Assembly: GCA_964291215.2 (NCBI GenBank) | Contig: OZ219791.1 | Span: 704,001 to 768,000 of the forward strand | Direction of reading: 5' to 3' | From: Alphaproteobacteria bacterium | GTDB lineage: Bacteria > Pseudomonadota > Alphaproteobacteria > MPNO01 > UBA830 | Length of the DNA: 64,000 nucleotides | Shown here: positions 1 to 64,000 of the stretch, piece after piece | Numbering within the stretch: the first letter of the stretch is position 1 | Layout of the letters: every line of letters starts with the position of its first letter | Program-made: the position numbers and the translations under genes | The notes under the pieces: generated by a model | Seen by the model: only the letters and a program-made list of their open reading frames with translations | Told to the model about the DNA's origin: nothing | Database searches by the model: none

Positions 1-288
1 CGGCAGGTCGTTGATGCTGCCAAGGAGCATGGTAACGGTAAGGACATTAGCGGGCAGCTTTCGTCGATCGCCGACGAGCTCGGCCATCTGCTGGAGAAGG
101 CGGAGTCCCGACTCGACGAGATGAGCGAGGCCGGCATCGACGAGCGCACGCGGTTCATTTCCGAACTTGCCGGCACGCTGCTGTGCAGCAGCATGGCGCA
201 GCGCGGGAGCGCGGTTACGGAATCCCAACTTGAGCAGTCCGTCGACATGGCGTCGGAGATTGTGAAGCGGGTCAAGGCGCGCATGTGA
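1..288 (+). CDS. hypothetical protein, 5'-truncated by the window edge
   Basis: Frame 1 is open from base 1 to TGA at 286-288 with host-like codon usage; no recognisable motif. Confidence 0.5.
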   Translation, partial: RQVVDAAKEHGNGKDISGQLSSIADELGHLLEKAESRLDEMSEAGIDERTRFISELAGTLLCSSMAQRGSAVTESQLEQSVDMASEIVKRVKARM

Positions 289-320
289 GCGCACCCCGCG
301 GGGTGGGGCTGCGGCCGGAT

Positions 321-1355
321 TCAGTTGCCCAGTTCGCGGTTGACCAGCGCCGCGCCGGCGGTCAGCGCGTGCAGCTTGCCGTGCGCTGAGCCCCGGCTCC
401 GTGGCACCATGCCGCAGTCCGTGCAGGCGATCAGATGCTCGGCTGGCACATGGTTGAGGGTGCGGCGGATGCGTTCCGCGACGACGGTGGCCGGCTCGAC
501 CTCCTCGTTGCCCACGTCGATCACGCCAACGAGGACATCCTTGCCCTCGAGGGCGCCGAGTATGCTGGGATCGACACCTGAGGCAGCGCATTCCACCGAG
601 ACCTGATCGATCGTGCTTCCGGCAATGAGCGGCAGCGTCGCGTCGTAGTGGCTCCAATCGCGATTGGCGTTCTTCCAGTTGAGGACGGTTTCCGTCCCGT
701 ACCCGTAGCAGATATGCACCGCGCGCTTTGCGGCGACGCCGGCGAAGGCGCGTTCGAGAACTTCCAGACCCCAGTCCTTCACCGCCTCGGTGTAGATGTT
801 GAAGCACGGTTCGTCGATCTGGACGACATCTGCGCCGGCTTCGGCCAAGGCCCGCGCCTCGAGATTGAGAATGGCGGCGTAGTCGGCCGCGAAGTCCACA
901 TCGGAACGGCCGCCGGCGGTGTCGAAGATGCTGTCGGCGACGGTCATCGGACCGGGCAGCGTCACTTTGATCGGCCGGTCGGTGCGGGCGCGCGCAAAGC
1001 GCAGCGCCTCGAGCAGCACCGGCCCGTCCCACTGCAGGTCCGAGAGCAGGCGCGGTGCGGCCGTCTCGGTCGAATAGCGCTGGCCACGGCTTCTCTTGCT
1101 GCCCTGGTTGTCGAAATCGATCTGCCCGAGATGCTCGACAAACCCCCATATGTAATGCCGCCGCCGCTGTTCGCCGTCGGTCACGATATCGATGCCGGCC
1201 TCCTCCTGGGCGGCGAGCCACAGGCTCACGGCATCATCCTGGCCGACGGCCAAGGCATCGCCCTCAAGGTGCCAGGGTGCGCGCAGGAGCAGAGGTTCGG
1301 CCAGCCATTCCGGCTTCGGCAGGCTTCCGGCGATCGTGGTGCGGATCAATGACAT
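321..1355 (-). CDS. cobalamin-independent methionine synthase, single-barrel (MetE C-terminal-like) family
   Basis: Starts MSLIRTTIAGSLPKP; has DIVTDGEQRR, QIDEP, Zn ligands HICYG and DCG. Start taken at the internal Met (1355) of ORF 321..1502. Confidence 0.85.
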   Translation of the reverse strand: MSLIRTTIAGSLPKPEWLAEPLLLRAPWHLEGDALAVGQDDAVSLWLAAQEEAGIDIVTDGEQRRRHYIWGFVEHLGQIDFDNQGSKRSRGQRYSTETAAPRLLSDLQWDGPVLLEALRFARARTDRPIKVTLPGPMTVADSIFDTAGGRSDVDFAADYAAILNLEARALAEAGADVVQIDEPCFNIYTEAVKDWGLEVLERAFAGVAAKRAVHICYGYGTETVLNWKNANRDWSHYDATLPLIAGSTIDQVSVECAASGVDPSILGALEGKDVLVGVIDVGNEEVEPATVVAERIRRTLNHVPAEHLIACTDCGMVPRSRGSAHGKLHALTAGAALVNRELGN

Positions 1356-1387
1356 GGGCCGGTCCCCGGCGTCCCGGCTGCGGTCCG

Positions 1388-2248
1388 TCACAGCCCCATC
1401 ATGGCGCTGACCTTGGCGCCGAGCAGGCTCTCCGGATCGTCGAGGTCGAAAACGATGTCGAAGTGATTCCGGCCCGGATGCTCGAAGATGTCCACAGTCC
1501 AACCCCTATCCTTCCAGGCATCGGCCAGAATGCGGCTTTGGCGCTTGAATTCCGACGTTTCCGAGGTGCCGTAGGAAATCACCAGCGGGCAGCCGGTCTC
1601 GGGAAGATGGTGGATCGGGCTGTTACGCCGCGCCGACGCCTCGTCGAGTTGCGCCCATTCATTGACGTTGGAAAGCCGCACCGGCTCGAGATCATGCAGG
1701 CCGTTCAGGGGCACCGCGCCCTTGATGGCGTCGGGAGGGAGCCCCGCCTGTTCGCGCCATCCGCCGGCAACCATCATGCCGGTGAGGTGGCCGCCTGCCG
1801 ACGAGCCGCATACGAAGAGGCGGTTGGGGTCGCCGCCGAATTCCGATGCGTGCGACCATGTCCATGCCACGGCGGCGCGGCACTGGCGGACGATCTCGTC
1901 GAGCGAGGCGCCCGGGGCGAGGGAATAGTTGACGGTGACCACCGCGGCGCCCGCGTTGACAAGCCCCGGGGCCATGAAGGCGGACTCCTTCTGGCTGAGC
2001 ATGCGCCAGTAGCCGCCGTGGATATAGACCAGAACCGGCGCCCCGTCGCCGGCTGGGAAGATGTCGACGACCTCGTCGGGATGCTCGCCATAGGCGATGT
2101 CGGTGCGACATTCAAGCCTATCGCGGGCCTCGGCGCTGCGCCGCGCGTATTCGGCGATGTATGGATCCAGATTCGGCACCGTGTCGCGTGCGCTGTATTC
2201 CCGGTTGAGGGTTTTCTGGTCGAAGCCGAGATAGACAGTGTCGGTCAT
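1388..2248 (-). CDS. alpha/beta hydrolase, arylformamidase (kynurenine formamidase)-like
   Basis: HGGYW oxyanion motif, GSSAG nucleophile elbow, C-terminal NHF. Confidence 0.85.
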
Positions 2249-2267
2249 GGCGATGTCTCCGCGCGTC

Positions 2268-3077
2268 TCAGAGGCTTGATGTTGGATCGAAATCCGGCCG
2301 CCGCTTCTCGCGGAGACTGGCCAGCCCTTCGCGGGCCTCGGGGCCGGTGAAGCCCAGGAATTCGAGCGCCAGCGAGGTGTCGAAATTCGGCCCCATCATG
2401 CGCAGCCAGTTGTTGAGCGCATACTTGGTGAAGCGGATGGCGGACGGGGCGCCGCGGGCGAGTTTTTCGGCAACGCGGACGGCGGTGTCCTGGAGCGCGT
2501 CGTCGTTCACGCACATCGATACGAGGCCGATCCGCTCAGCCTCCTCTCCCGAGACGGGTTCGCACAGGAGAAGGTAGTATTTCGCTTTAGCCATGCCGCA
2601 GAGCAGCGGCCAGATGATGGCGGCGTGATCGCCTGCCGCAACGCCGAGGCGGGTGTGTCCGTCGATGATGCGCGCGGTCTTGGCGGCGATCGAGATGTCG
2701 GCCAGGAGCCCGGCCACGAGGCCAGCGCCGACCGCGGGTCCCTGCATGGCGCTGACGATCGGCTTCGAGCAGTTGACGACATTGTAGACGATGTCGCGGG
2801 CTTCCTTCCAGCCGTTTACCCGCGCCTCGAAGTCGTTGATCAGGCTGTCGATCATGTCGAAGTCGCCGCCGGCCGAGAACGCGTCGCCGGCACCGGTAAG
2901 GATGGCAACCGAGGTGTCGGGATCGGCCTCGACATCCTTCCACACCTCGACCAGTTCGCGGTGCATGACGGCGTCCGCAGCGTTGAGCCGGCCCGGCGTA
3001 TCCATCGTGATGCGGACGATCCGTTCGGCGGGCCGATCGAACTTCAGGCGCTGATAACCCGAATAGCACTCTGTCAT
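2268..3077 (-). CDS. enoyl-CoA hydratase/isomerase family protein
   Basis: FSAGGD, GPAVGAG and EEAERIGLV crotonase motifs. Confidence 0.9.
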
Positions 3078-3269
3078 TTTCTTCCTCGTTGCTAGTGGTC
3101 CAAGGAGCTGGCGTCCGTGTCTCTGGCGCCGCCGTCAGCGGGCTGGGCGTGAAGGTCTGCGGGAACGCGGCCGACGCTGCCGGCCCGAAGGATTGCGGCA
3201 TTGTACCGCGTGCCCCTGTCCCGGTCATCACGGTCGGGGACGGTTTCGGGTCAGCCCGTCCCGCCCGGT

Positions 3270-4105
3270 CCCGCCGTTCCGGCGGCCGCTCGCCCTCCAG
3301 ACCGACACGGCGAAGGAGCCGGCGCTCGCCGGCGGCGAAATCGGTGCGTGCATGCTGCGTGCACCAGTTGTCCCATATCACGAGGTCGCCAATCTGCCAG
3401 ACATGTTCGTAGAGATGTTCGGGACGCTCGACATGGGCGAAGCAAAGTTCGAGCACCGCCCGCCCGTCATCCGCGTTGAAACCGACAAGCTCCTCGGTCA
3501 TCAGGCGGTTGAAGTGGAGCACCTCGCGCCCCGTCTCCGGGTGTATGCAAACGGCGGGATGCGCCGGGTGCGGCACGCGGCTGCGGTCGAAGGTCGACGG
3601 TTTTATCTGGGTCGAATAGTCGTAGGCATACACCGCGTCCAAGGCCCAGATCCGCGCCCTGACGGCGCCGGGTAGCGAGGCCCAAGTATGTACATATTGG
3701 CGAACAGCGTGTTGCCGCCTTCCCGCGGAATCCCCTCGGCATAGAGCAGCGCGCCCTTGATCGGCATTTCGAGAAACACGGAATCGGAATGGAACATCAG
3801 TTCGCCATCGGGCAGGACCCCGACGAGTTTCCCCGTTCTCGTGGACATTGCTCACGAGCATCACACGGTTGTCGCCGCCGTCCTTTCTCTCCGTGGAGCG
3901 CGAGCCGACCGGCGTGTCGAAATGCTGCGCGAACGCCACCTGCCCGCTTCCTCAGGCGCTGGTTCCGGAACACCAGGACAAGATGCTCAAGCCGGGCGGA
4001 ACGGAGCGCTGCGACCGTTCCGTGGTCGAGCGGCCGCGCGAGGTCGAGGCCCCGGATCTCGGCGCCGAGCGTCGGCGACAGCCTGTGAAGCCCGAATCCA
4101 CCCAT
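3270..4105 (-). pseudogene. TauD/TfdA dioxygenase, frameshifted
   Basis: Family segments lie in three frames: LGAEIRGLDL..HLVLVFRNQ (3797..4105), FHSDS..GGNTLFANMY (3603..3848), HPAVCIHPETGR..WDNWCTQHAR (2587..3939). 3' end approximate. Confidence 0.8.
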
Positions 4106-4211
4106 AGCCGGAACCTACATTATTTCCGGTGCGTGCGCCCGTCCCGGCGCGTAGCATGAATCGACCGCGTCAGGCCGTCTCGGGCGCAAAGGGCGATTCC
4201 CCCGAAGGTCG

Positions 4212-4894
4212 CTAGCGATCCCGCGCTTCACACTGCTCCGATTCCATGAAGGCGTGCAGTCCCGTCGCCTCATTTTCATCGAACCGTTCACCTGTTGCGG
4301 TGAGGTTCACCATGCGGTCAAACCGGAACGTGCGGAAATCCTGCTGCAGCTCGCACCAGGCGGAGAGAATCCAGCCGTCGGTCAAATTCCAAATCATGAG
4401 AGGGCGTACGCGGCGCTCGGTTGGTTGCCATCGCTGTCCCGATAGTTGAACTGGGCGATCTGCCGTTGGCGGATCGCCCGGCGGAGCAAAGCCAGATTCG
4501 GTGTTGCGTTTCCCCCTTGAAGGTTGAAGTACGGCACATCGGCAAGCTTGTGTTCCTCCGGTTGAGGCATGCCTGCCTGGATTTCCGCACGCATTTCGCG
4601 CGCCGCAGTCGCCAGCACCGGATCGCCAGCGCTTTCCACGAAGGAAAGATCTACGGCAAGCGCATCGACCTGGTCATGGGTGAACGTCACGTTGGGCAGG
4701 TCAAAGCCCGGTCGCAGCAGGCAACCAACGCCCGCCTCGCCCTCGGTCGGCAGGCCGGAGGTCTGGAGGTAGCCGATGGCGCGATAGATTGTGCTGATTC
4801 TGACCTCAAAATGCTCGGCAAGTTCGTGGGCTCGACTGATGCCGCGGGCCCGCATCTTGTTGATCGGTCTGAACAGTCTTTCTGCGCGCCTCAT
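4212..4894 (-). pseudogene. YafY-like HTH-WYL transcriptional regulator, frameshifted
   Basis: MRRAERLF..STIYRAI HTH and GEAGVG in one ORF; the WYL end (LSAWCELQQDFRTFRFDRM) is in another frame (4212..4397). Confidence 0.8.
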
Positions 4895-5088
4895 CGGCTT
4901 CACGCACGGCCCGGATTTCGAAGGAGTTGAGGCGTGACCATTCCCGTTTCATGCCTGTGTCACGAGTTCAGCGAGTCTCGATGGTTCTGATGCCCGGAGC
5001 CGCTCCGGATGGTCTGCGATTCTGGCTGGCATTCAAGAAAAGAACCTGGCAGCCTGCGGGAACGCTTCAGGACTTTCCGGTTTTGCGT

Positions 5089-5484
5089 TCAGCCGGCGAC
5101 CGTAGCCTCGATCTTGAACATCAGCGGAGGTAAAGCGAGCCGGTTGACACCGAGAAGGGGCATTGGAGGAGCGGCGTCAACAGGCCTGAAATGTGATCGG
5201 AGAACATCGAAGTGCTGCATGGCCTCGTCCACATCAGTGGTGTAGATTCTGAGTCGGACAATGTCGGCAAGGCCCATGTCGGCAGCGTTCAGAACGGCTT
5301 CCAGATTGTCGAGGACAGGAGCGGTCTGACCGCGCATGTCGCCTGTGTGCTGCGGGTTGCCGTCGGCGTCGACGGAGGTTTGGCCTGCGCAGACCAAGTG
5401 CCGGCTTGCTCCGGCGAGCACTTCGGCCTGCTTGTAGCCCAAATTCAGCGATCACGGCCAAGGGTTGACTGCTGTTCTCTTCAT
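5089..5484 (-). pseudogene. RidA/YjgF family protein with an early nonsense codon
   Basis: ATG at 5484 reads MKRTAVNPWP*SLNLGYKQAEV; in-frame TGA at 5452-5454; downstream CAGQTSVD and FKIEATVA are RidA-like. Confidence 0.8.
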
Positions 5485-5885
5485 GGGTTGTGCGTCCTCA
5501 TTGACGTTTCGGAGAGCGGTCCTTATCACAGGCCTCCTGTCACCGTGGTGACGGGGGTCATCACGGTGCTATCGGTGCTGCCTCGGCTTTCCGGCGTGGG
5601 GGCGCCGCCCTGCGCTTCGGCAGGACTTCCCCACGCCGCATTCGATCTTGCCGACAGCTGATGGAGGGAGGTTGCACAGCCTGCCGGGTTTTCTGGCCGT
5701 GGGGCGGTCCACGGATCAGCGCAGCCGGAAAACCTGGCAAGAATGCGGAAATTTGTGCCCCGTTCAGCGATCTTTCAAAACATCAACCACAGCGCGGGAA
5801 AGTCCTGGCGCTTCGGAAGCCGGTCTTGCCGTCGGCCCCGCGTTGCGCAAGAATGCTGGTCTTTCTGGATGAAGAAGGTTCCCTG

Positions 5886-7091
<1,206 letters not shown>

Positions 7092-7185
7092 GGCCGCACC
7101 GGTCCTTGGGTCCCGCCATCCGTCGCGTAGCGGCGGACCGGTTCGTGGCGTGCCGGCCGCAGCCGCCCGGCACGGGAGGCGGGCC

Positions 7186-8061
7186 ATGTCTCCTATGACC
7201 GTCCTTCCGCGCTCCCTCAGCGAAACGATCGGCCGGCGTTTGCTGGCCGAAGATCAGGTCACGGCCGCGCCTGTGGCGGCATTCATGGCGACCTTCGGGC
7301 GCGATGATCCGCCTCCCGTCCCCGGCTCGCCGGTGCCGCCGCTGTGGCACGGGCTGTTCTGTGTTGTCAGGCATCTGCCCTCGCGCCTCGGTCGCGACGG
7401 TCTTGCCGTCGGAACCGGGCTGCCGCCCGAGACGCCGGAGTTCCCCGACCGCCTGTTCGGCGGCGCACGCTACCGTTTCCACCGCCCGCTGCGGGTGGGC
7501 GAGCAGATGAAGCGGGAATCGGAAATGGTGTCGTTCGAGATCAAGGAGGGCCGCAGCGGCACCTTCGTGATCGCGATCGTGCGCCATTCCATCCACGGCG
7601 ACGGCGCGCTTGCGGTGACGGAGGAGAACGATATCCTTCTGCGCCCTGCAGGTGCCGCATCGTGGCGGTCTCCGGCAGGCGGGTCGGGCTTCGCCCGGCC
7701 GCTGGCCGATGCCGCATGGTCGCGCACCGTCACGCCGGATCCGGTCCTGCTGTTTCGGCATTCCGCGGCGATGTTCAACAGCCACCGCATCCACTATGAC
7801 CGCGACTTTGCGCGGTCGCGCGGCTATCCGGGCCTCGTCGTGCAAGGGACGCTGATCGCGCGCCTGATGCTGGAGATGATCCGCGATGAGCGGCCCGATT
7901 TCGAGGTCGCCGGGTTCTCGTTCCGCTCGGGCCGGCCGATCCATGATGACGGGGACTTCACGCTCTGCGGCACGCCGTCGGCGGACGGCACGCGCATTTC
8001 GCTGGCTGCCCTCGATCACGCTGGCAACCGCGGTATGACCGCGGAGGCCACGGGGGGCTGA
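7186..8061 (+). CDS. double hot-dog acyl-CoA hydratase (MaoC / mesaconyl-C4-CoA hydratase-like)
   Basis: PPLWHGLF, RLFGG, KEGRSG, FNSHRIHYD and GYPGLVVQG. Confidence 0.8.
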   Translation: MSPMTVLPRSLSETIGRRLLAEDQVTAAPVAAFMATFGRDDPPPVPGSPVPPLWHGLFCVVRHLPSRLGRDGLAVGTGLPPETPEFPDRLFGGARYRFHRPLRVGEQMKRESEMVSFEIKEGRSGTFVIAIVRHSIHGDGALAVTEENDILLRPAGAASWRSPAGGSGFARPLADAAWSRTVTPDPVLLFRHSAAMFNSHRIHYDRDFARSRGYPGLVVQGTLIARLMLEMIRDERPDFEVAGFSFRSGRPIHDDGDFTLCGTPSADGTRISLAALDHAGNRGMTAEATGG

Positions 8062-8120
8062 CTAGGATTTTCCCACGCTGTGGGTGATGCCCTGAATGAC
8101 CACTGAACGGGGCACAAATT

Positions 8121-9338
8121 TCAGATGTCCTGACCTCGTGAGTTGACTTGATCAGTCCGGCCTCTTTTTTTCAACACAATCAACGACTTTTACGGCTTTT
8201 TTCTTGACAACATAGCCGCACGATCGCCCAATATAACATGGCGCCCATAATTGGACAGTCCCGGCCTGCCAGGGCCGGGCGCGCCGGACCTCGCCAAGGG
8301 AGAGGCAGCTGCGCTGACGCTGGTGTTCGGCCGCGAGGGCTGGAGCCCGGCGTTGTTCGCCCGCCTCGCCCGGCGCGGGATGGCGGTGACCACCTGGCAC
8401 AAGGGGTTCGGGGGCGATCCCTGGCTGGAGGGGAAGTTCCGCACGGCCGCTCCACGGTCCAGGTGGCGTCCGGACCGCCGAGGTGCGGCTCGCGGAGAAA
8501 CGGATCACGCTGCCCGGCGGGCCGGAGGTGCGCCAGATCCGGCGTCTTCTGGACAGCCGGCAGGTGCCGCTTGTCACCACCGACATGCACACGCCCATGG
8601 AGCGGGTGTGGGCGCGCTGTTCTCGCGCTGGTCCCAGGAGAGCTTCTTCAAGTACATGCGCGAGGAGATCGGCCTCGACGCCCGTGCACGGCCTTGTCGA
8701 GCAGGACCCTGCAGCGCGCGTCCCGGACTGGCGCCGCTGCGACCGCCGCATCCGGCAGCGGCGCCAGAAGCTCGGCACGCTGCGGAACCGCGTCGCCGAC
8801 CTGCTCAGGGGCGCCCCGTCCGACATCGCCGTCACGGCCGCCGGGACGTTGAAGGACGAGATCGTGACGCTCGGCGCCGAGCACGAGGCGCTCAAGGTCC
8901 GGCGTTCAGAAACCCCGAAGCATGTCACGGTGGCCGAGCTCGACGAGAGGCTCGACGCCCTGCCTTCCAGCGAGAAGCTGCTGCTCGACATCGTTCGCAT
9001 GACCGCCTGCCGCGCCGAGGCCCGGATGATGTCCGCCGTCGCCGCGGCGCAGGGCGCAAAGCAGCGTCCGCGACGCCCCCTCGCCGAACTGTTCCGCTCG
9101 GACGCCGACATCATCCCCGACCCGGAGAACGGCGTCCTGCGGGTGCGCATCCTCGGCACCGCCAGCAACGCGCGCGACGCCGACATCGCCGGACTGCTCG
9201 ACGGACTCAACTGGACGCGCACGATCTTCCCCGGAACCGGGCTTCGCATGATCCACGAACTGGCAGACAACGCACGCAAACCCGGCCCATAAGCATCGCC
9301 CTGATTGGAAAAATCGAACCCGAGGTCAGGACATCTGA
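8121..9338 (+). mobile_element. internally deleted IS (large DDE-type transposase remnant) with perfect terminal inverted repeats
   Basis: TCAGATGTCCTGACCTCG at 8121-8138 and its reverse complement at 9321-9338, each flanked by AATT; frameshifted transposase pieces (FSRWSQESFFKYMREE, LNWTRTIFPGTGLRMIHE). Confidence 0.8.
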
Positions 9339-9509
9339 AATTCCCGCCTTCTTGCCGGGTATCCTGGTCGCGACGCTCCGCGGACGGCTCTGCAGCCAGA
9401 AAATCCGGCAGGGTTGGGCTTGTGCGAGTTCCGTTCATCAGCAGGCGGCAAGATTGAACGCGGCGTGGGAAATGCCTTGGGTCTGACGGCGAGGGTCGCT
9501 GGAACGCGG

Positions 9510-9884
9510 TCAGGCAGCTTGGAAGCCTGGATTGAAGATGAGGCCGAGGGCGTTCCCCCACGGATCGGTCACGGTGGCGACCACGATGTCGCCGCCGACA
9601 TTGGTTTGCGGATCGCCCGGAGCCGCGCCAAGCGAGACGAGATGCGCGACGGCGCGCTCGACATCGTCGACGCCCCAGTAGGTGAGCACGTTCGCGGTCT
9701 TCGCTGTCGGTGGTGTCTCGTCGCGCATGAGGCCGAGCTCGTATCCGGCCACATTGAACCCGACATAGAACGAGTCGTCGAAATAGGGCTCCGCCCCGAA
9801 CGCTTCGCCATACCATTGGCGCGCCCGCTCGAGATCCGGAACCCTGTAGATCGTGGTCCTGAGACCGAGGAAGCCGACAGTCAT
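9510..9884 (-). CDS. VOC/glyoxalase family protein
   Basis: VPDLERARQWY, YWGVDDVE and VTDPWGNALGLI. Confidence 0.85.
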   Translation of the reverse strand: MTVGFLGLRTTIYRVPDLERARQWYGEAFGAEPYFDDSFYVGFNVAGYELGLMRDETPPTAKTANVLTYWGVDDVERAVAHLVSLGAAPGDPQTNVGGDIVVATVTDPWGNALGLIFNPGFQAA

Positions 9885-9966
9885 CCGTCCATGCTCCTGC
9901 TCTGCCGCCGGTATCGGCCATGCCGCGGCGGCTGTCCGGTGCGCAATGGTAGCACGGCGGCAGCGG

Positions 9967-10539
9967 TCACGATGCGGCGCGGTTGAGCCCGGGGCGCCAC
10001 AGTACGTCCGACCTGCCGCCGTCATTGGCGGCGCGCGCCATCACGAACAGGAGGTCGGACAGGCGGTTGAGGAAGCGAATGGCCTGCGGGTTGACGTTCT
10101 CTGCCTCGCCTAGGGTGCATGCCGCGCGCTCGGCACGGCGGCAGACTGTGCAGGCAAGATGAAGCGCGGCGGCCAGATCGCTCCCGCCACGCAGCACGAA
10201 GGAGGAGAGCGGCTCGAGCTCGCGGCCGACAGCGTCGATTTCCCGTTCCAAGCGCGCCACTTGGTCCGCATGGATGCGGAGATGGCCATCCCCCGGATCG
10301 GCGCCCGGGCGCGTGATGTCGGCACCGAGGTCAAAAAGATCGTTCTGGATCCGGGCAAGTATCGCGTCGGTCCCGGCCGAGTCGGAATGGCGCCTTGCAA
10401 TGCCGATCGCAGCGTTGGTCTCGTCGATGTCGCCTTGGGCCGAGATGCGCTGCGAAGCCTTGGAAATGCGGCTGCCGTCGCCGAGCGATGTCTGTCCGCC
10501 ATCGCCGCCGCCGGTGTAGATCCTGTCGAGTTTCACCAT
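9967..10539 (-). CDS. cob(I)yrinic acid a,c-diamide adenosyltransferase (PduO type)
   Basis: IYTGGGDGGQTSL, IQNDLFDLGA, CRRAER and LNRLSDLLF. Confidence 0.92.
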   Translation of the reverse strand: MVKLDRIYTGGGDGGQTSLGDGSRISKASQRISAQGDIDETNAAIGIARRHSDSAGTDAILARIQNDLFDLGADITRPGADPGDGHLRIHADQVARLEREIDAVGRELEPLSSFVLRGGSDLAAALHLACTVCRRAERAACTLGEAENVNPQAIRFLNRLSDLLFVMARAANDGGRSDVLWRPGLNRAAS

Positions 10540-10694
10540 GAGTCCGCCTTGCCGGTGGCCGGACGGCGTGGCCCCGCCCGTTGTCGCACCGGCATTGTGG
10601 CGGGGCCGCACGGGAGGCGCAACAGGTTCGCGCGCCCGGCCCCTGGCGGCCGTCCTTGCCGATTCGGCAAGATAAGTGTATCTGCACTGTTGCG

Positions 10695-11162
10695 ATGACG
10701 GAGCTTGATGCCCACTGCGCCTTTCACACCCGGGTTGCGTGGCATTGCACATGTTTCAACATGCGCCGCGCCGCGCGCGCGGTGACCCGGATCTATGACG
10801 AGGCGTTGGCGGAGAGCGGGCTGAAGGCGACCCAGTTCACGATGCTCGGCGCGGTTGCCATCCTCGGACCGGCTCCGCTCACGCATCTCGCCGAGCACAT
10901 GGCGCTCGACCGCACCACGTTGACGCGGAACCTCCGGATCCTGACCGACCGCGGCCTCGTCCGCATGACCGCAGGGGGTGACCGCCGCAAGCGGGTGGTC
11001 GCCATCACCGGGGCGGGAAGGGCGGCGCTGGCCGCGGCCACGCCTGCGTGGCGTCGGGCCCAGGATCAGGTTGCCGGCGGTCTCGGAGAGGAGCGTCTGC
11101 GTCGTCTTGTGGACGACCTGAACGAACTGGCAGCGGTTGCGTCCGTTACGGCAACGGAATAA
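10695..11162 (+). CDS. MarR family transcriptional regulator
   Basis: CTCFNMRRAARAVTRIYD, LDRTTLTRNL and DRRKRVVAIT. Confidence 0.9.
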   Translation: MTELDAHCAFHTRVAWHCTCFNMRRAARAVTRIYDEALAESGLKATQFTMLGAVAILGPAPLTHLAEHMALDRTTLTRNLRILTDRGLVRMTAGGDRRKRVVAITGAGRAALAAATPAWRRAQDQVAGGLGEERLRRLVDDLNELAAVASVTATE

Positions 11163-11273
11163 AGGTGTCTGACCGGCGCCGGAGGCGCTTCGGGTGCGGT
11201 TTGCCGCATGAAGGAGTGTCGGTCGGCCGCTATCCCGGCCCGCCGGCCCTCCTCGCGACAGGATGACGGGCTC

Positions 11274-12149
11274 TTGATTTACCAGATTATCTCCGTGGTC
11301 GCGCCGGTCTTCTGCTGCGCTGCCATCGGTTTTACTTGGGCGCGCCTCGGCCGCCCGTTCGACACCCGGATGGTGGGCTCCCTGGCCCTCAATCTGGGCA
11401 TGCCGTGCCTCGTGTTCTCGACCCTTACCGGCTTTGAGGTCAGCTTCGGAACCGTCGGCCGGATCGCGCTCGCCTACGGCATCGCGCTCGCCTGCTTCAT
11501 GATCGTCGGTCTTGGCTGCATCCTCCTCCTGCGACTGCCGGTTCATACCTTCCTCCCCGCTTTCGCGTCGGCGAATACCGGGAACATGGGGCTGCCTCTC
11601 TGCCTGTTCGCGTTCGGTCAGGAGGGACTTGCCCTCTCCATCGGCGTCTTCGTGCTCTCGTCGCTGTTCAGCTTCACGGTTGGCTGGAGCCTCTATGCCG
11701 GGCGCCTGACCCTCGACATCCTCTACAAGAATCCGCTGATCTATGCGGTCGCCATAGCGCTTCCGATGGCGTTGACCGGAACCCGTCCGCCGGCCTGGCT
11801 GGCCAATACCATGGAGCTTATCGGCGGGCTCGCGATACCCTTGATGCTGATCTCGCTCGGCGTTGCCATCGCCAGCATCCGCGCCCGCGGGGCTGTGCGG
11901 GTCATCGTCGTCTCCGTGGTCAAGCTCGGCGCCGGATTCCTCGTCGGCTACGGGCTGTCCCTCGTGCTTGGGCTCGAAGGGGTGGCGAGAGGCGTTCTGA
12001 TCATCGGCTGTTCTATGCCGGTTGCGGTCCACAATTTCATGTTCGCTCAGTATTTCGACCGCAAGCTCGACGACACTGCGGGGCTGATCCTGTTCTCGAC
12101 GATATTCTCGCTGGCGACTCTGCCGTTGCTGATGCTGGCGGTGCTGTGA
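11274..12149 (+). CDS. AEC (auxin efflux carrier) family transporter
   Basis: About 10 hydrophobic segments, NTGNMGLPL and MPVAV motifs; TTG start inferred. Confidence 0.85.
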   Translation: MIYQIISVVAPVFCCAAIGFTWARLGRPFDTRMVGSLALNLGMPCLVFSTLTGFEVSFGTVGRIALAYGIALACFMIVGLGCILLLRLPVHTFLPAFASANTGNMGLPLCLFAFGQEGLALSIGVFVLSSLFSFTVGWSLYAGRLTLDILYKNPLIYAVAIALPMALTGTRPPAWLANTMELIGGLAIPLMLISLGVAIASIRARGAVRVIVVSVVKLGAGFLVGYGLSLVLGLEGVARGVLIIGCSMPVAVHNFMFAQYFDRKLDDTAGLILFSTIFSLATLPLLMLAVL

Positions 12150-12210
12150 CCGGACTCCGGTTCCGGCGCACCGGACCGCTTCAGCGCACGCTTCCCGAGC
12201 GGCGAGGCCG

Positions 12211-13098
12211 ATGGATCTGACGGCTCAGCTTGCCGCTGTCGTCGCGCCCATATTCATCTGCGTCGGCCTTGGCATTCTCTGGGTGCGGCTCGGATCGCCG
12301 TTCGATTCCGGCCTGATCACGTCGCTGATCTACAATGTCGCCGCCCCGTGCCTGATCCTTGCGACCTTCGACAAGGTCGATGTTACGGTGGCCGCGCTTG
12401 GCGAGGTCGCCCTTGCCGCGACCGCCTGCCTCATCAGTTTCGGCCTCCTTGCCACCCTCGTTCTCAGGGCAGTGCGGCTCGACCTGCCCTCCTATCTTCC
12501 GGCCCTGATCTTTCCGCTCGCCGGAAGCATGGGCCTTCCCGTCTGCTTCTTCGCGTTTGGCGACGAAGGCCTCGCCTTCGCGATCGTGTATTTCACGATC
12601 GCCGCTGTCGGCACGTTTTCGGTTGGTGTTGCGGTCGCCGCGGGTTCGCTGTCGTTCGCGACGGTGCTCCGGTCTCCGGTCATCTATGCAGTGCTGATCG
12701 CCGTCGCCCTCAAGCTCGTCGAGGCGCCGCTGCCGGGATGGATCTTCAACACCGTCGACCTTCTCGGCGGCCTTGTCATCCCGATGCAGCTTGTCGCCCT
12801 TGGCGTGTCTCTTCTCGACCTCCGCCCCGGCGCTTTCCTGCGCAGTCTCGCTCTCGGCGCCTTTCGCCTGGCGATGGGCCTTGTCGTGGGGCTCTGCGTC
12901 GCGGACCTGTTTGGTTTCGAGGGCACGCTGCGCGCCGTCGTCGTCATCCAGAGCGCCATGCCGGTCGCGGTCTCGTCCTATCTCTTCGCGCAGCACTTTA
13001 ACCGCAAGCCGGCGGAGGTTGCGGGCATGGTCGTCACGTCGACGGCAATTTCGTTTGCCACGCTACCGTTTCTGCTATGGTTCTTCCTCTCCACCTGA
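12211..13098 (+). CDS. AEC family transporter, tandem paralog
   Basis: Same architecture as the upstream gene (GSMGLPV..FAFGDEGLA, SAMPVAV). Confidence 0.88.
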   Translation: MDLTAQLAAVVAPIFICVGLGILWVRLGSPFDSGLITSLIYNVAAPCLILATFDKVDVTVAALGEVALAATACLISFGLLATLVLRAVRLDLPSYLPALIFPLAGSMGLPVCFFAFGDEGLAFAIVYFTIAAVGTFSVGVAVAAGSLSFATVLRSPVIYAVLIAVALKLVEAPLPGWIFNTVDLLGGLVIPMQLVALGVSLLDLRPGAFLRSLALGAFRLAMGLVVGLCVADLFGFEGTLRAVVVIQSAMPVAVSSYLFAQHFNRKPAEVAGMVVTSTAISFATLPFLLWFFLST

Positions 13099-13159
13099 GC
13101 GGTCACGTCGCTGCAGCGGCGCTGCCTGCAGGCAGAGAGAACATCTTCCGGAGCCTGCC

Positions 13160-13780
13160 ATGACTGCGAGATATGCTAAGATCGCCTTCACCGAGGCCGT
13201 CCGGGCGCGCCAGGAACAGGCTGGGTCGCGCGCTTCCTACGCGCATCTCGATGGCGATCAGGCCGGTCTCCCCAACCCGCTCGGCGAGCGCGAACGGATG
13301 TTCATTGCCGCGCGCGACAGCTTCTACATGGCCAGCGTCAACAGTGACGGCTGGCCCTACCTGCAGCACCGCGGCGGTCCGCGCGGATTTCTGAAGGTTC
13401 CCGATTCCGGTACGCTAGCCTTTGCCGACTTCGCCGGCAACAGGCAGTACGTGAGCGTCGGCAACATCGACGGTGACGGCCGCGTATCGCTGTTCCTGAT
13501 GGACTATCCCGCGCGCCGGCGCCTCAAGATCATGGGGCGGGCGCGCTTCATCGATCCCGGCGACGGCGCGTTTCCGGACCTGATCGATCCCGGCGACTAC
13601 GACGCGCCGGTCGAGCGCGCCTGCGTGATCGAGGTTGCCGCCTGTGACTGGAACTGTTCCAAGTTCATTACGCCGCGCCTGACCGAAGAGGAGATGGTGC
13701 CGTCCTTCCGGCGGCTGGTGGCCCGCATCCGCGAGCTCGAAGACGCACTTGAACTGGCCTTGGTGCCCCCTGCGCCATGA
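13160..13780 (+). CDS. pyridoxamine 5'-phosphate oxidase-like FMN-binding protein
   Basis: RDSFYMAS, GWPYLQHRGGPRGFL, FAGNRQY and DWNCSKFITPR. Confidence 0.88.
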   Translation: MTARYAKIAFTEAVRARQEQAGSRASYAHLDGDQAGLPNPLGERERMFIAARDSFYMASVNSDGWPYLQHRGGPRGFLKVPDSGTLAFADFAGNRQYVSVGNIDGDGRVSLFLMDYPARRRLKIMGRARFIDPGDGAFPDLIDPGDYDAPVERACVIEVAACDWNCSKFITPRLTEEEMVPSFRRLVARIRELEDALELALVPPAP

Positions 13781-14397
13781 GCGGAGCGCGGTTCTCGGTT
13801 CCGCCGGGTGCCAGCCGCATCCTGGTGGCGCTGGTCGCCATCCAGGCCCTGCGCACGGTGTTGCCGCGTGAATACGACGCGTACCTGCTGTTTTTCACAG
13901 CCTTCCATCCCTTTACCGGGCATGAGCTTGATCCAATCTGGCTCTACGGCGCCTTCACCTCGGTCTTCATCCACGCGAACTGGACGCACCTGCTGATGAA
14001 CGGGCTGTGGGTGGTGGCGCTCTCATCGCAACTGCGCGCACATCTCGATGGCATGCGCTACCTGCTGTTCTTCGCCGTTTCCGGAGGGCTCGGCGCCCTG
14101 ACCCATGCCGCGCTGAACTGGGGAACGCCCGGGATCCTGCTCGGTTCATCCGGCGCCGTGTTCGGACTTCTCGGGGCCGGCGCGCATGCGCTGCTGCGGG
14201 GCAGCGACGGGTGCTCGCGGCCGCAATTGCAGCACTACATCCAGTACGTTCTCCTGATGATGATTATCAATCTGGGCTACGCCATCCTCAGCGAATACAG
14301 GATCAGCTGGGAGGCGCACGCCGGCGGGTTCTTTGCCGGGCTGGCCCTGTTTCCGCTATTACGCCGCCACCGTCCTGCCGTCGCTCCCCGGCCCTGA
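13777..14397 (+). CDS. rhomboid family intramembrane serine protease
   Basis: FIHANWTHLLMN, catalytic GSSG and WEAHAGG. Confidence 0.88.
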   Translation: MSGARFSVPPGASRILVALVAIQALRTVLPREYDAYLLFFTAFHPFTGHELDPIWLYGAFTSVFIHANWTHLLMNGLWVVALSSQLRAHLDGMRYLLFFAVSGGLGALTHAALNWGTPGILLGSSGAVFGLLGAGAHALLRGSDGCSRPQLQHYIQYVLLMMIINLGYAILSEYRISWEAHAGGFFAGLALFPLLRRHRPAVAPRP

Positions 14398-14428
14398 CCG
14401 CGGCCTGCCGCCGCGTGGCGAGAGACGT

Positions 14429-15184
14429 TCAGTGCATCGCCGAGCCGCCGTCGACGACGAGAGTCTGGCCGGTAATGAAGTCGGACTCCGCCGACGAGAA
14501 GAAGACAACCGTCCCCAGCAGGTCTTCCGGAACTTCCTCGCGCTTGATCGCGCGGCTTGCGGTGTTGTTGTCCTTCACCGCCGTCCATTGCGGATCGTCG
14601 ACGACCTTCTCGCTCATCGTCAGGCCGGGAGCGATGCAGTTGACGGTGATTCCGTCGCCGCCCACCTCGCGCGAGAGCGCGCGGGTGAACGCGACCATGG
14701 CGCCCTTCGAACTCACGTAATGAAGAAGCATCGGTGTGCCCTTGAACACGGTGCCGGAGGCGATGTTGATGATCTTGCCGTAGCCGTTCTTCTTCATTTC
14801 CGTCACGGCAGCCTTCACGCAGGTGAATACGCCGCGCGTATTGACCTGCATGACGCGGTCCCACTCGTCCTCGTCGATCTCGAGAAATGACTTCTGCTTG
14901 AGGTCGGCGAACAGCGCTGCATTCGTGACCATGATGTCCAGCTTGCCGAAGGCGTCCACAGTTTCCGAGACCAGTGCCTTGACGTCGTCCGGACGCGTGA
15001 CGTCGCACCTGATTCCCATCGCTTCGCCGCCGGCCTGCTTGATGATGTTCACCGTGTTCTCGGTATCCACGATATCCGCGACTGTGACCTTGGCGCCTTC
15101 GGCGGCGAGTGTCTTCGCGTATTCGGCCCCGATGCCCCGTCCGGATCCGGTGACGATCGCGACCCGTCCGTCAAGTCGTCCCAT
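14429..15184 (-). CDS. SDR family oxidoreductase
   Basis: TGSGRGIG, YVSSKG and ITGQTLVVDGG. Confidence 0.92.
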   Translation of the reverse strand: MGRLDGRVAIVTGSGRGIGAEYAKTLAAEGAKVTVADIVDTENTVNIIKQAGGEAMGIRCDVTRPDDVKALVSETVDAFGKLDIMVTNAALFADLKQKSFLEIDEDEWDRVMQVNTRGVFTCVKAAVTEMKKNGYGKIINIASGTVFKGTPMLLHYVSSKGAMVAFTRALSREVGGDGITVNCIAPGLTMSEKVVDDPQWTAVKDNNTASRAIKREEVPEDLLGTVVFFSSAESDFITGQTLVVDGGSAMH

Positions 15185-15288
15185 CTTTCTGTCCCTCCGT
15201 TCTGGTTGTTCGCCGTGAAGGCGTTCAGCGTGTGTGCCGCCTCTTCCTCAACTGCAGGCCGCGCCGCGCCGGCAGGCGGCGCGAGAGA

Positions 15289-15837
15289 TCACTCAAGCGG
15301 CGCCGGATTTGCGCTCAGGCTCCTGAGGAAAAGGATGACGTTGGCGCGGTCCTTTGCCTTCTTGAGCCCGACGAAGGTCATCTTGGTTCCCTTGGCGTAT
15401 GCTTTGGGCTTGGTCAGGAAAGCGTTCAGATTGTCGTAGTTCCAAGGCTTGTCCTTGAGCTTTGTCAGCGCGCTCGAATACTTGAAACCGGACTTTTCGG
15501 TCGGTGTCGCGTTGACGATATTCCAGAGATTGGGCCCGACGCCGTTCTTGCCGCCTTCCGAAATCGTGTGGCACGCCTTACACTTGTTGAAGACCTTCTT
15601 GCCCCGTTCGATGCTGGCTTCCGCAAGCAGGGTCGACAGCGGCACTTCCGGTTCTGCCGGAGCGGCGGCTGACGCCGGCGTCGCGGGGATCGCGGCGACG
15701 ACGGCCGCCTTGCCAGTATCGGAGCCGTGGCCGCCGCCCGCGCCGACAAGATTGTCGCCGATCTTGCCGATGACAAAGACAACCAGTGTCGTCAGCAATA
15801 CTGCTCCGACGAGCTTGTTCAACCCGAATGTCGACAT
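15289..15837 (-). CDS. membrane-anchored class I cytochrome c (CycM/c2-like)
   Basis: N-terminal TM helix, CKACH heme motif, GPNLW and GTKM. Confidence 0.92.
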   Translation of the reverse strand: MSTFGLNKLVGAVLLTTLVVFVIGKIGDNLVGAGGGHGSDTGKAAVVAAIPATPASAAAPAEPEVPLSTLLAEASIERGKKVFNKCKACHTISEGGKNGVGPNLWNIVNATPTEKSGFKYSSALTKLKDKPWNYDNLNAFLTKPKAYAKGTKMTFVGLKKAKDRANVILFLRSLSANPAPLE

Positions 15838-15985
15838 GTAGACTCCGCTGGAAATCGCCAGACGCCAAGCTGCTGCTTCCAGTGTTCAAGATAGTTGCGC
15901 TGCGGCGGTCTGTCCAATACTCCGGTTCGGTCTTCCGGCGCTGCGGTTCGGCGTCGGTTTCCCGGGTGTGCGCCTGCCCGAAAGC

Positions 15986-16900
15986 CTAGGCGGCGCCGTG
16001 TTTTCTGAGCCAGTCGCCGAGACGTTTCCAGCCGTCCATTGCCGCCTCGGCGCGGTAGCTCGGGCGGTAATCGGCATGGAATCCGTGTGGCGCATCGGGA
16101 TAGACGACGATTCTCACGTCGGTGTTGGCGGCGGCGCGGATGCGGCTCTCGAGATCCCGGACCGTGGCCACCGGGATGCCGCGGTCCTTGCCTCCATAGA
16201 GGCCGAGGACCGGAGCCTTGATCTTCGCGGCGATGTCGACCGGGTGGGCCGGCGTGTTGGGATTGCTGCCGCGCGCGACGACACGGCCATACCAGGCTAT
16301 GCCTGCCTTCAGCTTCGGGTTGTGCGCGGCATACATCCACACGATGCGGCCGCCCCAGCAGAACCCGGTGATGGCAAGGCGCGCAGTGTCACCGCCGTTG
16401 CGTCCGGCATACCGGACTGCGTGGTCAAGATCCGACATCACCTGGCGATCCGGAACCTTGGCAACAATCTCCATGATCAGTTTCCGGATCTCCTTGAAGG
16501 TGTACTTCGACGGGGCTCCCTGGCGGCTGTACAGATCCGGCGCGATGGCAAAATGCCCCATCTTGGCGAGGCGGCGGCAGACGTCACGGATATGCTCGTG
16601 AACGCCGAAGATCTCTTGGACCACCAGGATGACCGGATGGTTCGCGCCAGCCGCGGGCCGGGCGAAATAGGCGGGGATCATGCCGTCCGCAACGGGCATG
16701 TCGATCATGCCGGCCCTGAGCCCGGCAGTGTCCGTCCTGATCATGGTTGCGCGCGCTGGGCGTACGGAGAGCGCGAGGCCGGTGGATGCGGCAGCGCCGA
16801 CGACGAAAATGCGTCGGGAAACAGCTGTATTCGGCAGCATGCTTCGCAGATCCGAATCGACCAGCTCGGGTTCCGCCTCCGGCGGATAATGAATAAGCAT
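15986..16900 (-). CDS. dienelactone hydrolase family protein with a possible Tat signal
   Basis: QEIFG, GFCWGG, HGFHADYRPSY; SRRIFVVGAAA..ARA near the N-terminus. Start uncertain. Confidence 0.88.
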   Translation of the reverse strand: MLIHYPPEAEPELVDSDLRSMLPNTAVSRRIFVVGAAASTGLALSVRPARATMIRTDTAGLRAGMIDMPVADGMIPAYFARPAAGANHPVILVVQEIFGVHEHIRDVCRRLAKMGHFAIAPDLYSRQGAPSKYTFKEIRKLIMEIVAKVPDRQVMSDLDHAVRYAGRNGGDTARLAITGFCWGGRIVWMYAAHNPKLKAGIAWYGRVVARGSNPNTPAHPVDIAAKIKAPVLGLYGGKDRGIPVATVRDLESRIRAAANTDVRIVVYPDAPHGFHADYRPSYRAEAAMDGWKRLGDWLRKHGAA

Positions 16901-17059
16901 TAGGTCCTTCTCCCGATCGGTGTTGCGCAACGGCAGAACAGTCTATCCGGCCGCGCGGCTGCGGCCGGCAGCTTACACCAAGAGCGGCCGCCGGGCCACG
17001 GAAAACCGGTGTCGAGCGCTCCCCTGCCTGTCGGCGCTGCTTGGTGATGATCCCTGGCC

Positions 17060-18030
17060 CCACTATAAGCGTCGGCAGCTAGGTCGAGATCCACGTAGGT
17101 TACCAAGGTCAGGAAGGTATGCATGATGCCGACCCCCAAGGCAGGGCGGCCTTGACGACATCCAGCACCGGCATTGTCGCAACGCCCGCAGTGACGAACA
17201 GGCTGAGTCCGACAGGCGTCGTGATCATGTCGATTTCCATGTTCACGCCATGATGATTCCGAAATGGTTTGGATCGAGTTCAAGCTCGATAGCAGTCGGC
17301 AAGATGATCGGCGCCACGATGATCAGGAGCTCCGACGGTCCCATGAACTGATCGCCGATCAGCAGTACGTTCAAGACAACCGGGAACATGATCGGGCCCA
17401 AGCTGGCGACGAGCATTGCCGCCGTCATTGCCTGTGGTATCTGCTCCTCGGTCAGGACATGCTTGAGGATCAGGGCATTGGCTATGATGAACACTAGCGT
17501 GACGGTGAGCCTGTCATCCTTGAACAGCGTCTTTCGGGCGCCGGGATGCCAGAGTGCCGAGACCGCTCGGCCGGCGACGCCGCAGTGGTTCTGTTCTCCG
17601 GTCGCGAAAGGCCCCATGTCGCGATTCACGAAGCTCGCGATCAGGAAGGCTTAGACGGTGGCGGCAGCCTTCGTGGGCGTGAAGACGCCTCTGTGGTCTG
17701 CAGCGCTCCGCAAACCTCCTTGAAGGTCATCTCTTGCGGGTTCGTGCTAAGTTGCATGAAACGTGTGACCGGGACATTCGACGTTTGCACGCGGAATTTG
17801 AGGCCGTTGGTGTCGGCGCGGCTCAGCAGCGGCTTGTTCGCCGACATCTGCCTCATGCCGTTTTGCCGCAAGGCTAGCCCCTGCAGGCTGCGGCGTGTCA
17901 TCGAATCCTTGCACGCCTGGCCCGCTTCGGAGTTCCGGCATCGGTCGGCCGCATTGATGATGTTGTTGTTGTAGTTCAATTTGACGTGAATTTCGTCCGT
18001 GTCGCACGCCGCCTGTGTGAGCAACGAAAG
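17060..18030 (-). pseudogene. heavily decayed TRAP transporter genes (DctM and DctP remnants)
   Basis: DctM-like fragments (FIIANALILKHVLTEEQIPQ, IVAPIILP, DPNHFGIIM) and DctP-like fragments (NGMRQMSANKPL, GLKFRVQ, FKEVCGALQT) with stops and deletions. Confidence 0.7.
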
Positions 18031-18300
18031 CGTGGCGGCCGCGCTGACCAGAAGCTTCTGTATGGTGGTTTCTCAATTATTGAGACGGAGAGGACATGCC
18101 TCCCGGGTGCCGGATTTTCGGGCAGTCTGCCAACTCGGGCCGGGCGGCTGCCGTCCGGCCCGGTTTCCGCTATCGTGCAGCAGCGAACTGTTGAAGCCGC
18201 GTGTCCGCGACTGTAAACTCGCCCGGAACAGGGTTCCCGGGCGGGCCGACGCTTGCGGATGCCCCCTCCCGGAGACGGAAAACCGTTCCCGCCCGTTGCC

Positions 18301-19071
18301 ATGTGCCGATCCCTGAATCCCGTTGTCATCATCCCTTCTCGCCTTGCTGCCACGCGTCTGCCGCGAAAACCGCTGGCGGAGATTCTTGGCGAACCCATGA
18401 TTGTTCATGTCTGGCGCCGGGCGGTGCAGGCTGGAATTGGTCCCGTGATCGTGGCCTGTGGAGACCGCGAGATTGCGGAGGCCATCGCTGCGGCCGGAGG
18501 CCGGGCGGTCATGACGCGCTCCGATCATGCGAGCGGGTCGGATCGCATCCATGAAGCGCTCGGGAGCGTCGATTCCGGGGGGGGGCACAATGTCGTCGTC
18601 AATCTGCAGGGCGATCTTCCGGCCATAGATCCCGACATGGTTGCGGCCGTCCTGAGGCCGCTGTCTGAGCCGACCGTTGATGTCGCTACGCTGGTTTCGG
18701 AGATCGTCGAGGAACGGGAACGCGCCGATCCGAATGTAGTGAAGGCGGTCGTGAGCCTTGCTGACGGCGAGGATGTCGGCAGGGCGCTGTATTTCAGCCG
18801 GGCGATGGTGCCGTCGCCGGCAGCGGGGCCCCATTTCCATCACATCGGGATCTACGGTTTCCGGCGCCACGCTCTCGATCGGTTCGTGGCGCTGCCTTGC
18901 GGCAGGCTGGAGGCGTTGGAGCGGCTTGAGCAGCTGCGCGCCCTCGAAGCGGGCATGCGTATCGACGCGGCGCTCGTTGACACCATCCCCGTGGGGGTCG
19001 ATACTTCTGACGATCTTGACCGGGTGCGGGCGCTGCTTGCGGATGGTCCCTTCCGCCAGACCGGATCGTAG
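18301..19071 (+). CDS. kdsB: 3-deoxy-manno-octulosonate cytidylyltransferase
   Basis: IPSRLAATRLPRKPL, NLQGDLP, ALYFSR and LEQLRALE. Confidence 0.95.
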   Translation: MCRSLNPVVIIPSRLAATRLPRKPLAEILGEPMIVHVWRRAVQAGIGPVIVACGDREIAEAIAAAGGRAVMTRSDHASGSDRIHEALGSVDSGGGHNVVVNLQGDLPAIDPDMVAAVLRPLSEPTVDVATLVSEIVEERERADPNVVKAVVSLADGEDVGRALYFSRAMVPSPAAGPHFHHIGIYGFRRHALDRFVALPCGRLEALERLEQLRALEAGMRIDAALVDTIPVGVDTSDDLDRVRALLADGPFRQTGS

Positions 19072-19075
19072 AAAA

Positions 19076-19933
19076 ATGGCCGTATCAGCACGGGCATCGA
19101 AGAGGATTGCGTTTCAAGGCCACCCCGGCGCATATTCGCATCTTGCCTGTCGCAAGCTCTTTCCTGACATGGAGCCGCTGCCGACCGCGGCCTTCGAAGA
19201 TACGCTGGACGCGGTGCGGCAGAGCAAGGCGCGCTACGCCATAATCCCCATCGAGAATTCGGTTGCCGGACGGGTGGCCGACATTCACCAGTTGATGCCC
19301 GAGTCGGATCTTCACATCGTCGGTGAGCATTTCGATCGTGTGGAGCACCATCTGCTCGCGGTCAGGGGCGCGAGCCTGAAGACGATCACCAAGGTCCACA
19401 GCCATGTTCACGCGTTGGGCCAGTGTGGACAGTTCCTGCGCCGTCACGGCCTTGAGCCGGTCGTTCATGCCGATACCGCGGGGGCGGCAGCAGAGATCGC
19501 GAGGATGAACGACCCCGCAAGCGCGGCGATCGCCTCGGCGCTCGCCGGCAAGGTCTACGGCCTAAAGTCCATTCGCGCCGGGATCGAGGACGCGCAGCAC
19601 AACACCACCAGATTCCTAGTACTGGCGCGTCGGCCGCTGCGGCGCAAGCGTGACGAGACGCCGGTAATCACGACATTCGTCTTCCGGGTCCGGAACGTGC
19701 CGGCGGCGTTGTTCAAAGCCCTCGGGGGGTTTGCGACGAACGACGTCAACATGACCAAGCTCGAAAGCTATATGCTTGGCGGCGATTTCTTCGCCACCCA
19801 GTTCTACGCCGATGTCGAGGGAGACCCGCGCGATCGGAACGTCGCGCTGGCGCTCGAGGAACTCGCGTTCTTCAGCCGCGAGGTCTGCATACTCGGGACC
19901 TATCCTGCGGATCCGTTCCGTTTCAGCAAGTAG
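19076..19933 (+). CDS. pheA: prephenate dehydratase
   Basis: AFQGHPGAYS, PIENSVAG, NTTRF and NMTKLES (ACT domain). Confidence 0.95.
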   Translation: MAVSARASKRIAFQGHPGAYSHLACRKLFPDMEPLPTAAFEDTLDAVRQSKARYAIIPIENSVAGRVADIHQLMPESDLHIVGEHFDRVEHHLLAVRGASLKTITKVHSHVHALGQCGQFLRRHGLEPVVHADTAGAAAEIARMNDPASAAIASALAGKVYGLKSIRAGIEDAQHNTTRFLVLARRPLRRKRDETPVITTFVFRVRNVPAALFKALGGFATNDVNMTKLESYMLGGDFFATQFYADVEGDPRDRNVALALEELAFFSREVCILGTYPADPFRFSK

Positions 19934-19941
19934 CGGGCTCT

Positions 19942-20850
19942 TCAGGAGCCCGCGCGGACCCACTCGTCTATCAACCTTCGTGCGATCGAATCCGAACGTG
20001 GACGGCTGGCAATTCCGGCTCCGCCGCGGGCCAGTTCGACGCGGGTGAACCAGCGCAGGTCCTCGAGCTCCTGTTCGTTGCGGACAAACTCGTCGTCAAG
20101 CGAATCGGCATGGAAACCCAGCATCAGGGATGCCGGAAACGGCCAAGGCTGGGAGGAGTGGTAGCGGATGTTGGTGACCGCGATGCCGGCTTCCTCCATG
20201 ACCTCCCGGGCGACCGCTTGTTCGAGGCTCTCGCCGGGTTCCACGAAGCCCGCGAGCGTGGAATACATGCCCTCGGCCCATTCCGCCTTGCGGCCGAGAA
20301 GTGCGCGGTTGCCGCTTGACACCAGCATGATAACAGCGGGGTCCGTGCGCGGAAAATGTAGCGCGCCGCATCCGAGGTTCGCGCATTTTCGAAGATGGCC
20401 GGCTTCGCGAATTTCGGCGGGGCTGCCGCACACGCCGCAGAACCGGTGCCGGGCATGCCAGTGCATGATACCCTTTGCGTAGGCGAGGATTGCCGCCTCG
20501 CCACGGTCCATGTTGGCGCCGACCGCCCGCAGATCGACGAACTTCCCCTCGTCGGCGAGGCCCGGCAAATCGGTTTCGCCGATCCCGGAAATGTCGACGG
20601 CGAAATAGGCGGTTTCCCCGCGCAGGCCGAGAAGCACCGTTACTTCCGACGATTCGATCAATGCACGCGCATCGGGTGTTCGCATGGTCACCGCGCGAGG
20701 CATTTCCATTCCGGCGACCAGGTTGCGCGACCGCCATACGGGCACGATCACCGAGTGTTCGGACTCCAGCCGCAAGCGCAGCCAAGCTTCATTGCCGCGC
20801 AGTTCGCAGGCGCGGTTGAGCACGGGATCGGCGTAGGTGTTGTGTTGCAT
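19942..20850 (-). CDS. nudC: NAD(+) diphosphatase
   Basis: Zn ribbon FCGVCG, FPRTDPAVI, Nudix box GFVEPGESLEQAVAREVMEE and SQPWPFP. Confidence 0.95.
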   Translation of the reverse strand: MQHNTYADPVLNRACELRGNEAWLRLRLESEHSVIVPVWRSRNLVAGMEMPRAVTMRTPDARALIESSEVTVLLGLRGETAYFAVDISGIGETDLPGLADEGKFVDLRAVGANMDRGEAAILAYAKGIMHWHARHRFCGVCGSPAEIREAGHLRKCANLGCGALHFPRTDPAVIMLVSSGNRALLGRKAEWAEGMYSTLAGFVEPGESLEQAVAREVMEEAGIAVTNIRYHSSQPWPFPASLMLGFHADSLDDEFVRNEQELEDLRWFTRVELARGGAGIASRPRSDSIARRLIDEWVRAGS

Positions 20851-21108
20851 TCCGTTATTATAGCCGGTTCGGGCCGCCTTCAGGCGATCGCCGGCTGCGC
20901 CGGCCAGCCGGAAGAGGCTCGGCGCGGGTTCGCGATGGAGAGGATGTCGTCAGGAGACGGGGCCTGTCGGGGAGCAGCGCGGCGTCAGGAAATGCCTGTG
21001 CGGTTTCGCGACAGAGCCCCGAAGAAATCACATGCCCGAAAGCGCATGGCCGCCCGGGTTCCTGGCGTCGCGCGTTCACCCGTCCGGTGAAGGGACGGGC
21101 ATGGTCGG

Positions 21109-21486
21109 TCAGGCGGCCATCACCGTACGCGACTTGATCAGGTACGCTTCCGTGCAATGTTCGGCGCAGTAATGGCGGCCGGGCTGAACCGTCTTGCCGC
21201 AGACATGCAATCCGAACTTGCCGGGCTCGTCCGTCGGCCAGCGGCACATCCAAGTCTCCACGCCCCCCGAGAGGGGGACCAGGGCCGGGACTTTGCCGGC
21301 GACCTTTCTCGTCTGTACTGCGCCTTTCGGCGGCCTTTCGCCATGCTGGAGATCAAGCCGGTGGGCCTTGCCGATCACGGAGTTTCTGGTGAAGCCGCTC
21401 CCGAGTTCGGCGGCGATAGCTCTTGCCGACTTTCCTTCGGACCAGAGCTCGACAAGGAGCTCGACCTGTTCCGGGTTCCATTGCAT
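21109..21486 (-). CDS. gcrA: GcrA-family cell-cycle regulator (short form)
   Basis: W..EQVELLVELWSEGKSARAIA, TRNSVIGKAHRL, CRWP and YCAEH. Confidence 0.85.
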   Translation of the reverse strand: MQWNPEQVELLVELWSEGKSARAIAAELGSGFTRNSVIGKAHRLDLQHGERPPKGAVQTRKVAGKVPALVPLSGGVETWMCRWPTDEPGKFGLHVCGKTVQPGRHYCAEHCTEAYLIKSRTVMAA

Positions 21487-21933
21487 AACCGGTTTCCTTC
21501 TGCGAATGCCAGCCCCGTCGAATCCCGTCGCGTCTGAGTGTGACGCAATATAGAGTATAGATACAAACAAACTATACTATATGTAGGCAATACGACACTC
21601 GCAAGCGGATTTACGCGTTGGCGGAAAATTTTTTTGTGGACATCTCAGGACGGGAAAGAAGAGAAAAACAATAATAAATTCAGCGTATTATGAGAAAATA
21701 ACGATTTCTGTCCCGCCCGTTCCGTCTGGACTGTGGGCAAAAACTGGATCAGTTGGCCACAGGACGTGTGCGCAAGACACCGCCGGAACATCGGCCCGGG
21801 GAGCGGCCGTCGGGCAGGTCGGTCATGTGACGGGAAGCGTTTCGCGGGGCGCGTCCGGGCCGGCCGCCGCGGCATGTGGAAAACGGTGTGCGCCGCCAGT
21901 GGCGGCGCTCTTTGGTTTCCCGATCGGCGGGTT

Positions 21934-22539
21934 TCAGCCCTTGCCGAGGCCGGGAGGTTGTGTGCCCTTGTAGCTGGTCAGGTTGATGATCTCGAGGATG
22001 TTGCCGTCGGGATCGTGGAAATAGGCGCTGGGGCCGTTGACTGCGCCGCCCTGGCGGTCTTCCTCGAAGAAGATCTCGACGCCGCTTTCGGTCAGGAACG
22101 CCTTCGCGTCCTCGTATTCGTCTGCGGCCACGATGAAGTCGTGATGGAGGTCGTGTTCTTTGGGATCGGCGGCCTGTGCGGAGCGCGCGAGAATTATGCA
22201 GTCACCGCCGCTGTCGAGAAAGACCATGTCGCGTTCGTGATTGATCAAGGCTCTTCTTTTGTCCGGTTCCGTCCGACGAGGGGCGTTGTAGGCAGATCTG
22301 GAGTCCATTCGGGGGCGGATTTCGTTGTCGATATGCCGGTTCCGACCTTGAGACGGTGCCACCAACTTCAAGAACTGCCACTCTGACACGGTTGTCCGCC
22401 GCCGACCGCGACAACAGAATGGTCCTGCGTGATTGACCTGCACGGCCGTCATGCCTAGGATTTCCGTATAGAATGCCAGGATGCGTTCCGCATCGGTGAC
22501 CGGGATCGTGAAGTGGGCGACGCCCATCGTCCTTATCAT
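21934..22539 (-). CDS. VOC family protein carrying a 64-codon in-frame insertion
   Basis: GVAHFTIPVTDAE..FY and YFHDPDGNILEI flank a non-VOC segment bounded by a 9-bp direct repeat. Confidence 0.8.
   Translation of the reverse strand: MIRTMGVAHFTIPVTDAERILAFYTEILGMTAVQVNHAGPFCCRGRRRTTVSEWQFLKLVAPSQGRNRHIDNEIRPRMDSRSAYNAPRRTEPDKRRALINHERDMVFLDSGGDCIILARSAQAADPKEHDLHHDFIVAADEYEDAKAFLTESGVEIFFEEDRQGGAVNGPSAYFHDPDGNILEIINLTSYKGTQPPGLGKG
22245..22427. mobile_element. MITE-like element (~183 bp) inside the VOC gene
   Basis: CGTGATTGA repeated at 22236-22244 and 22428-22436; imperfect terminal IRs CAAGGCTCTTCTTTTGTC vs CAGGACCATTCTGTTGTC (13/18). Confidence 0.75.
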
Positions 22540-22710
22540 GGCTTGCCTGTATCGGTGAAAATTCCGTGGAAGGTTGGCGGCGATTGCATTCTGTTGCGGC
22601 GCGGCAGCCGATCGCCGGCCGGAACCGGGCCGGATGTCCGGGAGCGGGAAGGACGCGCGGGAGACGCATGGGGTTTTGCCTCGGCACCTTGGAAAACGAT
22701 GGAGCAAGAC

Positions 22711-23109
22711 ATGCCTGATACTCATCCCACACGCAAGCTGGCGCATGCGACGCTGGCGACGGCGCCGGAAATCGGCGGTCGGAGAGACTTCTTTACCTAT
22801 CGGGATCTCGGCGTCACCGAAGCGAGCCTCGGCAAGCTGCGCGCGCAGACCATGGCGGCGCGGCGGGGAATGACCGAGCCCACCGGCTGGCATTACCATG
22901 TCTGTGATGGCCAGTTCGTCTACATGATCAACGGCTGGGTCGATCTTGAGTTCGAGACCGGTGAGACTATCAGGGTCGAGGCCGGCCAGTCGCTGTTCAT
23001 CCCCGGCGGCATGCGCCACAACGAGATTGCCGCTTCTGACGACCTCGAGATTCTGGAACTGTCGGTCCCGGCCGAGATGGGCACCGTGGCCTGCGATGCG
23101 CCGGCTTGA
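22711..23109 (+). CDS. cupin domain protein
   Basis: TGWHYHVC..QFVYM..GW and IPGGMRHNE cupin motifs; GGAG RBS upstream. Confidence 0.88.
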   Translation: MPDTHPTRKLAHATLATAPEIGGRRDFFTYRDLGVTEASLGKLRAQTMAARRGMTEPTGWHYHVCDGQFVYMINGWVDLEFETGETIRVEAGQSLFIPGGMRHNEIAASDDLEILELSVPAEMGTVACDAPA

Positions 23110-23157
23110 GGATGCCGACCGTGGGCTCGGGCTTCGGCTCGCAGCCTGCGGGATGGA

Positions 23158-23232
23158 TGGTGGGCGCGGCTGGGATTGAACCAGCGACCTCTCGCGTGTG
23201 AGGCGAGCGCTCTCCCGCTGAGCTACGCGCCC
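23158..23232 (-). tRNA. tRNA-Val(CAC)
   Basis: Minus strand reads GGGCGCGTAGCTCAGCGGGAGAGCGCTCGCCT-CAC-ACGCGAGAGGTCGCTGGTTCAATCCCAGCCGCGCCCACCA; cloverleaf with encoded CCA. Confidence 0.97.
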
Positions 23233-23363
23233 ATCGTGATGGACCGGCTAGCGCACAGATAAGCCTTGCCGCCCGGGGCTGTCAACCGCGGCGGATCAGC
23301 CGCCGAACGGAAGGCGTGGCCCGCGGACGGGGCAGGATGTCCGGTATCTGGAGTGATGCAGCG

Positions 23364-23972
23364 ATGGTTCAGTTGGGCCGCTTCGGGAAATTGCTGCTGG
23401 CCGCCGTTTGCGCGGCGACCGTCGGCGCGTGTGCGCCTCTGCCCGACGGCCCCGGGCCCGCCCCGATCTCGTTCAGCGGGATGCCGCCGCTTTTCCTTGA
23501 CGTGGGCCGCATCGACTTCGACAACCGCTACCGTTCACCAGCGGCGGCGCCGAACGTCGAACACCTGCTGATCGAGCCGCCCGCCACTGTCGTACGGGGC
23601 TGGGTTCGCGACCGCCTGCACGCCGCGGGAGGCTCCGGTGCGCTCCGCGTCACCCTCCACCGGGCCGATGTGGTGGAAACTCGGCTTGCGCCCGAAGGCG
23701 GGCTTCGCGGCCTGTTCACCACTGAACAGACCGAACGCTATGACGCGGTGATCGGCGTGTCGCTGGAGATCCTCGATGCGGCCGGCGAGAGCCGATCGCG
23801 CATAAATGCCGAGGTCAGGCGCTCGCGCACGATCGCGGAAGACGTTTCGGTGAACGAACGCCGGGTGATATGGCATGAAATGCTCCGGGCGCTTGCCGGC
23901 AGCCTGGACCGGACTGTCGAGGATCAGGTTCGCAAGCATTTCGGCGACTGGCTGCAGCGGCCGCGGAACTGA
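23364..23972 (+). CDS. putative lipoprotein
   Basis: Signal peptide ending in lipobox VGAC; host-like codon usage. Confidence 0.7.
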   Translation: MVQLGRFGKLLLAAVCAATVGACAPLPDGPGPAPISFSGMPPLFLDVGRIDFDNRYRSPAAAPNVEHLLIEPPATVVRGWVRDRLHAAGGSGALRVTLHRADVVETRLAPEGGLRGLFTTEQTERYDAVIGVSLEILDAAGESRSRINAEVRRSRTIAEDVSVNERRVIWHEMLRALAGSLDRTVEDQVRKHFGDWLQRPRN

Positions 23973-23994
23973 CGAAACGGTTGGCGGCTCCGGG

Positions 23995-25440
23995 CTAGTT
24001 TCGCCAGAACCAGGGCGCGAACATCACCAGGACGGTGAACAGTTCGAGCCGGCCCAGCAGCATGCCGGCGCTGAGCACCCACTTGGCGCTGTCCTTGAGA
24101 CTCGCGAAATTTCCGTCGGGACCAATGATCTCCCCGAGAGCCGGCCCGACATTGCAGATGGCGGTCGCGGCGCCGGAGACAGCTGTCAGGAAATCGAGTC
24201 CGAGGAAGTGCAGCATCGCTGCGAGGACGGCGAAGGTCAGCGCGAAGAGGAAGAAGAAGCTCATGACCGAACTTGCGGCGTCGTCGGTGATGGGACGGCC
24301 GTTGAACGTCGCGATAAACACGCCGTGAGGCCGGATCAGCCTCTTCATCTGCGCCTTGGCGGTCTCGTAGAGCACTTGAAAGCGGAAGACCTTGATCGAA
24401 CAGGTGGTCGAACCCGCGCACCCGCCGATGAACATGATGAAAAAGAAGACCCCGATCGCAAAGGTTCCCCAGCCGGCATAGTTGGTCGAGCTGTATCCGG
24501 TGCCGGTCATGATCGACAGTGTGTTGAAGGCCGCTTCCCGGAGCGCCCTGCCGAAGCTGATGTCGTTGTTCAGGTAGTGGGTCAGCGTGACGATGGCGAT
24601 CAGCACGGCCACGATCCAGCAGAACCACCGCACCTGGTCGTCCCGTAGGAGCGCCGGGCGGCCGCGCACGAGCTGGAGGTAGAGGACGAACGGCAGCGCG
24701 CCGAGGAACATGAACGCGGCAATGATGATTTCGGCGGTCGGATTTGCGAAGGCGCCGATGGAGGCGTCCCGCGTCGAGAAGCCGCCGGTTGCGATGGTGG
24801 TCATGGAATGGGCGATTGCGTCGAAGACGCCGAGGCCCGCGGTCCATAGCGAGATGGCGCAGAGCAGGGTAAGCGCGACATAGATGGCGCCGACGCCGCC
24901 GACGATCTGGACAACTCGTGGCAGAACCTTTTCCGACCGGTCCGAGGACTCCATCCTGAAGAGCTGGTTACCACCGATCTGGAGCATCGGAAGGATGGCG
25001 ATGGACATCACGATGATGCCGATCCCTCCGAGCCACTGCAGTATGGCGCGCCACAGCAATATGCCGGTTGAGGCGCTGTCGAGGCCCGTGATCACTGTCG
25101 ATCCGGTCGTGGTCAGCCCCGACATCGATTCAAAGAACGCGTCGGTGAAGCTGAGCCCGAGGTCGCTGAAGGCGAAGGGCAGCGCGGCGAACACGGTAAG
25201 CGCGAGCCAGCTCGTCGTCGTGAGCACGAATGCCTGGCGGATCGAGAGCTGGGCCAGCGGTGCGCGCATGGTCAGGAGCAGCGTGACTCCCATGAACACG
25301 GTGAACCCACCCGTGACAGCGAAAACGCGCCAGTTGGGGTTGCCGTTCAGCAGTTCGACCAGCAACGGCACGCCCATCCCTGCGGCCAGAACCGTCAGGA
25401 GAATGCCGATGACGTAGAAGACCGGTCTGTAGTCGATCAT
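23995..25440 (-). CDS. trkH: TrkH family potassium uptake protein
   Basis: FESMSGLTTTG, QWLGGIG, ATGGFS, GGCAGST and LLGRLE. Confidence 0.95.
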   Translation of the reverse strand: MIDYRPVFYVIGILLTVLAAGMGVPLLVELLNGNPNWRVFAVTGGFTVFMGVTLLLTMRAPLAQLSIRQAFVLTTTSWLALTVFAALPFAFSDLGLSFTDAFFESMSGLTTTGSTVITGLDSASTGILLWRAILQWLGGIGIIVMSIAILPMLQIGGNQLFRMESSDRSEKVLPRVVQIVGGVGAIYVALTLLCAISLWTAGLGVFDAIAHSMTTIATGGFSTRDASIGAFANPTAEIIIAAFMFLGALPFVLYLQLVRGRPALLRDDQVRWFCWIVAVLIAIVTLTHYLNNDISFGRALREAAFNTLSIMTGTGYSSTNYAGWGTFAIGVFFFIMFIGGCAGSTTCSIKVFRFQVLYETAKAQMKRLIRPHGVFIATFNGRPITDDAASSVMSFFFLFALTFAVLAAMLHFLGLDFLTAVSGAATAICNVGPALGEIIGPDGNFASLKDSAKWVLSAGMLLGRLELFTVLVMFAPWFWRN

Positions 25441-25458
25441 GGGTCGGCCCGCGTCCGA

Positions 25459-25851
25459 CTAGTTCAGCTTGCGCGTCTCGTGCGGCGTGTCGAGCGAGAA
25501 GGCGGGAATCTCGATCTCGAACTTCTCGCCCGAATCGTAGCGCATTTGGTAATTGCCATGCATGATTCCGGACGGTGTCGGCAGCAGCGTCCCGCTCGAA
25601 TACTCGTAGGACTTGCCGGGATCGATGATCGGCTGTTCGCCGATGACGCCGGCGCCCCGCACCTTCTGGACCCGACCGAGAGCGTCGGTGATATGCCAGT
25701 AGCGCGAGATCAGTTGAACCGTCTTGGCACCTTCGTTGACGATGCGGACGCTGTAGGCCCAGACGAATTGGCCTTCCTCGGGCTCGGACTGGTTCTCGAG
25801 ATAGGTTGGCTCCACGTCTACGCGGATCTCTTGGGTAACGGCTGTGTACAT
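25459..25851 (-). CDS. apaG: ApaG
   Basis: [20 protein letters not shown] and IPAFSLD. Confidence 0.95.
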
Positions 25852-25932
25852 CTGATGTCCATCCGCTTCGGGTTGGTTCCATGAGTTCCGTCGGTGTCGC
25901 GAGCGGTCCCGCGACGCCGGAGTTCCCGGACG

Positions 25933-27141
25933 CTAGGCGCCGGCGAATGCCGTGGCCAGCGCCTGCTCGAGATCGTCCTTCACATCTTCGGCATCTTCAA
26001 GGCCCACCGACAGACGCACCATGCCGTCGTCGATGCCGAGATGTGCGCGCTCTTCCGGCGCCACACGTTGATGCGTTGTCGTCGCGGGATGGGTGAGCAG
26101 GCTCTTGCTGTCGCCGAGATTGTTCGAGATGTCGATCATCCTGAGCGCGTTCATGAAGCGGAACGCTGCCGCCTTTCCGCCTTCCAGTGAAAAGGTGATG
26201 ACGTTCCCGAAATCCGACATCTGCCGCGCCGCCAGTTCATGCTGCGGGTGATCGGCAAGTCCAGGATAGCGAACCCGGGCCAGACCTTCTCGGCCAGACA
26301 GGTATTCGGCGATCATCATAGCATTGCGGCAATGGCGTTCGATGCGAAGCTCAAGCGTCTCCAGCCCCTTGAGAAGCACCCAGGCATTGAACGGGCTGAG
26401 GGACGGGCCGGTATGGCGCATGAACGGCTTGAGGATGTTCTCGCAGTAATCCTCGTCGCCGAGAACGATGCCGCCGAGACACCGTCCCTGGCCATCGATG
26501 TGCTTGGTTGCGGAATAGACCACGATGTCTGCGCCAAGCGCGAGCGGCTTCTGCAGAAGGGGCGATGCGAACACGTTGTCAATTATCACCCGGGCTCCGG
26601 CACCGTGGGCGAGATCGCAGATGGCCGGGATATCGACGATATCGAGGCCCGGGTTCGAGGGGCTCTCGATGAATACGCACCTCGTCGGCCGTCCGAGCGC
26701 GTCCCGCCACTGGTCGAGATCGCCGCCGTCGACAAGCGTCGTCTCCACGCCGTAGCGCGGAAGGATCTCGGTGAGGATGAAGAGGCAGGAGCCGAACAGG
26801 GCGCGGCTCGCAACGACATGGTCGCCGGCCTCGACCATGCAGGCCATCGAAGCAAAGACGGCGGCCATGCCGGTGGCCGTGGCGCGGCCGCTTTCAGCGC
26901 TTTCGATCAGCGCCATGCGCTCCTGGAACATGTCGACCGTGGGGTTGGAGAACCGCGAATAGATGAAGCGGTCGATTTCGTCCTTGAAGGCCCCCTCGGC
27001 CTGCTCCGCATATTCGTAGACATAGCCGGAGGTTGCGAATATCGCCTCGCTGGTTTCGCCGAAGTCGCTGCGCCTTGTACCTCCGCGCACCGCCAAGGTC
27101 TGCGGCCGCCAGCTTTCCTGAACGGGTTTGTTGATTGTCAT
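25933..27141 (-). CDS. metZ: O-succinylhomoserine sulfhydrylase
   Basis: YSRFSNPT, ESPSNP, PLP lysine in SATKHIDGQGR, NNLGDSKS. Confidence 0.93.
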   Translation of the reverse strand: MTINKPVQESWRPQTLAVRGGTRRSDFGETSEAIFATSGYVYEYAEQAEGAFKDEIDRFIYSRFSNPTVDMFQERMALIESAESGRATATGMAAVFASMACMVEAGDHVVASRALFGSCLFILTEILPRYGVETTLVDGGDLDQWRDALGRPTRCVFIESPSNPGLDIVDIPAICDLAHGAGARVIIDNVFASPLLQKPLALGADIVVYSATKHIDGQGRCLGGIVLGDEDYCENILKPFMRHTGPSLSPFNAWVLLKGLETLELRIERHCRNAMMIAEYLSGREGLARVRYPGLADHPQHELAARQMSDFGNVITFSLEGGKAAAFRFMNALRMIDISNNLGDSKSLLTHPATTTHQRVAPEERAHLGIDDGMVRLSVGLEDAEDVKDDLEQALATAFAGA

Positions 27142-27204
27142 CTGGCTGCCCGGCCCTTCCCGCCTCGATATGGTTACCGGCTGGCCGGGGCTTTGTCGGA
27201 TACC

Positions 27205-27268
27205 GCGACCTTTTAGCGCATTCGTTTAACGTGGCCGCAAGCCGGTCAGCACAAATCACCACGAAGCG
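27205..27268 (-). ncRNA. SAM-II (SAM-alpha) riboswitch upstream of metZ
   Basis: Minus strand CGTGGTGATTTG..CCGGCTTGCGGCCACGTTAAACGAATGCGCTAAAAG matches the alphaproteobacterial SAM-II pattern, about 65 nt before metZ. Confidence 0.85.
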
Positions 27269-27353
27269 CTGACATACCCGTTTCGCCGGATGGCGTCAAG
27301 TTCCAGCAGGATCATCCCAGAGATGTCTTACGCTAAATTCTGTTTGATTTTTC

Positions 27354-29160
27354 GTAACTGCCCAGGTACCCGGCCGGGTCTGAATATGTGGTGACGTTGG
27401 GCGCGTGGGGGCCGTTTTGAGTGTCGTCATGTTGTTGATTCTAGGAAGCTTGACTCTACAGGCAACATGAGCTTATATGTTGCCCTCTGTGATGAGAGGG
27501 TCGGCGGTTGGGGTATTTCGAATCGAAGGCGATGCTGGCGGGGGAACGTCTCGCGGTGCTGGCCGCGATCATGGCCGTCGAGGCCGGGGAGGGTTCGTGA
27601 CAGTCTCGTGTTGCGCGAGGACCTCGCTGCCTACGACGAGGCATTCGTGCGCCTGCAGGATCTTTTCAGTGCACCCTCCTTCGCCATGACAACCGTCGAT
27701 CCGGGAATGGGGTCAGGGACTGCTGCGCCGCGGCGCTGATCAAGGAGGTCGACGCGCTGGAGCACGAGAACATCCACTTGCGCGAACGGGTTGCCGCACT
27801 CGAGCGCAGCGCCGCGCTCGACAGCTCCACCAGCTCCAAGCCGCCGGCCAGCGACGGTCTGAAGAAGAAGAGTGTACCCCGGGAGAAGCGCACCCGGAGC
27901 CGGCGCCGCAAGTCCGACAGGCGGCGGCCAGCCACAAGGTAACCACTCTGGAGCGGGCCGAAAGCCCGGACCATGTCGTCGATCATGATCCTTGCGCCTG
28001 TAAAGGCTGCGGCGCGCCGCTGTCGGATGATGACCGTCACGCAGAACCCGTCCGTCGGCAGGTTTTCGATGTGCCGCAGCCCCTCGAGGTCACCGAACAT
28101 CGCTGCCTTTGCGCCGCCTGCGCCACCGTGACAACAGCCGCCTTCCCGCACGGCGCCCCGGTCCAGTACGGGCCGCGCATCACCGCGTGGGTCTGTCGCA
28201 CGCCCGGTTCATTCCCGAACAGCGCGTCGCCGAGGTCATGAGCGACCTCTTCGCGGTCAGGATCTCAAAGGCCACCATCGCCGCCATGAGCCGGCGCACC
28301 GCCCGGCGCTTCAAGGACTTCCTCGATCATGTCGCAGAGATCATCCGCACCCGGGCACCGGTCAAACACCTCGACGAGACCGGCATCCGCATCGCCGGCC
28401 GGACCCGGTGGCTCCATGTGCCGTGCACCCCGTTGCTCACCATCCTGCGCATCGCCGCCGGGCGCCACCACATCGACGAGAAGCTCAACGGCATCGTCAT
28501 CCATGACGACTACGCCACCTGCTTCACTCTCGAGGGCGTGCGCCACGGCGCCTGCAACGCCCATCACCTGCGCGAACTCCAGGCCCTGATCGAGATCGAG
28601 AAGGAAGACTGGGCAGCCGCCATGCACCGGCTCCTCATCCGTGCCAACAGAGCCGCCCGCTTCGCCCGCAAGAACAACCGCGACATGCCCGCTTCACTGG
28701 TCGCCCGCATCTCGCAGGCCCGGGACAGGATTCTCGAGTGTGCGATCGCTTTCCACGAAGACAGGCCGCCGCTCCAGCCAGGAAAGCACGGACGAAAAAA
28801 AAACGCCGCACCGGTCACAACCTCGCGCTCCCGCTCCGCAGGCACAAGGACGGGTGCCTGCGCTTCCTCACCAACCCCCGTTCTCCAACAACGAGGCGCG
28901 GCCTCCGGATGGGCAAGCTGCGACAGAAGATCTCGGGCGGCTTCCGCTCCATGCAAGGCGCTTGGGACTTCGCCGACCTGCGATCCGTCATCGCCACCGC
29001 CCGGAAGCAGGGCTGGAATGTTCTCGAAACGCTGGCCCACCCCGACCCCATCCAGCTGATCCAGAAACTGCGCTTGTGAAACCCCTCCCCGGCGCCATCA
29101 GACCGTAACCATCAATTCACCGCCTGTGAGCGCTCGCCGGAATCAGACCTGGGCAGTTAC
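27354..29160 (+). mobile_element. IS66-family element A (single-transposase type), frameshifted
   Basis: IRs GTAACTGCCCAGGT (27354) and ACCTGGGCAGTTAC (ends 29160); near-identical flanks GATTTTTC/GATTTTCA; motifs HLDETG, CNAHHLRELQ and KISGGFRS. Confidence 0.88.
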
Positions 29161-29230
29161 GATTTTCAAGGTGGTATCTGGGTTTTGCGGGGCGCGGGTC
29201 GGTGCGAGGAGATTTTGTATCTACTCACCC

Positions 29231-30357
29231 CTAGTGTTATGTCAGCAATGATATGTCGTACATTTGGTGCTAGACTGTCCGTCCATTCGGGATGGAGGTC
29301 GGAGTATGAAACGCTACCTGGTGACCCTGGACGAACGGGCAGAACTTTCGGAGATCAAGGGCTCGCACCTGTCGCAAAAGGTAATCAACGCCCTGCTTAA
29401 CTGCGACGAGGGCGTGTTCAATGAATGCCAGATGACCGGGAAGGTCATTGCCGAGATTCTGCGCATCAGCATGCGCAAAGTAGACCGGGTGAAAAAGCGT
29501 TTCGAGGGGTTGGGGGCGGCATTGGGTGGCCGGCAAGGACGCCGTCCTACCTACATGCGAAAAGCCGACGGCACCTTCGAGGCGCGCTTGGTGGCCCTGA
29601 GTTGTGGTGAACCGCCCGAGGGTCACGCGCAATGGTCGTTGCGGCTGCTGGCCGACCGCGTTGTTGACCTTGGTTACACCGTGTCACACGAGACGGTGCG
29701 GCGTGTTCTAAAAAAAACTGCCTCAAGCCATGGCAGCGGGTGGGTGATTCCTCCTCAAGGGAACGCCGACTTCGCCGCAGCGAAGGTGCTCGATGTCTAT
29801 CGCCGCCCCGCCGCCTTCCCCGTGGTCTGCATGGACGAAACGCCCCGACCGGCGAGACACGGCAACCGATCGCCATGGCGCCGGGACGGGCGTAACGACT
29901 ACGAGTATCGACATTGCGGCACCTGCAACGTCTTCACGGAACCCCTAGCCGGCAAGCGCATGACCAAGGTAACCGAGCGCAAGATCGACTGGGCGCAGTT
30001 CCTGGCCGACATCGCCGAGCGCTACCAGGATGCTACCACCATCACCTTGGTGATGGACAATCTCAACACTCCCCGGCGCCCTCTATGAGGCCTACCCGCC
30101 GGACGAGGCCAAGGCCTTGTGGGACCGCTTCGAGTTCGTCTACACCCCCAAGCACGGCAGTTGGCTGAACGTGGTCGAACTCAACGTCATGATCCGCCTG
30201 AACCGCCGCATCGACTGCATCGAGGTGCTACGCCGGGAAGTTGCCGCCTGGCAGGCGACCGCATTCAGGCCAAGGTGGATTGGCAGTTCACCACCGACGA
30301 TGCCCGCGTGAAACTCAAACGTCTTTATCCGACATTTAACGAATGACAAGACACTAG
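29231..30357 (+). mobile_element. IS630-family element A, copy 1, degenerate
   Basis: CTAGTGTTATGTCA..TGACAAGACACTAG ends; motifs WSLRLLAD, VCMDE, VMDNLNT, PKHGSWLN; A8 slippery tract near 29710. Confidence 0.88.
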
Positions 30358-30578
30358 TTGGGTTCTGATTGGTCGTAGTGCTCGTTGATGATGTCTGCGG
30401 CTTTTCCGTCGAGGGCGATCTGGTGGCGACGAGTGGGTTGTAGCCGAGTGCCGCCATGGAGGTGAGGTGGCTTGAGCCCCGGCACCATGCTTTTGCGTGG
30501 AGCGGAAGCATCCGGACACCTTGAGCTTTGCCATCCTGATCTTCTGTTCTCCGGCATTGTTGGTGAAGCTGACGTTGG

Positions 30579-32253
30579 GTGCGCCAGGCTAACTGGTGGA
30601 ATGTTGCCGGGTGCAAGTCCCGAGAGAGGCTAACCACCACTTTCTCCGTGAACCATGCGTCGTGAGGCGTCAGGCGAAGCGTTGGGGAGCGGCAGGCCGG
30701 GCTATTGAGCCACGAGATGCTTTGAAACCGGAGTGCCGAGGTCGTGGCCGAAGGCAACACCCCGCGAGCCGCGTTGGTGAGGCGAGCGGGGGCTCCGCGG
30801 GGTCCGAGAACCATGGCCGAAGCAGGGACCTGGGAGGTCTTGCCCCTCTGTCGTGGAGGGGCCGCAGAGGAAAGGAACTATTCCGTAAACCGATGATGAA
30901 CGAGAAGTCAGATTCGGCCATAGTACCGCTGAAGGCAGCGAACAAAGGTTCTCCGGAGCCTGCGGAGTTGCTGGAGGGAAGGGCAATGCGATTGGCCCGC
31001 GCCGCGCGCAGAAGCGGGGGTCACAGGCGGCTGAACGCAGGTAGCGAAGAGGAACCCGGAAGAGCGTCTTTACTCCACCACGTGATGTCCTGCACGACGC
31101 GTTCCATTCCTTGAGGAAGGACGCGGCGGCGGGGCGTTGTGTGGCAAGCGTACGCGGAAGGGGTGGAACTGGTTGACCTACACGACCGTGTGCACAGGGG
31201 TGCGTACCGAGCGCCTCCAGGGTCTACATTCCCAAGGAGGATGGAGGGCAACGACCGCTTGGCATTGCCTCGGACAAGATTCTTCAGCGGGCAGTGTGAT
31301 TCTGGTGCCGCTCTACGAAACGGAGTTCCTCGGTTTCAGCTACGGTTTCCGGCCGGGGCGCATCACGCGCTCGACGCCGTCACGGTGGAACGGCGGAAGG
31401 TCAACTGGATCGTTGACGCCCGTGGGTTCTTCGACAATCTCGACCGCGACCATCTGATTGCGATGCTCGAGAAACGGATCGGGGGGTTATCCGGCTGATC
31501 ATCAAGTGACGCCGGCGTCATGGAAGGGACCGACTGGCAAGGGAACACCGCAGGGGGCGATTGTATCGCCCTGCCTCGCGAACGTTTACCTGCACTACGT
31601 GCGACTGGTTCCAGAACCACTGGCGCAAGCGGATGGCTGGAGGCGACACGATCATTATGCGGACGACTTCGTGTGCGGCTTTCAGCATCTGGGCGATGCG
31701 CAGCGCTTTCTCCGGGACCTTGGGGAGAGGCTGGCCCACTTGAACTGCACCCGGAAAATCATCGAGTTCGGTCGGTTTGCCAGAGCGAACCGCCGGAAGC
31801 AGGGCAAGACGTTCGACTTCCTCGGCATGACGCACTTCTGCGAACAGACGAGGAAAGGCAGGTTCAGGGTCGGTCGCAAACCGTCTCGCAAACGGGCACC
31901 CTGCGGCGGATCAAGGAGGCCTTGCGCATGCGATGGCACGACAACCGGCACGAAACGGCCAAGTGGCTTGGGCGAGTTATCAACGGCTGGCTCAGCTACT
32001 ACGCCGTCCCGGGAAGCAGTCAATCCCTGCAGGGGTTCATACACCAATGCAAACGGCTGCTCATGCGTGCCCTTCGGCGACGCTCCCAAAAGGACTTCAC
32101 CGGGGACATAGACACCCTTGCCGCCGCCCACTGGCCCAAAGCCAGCATCCGTGGCCAAACCAGCGCCTTGTCGTCAGGGGAGGAGCCGGATGCGAACAGC
32201 GCATGTCCGGTTCTGTGCGGGGGGACCGGGGCAACCCGGTTCCCTACCGCAAT
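30579..32253 (+). mobile_element. group II intron copy 1 (RT/maturase degenerate)
   Basis: 5' GTGCGCCAGG; RT motifs FSYGFRPG, PQGAIVSP.LANVYLHY, YADD, FDFLGMTH; DV/DVI end GGAGCCGGATGCG..CCCTACCGCAAT. Confidence 0.9.
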
Positions 32254-33573
32254 GTGCGCCAGGCAAACTGGTGGAATGTGGCCGGGTGCAAGTCCCGAGA
32301 GAGGCTAACCACCACTTTCTCCGTGAACCATGCGTCGTGAGGCGAAGCGTTGGGGAGCGGCAGGCCAGGCTATTGAGCCACGAGATGCTTTGAAACCGGA
32401 GTGCCGAGGTCGTGGCCGAAGGCAACGAGCCGCGTTGGTGAGGGGGGCTCCGCGGGGTCCGAGAACCATGGCCGAAGCAGGGACCTGGGAGGTCTTGCCC
32501 CTCTGTCGTGGAGGGGCCGCAGAGGAAATTCCGTAAGCCGATGATGAACGAGAAGTCAGATTCGGCCATAGTACCGCTGAAGGCGGCGAACAAGGGCTCT
32601 CCGGAGCCTGCGGAGTTGCTGGAGGGAAGGGCAATGCGGTTGGCCCGCGCCGCGCGCAGAAGCGGGGGTCACAGGCGGCAGGTAGCGAAGAGGAACCCGG
32701 AAGAGCGTCTTTACTCCACCACGTGATGTTCTGCGTTCCATTCCTTGAGGAAGGATGCGGCGGCGGGGCGTTGTGTGGCAAACGTACGGGGTGGAACTGC
32801 CTGCACGCCCGTGTGCACAGGGGCGGGCGCCTCCAGGGTCTACATTCCCAAGGAGGGGCAACTTGCCTCGGACAAGATTCTTCAGCGGGCGGTGTGATTC
32901 TGGTGCCGCGAAACGGAGTTCCTCGGTTCCGGCCGGGGCGCATCATGCGCCGTCACGGTGGAACGGCGGAAGGTCAACTGGATCGTTGACGCCCCTTCGA
33001 CAACCGCGACCATCTGGTTGCGATGCTCGGGAAACGGATCGGGGGGTCTGATCATCAAGTGACGCCGGCGTCATGGAAGGGACCGACTGGCAAGGGAACA
33101 CCGCAAGGGGCGGCGCCCTGCCTTGCGAACCTGCACTACGTGCGACTGGTTCCAGAACCACTGGCGCAAGCGGGACACGATCATTATGCGGACGACTTCG
33201 TGTGCGGCTTTCAGCATCTGGGCGGCGCTGGGACCTTGGGGAGAGACTGGCCCACTTGAACTGCACCCGGAAAATCATCGAGTTCGGTCGGTTTGCCAGA
33301 GCGAACCGCCGGAAGCGTGGGCAAAACGTTCGACTTCCTCGGCATGACGCACTTCTGCGAACAGACGAGGAAAGGCAGGTTCAGGGTCGGTCGCAAACGG
33401 GCACCCTGCGGCGGATCAAGGAGGCCTTGCGCAAGCGGTGGCACGACAACCGGCACGAAACGGCCAAGTGGTGAGTTATCAACGGCTGCTACTACGCCGT
33501 TCCAGGAAGCAGCCTGCAGAAGTTCATACACCAATGCAAACAGCTGCGTGCCCTTCGGCGACGCTCCCAAAAG

Positions 33574-35117
33574 GTAACTGCTCACCCCCTGGTTCCGGCT
33601 TGATGTCGGGGTAGAGCAACGAACGGGTTTTCGTGGAGATTTGACACTGTAGGCCGATTCGTTTAGTGGTGGTAATCGAGAACGACGGGGACCGCCAGTG
33701 AGCTACTTTGGATCGAAGGCGACGAGCGGGCTGTGCCAGCTGCTTCCGGGGCTCCAGCCTCCGCATGATCTGTATGTGGAAACGCACCTCGGAAGCGGCG
33801 CGCTGATGAAGCGCAAGGCGGAGTACCGGAAGATGCCGCCGGGTGAGCGCCAGGCAATGCTCGCAACGATCATGACCGTCGAGGCCGGGTGATGGCGACG
33901 GGCGGCGCGCGAGGAGTTCGAAGCGGCCAAGACCGCGGCGCTGCCGGCAAGGTGCCGAAAGAGGCCGTGATCCGCGTCTTCGTCATCCTGCTCGACATCC
34001 TCATCGTCGTCCTTCTGGAGAAGACTACACGCAAAACGAGCCGGAACTCCGGTCTGCCGCCGTCACAGACGGACAAGAGCGCGAGGCATGCCGGGAGCAA
34101 CGGCAAGGGCCCGAAGCCGAACCGGCAGATGGGCGACAACCTGCGCAAGACCATCGTCGAGGAGACGGTCGCGGCCTGCGACGCCTGCGGCGCCGACGGC
34201 CCCGTCGATCGGGAGCGCCGCACGACATCGTGTTCGAGGTCGTGCTGCGTCGACGCCGAGGAATGCCCGAAGTGCAAGGCCCGGTTCCCCGACAACATCC
34301 CGTGCAGTACGGCATCCAAGCCCTCGTCCCTGCTGGTCGCCCAGATGCTGTCCCTGCGCCGTCGCGCTCGTGCAGGCGATCTCCGGCATCAAGCTCTCCG
34401 AGGCCTCGGCCATGCTTTCACGATGCGCCATGGGAGGAGGCCGCCGTGGCGCACCTCCTGCAACGCCCGATGTCGACGATTTCGGATCAACGGCAAGTGG
34501 CTCTATGTCGTCGGGACGTGCAAGTTCCCGCACCGCAAGCGCGGGCAAGAGATCGGCCCGTGCTACAAGGGCGTCCTGGGCCTCGTACATGGCAGTGTAG
34601 CCACCAGTTGTGCGGCAGCCACCTGCTGCGCGAACTGACCTTTGTCGTCGAGGCTACCGCGCGACTGATGAAGAGCCTGCTCCGCGAGGTCTGCCACAAG
34701 ATCAACAAGAGCGCATCGAAGACCCTGAACGACGCCGGGCGCAAGCGCTACCGCACCATCAGGGCGCCAGGGAACTGCCCGACATTCCGACGAAAGGAAA
34801 ACGTGGAAGCAAGTCCGACGCGCACAACCTGCACGAACGTCTCGTGAAACACGAAAACCTGCGCTTCACAGACGACCCTGATGTCAGCTTCACCAACAAT
34901 GCCGGAGAACAGAAGATCAGGATGGCAAAGGTCAAGGTGTCCGGATGCTTCCGCTCCACGCAAAAGCATGGTGCCGGGGCTCAAGCTACCCCACCTCCAT
35001 GGCCGCACTCGGCTACAACCCACTCGTCGCCACCCAGATCGCCCTCGACGGAAAAGCCGCAGACATCATCAACGAGCACCACGACCAATCAGAACCCAAC
35101 TAGGGGTGAGTAGATAC
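33574..35117 (+). mobile_element. IS66-family element B, inner copy
   Basis: Ends GTAACTGCTCACCCC and GGGGTGAGTAGATAC; 8-bp TSD CCCAAAAG at 33566-33573 and 35118-35125; motifs CGSHLLREL, FTNNAGEQ and KVSGCFRS. Confidence 0.9.
33698..33892 (+). pseudogene. Dam/D12-class DNA adenine methyltransferase remnant carried in IS66-B (second remnant at ~36269..36422, minus strand)
   Basis: SYFGSKA..PPHDLYVETHLGSGALM resembles the YxGxK..YxEPFxGxG N-terminus of D12 MTases; the catalytic DPPY region is absent. Confidence 0.6.
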
Positions 35118-36879
35118 CCCAAAAGGACTTCACCGGGGACACAGACAACCTCACCGCTGCCCACTGAGCCAGCATCCGTGGCCAAACCAGCGCCTTGTCG
35201 TCAGGGGAGGAGCGAACAGCGCACGTCCGGTTCTGTGCGGGGGGACCGGGGTAACCCGGTTCCCTACCGCGATGGTTGTCTATGAAGCGCAGGTTTTCGT
35301 GTTTCACGAGACGTTCGTGCAGGTTGTGCGCGTCGGACTTGCGTCCACGTTTTCCTTTCGTCGGGATGTCGGGCAGTTCCCTGGCGCCCTGATGGTGCGG
35401 TAGCGCTTGTGCACGGCCCGGCGTCGTTCAGGGTCTTGGATGCGCTCTTGTTGATCTTGTGGCAGACTTCGCGGAGCAGGCTCTTCATCAGTCGCGCGGT
35501 AGCCTCGACGACAAAGGTCAGTTCGCGCAGCAGGTGGCTACCGCACAGCTGGTGGCTACACTGGCCCATGTACGAGGCCCAGGACGCCCTTGTAGCACGG
35601 GATGATGCCGATCTCTTGCCTCCCGGCCGCGCTTGCGGTGCGGGAACTTGCACGTCAGGGTCCCACGACATGGAGCCACTTGCTATTGATCCGAAATCGT
35701 CGACATCGGGCGTTGCAGGAGGTGCGCCACGGTGGCCTCCTCCCATGACGCATCGTGAAAGCATAGCCGAGGCCTCGGAGAGCTTGATGCCGGAGATCGC
35801 CTGCACGAGCGGCACGGCGCAGAGACAGCATCTGGGCGACCAGCAGGGACGAGGGCCTGGATGCCGTACTGCACGGGATGTTGTCGGGGAACCGGCCTTT
35901 GCACTTCGGGCATTCCTCGGCGTCGACGCGGCACGACCTCGAACACGATGTCGTGCGGCGCTCCCGATCGACGCCGTCGATGTCGGCGCCGCAGGCGTCG
36001 CAGGCCGCGACCGTCTCCTCGACGATGGTCTTGCGCAGGTTGTCGCCCATCTGCTGGTTCGGCTTCGGGCCGTTGCTCCCGGCACGCTCTTGTCCGTCTG
36101 TGACGGCGGCAGACCGGAGTTCCGGCTCGTGCGTGGTCTTCTCCAGAAGGACGACGATGAGGATGTCGAGCAGGATGACGAAGATGCGGATCACGGCCTC
36201 TTTCGGCACCTTGCCGGCAGCGCCGCGGTCTTGGCCGCTTCGAACTCCTCGCGCGCCGCCCGTCGCCATCACCCGGCCTCGACGGTCATGATCGTCGCGA
36301 GCATCGCCAGGCGCTCGCCCGGCGGCATCTTCCGGTACTCCGCCGCCCGGCCTTGCGCTTCATCAGCGCGCCGCCTCCGATGGCACAGCCCGCTCGTCGC
36401 CTTCGATCCAAAGTAGCTCACTGCCGGTCCCCGTCGTTCTCGATAACCACCACTAAACGAATCGGCCTGCAGTGTCAAATCTCCACGAAAACCCGTTCGT
36501 TGCTCTACCCCGACATCAAGCCGGAACCAAGGGGTGAGCAGTTACGAGATTTTTTTGCAATTTTCGCTGACGTTCTTGCACGGAAGTTGTCATGGTGCGG
36601 GGATGTCGGTTCGCAAGAACATCGCTTCCTGTCCGATTCACGTGGCAGCTCCGGAAGGGTCTGTCCGTGCATCCATGTTGCTTGGCAAGGTTTTTGCGGG
36701 TGTCCGCGGTGATGTTTTCTGTGGTTGTCCACAAGCGGTGTGGGGTTCCGCCTTGCCCTGCGAGCGAGGCGACATGAAGCTTGTGCTCCCGGCGGCGGGT
36801 TGCCGTCCATTGGTCACGTGACCGGTGAGCGCGGCTACCTTGCCGTCCAGCGTCCCCGGGCATGGTAACGTGACAGTCC

Positions 36880-37142
36880 GGGTTCCAGGTGTCCCGTCCA
36901 CAAGGCGGTTCGATCTCCTCGATGTCGGCCTCGACGATGATCTGCAGACATTCTCCCCAAGCCGTGTCGTAGAGGGAGACTGTTGAGACAGTCCCGATAG
37001 TGCTCCTGCACCGCACCGAGCCACCGCATCGCACCAGCGTTGCGCACGGGAATGACGGTCGCAGGGCTTTCGGTGGTGGGAGATGAGGGGCCTTGCGGCG
37101 TTCCCGATCGCGGCGCTGCTTCTCGGCAGGGGTGAGGGCCAT
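36880..37142 (-). pseudogene. small hypothetical protein remnant
   Basis: MALTPAEKQRRDRERRK..LQIIVEADIEEIEPPCGRD with an apparent internal frameshift; function unknown. Confidence 0.4.
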
Positions 37143-37163
37143 GAGGGTGTCTCCTTCGCTCAC

Positions 37164-38145
37164 TCACCGTGCCGGTGCTTCAGGCGCCCAGCAACGCTGC
37201 TGTCGCAGCAAGGTGTTCGCCAGCACGTTGCGCATCACGGCGACGATCGCAACCTTGTGGGCCTTGCCGGCGGTCTTGAGGCGCTCGAACACCAGGTCCG
37301 CGTTGAAGCGTGCCGCCGAGGTTGCGGCCATGAACAGGAGATCACGTGGCCTTCGGCGCCCGCCACGGATGTGCCGAGCACCGTGGTGCTGGCCGCTGTC
37401 GTTGGCCATCGGCGCCACCTCGATCAAGGCTGCCGCCTGCCGACGCTGCCGAGTTCGGGCATCCAGCAAAGAAGGGCTGCGGCGGTCACCGGACCGAGGT
37501 CAGGATGGCGTAGCTCTGCTCGGGATCACCGGCGATCACCGCTTTGATCGCCGCGCCGGCGGTCATCGAGATCGGCCGCCGAGGCCCTTGTGACGGTCTC
37601 GCCATCCACCTCATCTGCCACGCGTCGACAAGCGCGGCACCAGGAGATCCTCCAGGCTCTTGAGGAAGGCGGAGCCACAGGCTCAAGATCGCCCAGCCGA
37701 TCTTGGCGTCGACGCGGTTGGCGCCTCGGCGAAGCGCCCGCAACGGGTTGACGAGAATAACCTCGAAGCCCCGGTCATGAAGACACTGGTGAACCTTGCG
37801 GTGATAGCGGCCTGTCGCCCACCACCCGGCTCACCCCGAGGCCGCGAAGCCACCTGCTCAGCGCCCGCCAGCTCGTGGCGTCGTTCGCAAAACAATGCGC
37901 CAGATGTCCAGACTGGCCTTGCTGACCCCTGCTACTACCTTGATCATCGTCCCTCTTGCTCTTCGCCTTACGATGATACGGGTTCAAACCCAAGCATCCA
38001 TTCAGGACGCGAGGGACGTCAAGGGAAGTTGGCCGACCAAACTCGGACGCGGCTCTGTCAAGGTCGAAACGGCAACCTCCGCGGAGATCGTTTGATCCCC
38101 GCTCCCCTGTGCGTGTTCGTTCAGGGGAGCGGAATCTCTCTGTAA
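37164..38145 (-). mobile_element. IS110-family element remnant with a non-coding left end
   Basis: Start at 37947 reads MIKVVAGVSKASLDI; C-terminal VAPMANDSG..RHIRGGR..LFMAATSAARFN..KAHKVAIVAVMR. Confidence 0.78.
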
Positions 38146-38236
38146 CCATAGACCGGACGCTCTCCCACAGTCGGAGTTGTCCACATTTTCCCGCCCCCAA
38201 CCGCTGTGGATGATTGCATCATCAAAGGGACAAAAC

Positions 38237-40675
38237 CTAGTGTTATGTCAGCAATGATATGTCGTACATTTGGTGCTAGACTGTCCGTCCATTCGGGATG
38301 GAGGTCGGAGTATGAAACGCTACGTGGTGACCCTGGACTAGTAGTCTGACATTATTGTATTAATGGATATAGAGACTTCAGTTTCGTCCGGGTATCCTTC
38401 GTCGTGAAACGCCAGTCGACAGTGACATCGGCCGCATTGCGGCGCTCGACCCACGCCACGGTCTCCCGCAGCATGGTGTCGCGGTCGGGGATGCGTTGCC
38501 GAAGGCACTGCCGCGACAGCGCACCGATCTCGATTTCGGCCATGTTGAGCCAGCTTCCGTGCTTCGGCGTGTAGCGAAACTCGAACCGCTTTCGTACCCG
38601 CCTCGCCTCCTCGGGCTCGAAGGCTTCATACAGTGACTGTGCGTGTTCAGATTATCCATGACCAGCACGATCTTCCTGTCGGGGAAATGGTCGTTGGCAA
38701 GCTCCCGGATGAAGTGCGCCCAGTCCCGCGGCGGTCGGTGACTTTCACCGTGCGCCAGTTCTCGTTGGGCGCAAAGGCCATGAAGAGGTTGGCCGTACCG
38801 TTGCGCTCATATTCATAGTCGACCACCTCCGGCTGACCGGGGGATGCGGGTTTCCTGCTGCCGGCTGGTTTCGCACACCAGCACCTCGTCCCCGGCAAAC
38901 TCCCGCTGATAAATGTCAAGCACATCCTCCATCGCCGCCACGAACTGTGCGCTCCGGTGCGGTGGAATGCACCAGTACTGCTTCAGCCACGGCTTGATCT
39001 CTTTTTTTTAGCGTCTTCCTGACCGTCTCTTCTGAAATGCGCTCGACAATCTCCATCTCCACCAGACGGCCGGCAAGCAGCTTCAGCGTCCAGCGCGCAC
39101 AGCCCTCGGGCGGGGACGAACAGGCCAGGGCGATCAGCTTCGCCTCCATCGCCCCGTCCAGCCGTTTTGGCCGGCGGTTCACCTGCTCCTTGCGGCTGAG
39201 GGCGGCGTCCAGCCCCTCCAGGACGCAGCGCTTGCGCAAACGCTCAATCGTCGCCGTGCCGATGCCCAGCCCTTGCGCAATGTCGGCATCGACAAGCCGA
39301 GCGCCGTCGCGCCCCTCGTCGGCCAGCATCAGGACCTGTGCCCGGCGCCGACGCCAGGCGGCCCCGGTGCCGTCGACGATCGCCTTCAAATCCTGGCGCT
39401 CCTGCGCCGAAAGGGTCACGCGGTAGAGCTTCCTGCCCCGAGAGTTGGCCATATACGTTGCTCCTGTCATTGCGCCGCTCCCGTTGTCCGGACCTGCACA
39501 TGGGGCTGCGGCTGCCTGCCTGTTCGGTATCTTGCCCGTGTGGATATCGGCACTGTCCGGATTCCAACAGATGCCGACACAGGAATACTACCCACCAAAA
39601 ACCATCAATACAATGCCGGTGGACTACTAGGCGGAACGGAAAGAACTTTCGGAGATCACGACCAAGGGCTCGCATCTGTCGCAAAAGGTAATCAACGCCC
39701 TGCTCAACTGCGACGAGGGCGCGTTCAATGAATGCCAGATGACCGGGAAGGTCATTGCCAAGATTCTGCGCATCAGCATGCGCAAAGTAGACCGGGTGAA
39801 AAAGCGTTTCGTTGAAGAGGGGTTGGGGGCGGCATTGGGTGGCCGGCAAGGACGCCGTCCTACCTACATGCGAAAAGCCGACGGCACCTTCGAGGCGCGC
39901 TTGGTGGCCCTGAGTTGTGGTGAACCGCCCGAGGGTCACGCGCAATGGTCGTTGCGGCTGCTGGCCGACCGCGTTGTCGAGCTTGGTTACACCGTGTCAC
40001 ACGAGACGGTGCGGCGTGTTCTAAAAAAAACTGCCTCAAGCCATGGCAGCGGGTGGGTGATTCCTCCTCAAGGGAACGCCGACTTCGCCGCAGCGAAGGT
40101 GCTCGATGTCTATCGCCGCCCCGCCGCCTTCCCCGTGGTCTGCATGGACGAAACGCCCCGACCGGCGAGACACGGCAACCGATCGCCATGGCGCCGGGAC
40201 GGCCAGCGCGTAACGACTACGAGTATCGACGTTGCGGCACCTGCAACGTCTTCACGGAACCCCTGGCCGGCAAGCGCATGACCAAGGTAACCGAGCGCAA
40301 GATCGACTGGGCGCAGTTCCTGGCCGACATCGCCGAGCGCTACCAGGATGCTACCACCATCACCCTGGTGATGGACAATCTCAACACTCCCCGGCGCCCT
40401 CTACGAGGCCTACCCGCCGGACGAGGCCTTGTGGGACCGCTTCGAGTTCGTCTACACCCCCAAGCACGGCAGTTGGCTGAACGTGGTCGAACTCAACGTC
40501 ATGATCCGCCAGTGCCTGAACCGCCGCATCGACTTCATCGAGGTGCTACGCCGGGAAGTCGCCGCCTGGCAGGCGACCGCATCCAGGCCAAGGTGGATTG
40601 GCAGTTCACCACCGACGATGCCCGCGTGAAACTCAAACGCCTTTATCCAACATTTGACGAATGACAAGACACTAG
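38237..40675 (+). mobile_element. IS630-family element A, copy 2, interrupted by IS630-B
   Basis: Same ends as copy 1 (CTAGTGTTATGTCAGC..GACAAGACACTAG) and near-identical body from 39631. Confidence 0.88.
38338..39630 (-). mobile_element. IS630-family element B
   Basis: Imperfect IRs starting CTAGTAGTC on both ends, CTAG duplicated; ORFs with WTLKLLAG, DYEYERNGTANLF, VMDNLNTH, AEIEIG; A8 frameshift tract near 39005. Confidence 0.88.
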
Positions 40676-40721
40676 TCATATAAGGGTCTCTTGGCACCTC
40701 ATGGTCTGGCCCGGAAGCAGA

Positions 40722-41204
40722 TCAGCTTTGCGTAAGTCGGGTCAATCCGCTCACTATGGTGGACAATAGTAACTTTTGAACGAAAGGTGTCCGAAGTAGA
40801 TATCCAATCACTGCACCGGAGATTACACTCAAACCAATCCCTATCGCCACAGGAGTCAATGGATCCACAAACGATAGGCTATCACTTATAGCGTAGAACC
40901 AAGCAATCGGCATCGCTAAACCGATGAGCACATGCACAGCTCGCACGGTTCGCTTAACAAGAAGAGCTAGTCTGCGAATCCTTTTTTCTGTTTCAGCTAA
41001 GTGCGAGAACAAAACGGTTTGTCCTAATGCGGGCCGCGCCACGAAAACGGTTATGTCGCCGTCCAATTGTATCGTGGACTGAATTGCGATGGAGCCCGGC
41101 GCCTCCGCGGATTCAATGACCAAGCCTCCGCGGCAAAGCAGAGCAGCCAAATCCGCGAAGACCGAACACTCTTTTCGCAGATTCGATTCTATGTCTGTTG
41201 TCAC
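40722..41204 (-). CDS. hypothetical membrane protein, paralog C of a three-gene operon
   Basis: 160 aa; QSTIQLDGDI..SH motif shared with its neighbours, followed by two hydrophobic segments. Confidence 0.75.
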   Translation of the reverse strand: MTTDIESNLRKECSVFADLAALLCRGGLVIESAEAPGSIAIQSTIQLDGDITVFVARPALGQTVLFSHLAETEKRIRRLALLVKRTVRAVHVLIGLAMPIAWFYAISDSLSFVDPLTPVAIGIGLSVISGAVIGYLLRTPFVQKLLLSTIVSGLTRLTQS

Positions 41205-41222
41205 GAGCGTCCTAGTGCACTA

Positions 41223-42002
41223 TTACCGCCGAGCGATCAGCCTCGCGAACGCGCCGGTCATTGATACAAGAGTCTCGGCAATCAGTTTCCACATGCGTGT
41301 TCCTGACACGATGCCTTCACGATGGAAATCGAGAAGGACAGCCATTTCTTTGGGCTCCAATCCACTTTGGATCCGATTGATCACGTCTCCCGACAAGGAC
41401 ACGGTGCTCTGCATAACTACTTCCTCCACTCCAATGTCCCAGATTTTGCGAAGGAGGGACATTTCATCAGGGTGAAGGTTTGGTTGGGGATGGCGCCCGA
41501 GAGTCGTCTCTCGATCAAGCAGTTCTCGACGGTTGCAACCTAGAAAATTGTCATTTGAGTTGCGACGCGAACGAGGTCGCTTTTTCAAATTCCTCAGCAA
41601 CCCACGAACTTGATCAGAATTGCGCCTGATCCTCTCGACGATAACTCGATCACGATCTTTGAGATCCAGATAATCTTCTAGGATACGGTAGGCAGCGCGG
41701 CGGAGACGCTGAAACGTATAATCATCGCATCTAAGGGTGCCCCGCTCCACCCTTTCTTGCTGCCAGTGTTGTACATGTACAATGTCTCCCTCTGGTGGAT
41801 TCTGTTCAACGAACGGTGTAGCAAGCGGGATTTTCAAGTCGACCTGCAGCTTGTCGGTGTAGGTCGCAGCAATATCGAGAATCGCATGTCCAGGCGGTGG
41901 CATCTTACGCGCCGTCATGCTGTGCTTAACGATTGTGTTGATCTCGAGCGTCGTTAGATCTCGGGCGGTCAGTTTCAAGCTCTCCCGGACACTCGTCATC
42001 AC
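41223..42002 (-). CDS. hypothetical protein, paralog B of a three-gene operon
   Basis: 259 aa intact ORF with GAGGG RBS; LTTLEINT and QSTVSLSGDV..FH motifs. Confidence 0.8.
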   Translation of the reverse strand: MMTSVRESLKLTARDLTTLEINTIVKHSMTARKMPPPGHAILDIAATYTDKLQVDLKIPLATPFVEQNPPEGDIVHVQHWQQERVERGTLRCDDYTFQRLRRAAYRILEDYLDLKDRDRVIVERIRRNSDQVRGLLRNLKKRPRSRRNSNDNFLGCNRRELLDRETTLGRHPQPNLHPDEMSLLRKIWDIGVEEVVMQSTVSLSGDVINRIQSGLEPKEMAVLLDFHREGIVSGTRMWKLIAETLVSMTGAFARLIARR

Positions 42003-42048
42003 ACTCGTTTCCCTCGCCTAGCCAACCCCGCCGGGTAGCCAACCGAAG

Positions 42049-42375
42049 CTACCCGATATTGCGCAACTGTTTTACAAGGTCGACGATGACTTCGACGTTG
42101 CCCTTAACGATTGCCTGGCCCTTCTCAACCTGGCTCGCGTGAAATCCCCGGATGGGATGCAGTTCCTCGTCCCTCAGGAAGGCCTCGTTGAACGAGTTGC
42201 TGATATCGCCTTGGACCAAGTCGATCTTCGTCTTGATCTCCTTTGGCTCGTTGCCGATTACCGTAGTGGTGATCTCGAGTGTCATGAGATTGACGGCGGC
42301 TTGCTTCAAGTGATCGAGGATTTCCTGCCATCCTCCACCAGCCGCGGTGCCGCCTACCTCTCCGTCGTTTGCCAT
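42049..42375 (-). CDS. hypothetical protein, paralog A of a three-gene operon
   Basis: 108 aa intact ORF with GAGGG RBS; LMTLEITT and KTKIDLVQGDI..FH motifs. Confidence 0.8.
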   Translation of the reverse strand: MANDGEVGGTAAGGGWQEILDHLKQAAVNLMTLEITTTVIGNEPKEIKTKIDLVQGDISNSFNEAFLRDEELHPIRGFHASQVEKGQAIVKGNVEVIVDLVKQLRNIG

Positions 42376-42578
42376 TCTTCTGCCCTCTTGCTTCGAACAC
42401 GATTATATTGAAACCTAGCGTGATGGTGCCGCTACTACAAGATGTAGCGTGCGTTTCCAGAGTCCACAAAGGATATGGTGGCAGCGACCGGCAGATCAAG
42501 AGGCCAAACGGCTAGATGCCCAGCATGGTCTGGGCCAGCCGACGGCAATCGACGAGAGGGAGAGGGGACGAGCGTTGA

Positions 42579-44330
42579 TCAAAGGTCAAGGGCCTCGACG
42601 GCATTGGCGCCGAACCAACTGTTCACCGTCTGCAGGGCACCAGGGGGCAGTTCTTGAGTGAAGAGGATAGCTAGTCGTTTCTTCGGCCTTGAGCAGGTGA
42701 CGTAGAAGAGGTTACGATTGCGCTCGAAGGCGTCGTGTCTGTCTGGGGGAATGGAGAGGGGATCGGCCGCCAGTTCGAGCATTTGGCCGAAGTTGTATCG
42801 GTTCCAGCCTCTGCCGACGACCACCAGGACATTGTCAAATTCCGCACCCTTGACACCGTGTTTGGTCTCGAACGGGGAGTGCCCCGAGAGATAGCGGCAG
42901 AGTGCAACGATCTCGCGGTATGGCACGGCGCGGAGTTTCTCGAGCTCTTTCAGCGGGCGAGGCATGACCTCTTCAGCGTCCGGATCGAACTCCCGCAATT
43001 CACGCTCGCGCCGCTCCACAGCATCGGGAACGCGGGGGCGGCGCACTGCAAGCAGGTGCTCCAACACATCGCCGACCGTAGCGCGATCTCGCAACTCGAT
43101 CGTTCTGTCCATGGCTTCGGTCCACTTGTGCTTGTCGTCATGAGCACGGATCGCCGGAACGCTGGAGCCGAGCGCTCGAAACATTTCGCCGTATTTCTGT
43201 GAGAGGTAGGCATTACAGGCAGGTTCCAGAGCGTCGGCGAAGTAGGCGATGTGCGGATGCTCCTTCTTGGTGAAGGTATCGTTGAAGGCGAATACCGCGG
43301 GAATGCTGGGATAGCCTTGCCGGCCTGCGAGGACGCTGTGGGTGAGCATCAGGATTTTGGTGGTCTCGGGAGAGAGGTCCCAACCCTCCAAGTCAAGGCG
43401 GTAGAGGACGGTCTGAAGCGCGTTCTCCGCGGTCTCGGCAGGGAGATCGCCGAGCCAATAGCCGCCGCCGCCGGGGCGGCGTTCGCCAGGCCAAGCGTTG
43501 GTGTGAAAGATGCGGACCTCGCCCTCCGCGTCGGGATCGACGACGGACTGGGGTAGTTCGGGCCGCATGCGGTTGAGACAGTCGACGATGGTCGGAACGG
43601 AGCGAAAGTTCGCCTCCTTGCCGATCACGGTGAGGCCCGGATGGTCGATTTTTCCGCAGCCGTTGCCGTAGATCTTCTGCCAGTGGTCACCGAAGAACCC
43701 GAATTGTGGCGAGTTTGCTCGGCCAAGAAAGTGGTGCTTGATGGAGTCAATCCAGCCGTGGTCCGTGTCCTGGTATTCGTCGATCAGGATGATCGGATAC
43801 TTGTCGGCCAGGATGCTCCTGAATTTGGAATTGCCCATGAGCGCGATGGTCAGGATGAGGACATCGTCGTGATGGATGGAGATGCGGGCGTCGTTGATGC
43901 TTCTGTGCCCGAGCTCGTATTCAACTCGGCGTTCCCCGACGCCGCCGACTTCGGCGAGCTTCTCAGGCCAGTGTTCGAGGTCAGGCAGGCGTTCGCGGAG
44001 CTGTCTCTGGAACCCGACGATGAGTGACCAGCAGAAGGCGTGGATGGTGTTGCAATGGATGATCGGGCTGCGGTCGGTGCGGGCCTCGATTTCGTTCTTG
44101 GCAACATTCGTGAAGGTGATGCAGGCGATCCGTTGGTGGCGTTGCGGCAAGGCGTGACGGTAGCGGTCGATAAGGAATTGCAGCGCCCTCACGAGGGTGT
44201 AGGTTTTGCCGGCGCCGGCACCAGCTTCGACGAGGAAGCTCTCCCCGTGTTCGAGGCAGTGATGGACTTGGTCGAGGGCTCTCTGGCTGGCCTCCTCGGC
44301 CGGGTTCATGGGTTGGACGGGTTCAACCAT
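42579..44330 (-). CDS. gajB: UvrD-like helicase, Gabija GajB
   Basis: AGAGAGKT, DEYQD, FGDHWQKIY, TKHGVKGAEF, FYVTCSR; overlaps the OLD nuclease gene. Confidence 0.85.
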   Translation of the reverse strand: MVEPVQPMNPAEEASQRALDQVHHCLEHGESFLVEAGAGAGKTYTLVRALQFLIDRYRHALPQRHQRIACITFTNVAKNEIEARTDRSPIIHCNTIHAFCWSLIVGFQRQLRERLPDLEHWPEKLAEVGGVGERRVEYELGHRSINDARISIHHDDVLILTIALMGNSKFRSILADKYPIILIDEYQDTDHGWIDSIKHHFLGRANSPQFGFFGDHWQKIYGNGCGKIDHPGLTVIGKEANFRSVPTIVDCLNRMRPELPQSVVDPDAEGEVRIFHTNAWPGERRPGGGGYWLGDLPAETAENALQTVLYRLDLEGWDLSPETTKILMLTHSVLAGRQGYPSIPAVFAFNDTFTKKEHPHIAYFADALEPACNAYLSQKYGEMFRALGSSVPAIRAHDDKHKWTEAMDRTIELRDRATVGDVLEHLLAVRRPRVPDAVERRERELREFDPDAEEVMPRPLKELEKLRAVPYREIVALCRYLSGHSPFETKHGVKGAEFDNVLVVVGRGWNRYNFGQMLELAADPLSIPPDRHDAFERNRNLFYVTCSRPKKRLAILFTQELPPGALQTVNSWFGANAVEALDL

Positions 44331-46374
44331 CGTGGGCCACCGCGGCGTCAGGGGCCTCGAGAATGGGGGCAGCTTGGTCGATTACCGCCCCGTCGTCCGC
44401 AATGTCGCCACGCGCGAGCCATCTCAATCCGTTGACGATGTAGCCCGGTGGGGACCAGTCGGTGTTGTCGATCGCGTGTTTGAGCGCGAACTCGGACTTC
44501 TTGATGGTGTTGAGCTGGTGCCACGCACACTGGGCCTGATCGTCCGGCTTGTCACCTTCGATCCCGAACATGGCTGGATTTGCCAGCATGAACGCGTCCT
44601 CAAAAGTGCGGCCGCATGGACCGCCCTCGGCCTCGGGCCGCTGGTAGGCGATGCGCCGGAGGTTCTGGACCTTCGAGGCGTCGTCTTTGGCGAGGAGGGC
44701 TGCGGGTGAACAGTCGCCGCCACCGAACCAGGATTTCAGACAAGCGTCGCTGGTCGCGGTCCTTTGGTGCACCGGGCAGGTCTTGCGATCAGCGGTGACG
44801 GAGTCGAGGTCGGTGATGATGAGGGTCCGCAGTTCCAGAAAGTCGAGAAGAGCGAAGAAGATGTGCGCGTAGGCACCGCCCACTTCCATCGTCGTCACGT
44901 ATTGGCTGGAGAGTTTGGGTTCAGCAGGCTCGGCAGCCTCCAGCTTGTTAATGATTACGGGCAGCAGCAGGCGCTCGCTCGCGCCTTCGATCAGCACGGC
45001 TTTGTCGGCAAAGAAGAGATCGCAGCGCGTCAGGGTCAGATACTGGTGGAGAAATCGCCTGTGCTCTTCGGGCGTATCGTGCAGCCCTTGGCGGAGATCC
45101 TTGGTTCTGGTGTGGCGCACCCCGTCGACAGACGCAGGGATGAAATAGCGGATTGCCTGGAACCCGGCCGCGTTTGCGACGTGGGAAGAATGGGTCGAAA
45201 CGATGAACTGGACCGGCCACGGCAGGGGAGCACCGTCCTGCGTGCTGAGCTGGTGGGCAATCTTTGAGACCTGGCGGATGAACACTTCCTGCATCTGCGG
45301 ATGCAGGTGGGCCTCGGGCTCCTCAATGAAGACGAGGTGGACTCCAGGCGCGGCCGGTTCAGCGCGGAAAGAGCGATAGAAACTGACTAGCTGGAGCAGG
45401 ATGAAGATAAGGTTGCGTATGCCGAGGCCGGTGTACGACTCCGGTAACTGGATGCCGTGATGGCCGGCGTACCTGACCTTGGTGTGGCGTGAGAGCAAGC
45501 GCTCGATGTCGAGTGTCGTTTCGGTTTCGAGCTCGGAGCCATCGAGACCGGGATAGCCGAAGGAGTGCAATGTCGGCATGAGCTTCTGCAGTTCTTCTCT
45601 GAAACCGCCTTGAATCGTGCTTTGGATATCGCGAACGGCATCCTGGAGTGCTTGGGCGATCAGCTGCTCTTGCTCGTCGGCGGTGGGCGACTGCGCGGCG
45701 GTAAAGAGGCCCTCGAGAATCTTGGCGAGGACATCGGTGTCTCTTGAGGTGTCATCGTCGAGGCCACGCTGGGCATTCACGAAACCTGTTTTCAAGAGCG
45801 AGCGGAGCGCGGTTACGGTCATCTGCTTTCGGTTGGCGTCGTCGTTGGGGTCTTCGGCCCATATGCTGGCGGTAAATAGGTCGGGTACGCGCTGGCGGAG
45901 TTCTTGGAAGAAGGCGATGCGATCGCGGTCGGTGAGATTGCCGGCCGGTTGATCGGCGAACAGCGAATCGATGGCGCCATCTCGCAGCTCGTAGCGCGCC
46001 ACGACCATGGTCTCGTTGCAGTCGGGGTCGAGATCGACGATGAAGTCGCTGAGCGCGCCGAGATCAGGTTGGTTGGGGTCGTAGCGGAACAGGAGTCGTA
46101 GCTCGATGCTCGGAATGAGGGTGCGGACCTCATCGTCAGGGCGCCCGGCACTCTTGGCCGTAAGCGCGTCGCAGAAGCGGTCATAGGAGGTGTTGGAGAA
46201 GTCCTCGATCTGGAACCTGGGATTCTGGTCGGCGAGGAACCGGCGAATTGCCTCGGACAGGGATGTCTTGCCGCTGTTGTTGCGCCCAACGATGAGGGTC
46301 GTCGGAGTTTCCAGCACTAGGTCGGCATCTGCTAAGAGGCGAAAGTTCCTGACTGTGACTTTGTGAAGGTGCAT
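44323..46374 (-). CDS. gajA: OLD-family ATP-dependent endonuclease (ABC ATPase + TOPRIM), Gabija GajA
   Basis: Walker A GRNNSGKT, IEEPEAHLHP, STHS, TOPRIM IEGASE and ITDLD. Confidence 0.88.
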   Translation of the reverse strand: MHLHKVTVRNFRLLADADLVLETPTTLIVGRNNSGKTSLSEAIRRFLADQNPRFQIEDFSNTSYDRFCDALTAKSAGRPDDEVRTLIPSIELRLLFRYDPNQPDLGALSDFIVDLDPDCNETMVVARYELRDGAIDSLFADQPAGNLTDRDRIAFFQELRQRVPDLFTASIWAEDPNDDANRKQMTVTALRSLLKTGFVNAQRGLDDDTSRDTDVLAKILEGLFTAAQSPTADEQEQLIAQALQDAVRDIQSTIQGGFREELQKLMPTLHSFGYPGLDGSELETETTLDIERLLSRHTKVRYAGHHGIQLPESYTGLGIRNLIFILLQLVSFYRSFRAEPAAPGVHLVFIEEPEAHLHPQMQEVFIRQVSKIAHQLSTQDGAPLPWPVQFIVSTHSSHVANAAGFQAIRYFIPASVDGVRHTRTKDLRQGLHDTPEEHRRFLHQYLTLTRCDLFFADKAVLIEGASERLLLPVIINKLEAAEPAEPKLSSQYVTTMEVGGAYAHIFFALLDFLELRTLIITDLDSVTADRKTCPVHQRTATSDACLKSWFGGGDCSPAALLAKDDASKVQNLRRIAYQRPEAEGGPCGRTFEDAFMLANPAMFGIEGDKPDDQAQCAWHQLNTIKKSEFALKHAIDNTDWSPPGYIVNGLRWLARGDIADDGAVIDQAAPILEAPDAAVAHDG

Positions 46375-46489
46375 GTGCGGGCCTGTGTGTCGGGGGATAT
46401 ACGTCGGGTAGGCGAGGTTGAGTTTCCCTGAAGATTCGAGAGTACGGTTCCCAGCAGCGGGAAGCGCCGTGATTCGAAGGAGACCTGGG

Positions 46490-47989
46490 TCAGGTGCATA
46501 GCGCAGATTTCGCGCGGCCGAACCTCATCCGGAGTTGCCGGTAGCGATACCTCATGCGAGTAGCCCAGCTGTCTTGCGGTTCATCGGTGAACGGGTAAGT
46601 GGGCCTTCCGTCTTTGCCGAGTCCTAGTCGTAGGTGCGAGAACTCGCAGCTGGCCACACAGCGGTCCGGGTGCTCAAACGGCTCAGTCTCGGCTTCGACG
46701 AAGCGGTGTTCGAATGACCATCGGCCGGCGGTCGAGGTCCCGTCGTGCCACCAGTCTTCGCCGATCGCGTAGCGCACGAGCATGCGCATCTCCTCAGCCG
46801 CCACCAGGTTGCAGAACGCGATGGTGTTCTGGCCCGGTTCCGGGCCGTCGGGGGCATCGTCGTTGATGTAGCGTCCGTGACGCCGGATGCCCATCCGTTC
46901 ATCTCGAGCATCGCCGCTGGTGTACTGGCCGCGGCACCGCAGGCATTGCATGTCGGGGCCGACCAGGTGGACGCGCCATTTGGCAGAGAGCAGACGGTCT
47001 CGTGATTCCACGAGGACCCCGCCGTCGATCAGGGGTAGGCAGTTTGCGTAGGCAACGTGATTGAGAACTTCGCGCGCCTCGGCATTGTCGACGCAGCACA
47101 TGATGAGGTCCGCGTCGGCTGCGAGGCGGTACGCACGCTCGGTGCGGATCGACAACGGAATCGCGCGAACGATCGGGCGGCGCGCGGTGGCAATTCTGCG
47201 AAGGTGGGCCGCGGCCAGAACCGCCTTGGGCAGTCCGAGGCAGTGCCGGTCAGCGTAGATCAGGCGATCGAGGTTCCTGTCCTCGACGAGGTCGGGGTCG
47301 ATCACGGTGATCTGCTCGAACCCGGTGCGTGCGAGGGATTCGAGGACGATCGAACCGACGCTACCCGCTCCGACGACGCAGACGTGGGTGCGAGCCAGGC
47401 GCGCCTGCGCGTCGATGCCCCAGCTGTCCACGGTGCGCACCAGGCTTGGACGGCGGGCGTAGGGCGGATGGGCGCCCGGAGCCAAGTCCGCGCCCGTGCG
47501 GCGCGGCCCGATCCGTCGAACGTCGCTGCAGTGCGCAGGCGCGATGCGGCCAGGCCCGGATTCCTGCCAGAACCGGGCGCTCCAGACGCCGTCGGAGCCC
47601 ATGGTGAGGCCGAGCAGCGGCAAGTCCGTCTCTCGGACGAAGGGCGCGACGATGTTGCGCTCGGTGTCGTCATCCATGCCGCTCAGGGCCTGCCAGCCGG
47701 GACCAGGATGGCTGTGAAGGACGGCAACGCCTGCCTTCGCCTTGAGCGCGCGATCGAGGACGCGGTTGAGATATCCGCCGTGCACGGTGACGTTGCCGTG
47801 CAGATCCCGGTCGCCGTCTTCCGGCAGAACGATGTCGGCGAGGATCCCCGTATAGCGGTTGAGCCCATCGCCGCGGCGCCAGAGCGCAAGACAAGCCTCC
47901 TCCTGCAGCCCACCGCGGCGCAGCCCGCTCAGGAGGTGATCCGCGAGCTGGCGGTGGAGGGCTTCACGCACTATGACGCGATGATTCAA
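46490..47989 (-). CDS. JAB/JAMM-like peptidase domain fused to a ThiF/E1-like adenylyltransferase
   Basis: N-terminal E..HSHPGPGWQALSGMD; C-terminal GAGSVGS, DPDLVEDRNLDRL, CVDN, CLRC; TTG start overlaps the upstream stop. Confidence 0.88.
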   Translation of the reverse strand: MNHRVIVREALHRQLADHLLSGLRRGGLQEEACLALWRRGDGLNRYTGILADIVLPEDGDRDLHGNVTVHGGYLNRVLDRALKAKAGVAVLHSHPGPGWQALSGMDDDTERNIVAPFVRETDLPLLGLTMGSDGVWSARFWQESGPGRIAPAHCSDVRRIGPRRTGADLAPGAHPPYARRPSLVRTVDSWGIDAQARLARTHVCVVGAGSVGSIVLESLARTGFEQITVIDPDLVEDRNLDRLIYADRHCLGLPKAVLAAAHLRRIATARRPIVRAIPLSIRTERAYRLAADADLIMCCVDNAEAREVLNHVAYANCLPLIDGGVLVESRDRLLSAKWRVHLVGPDMQCLRCRGQYTSGDARDERMGIRRHGRYINDDAPDGPEPGQNTIAFCNLVAAEEMRMLVRYAIGEDWWHDGTSTAGRWSFEHRFVEAETEPFEHPDRCVASCEFSHLRLGLGKDGRPTYPFTDEPQDSWATRMRYRYRQLRMRFGRAKSALCT

Positions 47990-48411
47990 CGCGCACTCCA
48001 GATTCTGCGGATGTGCTTGTTCAGGTAGGCTTCCATGTTCTTGCCGTTCGGGGTGTCGATCTGATCCCAGAAGTCGCTCGGCGGAGCGCTAATTGCCATC
48101 CAGTCGAGACCGTCATCGCACTGGAAGATCTGGATGGCGCCCGGGGAGTGAGACCCCTTTACCAGCTCCTCTAGGACGGGGTCGGGGGGCGAGAGGTAAA
48201 GCCAATGGGGTGCAACCTCGGGCCACTCGCCCTCGTTCTGGTGCATCGCGAGTGCCAGGGTCACGGTCTCCCCCGCGCGGCTGCCGTCCTCGATCCGGTA
48301 AGGGAAGCGGACGCCGTCCGCGCCGCCTTGCTGCTCGGGCGCCGCGAACGGGCTCGTGTCATAGCGCAGCGCGGCGAGTTCGGCAGCAATGCGCTTGGAA
48401 TTGTTGCTCAT
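47986..48411 (-). CDS. prokaryotic E2/UBC-like protein
   Basis: 141 aa from MSNNSK; FPYRIEDG, WPEVAPHWLYL (YP..PP-like), W.AIS.P...W; lies between Ubl and E1 with ATGA/TTGA overlaps. Confidence 0.65.
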   Translation of the reverse strand: MSNNSKRIAAELAALRYDTSPFAAPEQQGGADGVRFPYRIEDGSRAGETVTLALAMHQNEGEWPEVAPHWLYLSPPDPVLEELVKGSHSPGAIQIFQCDDGLDWMAISAPPSDFWDQIDTPNGKNMEAYLNKHIRRIWSAR

Positions 48412-48650
48412 GCGAATGGCGCACCCTTCTCCGGAGCGGCCCGAAATACGTTGTACTTGTCGAGGTCGACCACTTGTCCAGAGACGAAGGTGAGGTCGGA
48501 GTCCGGTACTCTCAGCACGTACCCAGTCTTGTCCGGGTCCTCGCCGATGGCCTTGCCGGCGAAGGTGATCTGCAACAGAACGGCAGCATCGACGGCCTGC
48601 TGTTCGGCGAAGAAGGTCTCGCCGTTCACCTTGAATTCGAACTTGTCCAT
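48408..48650 (-). CDS. ubiquitin-like (multi-ubiquitin type beta-grasp) protein
   Basis: 80 aa; FKVNGE, YVL and VVDL..F pattern; GAGG RBS; first gene of the E2/E1 operon. Confidence 0.7.
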   Translation of the reverse strand: MDKFEFKVNGETFFAEQQAVDAAVLLQITFAGKAIGEDPDKTGYVLRVPDSDLTFVSGQVVDLDKYNVFRAAPEKGAPFA

Positions 48651-48739
48651 CTCGTTGTCCTCTGAGCTGAGCGTTGTCCGGCACCGTTGCGCGGTCCACG
48701 CTCAGGGCGATAAGGTCCGGCAGTAGGCACCAACTTGGA

Positions 48740-48775
48740 GTTTACATTACCACGCTATATGTATATCTTGTCAAC
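48740..48775. promoter_or_regulatory. overlapping divergent promoters / candidate XRE operator
   Basis: Plus strand TTTACA-N17-TATCTT; minus strand TTGACA at 48774-48769; the two -35 boxes form the imperfect IR GTTTACA..TGTCAAC. Confidence 0.55.
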
Positions 48776-48802
48776 CACGGGTTAACGAGGGAGGAGGAAC
48801 GC

Positions 48803-49882
48803 ATGTTCGGACAACGACTCCGACTCGCCCGGAAACGGGCAGGTCTATCGATGCGGGAGCTCGCGGACGCGATGAGCCTGAAGGTGACCGCTCAGGCGAT
48901 CAGCAAGTACGAGGCGGGCAAGATGCTGCCCTCCTCGGCCGTGCTTGTCGGTCTCGGGAAGGCTCTCGACGTCTCGCTGGACTTTCTGATGAGCGCGCAA
49001 GTCGAGGCGCTCGAGGCGGTCGAGTTCCGCAAGCATTCCCGCGCGTCGGCCCGCGATCGCGCAAGGGCCGAAGCAGAGGTGATGGACAGCCTAGAGCGCT
49101 ACCTAGCGATCGAACACATCCTCGACATCGAGTCCAGCGTCGAATGGGTGGAGGGGCGCCGCTACGACAGCGTCGCGAGCGAATCCCAGATCGACGAGCG
49201 GGCCGACGAACTGCGCAGGGTCTGGGATCTCGGCCTCGACCCGATCCCCAGCTTGTGCGAGTTGCTCGAAGACAAGGGAATCAAGGTGGTGGAAGCCGAT
49301 CTCCCGGAGAGCATCAACGGGCTCTCGTGTCACGTTCTCCGGGGCGGCGAGATCGTCGCCGAGGCCGTCGTCGTGTCCAGCCGGATCAATGTGGAGCGCA
49401 AGCGCTTCACGCTGGCCCACGAGCTCGCGCACAGGATCATCCGCTCCACCGGCAATCCGGCGATCGACCTCGAACGGGCGATGAACCGCTTCGCCGGTGC
49501 GTTTCTGGTTCCCGGCCAGAGTCTTCGGGACGAAGTCGGCGCTGATCGCCACAGGATCACCCATTACGAGATCGTCTGCCTGAAACAAATCTACGGCGTG
49601 TCGGCCGCGGCCCTGCTGATGCGTCTCGGACAGGTGGGCGTACTGTCCCAAGGCTCTGTACAACATGCCTTCGCGACCTTCGCCCGGTCCTGGCGCAAGT
49701 CGGAGCCGGATCCGATCCGCCCCGACCATGGGTTCGCGGCCTTCGAGAAGCCTCGTCGCTTCAAGCGGCTTGTCTCGCGCGCGGTGGGCGAGGAACTGAT
49801 CTCACCCGTCCGTGCGGCCGCGCTTCTCAACCAGTCGCTCGAATCGGTCGAGCGGCAGATCAGCGGTCCTGCCATCCAGTGA
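48803..49882 (+). CDS. XRE HTH fused to an ImmA/IrrE metallopeptidase
   Basis: RLRLARKRAGLS..AISKYEAG HTH; RFTLAHELAH (HExxH); strong GGAGG RBS. Confidence 0.92.
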   Translation: MFGQRLRLARKRAGLSMRELADAMSLKVTAQAISKYEAGKMLPSSAVLVGLGKALDVSLDFLMSAQVEALEAVEFRKHSRASARDRARAEAEVMDSLERYLAIEHILDIESSVEWVEGRRYDSVASESQIDERADELRRVWDLGLDPIPSLCELLEDKGIKVVEADLPESINGLSCHVLRGGEIVAEAVVVSSRINVERKRFTLAHELAHRIIRSTGNPAIDLERAMNRFAGAFLVPGQSLRDEVGADRHRITHYEIVCLKQIYGVSAAALLMRLGQVGVLSQGSVQHAFATFARSWRKSEPDPIRPDHGFAAFEKPRRFKRLVSRAVGEELISPVRAAALLNQSLESVERQISGPAIQ

Positions 49883-50412
49883 CCTGCGTCATCGTCAACG
49901 ACGCTTCGTGCTTGATCGACCTCCGTAAGGGAGGCCTGCTGGGCGTCGTTTGAGACCTGCCCTATCGGTTGGTGATCCCGTTGCCCGTGCGGGCTTTGGA
50001 AGTGCTCGACCTTTCGGAGGCCGAATGGCAGGCGCTCGACGAGGCCGGCATGATCACGCACGACCTGACTCTGGAGGAGGTCGGTCAGGCGTTCGCGGTG
50101 AAGAGGCGTCATGCGGGACTCTCCGCCAACGACTGCTTCTGTCTGGTCACGGCACGGATCTATCCGGGCATCCTGCTCACGGGCGACGCCCTACTGCGCA
50201 AGGTTGCCGCAGCGAATGGACTGCGGGTGCACGGCGTGCTCTGGGTGGTCGACGAGCTTGAGGCTGCAGCCGTTTGCAGCAGATCGCTTCTGAGTCGGGC
50301 GCTCAAGGCATGGCAGTCGGACGAGTCGGTGTTCCTTCCCCCGCACGAAATCAGCACGCGGCTTGAGTACCTGGCGAAAGCCGGGTCTCGGAGAAGCAGC
50401 GAAAATCGCTGA
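49879..50412 (+). pseudogene. PIN-domain protein with an in-frame TGA at codon 25
   Basis: GTG overlaps the regulator stop; reads VTCVIVNDASCLIDLRKGGLLGVV*DLPYRL..; LSANDC, LLTGDALLR and VHGVLWV are PIN motifs; TGA at 49951-49953. Confidence 0.8.
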
Positions 50413-50660
50413 TGGGGACATGGAAGGCCTGTCGTGGTCTGGGGTTTGATTTGATCCGATTACGGCACGATGACAGACGGCTCTGCTGATCCTGTGGATG
50501 GGGCGAAGATTCTAGGAATTCCGCGGGGTTGCGCGTGTCGCCGCTGCATCGGAACGCGATTCTGACGAAACAAGGGCATGTCGTGGCTTTCGGGACAAGA
50601 TCGCGGCCTGCGGTCCGGCGGCAGGTGAGCGGTGTTGGCCGCCGGCCTGCGATCGGGCCG

Positions 50661-50774
50661 CTAGCATGCGCCGCCGGGACAGTACCAATGAGCGTAGGCC
50701 GTCGCGGCGCCGGCGGCGGCGACGCAGTACACGGTGATCGCGGTAAAGATCCTGCGAATGCGGCGTTGGTTCAT
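50661..50774 (-). CDS. possible 37-aa secreted peptide
   Basis: GGGGAG RBS; MNQRRIRRIFTAITVYCVAAAGAATAYA-HWYCPGGAC. Confidence 0.35.
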   Translation of the reverse strand: MNQRRIRRIFTAITVYCVAAAGAATAYAHWYCPGGAC

Positions 50775-50969
50775 GTGCTCCCCCTTTCGGGCTTGCGGAT
50801 GTCGCCATTTCATATGGGTGGCATGGCGAACCGCGGCCAATACCGTTGTTGGTGGCACCCGTAAGTTTCCCATTTCTGGCAACCCAAAATTTCTCACTTT
50901 TGGCTTGTCGCTGAAGGTGCGTCGGGCCGCTCTGTTGGCTTTGCCAACGGAGCGGGGTGGGGTGCGCGG

Positions 50970-51992
50970 ATGTATGGATGGGAGATGAGGATGTTGTTGA
51001 AGCACTATCTGGACCAAGGCGTTTCGAAGGCGGAGCTGTCGCGCCGGTTCGGGGTGAACCGGCGCACGATCCATTACTGGATCGAGACGGGCCAACTGGA
51101 CCGTGATCTGTCGGTCGGCCCGCGAGATTATGCGCCGCGTCACCCGGTGGCTCACAAGCTGGATCCCTACAAGGGGATCATCGACGCGCGCCTTGAGGAG
51201 TTCCCGAAGCTCTCGGCGAAGCGTCTGTTCGACGAGGTTCGCGCGGCGGGCTACCCGGGCGGCTATCGCCGCGTGCTGGACTATGTGCGTGCGACGCGGC
51301 CGCGCGAGCCGGTCGAGGCGGTGGTGCGGTTCGAGACGCCGGCGGGTCGCCAGGGCCAGGTGGACTTCGGGACGTTCCGGCCTCCCTGGGGCCGGCGTCA
51401 TGCCTTGGTGGTGGTGCTGGGCTACTCCCGGCTTCTGTGGCTGCGGTTCTTCCCCCGGCAGACGATGGCAGTGCTGATGGAGGGACTGGAGAGCGCCTTC
51501 GGTCGGTTCGGCGGGGTTCCGGAGGAGCTGCTGTTCGACCAGATGCGCGCGGTGGTGCTGTCCGACGACCGCACCGGCGCCGGCGGCCTGGTGCTCAACG
51601 CGGAGTTCCTGCGCTTCGCCACGCACTGGGGGTTCATGCCCCGCTCGTGCCGCCCCTATCGGGCCCGGACGAAGGGCAAGGTGGAGCGTCCGATCCGCTA
51701 CATCCGCGAGAGCTTCTTCTACGGACGCAGCTTCGCGAACGACGACGATCTCAACCAACAGGCCGCGGGCTGGCTGGAGGGTACGGCCAACGTTCGCCGG
51801 CACGCCACGACCGGGGAACGCCCCGTCGACCGCTTCGAGCGCGACGAACGGGCGGCGCTTCGCCCCCTGGCCATCTCTCCCTACCGGCGTCTCGGCCTCC
51901 GCCAGGCTCCGGAGCCCGCACGACGGCGCTTTCCGACAAGTGTGGAGGTCGAACGGCGCCCGCTCAGCGTCTATGCGGAGGCGCTGCAATGA
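50970..51992 (+). CDS. istA: IS21 transposase
   Basis: RFETPAGRQGQVDFG, LFDQM and TKGKVER. Confidence 0.93.
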   Translation: MYGWEMRMLLKHYLDQGVSKAELSRRFGVNRRTIHYWIETGQLDRDLSVGPRDYAPRHPVAHKLDPYKGIIDARLEEFPKLSAKRLFDEVRAAGYPGGYRRVLDYVRATRPREPVEAVVRFETPAGRQGQVDFGTFRPPWGRRHALVVVLGYSRLLWLRFFPRQTMAVLMEGLESAFGRFGGVPEELLFDQMRAVVLSDDRTGAGGLVLNAEFLRFATHWGFMPRSCRPYRARTKGKVERPIRYIRESFFYGRSFANDDDLNQQAAGWLEGTANVRRHATTGERPVDRFERDERAALRPLAISPYRRLGLRQAPEPARRRFPTSVEVERRPLSVYAEALQ

Positions 51993-52786
51993 AGCCCCCG
52001 GCGTCGAGCCGGCGCGACAGGCTGCGGGCGATGCTGGCCGACCTGAAGATGCCCGGCGCGCTGGAGGCCGTCGACGGCATCCTGTCCGAAGCCGACGGCG
52101 GCTTGATCACCGCGGCCGAGGCCATCCAGCAGTTGCTGAACGCCCAGATCGTGCTCCGCAACAACCGCAGGCTCCAGACCGCCATGCGCTCGTCCAGGCT
52201 GCCCGCGGTCAAGACGCTCGACCAGTTCGACTTCGCCTTCCAGCCCAGCATCAAGCGCGAGCAGATCGAGAGCCTACACGAGCTCGGCTTCGTCGACCGT
52301 CGCGAGAACGTGATCCTGCTTGGTCCGCCCGGGGTCGGCAAAACGCATCTGGCCATAAGCCTCGCGATCGCCGCGGCCGAAGCTGGACGGCGCGTCTACT
52401 ACGGCACGCTCGCAGGGCTGATCGACTCCCTCACCGAGGCCAAGGCCGCCGGCAACCTGTCCCACCGGCTGCGCGTGCTCACACACCCGGCGCTGCTGGT
52501 GGTCGACGAGATCGGCTACCTGCCCGTCAACCAGGACGGCGCCGTGCTCTTCTTCCAGCTCATCAACGCCATGCACGAGAAGGCATCGACCGTGCTGACC
52601 TCGAACAAGGGCTTCGAGGACTGGGGCGGCGTGCTCGGCGACGAGGTCATGGCGGCGGCTCTCATCGACCGCCTGGTCCACCACTGCCACATCGTCAACA
52701 TCCGCGGGAACTCCTACCGGATGCGCGATCATCAGAACCTGTTGCAGTCCGGCTCGGACCGGCGACGCAGGAGGGCCGCGGCGTGA
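51989..52786 (+). CDS. istB: IS21 helper ATPase
   Basis: GPPGVGKTHLA, VVDEIGY and DRLVHH; ATGA overlap with istA. Confidence 0.95.
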   Translation: MKPPASSRRDRLRAMLADLKMPGALEAVDGILSEADGGLITAAEAIQQLLNAQIVLRNNRRLQTAMRSSRLPAVKTLDQFDFAFQPSIKREQIESLHELGFVDRRENVILLGPPGVGKTHLAISLAIAAAEAGRRVYYGTLAGLIDSLTEAKAAGNLSHRLRVLTHPALLVVDEIGYLPVNQDGAVLFFQLINAMHEKASTVLTSNKGFEDWGGVLGDEVMAAALIDRLVHHCHIVNIRGNSYRMRDHQNLLQSGSDRRRRRAAA

Positions 52787-52826
52787 TCGTCGGTCAAAAC
52801 AAAAACGACAACCGTGACGGCCGCCC

Positions 52827-52894
52827 GCTATGGATAACCGGGTTGGCGCCGCCTGACTCGTGGCGGTCGCTGCGCCAACCCGGTTACCCACAGC
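52827..52894. repeat. 23-bp inverted repeat in the IS21 3' region
   Basis: GCTATGGATAACCGGGTTGGCGC pairs with GCGCCAACCCGGTTACCCACAGC (2 mismatches). Confidence 0.75.
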
Positions 52895-53115
52895 TCCACC
52901 GAGGCCCACTCTCCCAGCACCGTGCCGGGCGAAAGGGGTCAAAGACAAAAGTGAGCAATTTTCACTTGCCAAAAATGCGCAATTTTCGGCTGCCATTGAC
53001 ACCGTTGTGTTCGGTTCCTCGATAAGGAAGTGCAATGGAATGGGGATGGACGGGCTGCGCGTCTCGGGCGCGAGAGAATCCCCGCGTTCCGGCAGGGGTT
53101 TGTAACAGCGGCGAG

Positions 53116-53591
53116 TCAGGCGCGCGCGCAGCGTAGCGGCAGGGACCGGAGGCCGCGCAGCACGATGTCGTTGCGATAGTTCGGGCGTCCGCCGAGCAGG
53201 TCGATCCGCGCGAAGCGCTCCAGCAGCATCTCGAACGCGATCCTTCCCTGAAGGCGGGCAAGCGGCGCGCCGAGGCAGTGGTGGATGCCGCGCCCGAGCG
53301 AGAGGTGGGGACAGTTGGCGCGGCCGACGTCGAGGCGGTCGGGCTCCTCGAAGATGTCGGGGTTCCGGTTGGCGCCGCCGAGCACGACGGCGATGTTGTC
53401 GCCGGCGCGGAGCTCGATCCCGTTCACCGCGCAGTCGGCGCGAACGCGCCGGAACGTCGTCTGCACCGGGAAATCGTAGCGCAGCAACTCCTCGACGGCC
53501 GCTGGCATGAGGCCCGGATCGTCACGGAGCCGGACGAGCTGGTTCGGGTGGTCGAGCAGCGCGAGCATGTCGTTGCCGATCAGGTTGGTGG
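53116..53591 (-). pseudogene. cytochrome P450, C-terminal part only
   Basis: TNLIGN end of the I-helix, EELLRY (ExxR), GRGIHHCLG heme motif; cut at the intron 3 boundary. Confidence 0.88.
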
Positions 53592-55232
53592 GAGCGCCAG
53601 GCTAACTGGTAGGATGTCGCCGGGTGAGAGCCCCGGCAGGAAGAAAGGCTAACCACCACTTCCTCCGTGAGCCATGCGTCGTGAGGCGTCAGGCGAAGCG
53701 TTGGGGAGCGGCAAGCCGGGCTATTGAGCCACGAGAAACTGTGAAACCGGAGTGCCGAGGTCGTCCACCAGGCCGAAGGCAACACCCTGCGAGCCGCGTT
53801 TGGTGAGGCGAGCAGGGGCTCCGCGGGGTCTGAGAACCATGGCTGAAGCAGGGACCTGGGAGGTCTTGCCCCACTGTCGTAGAGGGGTCGCAGAGGAAAG
53901 GAACTATTCCGTAACCCGATGATGAACGAGAAGTCAGATTCGGCCATAGTACCGTCGAAGGCGGCGAACAAGGGTCCCTCGGAGCCTGCGGAGCTGCTGG
54001 AGGGAAGGGAAATGCGGTTGGCCCGCGCCGCGCGCAGAAGCGGGGGTCACAGGCGGCCGAACGCATACGACAAGTTGCGAAGAGGAATCCGGAAGAGCGT
54101 CTTGTGACGTTGCTCCACCACGTGATGTCCTGCACGCGGCGTTTCACTCCTTGAGAAAGGACGCGGCAGCGGGCGTGGACGGAGTTACGTGGCACGCGTA
54201 TGCGGAAGGTGTGGAACTGGTCGACCTGCCGTGTGCACAGGGGCGGGCGCCTCCGTCGGGTATACATACCCAAGGAGGGCAACGACTGCTTGCCTCGGAC
54301 AAGATTCTTCAGCGGGCAGTGACGGACACGATTCTGGTACCGCGAGACGGAGTTCCTCGGGTTCAGTTATGGTTTCCGGCCGGGACGCACAATGCGCTCG
54401 ATGCAGTCACGGTGGAACGGCGGAAGGTCAACTGGATCGTTGACGCCCCTTCGACAACCGCGACCACCTGGTCGCGATGCTCGAGAGACGGATCGGGGGG
54501 TCTGATCATCAAGTGACGCTGGCGTCATGGAGCGACACCGGTGTTGGTTCGCCGCAGGGCGCAGCCCCTGCCTGGCGAACGTTTACCTGCACTACGTGAC
54601 TGGTTTCAGAACCACTGGCGCAAACGGATGACTGACACGATCATCGTGCGTTATGCGGATGATTTTGTGTGCGGCTTCCAGGATCAGGGCGATGCGAAGC
54701 GCTGGGACCTCGAGGAGAGGTTGGCTCACTTGAACTGCACCCGGACAATCATCGAGTTCGGTCGGTTTGCGAGAGCGAACCGCCGGAAGCGGGGGCAAGA
54801 CGTTCGACTTCCTCGGTATGACGCACTATTGCGAGCAGACGGGGAAGGGCAAGTTCAGGGTTGGCCGCAAACCATCCCAGAAACGGGCACCCTGCGGCGG
54901 ATCAAGGAGGCGCTGCGCAAGCGGTGGCACGACAATCGGCACAAGACGGCCAAGTGGCGAGTGATCAAAGGCTGCTACTACGCCGTTCCGGGAAGCAGTG
55001 AGTCCCTGCAGGGGTTCATATACCAATGCAAACGGCTGCGTGCCCTTCGGCGGCGTTCCCAAAAGGATCGCACCGAATGGAGGGACATGGACACCCTCAT
55101 CGAAGCTCACTGGCCTAAGGCCAGCATCCGTGGCCAAACCAGCGCCTTGTCGTCAGGGGAGGAGCCGGATGCGAACAGCGCAAGTCCGGATATGTGCGGG
55201 GGGACCGGGGAAACCCGGTTCCCTACCGCGAT
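53592..55232 (+). mobile_element. group II intron copy 3, degenerate
   Basis: 5' GAGCGCCAGGCTAACTGG (variant of GTGCG); IVRYADDFVCGF; ends CCCTACCGCGAT; homologous to copies 1 and 2. Confidence 0.88.
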
Positions 55233-55498
55233 AAAAGAATGCGGGGCTCGCTGTCTTCACCTTGCCCGATGCTCACCGCAAGCGCATGCGAACCTCGAAC
55301 GGCATCGAGCGGCCGATTCAGCAAGAGCTCAAGCGGCGCACCTCCAAAGTCAGGGTCTTTCCGAACCTCGCCTCGTTGGAGCGCCTCTCAACCGCAGTCC
55401 TCATCGACGAAAAATGGGAAACCGAAACCAAGGCATACATCAAATGGGAACGGCTCGATCAGCTTCACGACAATTTCCAGACATCAGGTTGCGTAATC
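55233..55498 (+). mobile_element. IS256-family transposase 3' fragment with right end
   Basis: HRKRMRTSNGIERPIQQELKRRT.KVRVFPN..SLERL. Confidence 0.8.
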
Positions 55499-57116
55499 CA
55501 ATCCACACAGCCAACCGCTCAAAAGCGCGGTTTTCCGCCGATATCCCGCCGTTCTGAATCGCCGTCAACACCGTATCGTCCACCGCGACGAGATTACGGT
55601 CCTGAACATCCACAAGCCCGTCAGACGGCGCCAACCGCGTGGACCTCCCGACCCCGAACCAACCATCGAAGCCTTCGTCGTCGATGTCGCACGCCTGGCA
55701 GGCTTCATCCCCAGCAAACGCCAACCCCTGCCGGGAACCCAGAAACTCTGGTGCGCCAGGCGAACTGGCAGAAGGTAGGGGGTGTAAGTCCCCCGAAACG
55801 AAGGAGTAGCCAAACCACGTTTCTCCGCGAGCGTCGGTCCCCGTGAGGGGGCGGGCGAAGCGTCGGTAGCGGTGCGGATGGGCGGGGCTAATGAGCACCG
55901 AAAAAGAGATGATTCGGGGTGCCGAGGCTTTCAGAGTGGCCGAAGGCAACATCGCAGACATCGATATGGTGAGATGAGCCCCGCGGTGTCCAAGAACCCG
56001 TCCGTACGCCTTCTGTTGGGGCCCTGGGAGATCTTCAAACTATCCCGCCTGTCGGGACCGTGTAGGGAAAGGAGAAAGCCTATGACGAACGGTTTGAAGA
56101 AGAGGCCCTGTGAAGGCGGCGAACAAGGAAGCTTCTGCGGAGGAGGAAAGGGCCTCAACCAAGGGGAATTCGGGACGTCGAAGCACGCGCCGAACACAGA
56201 GTCGGGTGCCACAGGAGGCGGACCGGAGCTGCAAAGAGGAACCCGAAGGAGCGTGCGCTCTTCCACCACGCCGGATGCACTCCGGTCGGCCTGAAGAAGG
56301 AAGCCGCGGCAGGGGGCGTGATGGCGAAGATCTGGACGAGCGCCTGCTCGACTTGCACTCGCGCCTGCATCGAGGGGGAGCGTACCGGACGTCGCCGGGG
56401 GTGGAGATACCCAAGCCGGGATACGACCGCTTGCTGCACTGGAAGACAAGATCGTCCAGAAGGCAGTTGTGGATGTGATCCTGACACCGATCTACGAGGT
56501 GGAGTTCCTTGGCTACGGGTTCCGGCCGGGCCGAGGGACGCTCTCGACGCCTTGGCGTACGGGATCGAACGGCGCAAGGTCAACTGGATTGTTGATGCGG
56601 ACATTCGGGCATACTTCGACACAATCCCGAGGGATTGGTTGATTACGTTCCTCAAGTACCGCATTGGCGACAGGCGAGTGCTGATCCGCAAGTGGCTGAA
56701 CGCTGGCGTCATGGAGCGACACAGGTGTCGGGACGCCGCAGGGCGCGATTGTCAGCCCCTGCGAACATATTCCTGCACTACGTGCTTGATCTGTGGTTCC
56801 ACAAGGCGTCCGAAGGTTCCGGACGGCCAAGCGATCATTGTCCGGGACGATATCGTGGTCAGGTTTCAGCACAAGCGGGATGCGGAGCAATACCTTCGCG
56901 ATGTTCGGGAAAGGCCGCTTCGGTCTCGACCTGCACCCGGACAAGACTCGTCTTGTCGAGTTCGTCCGGTTCGCCATGGCGAACTGCCTGAAGCGCGGGT
57001 TCGACTTCCTGGGCTTCAGGCACTTCTGCACGAGGACCCGGACAGGACGGTTCAGGCTCGGTCGCAAAACGGGTCGCAAGGACCCTAGCGCGTATCGAGG
57101 AGGGGCTTCGCAAACG

Positions 57117-57814
57117 GTAACTGCTCACCCCTGCTGGTCATGGATTGCCGTTCCTGACGGCGTTCGGGGTCAAGCATCTTTTCTCGTCCCCTTCCCTCGC
57201 CGATTGCCGGAAACCGGAGGTGCGGGTTCCGATGGCAAGAACCGTTCCGGTCTTCGGCCGGTCTTGCTTTCCAGCCGGTGTCGCCGGGTCTGCAATGCGG
57301 TACCGAGCCCGCGGCGCGGGTTCCATCGTGCCGGCTGAGGAATCCGGCGGTGCAGCTTCAGATGTCCTGACCTCGGGATTCTGGCAGCCAAGAACCATGA
57401 GCTTCCGGCGGCCGTTCAGGCGGGCTTCGGAGGCAGTTCGTAGACCATGCGGAGCTCGGTTCCGGGAAAGCAGGTGCCGGTTTCGTTGAGTTCCTTCAGC
57501 AGCCCTGCGATGGCGGCGTTGCAGGCGGATCCGGGGATGCGCACCCGGAGGATCCCCGGTTCAGGTTCGGGGAGGATGTCGGCGTCGGCCTGCAGGAGGG
57601 CGCGGAGGGGTTTTCGCGGGCGCGGTTTCCTGCCCTGCTCCTTCGCCACGGCCGCCATCGTCCGGGTTTCGGCGCGGTAGGCGATCATGCGCAGGATGTC
57701 GAGCCGGTGCTTCTCCCGGAACGGAAGAGCATCGAGGGCCGGATCGGCGGCGAGTTCCTAGATGCGAACGCCGTCAGGAAAGGCGGCCAATGATCAGCAG
57801 GGGCGAGCAGTTAC
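57117..57814. mobile_element. non-autonomous IS66-type element (698 bp)
   Basis: About 50-bp imperfect IRs starting GTAACTGCTC; 8-bp TSD CGCAAACG at 57109-57116 and 57815-57822; no IS66 transposase inside. Confidence 0.85.
57358..57757 (-). mobile_element. right-end fragment of the same IS family as 8121..9338
   Basis: Identical end TCAGATGTCCTGACCTCG at 57358; ADADILPEPEPGILRVRI..FPGTELRMVYEL is homologous to the 8.5-9.3 kb ORF. Confidence 0.8.
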
Positions 57815-58489
57815 CGCAAACGATGGCATTACGACATATGGGAGGTTGGCAAATGGCGAGTCTGTCAAGGCTGGCTCAACTACTTCGCCGTTCCGGGTCG
57901 ATGGCTGTACACGTTCCGTCAGAGGCTGAAACGCCGGTGGATGCGGGCGATACGCCGCCGCTCCCAACGCCACCGCTTCAACTGGAAGCGATTGGAGCGC
58001 ATGACCGAACTTCTTTGGCCGCCCATCCGTCACCCATGGCCGGACCAGAGGTTTGTCGTCAAGCACCCGAGGCCGGATGGATTAGCGTCCAAGTCCGGAT
58101 CTGTGCGGGGGGTGCGCAGCAATGCGCATTCCTACCGCGACGCAGGGATACACACTCCTCCTCTACTTCGTCGAGCATCACAGAAAAATGCGGGAACACG
58201 ATATGCAGGAATCAGAGGCCTCGGTAGTGTCAGGTTGAAAGCCCCGGCACTGGCCGCATGAGATGAACAAATGGAAATGAGCCTACAACTGCCATACGAG
58301 ACTCTCACCCTCCTATTCTTGGTGATGTGAAGTGATCGGAGGCTCAACCGTGGCCTGGGTCGAGGTTGTGCCTGCGGTTTCGAGGTTCTGCTGACGCGTG
58401 CTCTTCTGTTGCGGCGACGCGTGCGGCGCCATTGGCCGGGTTTGGTGTGTCTGGGGTGCCGACCATGCGGCCCGGAGCCTCCTCCGCGG

Positions 58490-59404
58490 TCAGCCCAGGC
58501 ACCAGGCAAGGATGCCCTTCTGTGCATGCAGCCGGTTCTCCGCTTCGTCCCAGACGACGGACTGCGGACCGTCAAGCACGCCTGCTGATACCTCTTCCCC
58601 CCTGTGCGCCGGCAGGCAGTGCATGAAGATGGCGTCGGGTCCGGCGTGGGCCATCAGCTCCTCATCCACCCTGTAAGGCGCGAGCACCCGTTTCCTCTTT
58701 TCGGCCCCGGACTGGCCCATGGAGACCCATGTATCGGTGACCACGCAGTCGGCACCGTCGACAGCCTCACGGGGGTCTTCGTAGATCTCGACCGTCGCGC
58801 CTTCGCCACGCGCCCAGGCGACGCTATCCGCAGGCGGCGCGAGTTCGGCCGGACATGCAAGCCGCATGCTGAATCCGAAACGGCCGGCAGCCTCGATCCA
58901 CGTCCGTGCCATGTTGTTGCCGTCCCCGCTCCACGCGATCCGGCGGCTGCTGATATCGCCGCGATGTTCCTCGAAGGTCATGATGTCGGCCATGAGTTGG
59001 CACGGGTGCGAGCGGTCAGTCAGGCCGTTGATCACCGGGACGCCGGCGCCTGCCGCGAGTTCTCGGAGCACCGCATCGTCGGCGGTGCGGATCATGATCG
59101 CGTCGACATAGCGCGACAGCACCCGCGCGGTGTCGTTGACGGTCTCGCCGCGTCCGAGCTGCATTTCCGTTGCCGTCATCACCACAACGTTTCCGCCGAG
59201 CTGCTTCATCGCGATCTCGAACGAGACCCGGGTGCGGGTCGACGGCTTCTCGAAGATCATCGCGAGCGACTTGCCGGCAAGAGCCCGGGTTCCGGGATCG
59301 TCCGTCCCGTTGCGCTTGAAGCCGGCGGAGGCATCGAGGATGCGCCGGAGGACTGGCGCCTCGATCGCCGAGAGTTCCAGAAAATGTCGTGGCGCCGCCG
59401 TCAT
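58490..59404 (-). CDS. argF: ornithine carbamoyltransferase
   Basis: [21 protein letters not shown] and FMHCLPAH. Confidence 0.96.
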
Positions 59405-60585
59405 CTGGCAACGTTCTGGAAACATTCATCGAGTATCGCGACCGCCTCGCGGCAGTGGCTCTCCGCGGCCACGAGGGGAGGAAGAAGGCGGACCACATTG
59501 TCCGCCGCCGGCACCGTCAGCAGGCCGCGTTCGAAGGCGGCGGCCACGATCTCGGCATTAGGAACGATGCATTTCAGCCCCCACATCATGCCGACGCCGC
59601 GCGCCTCGGCGATCGCTCCGGGGTGTCGTTCGGCAAGCCGGCCGAGCTCGGCGCCGAGGAAGCTGCCGGTTGCCGCGACGCCCGCGAGAAAGCCGTCTTC
59701 GAGCAGGATGTCGAGCACGGCATTGGCCGCTGCCGCCGCGAGGGGGTTGCCTCCGAACGTGCTGCCGTGGGTTCCTGGCGTTATGCCGTCGGCCGCGGCC
59801 GCCGTTGCCAGGCAGGCGCCGATGGGAAAGCCTCCGCCCAGCCCCTTGGCAAGGGCCATCACGTCCGGCTCGACGCCGGACAGCTGGTATCCCCAGAGCT
59901 CGCCCGTGCGGCCGACGCCGGTCTGCACTTCGTCGAATATCAGCAGCAGCCCGTACTCGTCGCAGGCCGCCCTGAGATCCCGCAGGAACGCCGGATCCGT
60001 CGGGCGCACGCCGCCCTCGCCCTGGACCGCTTCGACGATGATTCCCGCGGTCTCCTCGCTGATCGCGTTCCGTACCTCGTTCATGTTTCCGAAAGCGACA
60101 TGATCGAAGCCGTCCACCGCTGGGCCGAAGCCGGCGCGATGGGCGTCGCTGCTGCCGGCCGAAATGGTTGCCAGTGTTCGGCCGTGGAAGCTACCGTCGA
60201 ACGAAATCAGGCGGTAGCGCTCGGGATTGTCGTTGTTGCTGTGATGCTTGCGCGCGACCTTGATGCTGGCCTCGACCGCCTCGGCGCCGGAATTGCAGAA
60301 GAACACGGTGTCGGCGAAGGAGTGTGCGGTCAATCTGTCCGCCAGCCTTTCCTGGCCCGGGATGCGGTACAGGTTGGAGGTGTGCCAGAGACGGCCGGCC
60401 TGTTCGGTGAGCGCCGCGACAAGATGCGGATGGTTGTGGCCGAGCGATACGACCGCCACGCCAGCCCCGAAATCGAGGAATTTCCGGCCGTCGGCGGCAA
60501 GGAGGTAGACGCCGTCGCCGCGCTCGAACGCCACGTCGGTTCGCGCGTAGGACGGCATTATCGCCCGGTTCGCCACTTGGCTCAC
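59401..60585 (-). CDS. argD: acetylornithine aminotransferase
   Basis: [27 protein letters not shown] and HGSTFGGN. Confidence 0.95.
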
Positions 60586-60701
60586 GGCCTGTCTCCCGTT
60601 TCTGTGTCAATGGGCCCCGGGACCGGGGCGGCTCGAATATGTTCACGCTGCTGCCCGCTGTCAATCGACTGCGGGGCGCGGGATCCCCGGCGCGGCGGCG
60701 G

Positions 60702-61775
60702 TCAGGGCTCAGCCGCGGCTCCCGTCGCGTCGGCCTGTTCCGCGGCTGCGAGGCGCCGTCTGACCGGGAAGAGCTGCAGGTTGTAGCGCTGCGACACGTA
60801 GCCCCAGATGCCTTGTGGCGCGAACAGCATGATGGCGATCGCCATTGCGCCGAGCAGCATCAGGTACCAGGTCCCGTAGTCCGAGAGATAGTTCTGCAGG
60901 ACGAAAAACACGAGTACGCCGATGATCGGCCCCTCAACGGTGCCGATGCCGCCGATGACGACGATGAAGATGACAAAGGCGGTCCAGTCGATGACCGAGA
61001 ATGCGGCGTCGGGAGAGATCCGCGCCTTCTGGAAATAGATCAGAGCGCCGGTGATGCCGGTGCCGAATGCGGCAACCACGAACACCCAGAGCTTGGTCCT
61101 GAAGCCGCGTACGCCGAGGCTGCCCGCCGCCGCTTCCGAGTCCCGTATCGCGGCGAGGGCGAGCCCGTGGCGGGAGCGCAGGATCGCGCAGACGAGCACA
61201 ATGGTCCCCGCGGCGAGCAGCAGCGCAAGCCAGTAGGCCTCGATGTCGCGGGCGGCCGAGGTGCGCACGCCGAACAGGTCCTTGATGAAGTCGAGGCCGT
61301 AGATCCCGCTTGTCGCGCTGCGCGGCAGCGAGGTGCCGGTGCCGCCACCGACGCTCTTCCATTGCGCGAGCACGAGGCGCGCGACCTCCGCCGCGACCCA
61401 GGTGCCGATGGCGAAATAGGCGCCGCGCAGGCGGAAAATCACGAGCGCCGTCGGCACCGCCAGCGCCGCCGCGACGAAGCCGGCAAGCATGACCGCGATC
61501 AGCGGATCGAGACCGTACAGGATCGTGGCCGCGAACAGCGTGTAGCCGCCGAGACCAACGAAAGCCTGCTGGCCGACGGAAACCAGGCCGGCATAGCCGG
61601 CGAGGAGGTTCCAGTACTGCGCCAGCGCCAGCATCGTGAACACGAAGAAGAGATCCTGGATGATGCTTCGGGAAACAAAGGCCGGAGCGACGATCAGAAG
61701 CACGAGGAGGCCGGCGCCGGCCAGCGCGGTGGCGGACGAGAGGCGTGTGCGCGTTTCTATGCGGAAGCGGGACAT
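60702..61775 (-). CDS. branched-chain amino acid ABC transporter permease (LivM-like)
   Basis: WNLLAGYAGLVSVG, RLRGAYFAI and AIRDSEAAA. Confidence 0.9.
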   Translation of the reverse strand: MSRFRIETRTRLSSATALAGAGLLVLLIVAPAFVSRSIIQDLFFVFTMLALAQYWNLLAGYAGLVSVGQQAFVGLGGYTLFAATILYGLDPLIAVMLAGFVAAALAVPTALVIFRLRGAYFAIGTWVAAEVARLVLAQWKSVGGGTGTSLPRSATSGIYGLDFIKDLFGVRTSAARDIEAYWLALLLAAGTIVLVCAILRSRHGLALAAIRDSEAAAGSLGVRGFRTKLWVFVVAAFGTGITGALIYFQKARISPDAAFSVIDWTAFVIFIVVIGGIGTVEGPIIGVLVFFVLQNYLSDYGTWYLMLLGAMAIAIMLFAPQGIWGYVSQRYNLQLFPVRRRLAAAEQADATGAAAEP

Positions 61776-61780
61776 GGGCT

Positions 61781-62650
61781 TCAGTCCACCGCGCGCGGAA
61801 ACAGCCCGCGCGGCCGCAGTACCAAGATGACCAGGAACACCACGTGCCCGGAGAGAATCTGCCATTCGGGATTGATCTTCGCGCCGATGGTCTGCGCCAC
61901 CCCGAGAATCACGCCGCCGGCGAGCGTGCCCCAGAGGCTGCCGAGGCCGCCGATGATCACCGCCTCGAACGCGTAGAGGAGGCGGAATGCGCCAATCGTC
62001 GGGTCGAACTGGGCGCGGTTTCCAAAATAAAGCGCCGATATCGCGACGACGACGAAGGCCACGGCGGTCGCGATGGCGAATATCCGCCGGTTGTCGATGC
62101 CCATCAGCTGGGCGGTCGCCGGGTCATCCGAAGTCGCCCGGAAGGCGCGCCCGAGTTCGGTCCGGTACATCATCCAGTTGAGCGCGACGATCGCCGCGAC
62201 CGCAGTCGCGAAGGTCATCAGTGGAAGGACGCCGACGGCGATGCCGCCGCCCAGCGACCATGACGCGGTCTCGATGTCGAAGGCCTGCAGCCGCCGGCTG
62301 TCGGCGCTGAAGCTCTCGAGGAGGCCGTTCTGGATGACGATCGAGATGCCGAAGGTCACGAGAAGCGGCGGCAGGATGTCGCGGCCGAGCGTCAGGTTGA
62401 GCAGGTAGCGCTGCGTCGCGTAGCCGAGTGCGAACATCACGGGCAGGACGGCGGCGGCGGCCAGGAACATGTTGGCACCGAACGAGTCGGCGACCAGGAG
62501 GATGAGGAACGCCGCGAGCACGATGAGGTCGCCGTGGGCGAGATTGACCAGCCGCATGATGCCGAACATCAGCGACAGTCCCGCTGCGAACAAGGCGTAG
62601 AGCCCGCCCAGCAGGACGCCCTGCAGGATCGCGTCAACCCAGCTGAGCAT
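61781..62650 (-). CDS. branched-chain amino acid ABC transporter permease (LivH-like)
   Basis: GLSLMFGIMRLVNLAHG, GRAFRA and LRPRGLF. Confidence 0.92.
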   Translation of the reverse strand: MLSWVDAILQGVLLGGLYALFAAGLSLMFGIMRLVNLAHGDLIVLAAFLILLVADSFGANMFLAAAAVLPVMFALGYATQRYLLNLTLGRDILPPLLVTFGISIVIQNGLLESFSADSRRLQAFDIETASWSLGGGIAVGVLPLMTFATAVAAIVALNWMMYRTELGRAFRATSDDPATAQLMGIDNRRIFAIATAVAFVVVAISALYFGNRAQFDPTIGAFRLLYAFEAVIIGGLGSLWGTLAGGVILGVAQTIGAKINPEWQILSGHVVFLVILVLRPRGLFPRAVD

Positions 62651-62704
62651 CGTTCCACCCTGCGTGGTGACTGGCCGGTTCCGGTGAAGGCCGTCGGTGA
62701 ACGG

Positions 62705-63433
62705 TCATGTCGTCTGCATCCCGAAATAGGCGCGCCGGATATCGGCGATATCCAGCTGCGCGGGCTTTCCTTCGAGCGTGACGCGACCCTCCATCAGGCA
62801 ATAGACGCGATCGGCGACCTCGAGGGCGCGCTGGAGATCCTGCTCGACGAGGAGCACCGTGGCGCCGCTTTCCCTGATCGCGGGCAGCGCTGCGTAGATG
62901 TCGCGCACCACGGCGGGTGAGAGGCCGAGCGAGACCTCGTCGCACAGCAGGAGACGCGGGTTGGACATCAGCGCCCGTCCGAACGCCGTCATCTGCTGCT
63001 GGCCACCCGACAGGCGGTCGGCCGGCAGGCGCCGCCGTTCGGCGAGCACGGGAAAGAGATCGAAGACGGCATCGAGGGTCCAGTGGCCGGCGCGCCCCGC
63101 GCGCTTGCTTCCGTACCCGCCGATCAGCAGGTTTTCCTCGACGCTGAGCGAAGTGAACAGGCGGCGGCCCTCGGGGACAAGAGCGATCCCGAGAGCGACG
63201 ATTTCGGCGGCTGACAGGTGGCCGATGACCCTGCCGTCGAAGCGGACGGCGTCGCCGGATCCCGGGTGGAGGCCGGCGACGCTGTGCAGAAGCGTCGACT
63301 TTCCGGCGCCGTTGGCGCCGATGACCGCCACCGTCTGGCCTTCGGAGATGGCGATGTCGACGCCGTACAGCGCCTGGAAATCGCCGTAGCGGGCGACCAG
63401 CCCGGTGGTCTCGAGAAGCGCTGCCGCCGTCAT
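62705..63433 (-). CDS. ABC transporter ATP-binding protein (LivF-like)
   Basis: GANGAGKS, LSGGQQQ and LLVEQ. Confidence 0.92.
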   Translation of the reverse strand: MTAAALLETTGLVARYGDFQALYGVDIAISEGQTVAVIGANGAGKSTLLHSVAGLHPGSGDAVRFDGRVIGHLSAAEIVALGIALVPEGRRLFTSLSVEENLLIGGYGSKRAGRAGHWTLDAVFDLFPVLAERRRLPADRLSGGQQQMTAFGRALMSNPRLLLCDEVSLGLSPAVVRDIYAALPAIRESGATVLLVEQDLQRALEVADRVYCLMEGRVTLEGKPAQLDIADIRRAYFGMQTT

Positions 63434-64000
63434 TCGGTCAGCCCCATGTAGATTTCCTGCACGTCGCGCGACGCCATGACCTCTTTCGGGACGCCGTCGG
63501 CAATCAACCGTCCGAAATTGAGCACGACCAGACGATCGACGGCGGCCAGCAGGGCGTGGACGACATGCTCGATCCAGATGATGGCGACGCCGCCGGCGTG
63601 GATGTCGGCGATCGCGGCGACCAGCTCCTCGCATTCGCGTTCGGTCAGCCCTCCCGCGATCTCGTCGAGCAGCAGGAGGCGCGGTCCGGTCGCCAGCGCA
63701 CGCGCCATTTCCAGGCGCTTGCGCTCGAGCAGCGACAGCGAACCGGCGACGCGGTTGGCCCGGTCCATCATCCGCGTGCGTTCGAGAACCTCGCCGCAGC
63801 GCCGCACGGCTTCGGCGGTGCCGAGGCCGCTGCCGTAGATCGCGCCGACCATCAGGTTCTCGAACACGGTCAGGGTCTCGAATGGCTGCGGGATCTGGTA
63901 GGATCGGCCGATGCCGGCATTGCAGCGTTCGGGCGGCGGAGCACCGCCGAGATCGCGGCCGTCGAGCTGGATCGTTCCCGAGTCCGGCGCCAGTTCGCCC
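63430..64000 (-). CDS. ABC transporter ATP-binding protein (LivG-like), 5'-truncated by the window edge
   Basis: KRLEMARALA, LLDEIAGGL and IEHVV. Confidence 0.9.
   Translation of the reverse strand, partial: GELAPDSGTIQLDGRDLGGAPPPERCNAGIGRSYQIPQPFETLTVFENLMVGAIYGSGLGTAEAVRRCGEVLERTRMMDRANRVAGSLSLLERKRLEMARALATGPRLLLLDEIAGGLTERECEELVAAIADIHAGGVAIIWIEHVVHALLAAVDRLVVLNFGRLIADGVPKEVMASRDVQEIYMGLTE

What the first reader, a model, noticed from the sequence alone, without database searches (positions are those of the whole stretch)
40722..42375. Operon of three mutually paralogous unknown genes (one membrane-anchored) directly behind Gabija: candidate new defence system
Seen: three intact, co-oriented, closely spaced ORFs (108, 259, 160 aa; gaps 46 and 18 bp) in DNA that looks more AT-rich than the host, amid otherwise ruined mobile DNA. 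They share a motif. A: NLMTLEITT..IKTKIDLVQGDISNSF..GFHASQV. B: DLTTLEINT..MQSTVSLSGDVINRI..DFHREGI. C: IQSTIQLDGDITVFV..FSHLAET. B looks like the A domain with a long insertion between the TLEI and GD strands; C keeps the GD..H half and adds two C-terminal hydrophobic helices. I cannot assign the motif to any named family. Known: defence genes cluster in islands, and 2-TM proteins are common abortive-infection effectors. Inference: a hetero-oligomer built from one repeated fold and tethered to, or permeabilising, the membrane via C.
Basis: partly seen in the sequence, partly recalled or inferred. Interest (0 to 1): 0.85.

Follow-up and report, generated by a model that had tools for sequence, protein, structure and literature searches.

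The report
Widespread three-paralogue membrane-anchored operon
Three unnamed genes behind a Gabija anti-phage system are diverged copies of one protein module, kept in the same order across nine bacterial phyla; they likely build a membrane-anchored complex that is independent of Gabija and possibly protects the cell envelope against phage-tail-like attack, a role that is untested.

Summary
Three intact, low-GC ORFs (A 108, B 258/259, C 160 aa) are true paralogues: profile-profile probabilities are 87-97%, against at most 34% for decoys. AlphaFold models show A as helix-three strands-helix and B as the same module with a ~155-residue helical insert; C adds hydrophobic helices. GD and His are nearly invariant. 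No Pfam, NCBIfam, PADLOC or PDB sequence family matches. The only fold lead is a weak YbaB/EbfC-like topology, with no sequence support.

A-B-C is contiguous in 67 of 79 genome loci from nine phyla, and B is fused to C in four Actinoplanes-group genomes. The defence reading is only partly supported. The two closest relatives also sit in defence islands, but only 2 of 65 distant loci have defence neighbours, and Azospirillum keeps the operon between parAB and a ketoacyl reductase.

Carriers are enriched for the eCIS marker Pvc16: 3 of 3 other carriers versus 5 of 297 non-carriers in one class sample, and 17 of 50 carriers overall. This genome and 23 Azospirillum carriers lack it. Best reading: an undescribed, stand-alone membrane-tethered hetero-oligomer with a likely envelope-protection role. 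The complex could not be modelled.

The parts
42049..42375 (-). Gene A, 108 aa, acidic (pI 4.9), soluble; predicted helix-beta1-beta2-beta3-helix module with T49, G56-D57 and H79
   Evidence: pLDDT 88.6; G 143, D 144, H 147 of 149
41223..42002 (-). Gene B, 258/259 aa; the same module with a predicted helical insert (about residues 36-190) between beta1 and beta2; the most conserved subunit (R123, Q197, G204, D205, H226, W237 in 82 of 82)
   Evidence: (pLDDT 93.9, pTM 0.89)
40722..41204 (-). Gene C, 160 aa; GG strand, Q.DGD hairpin and H68, followed by two hydrophobic, probably transmembrane segments (about 89-107 and 119-137)
   Evidence: not folded
42376..42510 (-). Leader conserved in close relatives: putative own promoter (TTG-type hexamer, 17 bp spacer, read by eye) and two NrdR-box-like 16-mers 31 bp apart; a lead only
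   Evidence: the sigma-70 scan found no site
42579..44330 (-). GajB (Gabija helicase); neighbour, not part of the operon family
44323..46374 (-). GajA (Gabija ATPase-TOPRIM nuclease); neighbour

Best explanation
A, B and C are three paralogous proteins encoded by a stand-alone, horizontally mobile operon; they likely assemble into one hetero-oligomer that C likely anchors in the inner membrane, and the complex would protect the cell envelope in microbial conflict (phage or phage-tail-like injection) rather than act as part of Gabija. Shown: paralogy, conserved order, purifying selection, natural B-C fusion, patchy spread. Predicted: the helix-three strands-helix fold of A and B, B's helical insert, C's membrane helices. 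Inferred: subunits pair through their three-stranded sheets as YbaB/EbfC protomers do; the invariant GD and His residues sit at the subunit interface (structural or metal-binding); B's insert (invariant R123, RKxW motif) is the working or sensing part. The conflict role is inferred only from genomic company: eCIS-rich genomes, defence islands in the closest clade, and peptidoglycan-binding or hydrolase genes at a few loci.
For: Paralogy: decoys. Models. A-B-C contiguous in 67 of 79 loci. B-C fusion ORFs of 404-443 aa in 4 Actinoplanes/Paractinoplanes loci. Hydrophobic segments in 52 of 66 C, 3 of 149 A and 2 of 82 B proteins. Patchy spread: 0 of 40 relatives, 4 of 301 class genomes, 23 of 69 Azospirillum-genus genomes. 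eCIS marker Pvc16_N in 3 of 3 other carriers versus 5 of 297 non-carriers of the same class sample (Fisher 1e-5, or 5e-5 counting this genome) and in 17 of 50 carrier genomes. The control family GvpA is not enriched: 1 of 53 versus 2 of 301. L013 has the operon 140 bp upstream of a co-oriented Pvc16-sheath-tube cluster, and L066 has an eCIS_core gene about 3.5 kb upstream. Window, L081 (TIR, ThsB_TIR, integrase) and L082 (type III restriction-modification) are defence islands. Peptidoglycan-binding or hydrolase genes lie near L006, L025, L066, L074 and L076.
Against: No physical interaction was tested. This genome has no Pvc16, tail sheath or T6SS VipB hit. None of 23 Azospirillum carriers has Pvc16, while 7 of 46 non-carriers do, and 33 of 50 carriers lack it (many are incomplete MAGs). 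The eCIS enrichment is not corrected for phylogeny or genome size and may reflect lifestyle only; one genome (G233 = G473) is in both sets. Most neighbours are housekeeping genes, and only 2 of 65 distant loci have defence neighbours. Long residence at one site in the A. brasilense group is unlike a fast-turnover defence gene. The YbaB resemblance is weak (Z 5.2-6.4, rmsd 5-7 A; profile probability about 1% or less).
Confidence: 0.4

Rival explanations
1. A dedicated abortive-infection anti-phage system: A and B sense infection, and C permeabilises the membrane and kills the cell.
For: Three of three loci in the closest clade are defence or mobile islands; L074 has a Gabija-like pair about 4.5 kb downstream and L051 has AbiE; patchy spread and low GC; contigs in two other runs (X3, X7) bridge A or ABC to gajB; NrdR-like boxes could couple expression to dNTP depletion (weak).
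Against: 2 of 65 distant loci have defence neighbours; no PADLOC hit; no hit in 50,697 phage records or in viral contigs; stable position in Azospirillum; only 23 of 66 C proteins have two hydrophobic segments; no recognisable enzymatic or sensor domain.
Confidence: 0.2
2. A YbaB/EbfC-derived nucleoid-associated complex that tethers DNA (chromosome or chromid) to the membrane through C.
For: Same alpha1-beta1-beta2-beta3-alpha2 topology as YbaB (PMC9610160 passages); YbaB entries recur in both fold searches; adjacent to parAB in Azospirillum; B of this clade is basic (pI 9.7); NrdR-like boxes in the close clade.
Against: No profile homology to YbaB; family median pI is 4.9 for A and 6.1 for B; this genome and five other carriers keep a canonical YbaB; parAB adjacency is limited to one genus; NrdR-like boxes occur in 1 of 70 distant loci, which is chance level.
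Confidence: 0.15
3. A membrane-bound chaperone or assembly scaffold for secreted or membrane proteins, in the way the YbaB-like EspL stabilises ESX-1 substrates; where eCIS is present it would help anchor or release the particles.
For: EspL stabilises EspE, EspF and EspH (PMC6319747, abstract in search listing; its YbaB likeness is recalled, and the listing shows the term 3 times); operon directly upstream of an eCIS cluster in L013; eCIS enrichment.
Against: No constant client or secretion system: sheath and T6SS are absent here, and Pvc16 is absent from 33 of 50 carriers; no family recurs next to the operon.
Confidence: 0.15
4. A membrane-bound metalloenzyme or metal-handling complex whose site is built from the conserved His and Asp of the three subunits.
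For: His is kept in 147 of 149 A, 82 of 82 B and 57 of 66 C proteins; Asp in 144, 82 and 62; B has further invariant polar residues.
Against: No enzyme fold match; no consistent metabolic neighbours; no model coordinates were available to test whether these residues cluster.
Confidence: 0.1

Closest known systems
YbaB/EbfC nucleoid-associated proteins (PF02575; PDB 1pug, 1j8b, 1ybx, 3f42) and the YbaB-like EspL
   Same: Order of elements helix-three strands-long helix; size of A; the most recurrent alpha/beta hits in the fold searches (B vs 1pug Z 6.4, rmsd 6.5, 86 aligned; A vs 1ybx Z 5.6, rmsd 6.6; A vs 3f42 Foldseek probability 0.89, E 0.09).
   Different: No sequence or profile homology; scores lie within the range of unrelated helical hairpins; three paralogues instead of a homodimer; helical insert and membrane anchor; GD/His signature; not in a dnaX-recR context.
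Gabija (GajA-GajB)
   Same: Direct neighbour here, on the same strand, 203 bp away; a Gabija-like pair also lies near L074.
   Different: No homology; separate conserved leader; not a Gabija companion in the other loci examined.
Membrane-effector abortive-infection systems (2-TM effectors of CBASS, retron or Thoeris type; recalled)
   Same: Small operon with one hydrophobic subunit, patchy, found in defence islands in this clade.
   Different: No sensor or signalling enzyme; no PADLOC match; family-wide context is mostly housekeeping.
Tripartite alpha-pore-forming toxins (AhlABC, SmhABC, NheABC; recalled)
   Same: Design analogy only: three paralogous subunits in one operon, one carrying the membrane-inserting segment.
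   Different: Much smaller proteins with a different predicted fold; no such entry among the listed fold hits.
Extracellular contractile injection systems (eCIS; PMC8213781)
   Same: Genomic co-occurrence (17 of 50 carriers; the paper reports eCIS in 1.9% of genomes) and adjacency at L013 and L066.
   Different: Not a known core gene; present in genomes without eCIS, including this one.

Membership tests
YbaB/EbfC | Match to PF02575 or profile homology to YbaB | tested here: not met
   No PF02575 hit for A, B or C, or among the listed families for 149 A and 82 B members; hhalign against 38 YbaB sequences gives 0.7, 0.15 and 1.1%
YbaB/EbfC | alpha1-beta1-beta2-beta3-alpha2 topology | tested here: met
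   DSSP on the models against the topology stated in PMC9610160
YbaB/EbfC | Significant 3D superposition | tested here: inconclusive
   Z 5.2-6.4, rmsd 5-7 A, Foldseek E about 0.1
YbaB/EbfC | Tweezer dimer that binds DNA | not testable with these tools
Known anti-phage defence systems | Match to a PADLOC or NCBIfam defence model | tested here: not met
   0 PADLOC families at E<=1 for A, B, C; one non-significant NCBIfam hit at E 0.11
Known anti-phage defence systems | Family-wide enrichment next to defence genes | tested here: inconclusive
   3 of 3 in the close clade, 2 of 65 distant loci; Pfam only, crude ORF calls, about half of the neighbours unannotated, no background rate
Known anti-phage defence systems | Protection against phage | not testable with these tools
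   Needs a phage challenge
Gabija accessory | Consistent linkage to gajAB | tested here: not met
   Besides the window, 1 of 65 distant loci (L074, about 4.5 kb away) and neither close-relative locus
eCIS component | Obligate co-occurrence with eCIS core genes | tested here: not met
   17 of 50 carriers; 0 of 23 Azospirillum carriers; none in this genome
Gas vesicle proteins (GvpA family) | Co-occurrence with or match to PF00741 | tested here: not met
   1 of 53 carriers has PF00741; no Pfam hit for A, B, C

The most novel reading that the evidence does not exclude
A previously undescribed, cross-phylum protection system against contractile injection machines and phage tails: a membrane-anchored hetero-oligomer of three YbaB-like modules, kept by eCIS producers as self-protection and picked up into defence islands by bacteria of crowded niches such as sponges.
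Probability: 0.15. Interest if true: 0.92.

Novelty: categorically new. Interest (0 to 1): 0.62.

Why it matters
This is a compact, self-contained three-gene module with no family name, present in nine phyla and in a genetically tractable strain group (Azospirillum brasilense Sp7 AMK58_RS24010-24020; A. argentinense Az39), so its function can be tested directly. If it protects against injection machines or phages, it would be a new kind of envelope-level defence. If it is a YbaB-derived membrane tether or chaperone, it would extend that fold to a hetero-oligomeric membrane machine. Either way it shows that sitting next to Gabija can mislead: the family context is mostly not defensive.

Tried and rejected
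Family searches: Pfam, PADLOC and NCBIfam gave no family. PDB sequence searches with three profiles gave a best E of 0.13. ESM Atlas hits were all <=0.82 and uninformative. Foldseek on PDB and BFVD gave nothing at E<=0.001; VIA-align had no Z>=8; a second-look alignment was not run because the machine was busy.

Distribution: no homologue in phage records or viral contigs; plasmid hits only on 7 Azospirillum megaplasmids. No further copy of the genes in this genome.

Rejected ideas: gas vesicles; T6SS link (1 of 5 genomes); my recalled label DUF2589 for the L054/L059 neighbours (no PF11655 hit, though that search rang nowhere); family-wide NrdR control (1 of 70). The DGD..H-like tail seen by eye in the 525/541-aa proteins of L074 and L076 was not picked up by the profiles. 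The eCIS_core search of this genome rang in no control and is inconclusive. Sigma-70 and terminator scan: no site.

Reads: no RNA holder listed; run X11 has no cover over ABC, which alone proves nothing.

Literature: six searches. Locus tags and accessions of Azospirillum and Crinalium members gave 0 papers; YbaB + anti-phage + defense system gave 0 papers. Supplements were not searched and could list these genes. Four look-ups of earlier findings returned nothing relevant.

Full report
Observation. The three ORFs lie where stated, on the minus strand, 203 bp behind the gajB stop, with gaps of 46 and 18 bp. GajA and GajB are certain. The operon has 52.4% GC in a 64.1% genome, and only 2 of 3720 equal windows are as low; Gabija itself is about 61%. 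dN/dS against two close relatives is 0.09-0.34, so all three are real genes under purifying selection. No Pfam, PADLOC or NCBIfam family fits, nor does any family recur among 82 B or 149 A members, nor any PDB sequence.

Paralogy. Pairwise BLAST shows nothing significant, and shallow profiles gave partial signals only. With deep alignments (A 149, B 82, C 66 sequences), hhalign gives A~B 94%, C~B 96.8% and A~C 86.6%. One reversed and 15 shuffled decoys per pair reach at most 34%. C members were chosen by position and by the C profile, not by the B profile. The shared signature is T.I.L.GD.....H: G, D and H are kept in 143, 144 and 147 of 149 A, in 82 of 82 B, and in 62, 62 and 57 of 66 C.

Structure. 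AlphaFold models are confident (A pLDDT 88.6; B 93.9, pTM 0.89). A is helix 15-29, strands 32-39, 45-52 and 57-62, then helix 70-107. C was not folded; its hydropathy shows two segments, and the family has at least one in 52 of 66 members, against 3 of 149 A and 2 of 82 B. No fold search is significant. The recurrent alpha/beta hits are YbaB/EbfC proteins (1pug, 1ybx, 3f42, 1j8b; Z 5.2-6.4), whose published topology is the same (PMC9610160, passages read). Profile comparison with 38 YbaB sequences gives about 1% or less. This is a resemblance, not membership.

Distribution. A scan of the genome collection found 106 relatives of B, of which 79 loci were returned. The record titles cover Pseudomonadota, Acidobacteriota, Myxococcota, Planctomycetota (anammox), Desulfobacterota, Actinomycetota, Bacteroidota, Chloroflexota and Nitrospirota (phylum assignment from my knowledge of the names). 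A-B-C is contiguous and in order in 67 of 79. Of the other 12, three are cut by contig ends, four Actinoplanes-group loci carry a B-C fusion followed by A and a second B, one has A 1.6 kb away, one has a weak C, two lack a detected A and one lacks C. The A profile finds 443 clusters at 50% identity, including cyanobacterial proteins with long acidic tails; whether these have B and C was not tested. The operon is patchy: 0 of 40 relatives, 4 of 301 class genomes and 23 of 69 Azospirillum-genus genomes. It was not found in phage or viral collections.

Defence context, for and against. Dozens of close homologues (mostly 70-90% identity) come from metagenome assemblies, and the runs with a stated habitat that hold this DNA are labelled sponge or coral metagenome. 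The two close loci I could read, of 9 returned, are islands: L081 with an integrase, TIR and ThsB_TIR genes, and L082 with type III restriction-modification and a FitA-like antitoxin. Contigs in runs X3 and X7 bridge the operon to gajB, while a 7.5-kb contig in X11 matches Gabija from 42578 on and has 99 unmatched letters beyond the gajB stop. For distant loci I dropped 14 near-duplicates, leaving 65, and scanned 231 of the 244 nearest predicted neighbours plus 4 extras with Pfam. The 13 left out were four genes of one Azospirillum duplicate locus and nine recognised as housekeeping from clustering. Only L051 (AbiE) and L074 (Gabija-like pair) have defence genes. About half of the neighbours had no family, my ORF calls are crude, and no background rate was measured. 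No neighbour family recurs beyond generic kinases and transporters. In Azospirillum the operon sits between parAB and a ketoacyl reductase on a megaplasmid, annotated as three hypothetical proteins.

Own leader. About 130-150 bp upstream of A align among the three close loci, while the DNA further up does not, so the operon likely travels with its own promoter. Two 16-mers 31 bp apart resemble NrdR boxes (consensus recalled; tandem arrangement and nucleotide sensing per PMC12748703 passages). A similar box lies before this genome's ribonucleotide reductase, and 0.4% of random windows score as high. The strict pattern, partly derived from this site, has 28 genome hits, and only 1 of 70 distant loci scores, so this is a clade-limited lead.

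An unexpected association. L013 has the operon 140 bp upstream of a co-oriented Pvc16, sheath and tube cluster, and L066 has an eCIS_core gene nearby. In the same 301-genome sample, Pvc16_N occurs in 8 genomes, including all 3 other carriers of B (p 1e-5), and in 17 of 50 carrier genomes (50 of the 79 loci were submitted). PMC8213781 (passages read) reports eCIS in 1.9% of genomes. The control family GvpA shows no such enrichment. Against this: this genome has no Pvc16, sheath or VipB; Azospirillum carriers are 0 of 23 against 7 of 46 non-carriers; and kin are not independent. The link is therefore real as a statistic but not obligate, and may reflect a shared lifestyle.

Mechanism. I put about 0.75 on this architecture. 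For the role I commit to envelope protection in microbial conflict (0.4 overall), because it accounts for both the eCIS company and the recruitment into defence islands. Rivals are a classical abortive-infection system (0.2), a DNA-membrane tether (0.15), an EspL-like chaperone (0.15; PMC6319747, abstract in listing only) and a His/Asp metalloenzyme (0.1).

Novelty and verdict. Six literature searches, including locus tags of named members, found no description (supplements not searched), and earlier notes of this scan hold nothing on it. The finding is a real, undescribed, cross-phylum three-paralogue system. 'New defence system tied to Gabija' is not established. Interest 0.62.

Noticed in passing
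window 46490-48650 (minus strand): Upstream of gajA: a 499-aa ThiF/E1 protein with an extra N-terminal region (JAB-like by recall; PADLOC E1-E2 hits, E 5e-15), preceded by an 80-aa ubiquitin-like-looking ORF and an intervening small ORF with no Pfam hit; looks like a bacterial ubiquitin-like conjugation operon (label recalled). It is on the same X11 contig as Gabija.
   Followed up: partly
window 48674-50412 (plus strand): HTH plus IrrE/ImmA peptidase (PADLOC RmrA-like, E 7e-46) followed by a PIN-like protein: a toxin-antitoxin or regulator pair at the island edge.
   Followed up: partly
window 42376-42510: Two NrdR-box-like sites 31 bp apart upstream of A, at matching positions in L081 and L082; a similar box lies before the genome's ribonucleotide reductase.
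   Followed up: partly
L074 2098-6218, L076 446-4715, L070 342-671: A divergent fourth paralogue (A', 109-130 aa; E 1e-7 to 0.03 with the A profile). In two Bacteroidota loci it is co-oriented with a CHAP/peptidoglycan-binding gene and an unannotated 525-541 aa protein ahead of A-B-C.
   Followed up: partly
L058 4991-6322, L061 6331-7545, L068 6216-7535, L069 6246-7544: B-C fusion genes followed by A and a second B in Actinoplanes/Paractinoplanes; in L058 a transposase-like HTH gene lies between them.
   Followed up: yes
L054 1341-7156 and L059: Co-oriented cluster of five or more mutually related unannotated 150-250 aa genes and a PASTA-like coiled-coil protein directly upstream of the operon in two Roseomonas-like MAGs; no Pfam family for the four members scanned.
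   Followed up: partly
P0134, P0162, P0178, P0194, P0207, P0219, P0231: Proteins (cyanobacterial where named) with an N-terminal A module and 200-850 residue acidic, low-complexity tails; their partners and context are unknown.
   Followed up: partly
L081 5078-7229: DUF1883-TIR, ThsB_TIR and a 208-aa membrane protein with a channel-pore-like motif (by eye; no Pfam hit): a Thoeris-like operon with an unusual effector.
   Followed up: partly
window 29000-40700 and 50600-58000: Many degraded insertion-sequence and group II intron reverse-transcriptase-like copies with frameshifts around the island (by inspection of ORFs).
   Followed up: no

Follow-up and report, generated by a model that had tools for sequence, protein, structure and literature searches.

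How would a bacterial ubiquitination-like operon work if its ubiquitin-like protein (Ubl) does not end in Gly and no Cys stands at the expected sites of its E1 and E2? The initial annotation raised this question for three genes in a window of 64,000 nucleotides (the whole stretch of DNA that was analyzed, from an Alphaproteobacteria bacterium). It proposed a Bub-like variant in which either the JAB peptidase trims the Ubl to expose a Gly or the E1 activates a C-terminal Ala. According to the preprint on Bub systems, conjugation there proceeds through oxyesters on an E1 Tyr (Y370) and an E2 Ser (S333) (Ye et al., 10.1101/2024.11.21.623953, PMC11601596); as this Tyr/Ser chemistry is already published, the missing Cys is no new puzzle. 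The same source defines type I Bub as BubAB, BubCD, and BubE and type II as BubA, BubBD, and BubE, and it describes bubE as present in all Bub operons. In at least 31 type I operons of its Table S1, the Ubl and the E2 are encoded separately, and the three-gene split is therefore not new either. Our comparison is with the preprint; the peer-reviewed Bub paper (Ye et al. 2026, as referenced in PMC13373217) may add types.

Three coupled genes

Three frames lie on the minus strand, and both of the overlaps from which coupling had been proposed, ATGA and TTGA, were read in the sequence.

48408..48650, minus strand: Ubl gene (BubA-like), 80 aa, one predicted beta-grasp domain, end FRAAPEKGAPFA
47986..48411, minus strand: E2-like gene (BubB-like), 141 aa, predicted UBC fold; start in the ATGA overlap with the Ubl stop
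46490..47989, minus strand: JAB peptidase-E1 fusion gene (BubCD-like), 499 aa; TTG start overlapping the E2 stop (TTGA)

Among 185,579 species genomes that were scanned, 31 loci with 72 to 95% identity were recovered; they lie in metagenome-assembled genomes titled Alpha- or Gammaproteobacteria, Latescibacterota, Gemmatimonadota, Acidobacteriota, Spirochaetia, and Binatia. Wherever the module was intact in these loci, the gene order Ubl, E2, JAB-E1 was conserved. All 29 rows having a Ubl end kept the stop and the −3 Ubl/E2 overlap, and the close clade held no Ubl-E2 fusion or frameshift. Measured against nine relatives, dN/dS was 0.05 to 0.39 for the Ubl, E2, JAB, and E1. Since the gene set recurs in 31 genome loci, keeps its overlap, and has a low dN/dS, it is more than chance: all three genes are real, coupled, and under purifying selection. 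The contigs from one RNA run covered a small share of the window and are unable to show expression. As more distant relatives, we used plasmid matches (16 of 220 records, with 8 loci) and the best 80 of 268 metagenome matches.

Predicted folds of the Ubl and the E2-like protein

Neither the Ubl nor the E2 has a family in Pfam, PADLOC, or NCBIfam, and PDB sequence searches with either protein, single or as a profile, gave nothing meaningful. The AF2 model of the Ubl (pLDDT 80) is a beta-grasp of the multi-ubiquitin type seen in Bub, with Citrobacter BubA and multi-ubiquitin proteins of bacteria as its top matches. Its best VIA match was 8u38 (Z 8.5, rmsd 2.9, 72 aligned), Foldseek paired it with BubA 9ea8_B (prob 1.00, E 3.3e-3), and ESM Atlas gave Multi_ubiq (0.90) as a lead only. 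When the E2 model (pLDDT 90) was compared with 48,161 chains by VIA, BubB came out best (Z 8.3, rmsd 3.9, 118 aligned), followed by eukaryotic UBC enzymes. Foldseek ranked BubB third for this model, under a kinase and weakly (E 0.12), and the ESM Atlas lead was Prok-E2_E (0.93), a lead only, with recognition below the reliable range. At an E value of 0.001 or less, Foldseek returned zero matches for both models. The Z values of the E2 and the Ubl are moderate, but the match list is nearly all one fold. Both fold assignments made at the outset, beta-grasp for the 80-aa protein and UBC for the 141-aa protein, held up in these model comparisons.

Candidate catalytic residues of the E1 and the E2

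47495..47989, minus strand: JAB/JAMM domain, approximately residues 1 to 165; E30, H92, H94, S103, and D106 intact, under purifying selection
46604..47467, minus strand: E1 adenylation domain, approximately residues 175 to 462; G207-x-G209, D231, N239, R242, K255, D301
within 46604..47467, minus strand: putative E1 Zn site, C349/C352 and C444/C448
46868..46870, minus strand: Tyr374 codon (R-Y-I), predicted catalytic crossover-loop Tyr, aligning with type I G-Y-I (Y370, Citrobacter)
48205..48207, minus strand: His69 codon (P-H-W motif), aligning with the type I BubB Asp (D299); likely partner of Ser108
48088..48090, minus strand: Ser108 codon, predicted catalytic Ser, aligning with the type I WSRH Ser (S333 in Citrobacter)

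The closest solved relative of the 499-aa protein was Citrobacter BubCD (E 2.6e-21), with both domains aligned; the type I structures from Citrobacter are PDB 9EA4, 9EA8, 9EAE, and 9EAV. As in type I Bub, the JAB is fused N-terminally to the E1. ATP-site and JAB residues were conserved throughout the rows aligned. The JAB residues E30, H92, H94, and D106 correspond to E28, H91, H93, and D104 of BubCD; in ungapped distant rows the Glu was kept in 81 of 83 and the two His and the Asp in 86 of 86, and the dN/dS of the JAB was 0.07 to 0.16.

The E1 carries the CLRC and CVASC motifs that had been pointed out in it, the JAB the E..HSH..S..D residues, and the loop after CLRC holds zero Cys and two Tyr, at 356 and 374. 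The position of Tyr356 is L, I, or V in all 88 distant rows, which rules this residue out as the catalytic one. Tyr374 was Tyr in 30 of 30 ungapped close rows, in 86 of 86 ungapped distant rows, and in 4 of 4 type I rows, and on this conservation it is the predicted catalytic loop Tyr. The E1 thus has an invariant crossover-loop Tyr and no catalytic Cys, as Bub E1s do.

In the E2, the Ser seen earlier in W-M-A-I-S-A-P was confirmed (W104 to Ser108). Both His69 and Ser108 were present in all 104 close rows and all 25 diverse rows; across 113 E2s, P-H-[W/F] occurred in 111 and W-x-x-x-S in 105. The only Cys of this protein, Cys97, is outside the conserved columns. The window E2 therefore matches Bub in being a UBC-fold protein with an invariant Ser replacing Cys, but it departs from the type I arrangement of an upstream Asp plus a His at +2 of the Ser: the S-x-H His is missing (S108-A-P110), and a His occupies the Asp position. 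The type II E2 has Lys and His at its active site in the account of Ye et al.; a counterpart of that His was not located in the window E2.

The working end of the Ubl

48411..48413, minus strand: Ala80 codon, likely mature C terminus and activated residue; same column as the type I BubA Gly
48423..48425, minus strand: Gly76 codon, last Gly, conserved within the close clade only; rival trimming site

The translated frame bore out the noted end ..APEKGAPFA, in which four residues follow the last Gly. All 120 close Ubls among the matches listed (286 matches in all) end in GAPFA, so close relatives are uninformative on which residue is activated. We then looked at distant tails. All eight actinobacterial plasmid loci end in V-A, and four of them have no Gly past the last strand. 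Tails were readable in 70 of the 80 metagenome loci (nine had no Ubl match and one was unreadable): the last residue was Ala in 57, Glu in 9, Val in 2, and Gly in 2, and 47 lacked Gly. Glu or Val is a poor fit for the classical E1 cleft. The alignment of the Ubl C terminus that the initial annotation had called for yielded 45 distinct relative tails, 41 of them with Ala at the end and 21 with zero Gly. Counted from the last-strand Phe, their length was 10 in 33 and 11 in 12; the penultimate residue was Val in 34 and Phe in 11; and Gly, where present, stood anywhere from −6 to −1. A same-genus genome contributed three more distant copies, ending in TEVA, TPVA, and TPVA, one of them without Gly; their E2s belong to the subtype of the window E2.

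In a joint alignment the terminal Ala fell in the Gly column of four bubE-carrying type I BubA proteins; the window Ubl thus has Ala where a conserved Gly ends the type I BubA region. The window tail (11) is one residue longer than that of type I BubA (10). Among nine matches in a search for longer E2 relatives, seven were in-frame Ubl-E2 fusions, 41 to 83% alike, with ..TPVA at the junction, unconserved residues beyond it, and, in 7 of 7, a Gly six residues ahead of it. By analogy to BubAB, the JAB would cut these fusions right after Ala. We excluded the other two matches, P0250 and P0252, as apparent E2-CD read-throughs arising by frameshift.

On balance, this conservation makes Ala80 the likely working end of the Ubl. 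Published E1 substrates offer precedents on both sides. The E. coli type II BubA has a Ser end, yet it is described as conjugated in vitro (Ye et al.), and type II CBASS cyclases are reported to end in Gly or Ala (PMC10449767), a Gly-to-Glu change at the CD-NTase end abolishing function in CBASS. In Bil, as presented by Chambers et al. (10.1101/2023.09.26.559546), the JAB removes as many as nine residues that follow a conserved Gly of the Ubl, and a terminal Ala behind that Gly obstructs the ATP site and needs trimming. A complex prediction with an E1-domain dimer, ATP, and the Ubl gave a score of 0.02 (mark, 0.32).

The strongest competing explanation is that the JAB trims first, taking off either APFA, to leave Gly76, or three residues, to leave the small residue at −4, and that the E1 activates the new end. 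Gly76 is kept in 21 of 21 close Ubls, yet nearly half of the distinct tails (21 of 45) do without Gly and its position is unfixed in the rest. Bil Ubls and type I Bub with separate BubA are parallels as far as the preprints describe them, and two type I BubA proteins (L039 and L048) have a Gly with a short extension, but removable extensions vary in length, whereas the tails here are fixed at 10 to 11. The intact JAB would suit trimming, as would position −4, which is A, G, or S in all 48 distinct-per-group tails, with Thr in three G002 copies and in the Ubl-E2 fusions. These fusions, however, are conserved as far as the Ala and not past it, the terminal Ala rather than Gly76 matches the type I BubA Gly column, and two relatives carry Gly at the terminal position itself. 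We consider prior trimming unlikely. Of the two routes that the initial annotation left side by side, removal of APFA is thus disfavored and activation of the Ala is favored by the tails, the alignment, and the fusions.

Absence of an adjacent bubE

A BubE profile, built from five proteins, was applied wherever at least 600 nt follow the JAB-E1 frame. It found an adjacent bubE in 0 of 103 loci (31 close loci, among them some in which the frame is a broken gene, 8 plasmid loci, and 64 metagenome loci), and it recovered BubE in five type I loci outside the seed set. The gene for a DUF6527 serine protease that Bub operons contain is therefore not part of this operon. In the window's own genome, two BubE-family (DUF6527, PF20137) matches over the cut-off were found, on another contig only, and one of these genes stands behind a type II-like E1.

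In an E1-domain tree of 40 rows, midpoint rooted, the own genome having yielded no true outgroup, 27 bubE-less bacterial rows formed one branch (100/97) separate from seven bubE-carrying rows. These seven are the bubE-carrying systems sampled. Three rows from halophilic archaea were sister to the bubE-less branch (97/77, not starred). Six rows without the anchor motif were left out (L073, L076, L108, L113, L115, and L139).

The module shows high identity across phyla but is scattered among the host's relatives, where 3 of 61 genomes, the host included, had the E2. This pattern suggests a mobile cassette that occurs across phyla without an adjacent bubE. The operon sits amid IS elements. No relatives were found in viral contigs, and a phage collection gave weak partial ThiF-like matches in 11 records and nothing stronger.

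What, then, would remove the tag? Because unfused operons keep an intact JAB although they offer it no precursor to process, a deconjugase is the simplest reading. The fused JAB would cut after Ala, likely detaching the tag, and would be the off-switch, a role that BubE holds elsewhere. In Citrobacter, conjugates are reported to form despite an intact JAB, and the preprint's view is that this JAB mainly matures the precursor (Ye et al.). These data point the other way, which makes the off-switch step weaker than the other steps of the model.

It is conceivable, though doubtful, that Ala80 is conjugated while the JAB is a retained maturation enzyme or a structural domain, with removal absent or carried out by a BubE encoded elsewhere. 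The failure of the Citrobacter JAB to stop conjugate build-up, as described in the preprint, agrees with this, as do the need of the fused Ubl-E2 relatives for a maturing JAB and the two DUF6527 matches over the cut-off in the own genome. Against it, the JAB keeps its catalytic residues across the branch in unfused operons with no precursor to cut, its dN/dS is 0.07 to 0.16, and the module is probably mobile across phyla without an adjacent bubE.

Neighboring genes

48741..48774, between the operon and the divergent regulator: back-to-back promoter-like sites
48803..49882, plus strand: divergent HTH-XRE plus IrrE/M78 peptidase fusion, 359 aa; probably a regulator or antitoxin travelling alongside the operon
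49879..50412, plus strand: PIN-domain gene, coupled to the HTH-M78 gene; interrupted in the window by an in-frame TGA at 49951-49953
44323-46374, minus strand: Gabija GajA, directly downstream neighbor
42579-44330, minus strand: Gabija GajB, downstream neighbor; with GajA spans 42579..46374

GTTGA was invariant in 15 aligned loci; the minus-strand site has TTGACA at 48774-48769, and the plus-strand site reads TTTACA-17-TATCTT. Where the flank was long enough, an HTH-M78 gene stood upstream of the operon in nearly all close loci (25 of 26), in most plasmid loci (6 of 8), and in a minority of metagenome loci (13 of 50). The gene resembles CapH/CapP-type regulators and also RmrA antitoxins, and we infer that it controls the operon. 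Gabija was ruled out as part of the module, GajA being directly downstream in just 3 of 31 loci. What the analysis offers on defense is context: Gabija is adjacent, the HTH-M78 and PIN genes lie upstream, and the distribution is patchy. In the preprint of Ye et al., no Bub operon was found protective against phage.

Comparison with known systems

The window operon resembles type I Bub (formerly 6E.1) in its JAB-E1 fusion, crossover-loop Tyr, E2 Ser, multi-ubiquitin-type beta-grasp Ubl, gene order, and nearby HTH/M78-type regulator. Unlike type I, it has no adjacent bubE, its Ubl has Ala where BubA has Gly, its E2 has His at the D299 position and no S-x-H His, and its E1 keeps CxxC...C and falls in a separate supported branch. 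With type II Bub (6E.2; BubA, BubBD, and BubE of E. coli ZDHYS365), as described in the preprint, it shares a stand-alone Ubl without a Gly end (Ser in E. coli) and, by analogy, the predicted Tyr/Ser oxyester chemistry. Type II, however, fuses the E2 to the E1, usually has no JAB, and has BubE, whereas in the window the E2 is separate, the JAB is fused to the E1, and bubE is absent. In an earlier survey, the 6e operon appears together with a gene for a metal-binding partner (Iyer et al. 2006).

Type I and II Bil (BilABCD), in the description by Chambers et al., likewise combine Ubl, E2, JAB, and E1 in one operon, have no E3, and are located in defense regions. They differ from the window operon in their catalytic Cys (in the E1 CYS domain and the E2), in their stand-alone JAB, and in the universally conserved tail Gly that this JAB exposes. 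In type II CBASS, the Cap2 E1 is reported to accept a C-terminal Gly or Ala and the Cap3 JAB peptidase to reverse the conjugate, but the substrate is a cyclase with no beta-grasp, the E2 and E1 are fused, and Cys is used.

The description as a Bub-like variant was well chosen, given BubCD as the closest solved relative, the BubB- and BubA-type fold matches, and the E1 tree. Because the operon lacks bubE, the Gly end of the Ubl, and the type I E2 motif, we place it outside both types: it is a bubE-less, Ala-ended, His/Ser-E2 variant of Bub and a member of neither type I nor type II.

Proposed mechanism

We propose that the operon probably encodes a Bub-type module that works without bubE. By homology to Bub, the E1 would activate the natural C-terminal Ala80 with ATP, probably with no need for trimming. 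The tag would be handed from Tyr374 of the E1 to Ser108 of the E2 as oxyesters, as in Bub, with His69 presumably activating Ser108 in place of the type I Asp plus S-x-H. It would then be joined to lysines of target proteins without an E3 and would likely be removed again by the JAB. The divergent HTH-M78 gene may repress the operon until stress or infection. Gene layout, predicted folds, residue conservation, the lack of an adjacent bubE, and tail geometry support the model directly.

Several points count against it, among them the Citrobacter JAB data and the Bil and CBASS findings given above, as well as the extra residue of the window tail relative to type I BubA. In addition, the two BubE-family proteins of the own genome could act in trans; the HTH-M78 gene is upstream in a minority of the metagenome loci (13 of 50); Gly76 is invariant in the close clade and Gly is present in 7 of 7 fusions; and nine metagenome tails end in Glu and two in Val.

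The CxxC...C pattern is the structural Zn type of ThiF/MoeB and lies away from the catalytic position. It is most improbable that the module conjugates nothing to lysine and that its E1 serves sulfur transfer (ThiS/MoaD-like), a noncovalent sensor complex, or a Cys thioester: ThiF is the only Pfam match over the cut-off in the module, C349, C352, and C448 are highly conserved in the branch and mostly not so in type I BubCD, and the Ubl and E2 belong to no Pfam, PADLOC, or NCBIfam family, but the module has no Gly-Gly end and no sulfur-metabolism genes, a coupled E2-fold gene keeps an invariant His and Ser, a conserved Tyr stands at the proven Bub position, and the Cys pattern is of the structural type.

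Implications

We found no description of the bubE-less Ala-ended branch in the literature searched, most subscription papers being outside that search. The Bub catalogue of Ye et al. was, according to the preprint, selected on DUF6527 and so would have left such a branch out by design. It is a common branch, represented here by 31 genome loci, 8 examined plasmids, and the top 80 among 268 metagenome matches. The surprise is limited because cysteine-free chemistry was already known from the Bub preprint.

A broader reading, to which we give somewhat less than an even chance, is that the branch is a third Bub type, in which the E1 reads the penultimate Val or Phe, tags are non-Gly, conjugation uses Tyr/Ser oxyesters and a His-Ser E2, and the JAB both matures and erases. 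If so, this type would range over at least six bacterial lineages besides Actinomycetota-like ones, and halophilic archaea would hold its sister group. The tags of this type would end in Ala, or in Glu or Val in sublineages, and erasing by the JAB after Ala would make BubE unnecessary.

The branch provides a minimal three-gene system with culturable hosts such as Rhodococcus and Nocardioides. It bears on whether the usual substrate of an E1 can be a ubiquitin-like tag with a non-Gly end, on how oxyester conjugation may be reversed without BubE, and on the purpose of Bub pathways.

Genes flanking the operon

Three features flank the Ubl/E2-like/JAB-E1 operon in the window:

49879-50412 (+): gene encoding a PIN domain, which forms a coupled pair with the divergent HTH-M78 gene (an HTH-XRE and IrrE/M78 peptidase fusion) upstream of the operon
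42579-46374 (−): complete Gabija pair, GajA/GajB (PADLOC E values of 1.6e-280 and 2.2e-257)
40722-42375 (−): three ORFs of 108, 259, and 160 aa, of lower GC content, after Gabija

Codon 25 of the PIN-domain gene in the window is an in-frame TGA; the gene is uninterrupted in many relatives and shortened or disrupted in several others. Together, the HTH-M78 and PIN-domain genes look like a toxin-antitoxin or regulator module carried along with the operon.

On the downstream side, 115 nt separate the JAB-E1 gene from the Gabija pair. Gabija directly follows the operon in only 3 of the 31 related loci. The three ORFs beyond Gabija, searched against Pfam, PADLOC, and NCBIfam, gave no match; it is possible that they are additional defense genes.

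Related loci elsewhere

The host genome itself contains, on its contig G000:C1, two loci with matches to DUF6527, the BubE serine protease family:

L032 1357-3053: E1 of the type II BubBD-like (E2-E1 fusion) kind, followed by a DUF6527 gene
L033 1333-1833: second DUF6527 match, elsewhere in the genome

Three divergent copies of the operon (L141 to L143) were found within a single same-genus genome, G002, and the JAB-E1 gene of the L143 copy is broken.

An identical three-gene layout occurs on halophilic archaeal plasmids (L041 3153-5485, L046 2098-4623, and L047 1717-4461). Their E1s fall as sister to the bubE-less branch of the window, and their first genes end in QVFI, GSGRS, and EGGVV. The crossover-loop tyrosine (Tyr374 in the window) could not be aligned cleanly in these three E1s. 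On a Terrarubrum plasmid (L049 2558-4326), a Ubl-like gene is followed directly by JAB-E1, with no E2 or BubE among the annotated genes between or past them.

Nine metagenome loci (L074, L086 to L088, L091 to L094, and L099) make up a sub-lineage in which the Ubl tail finishes in HSAPVE, with Glu as the terminal residue. This sub-lineage is a natural test of how tolerant the E1 is.
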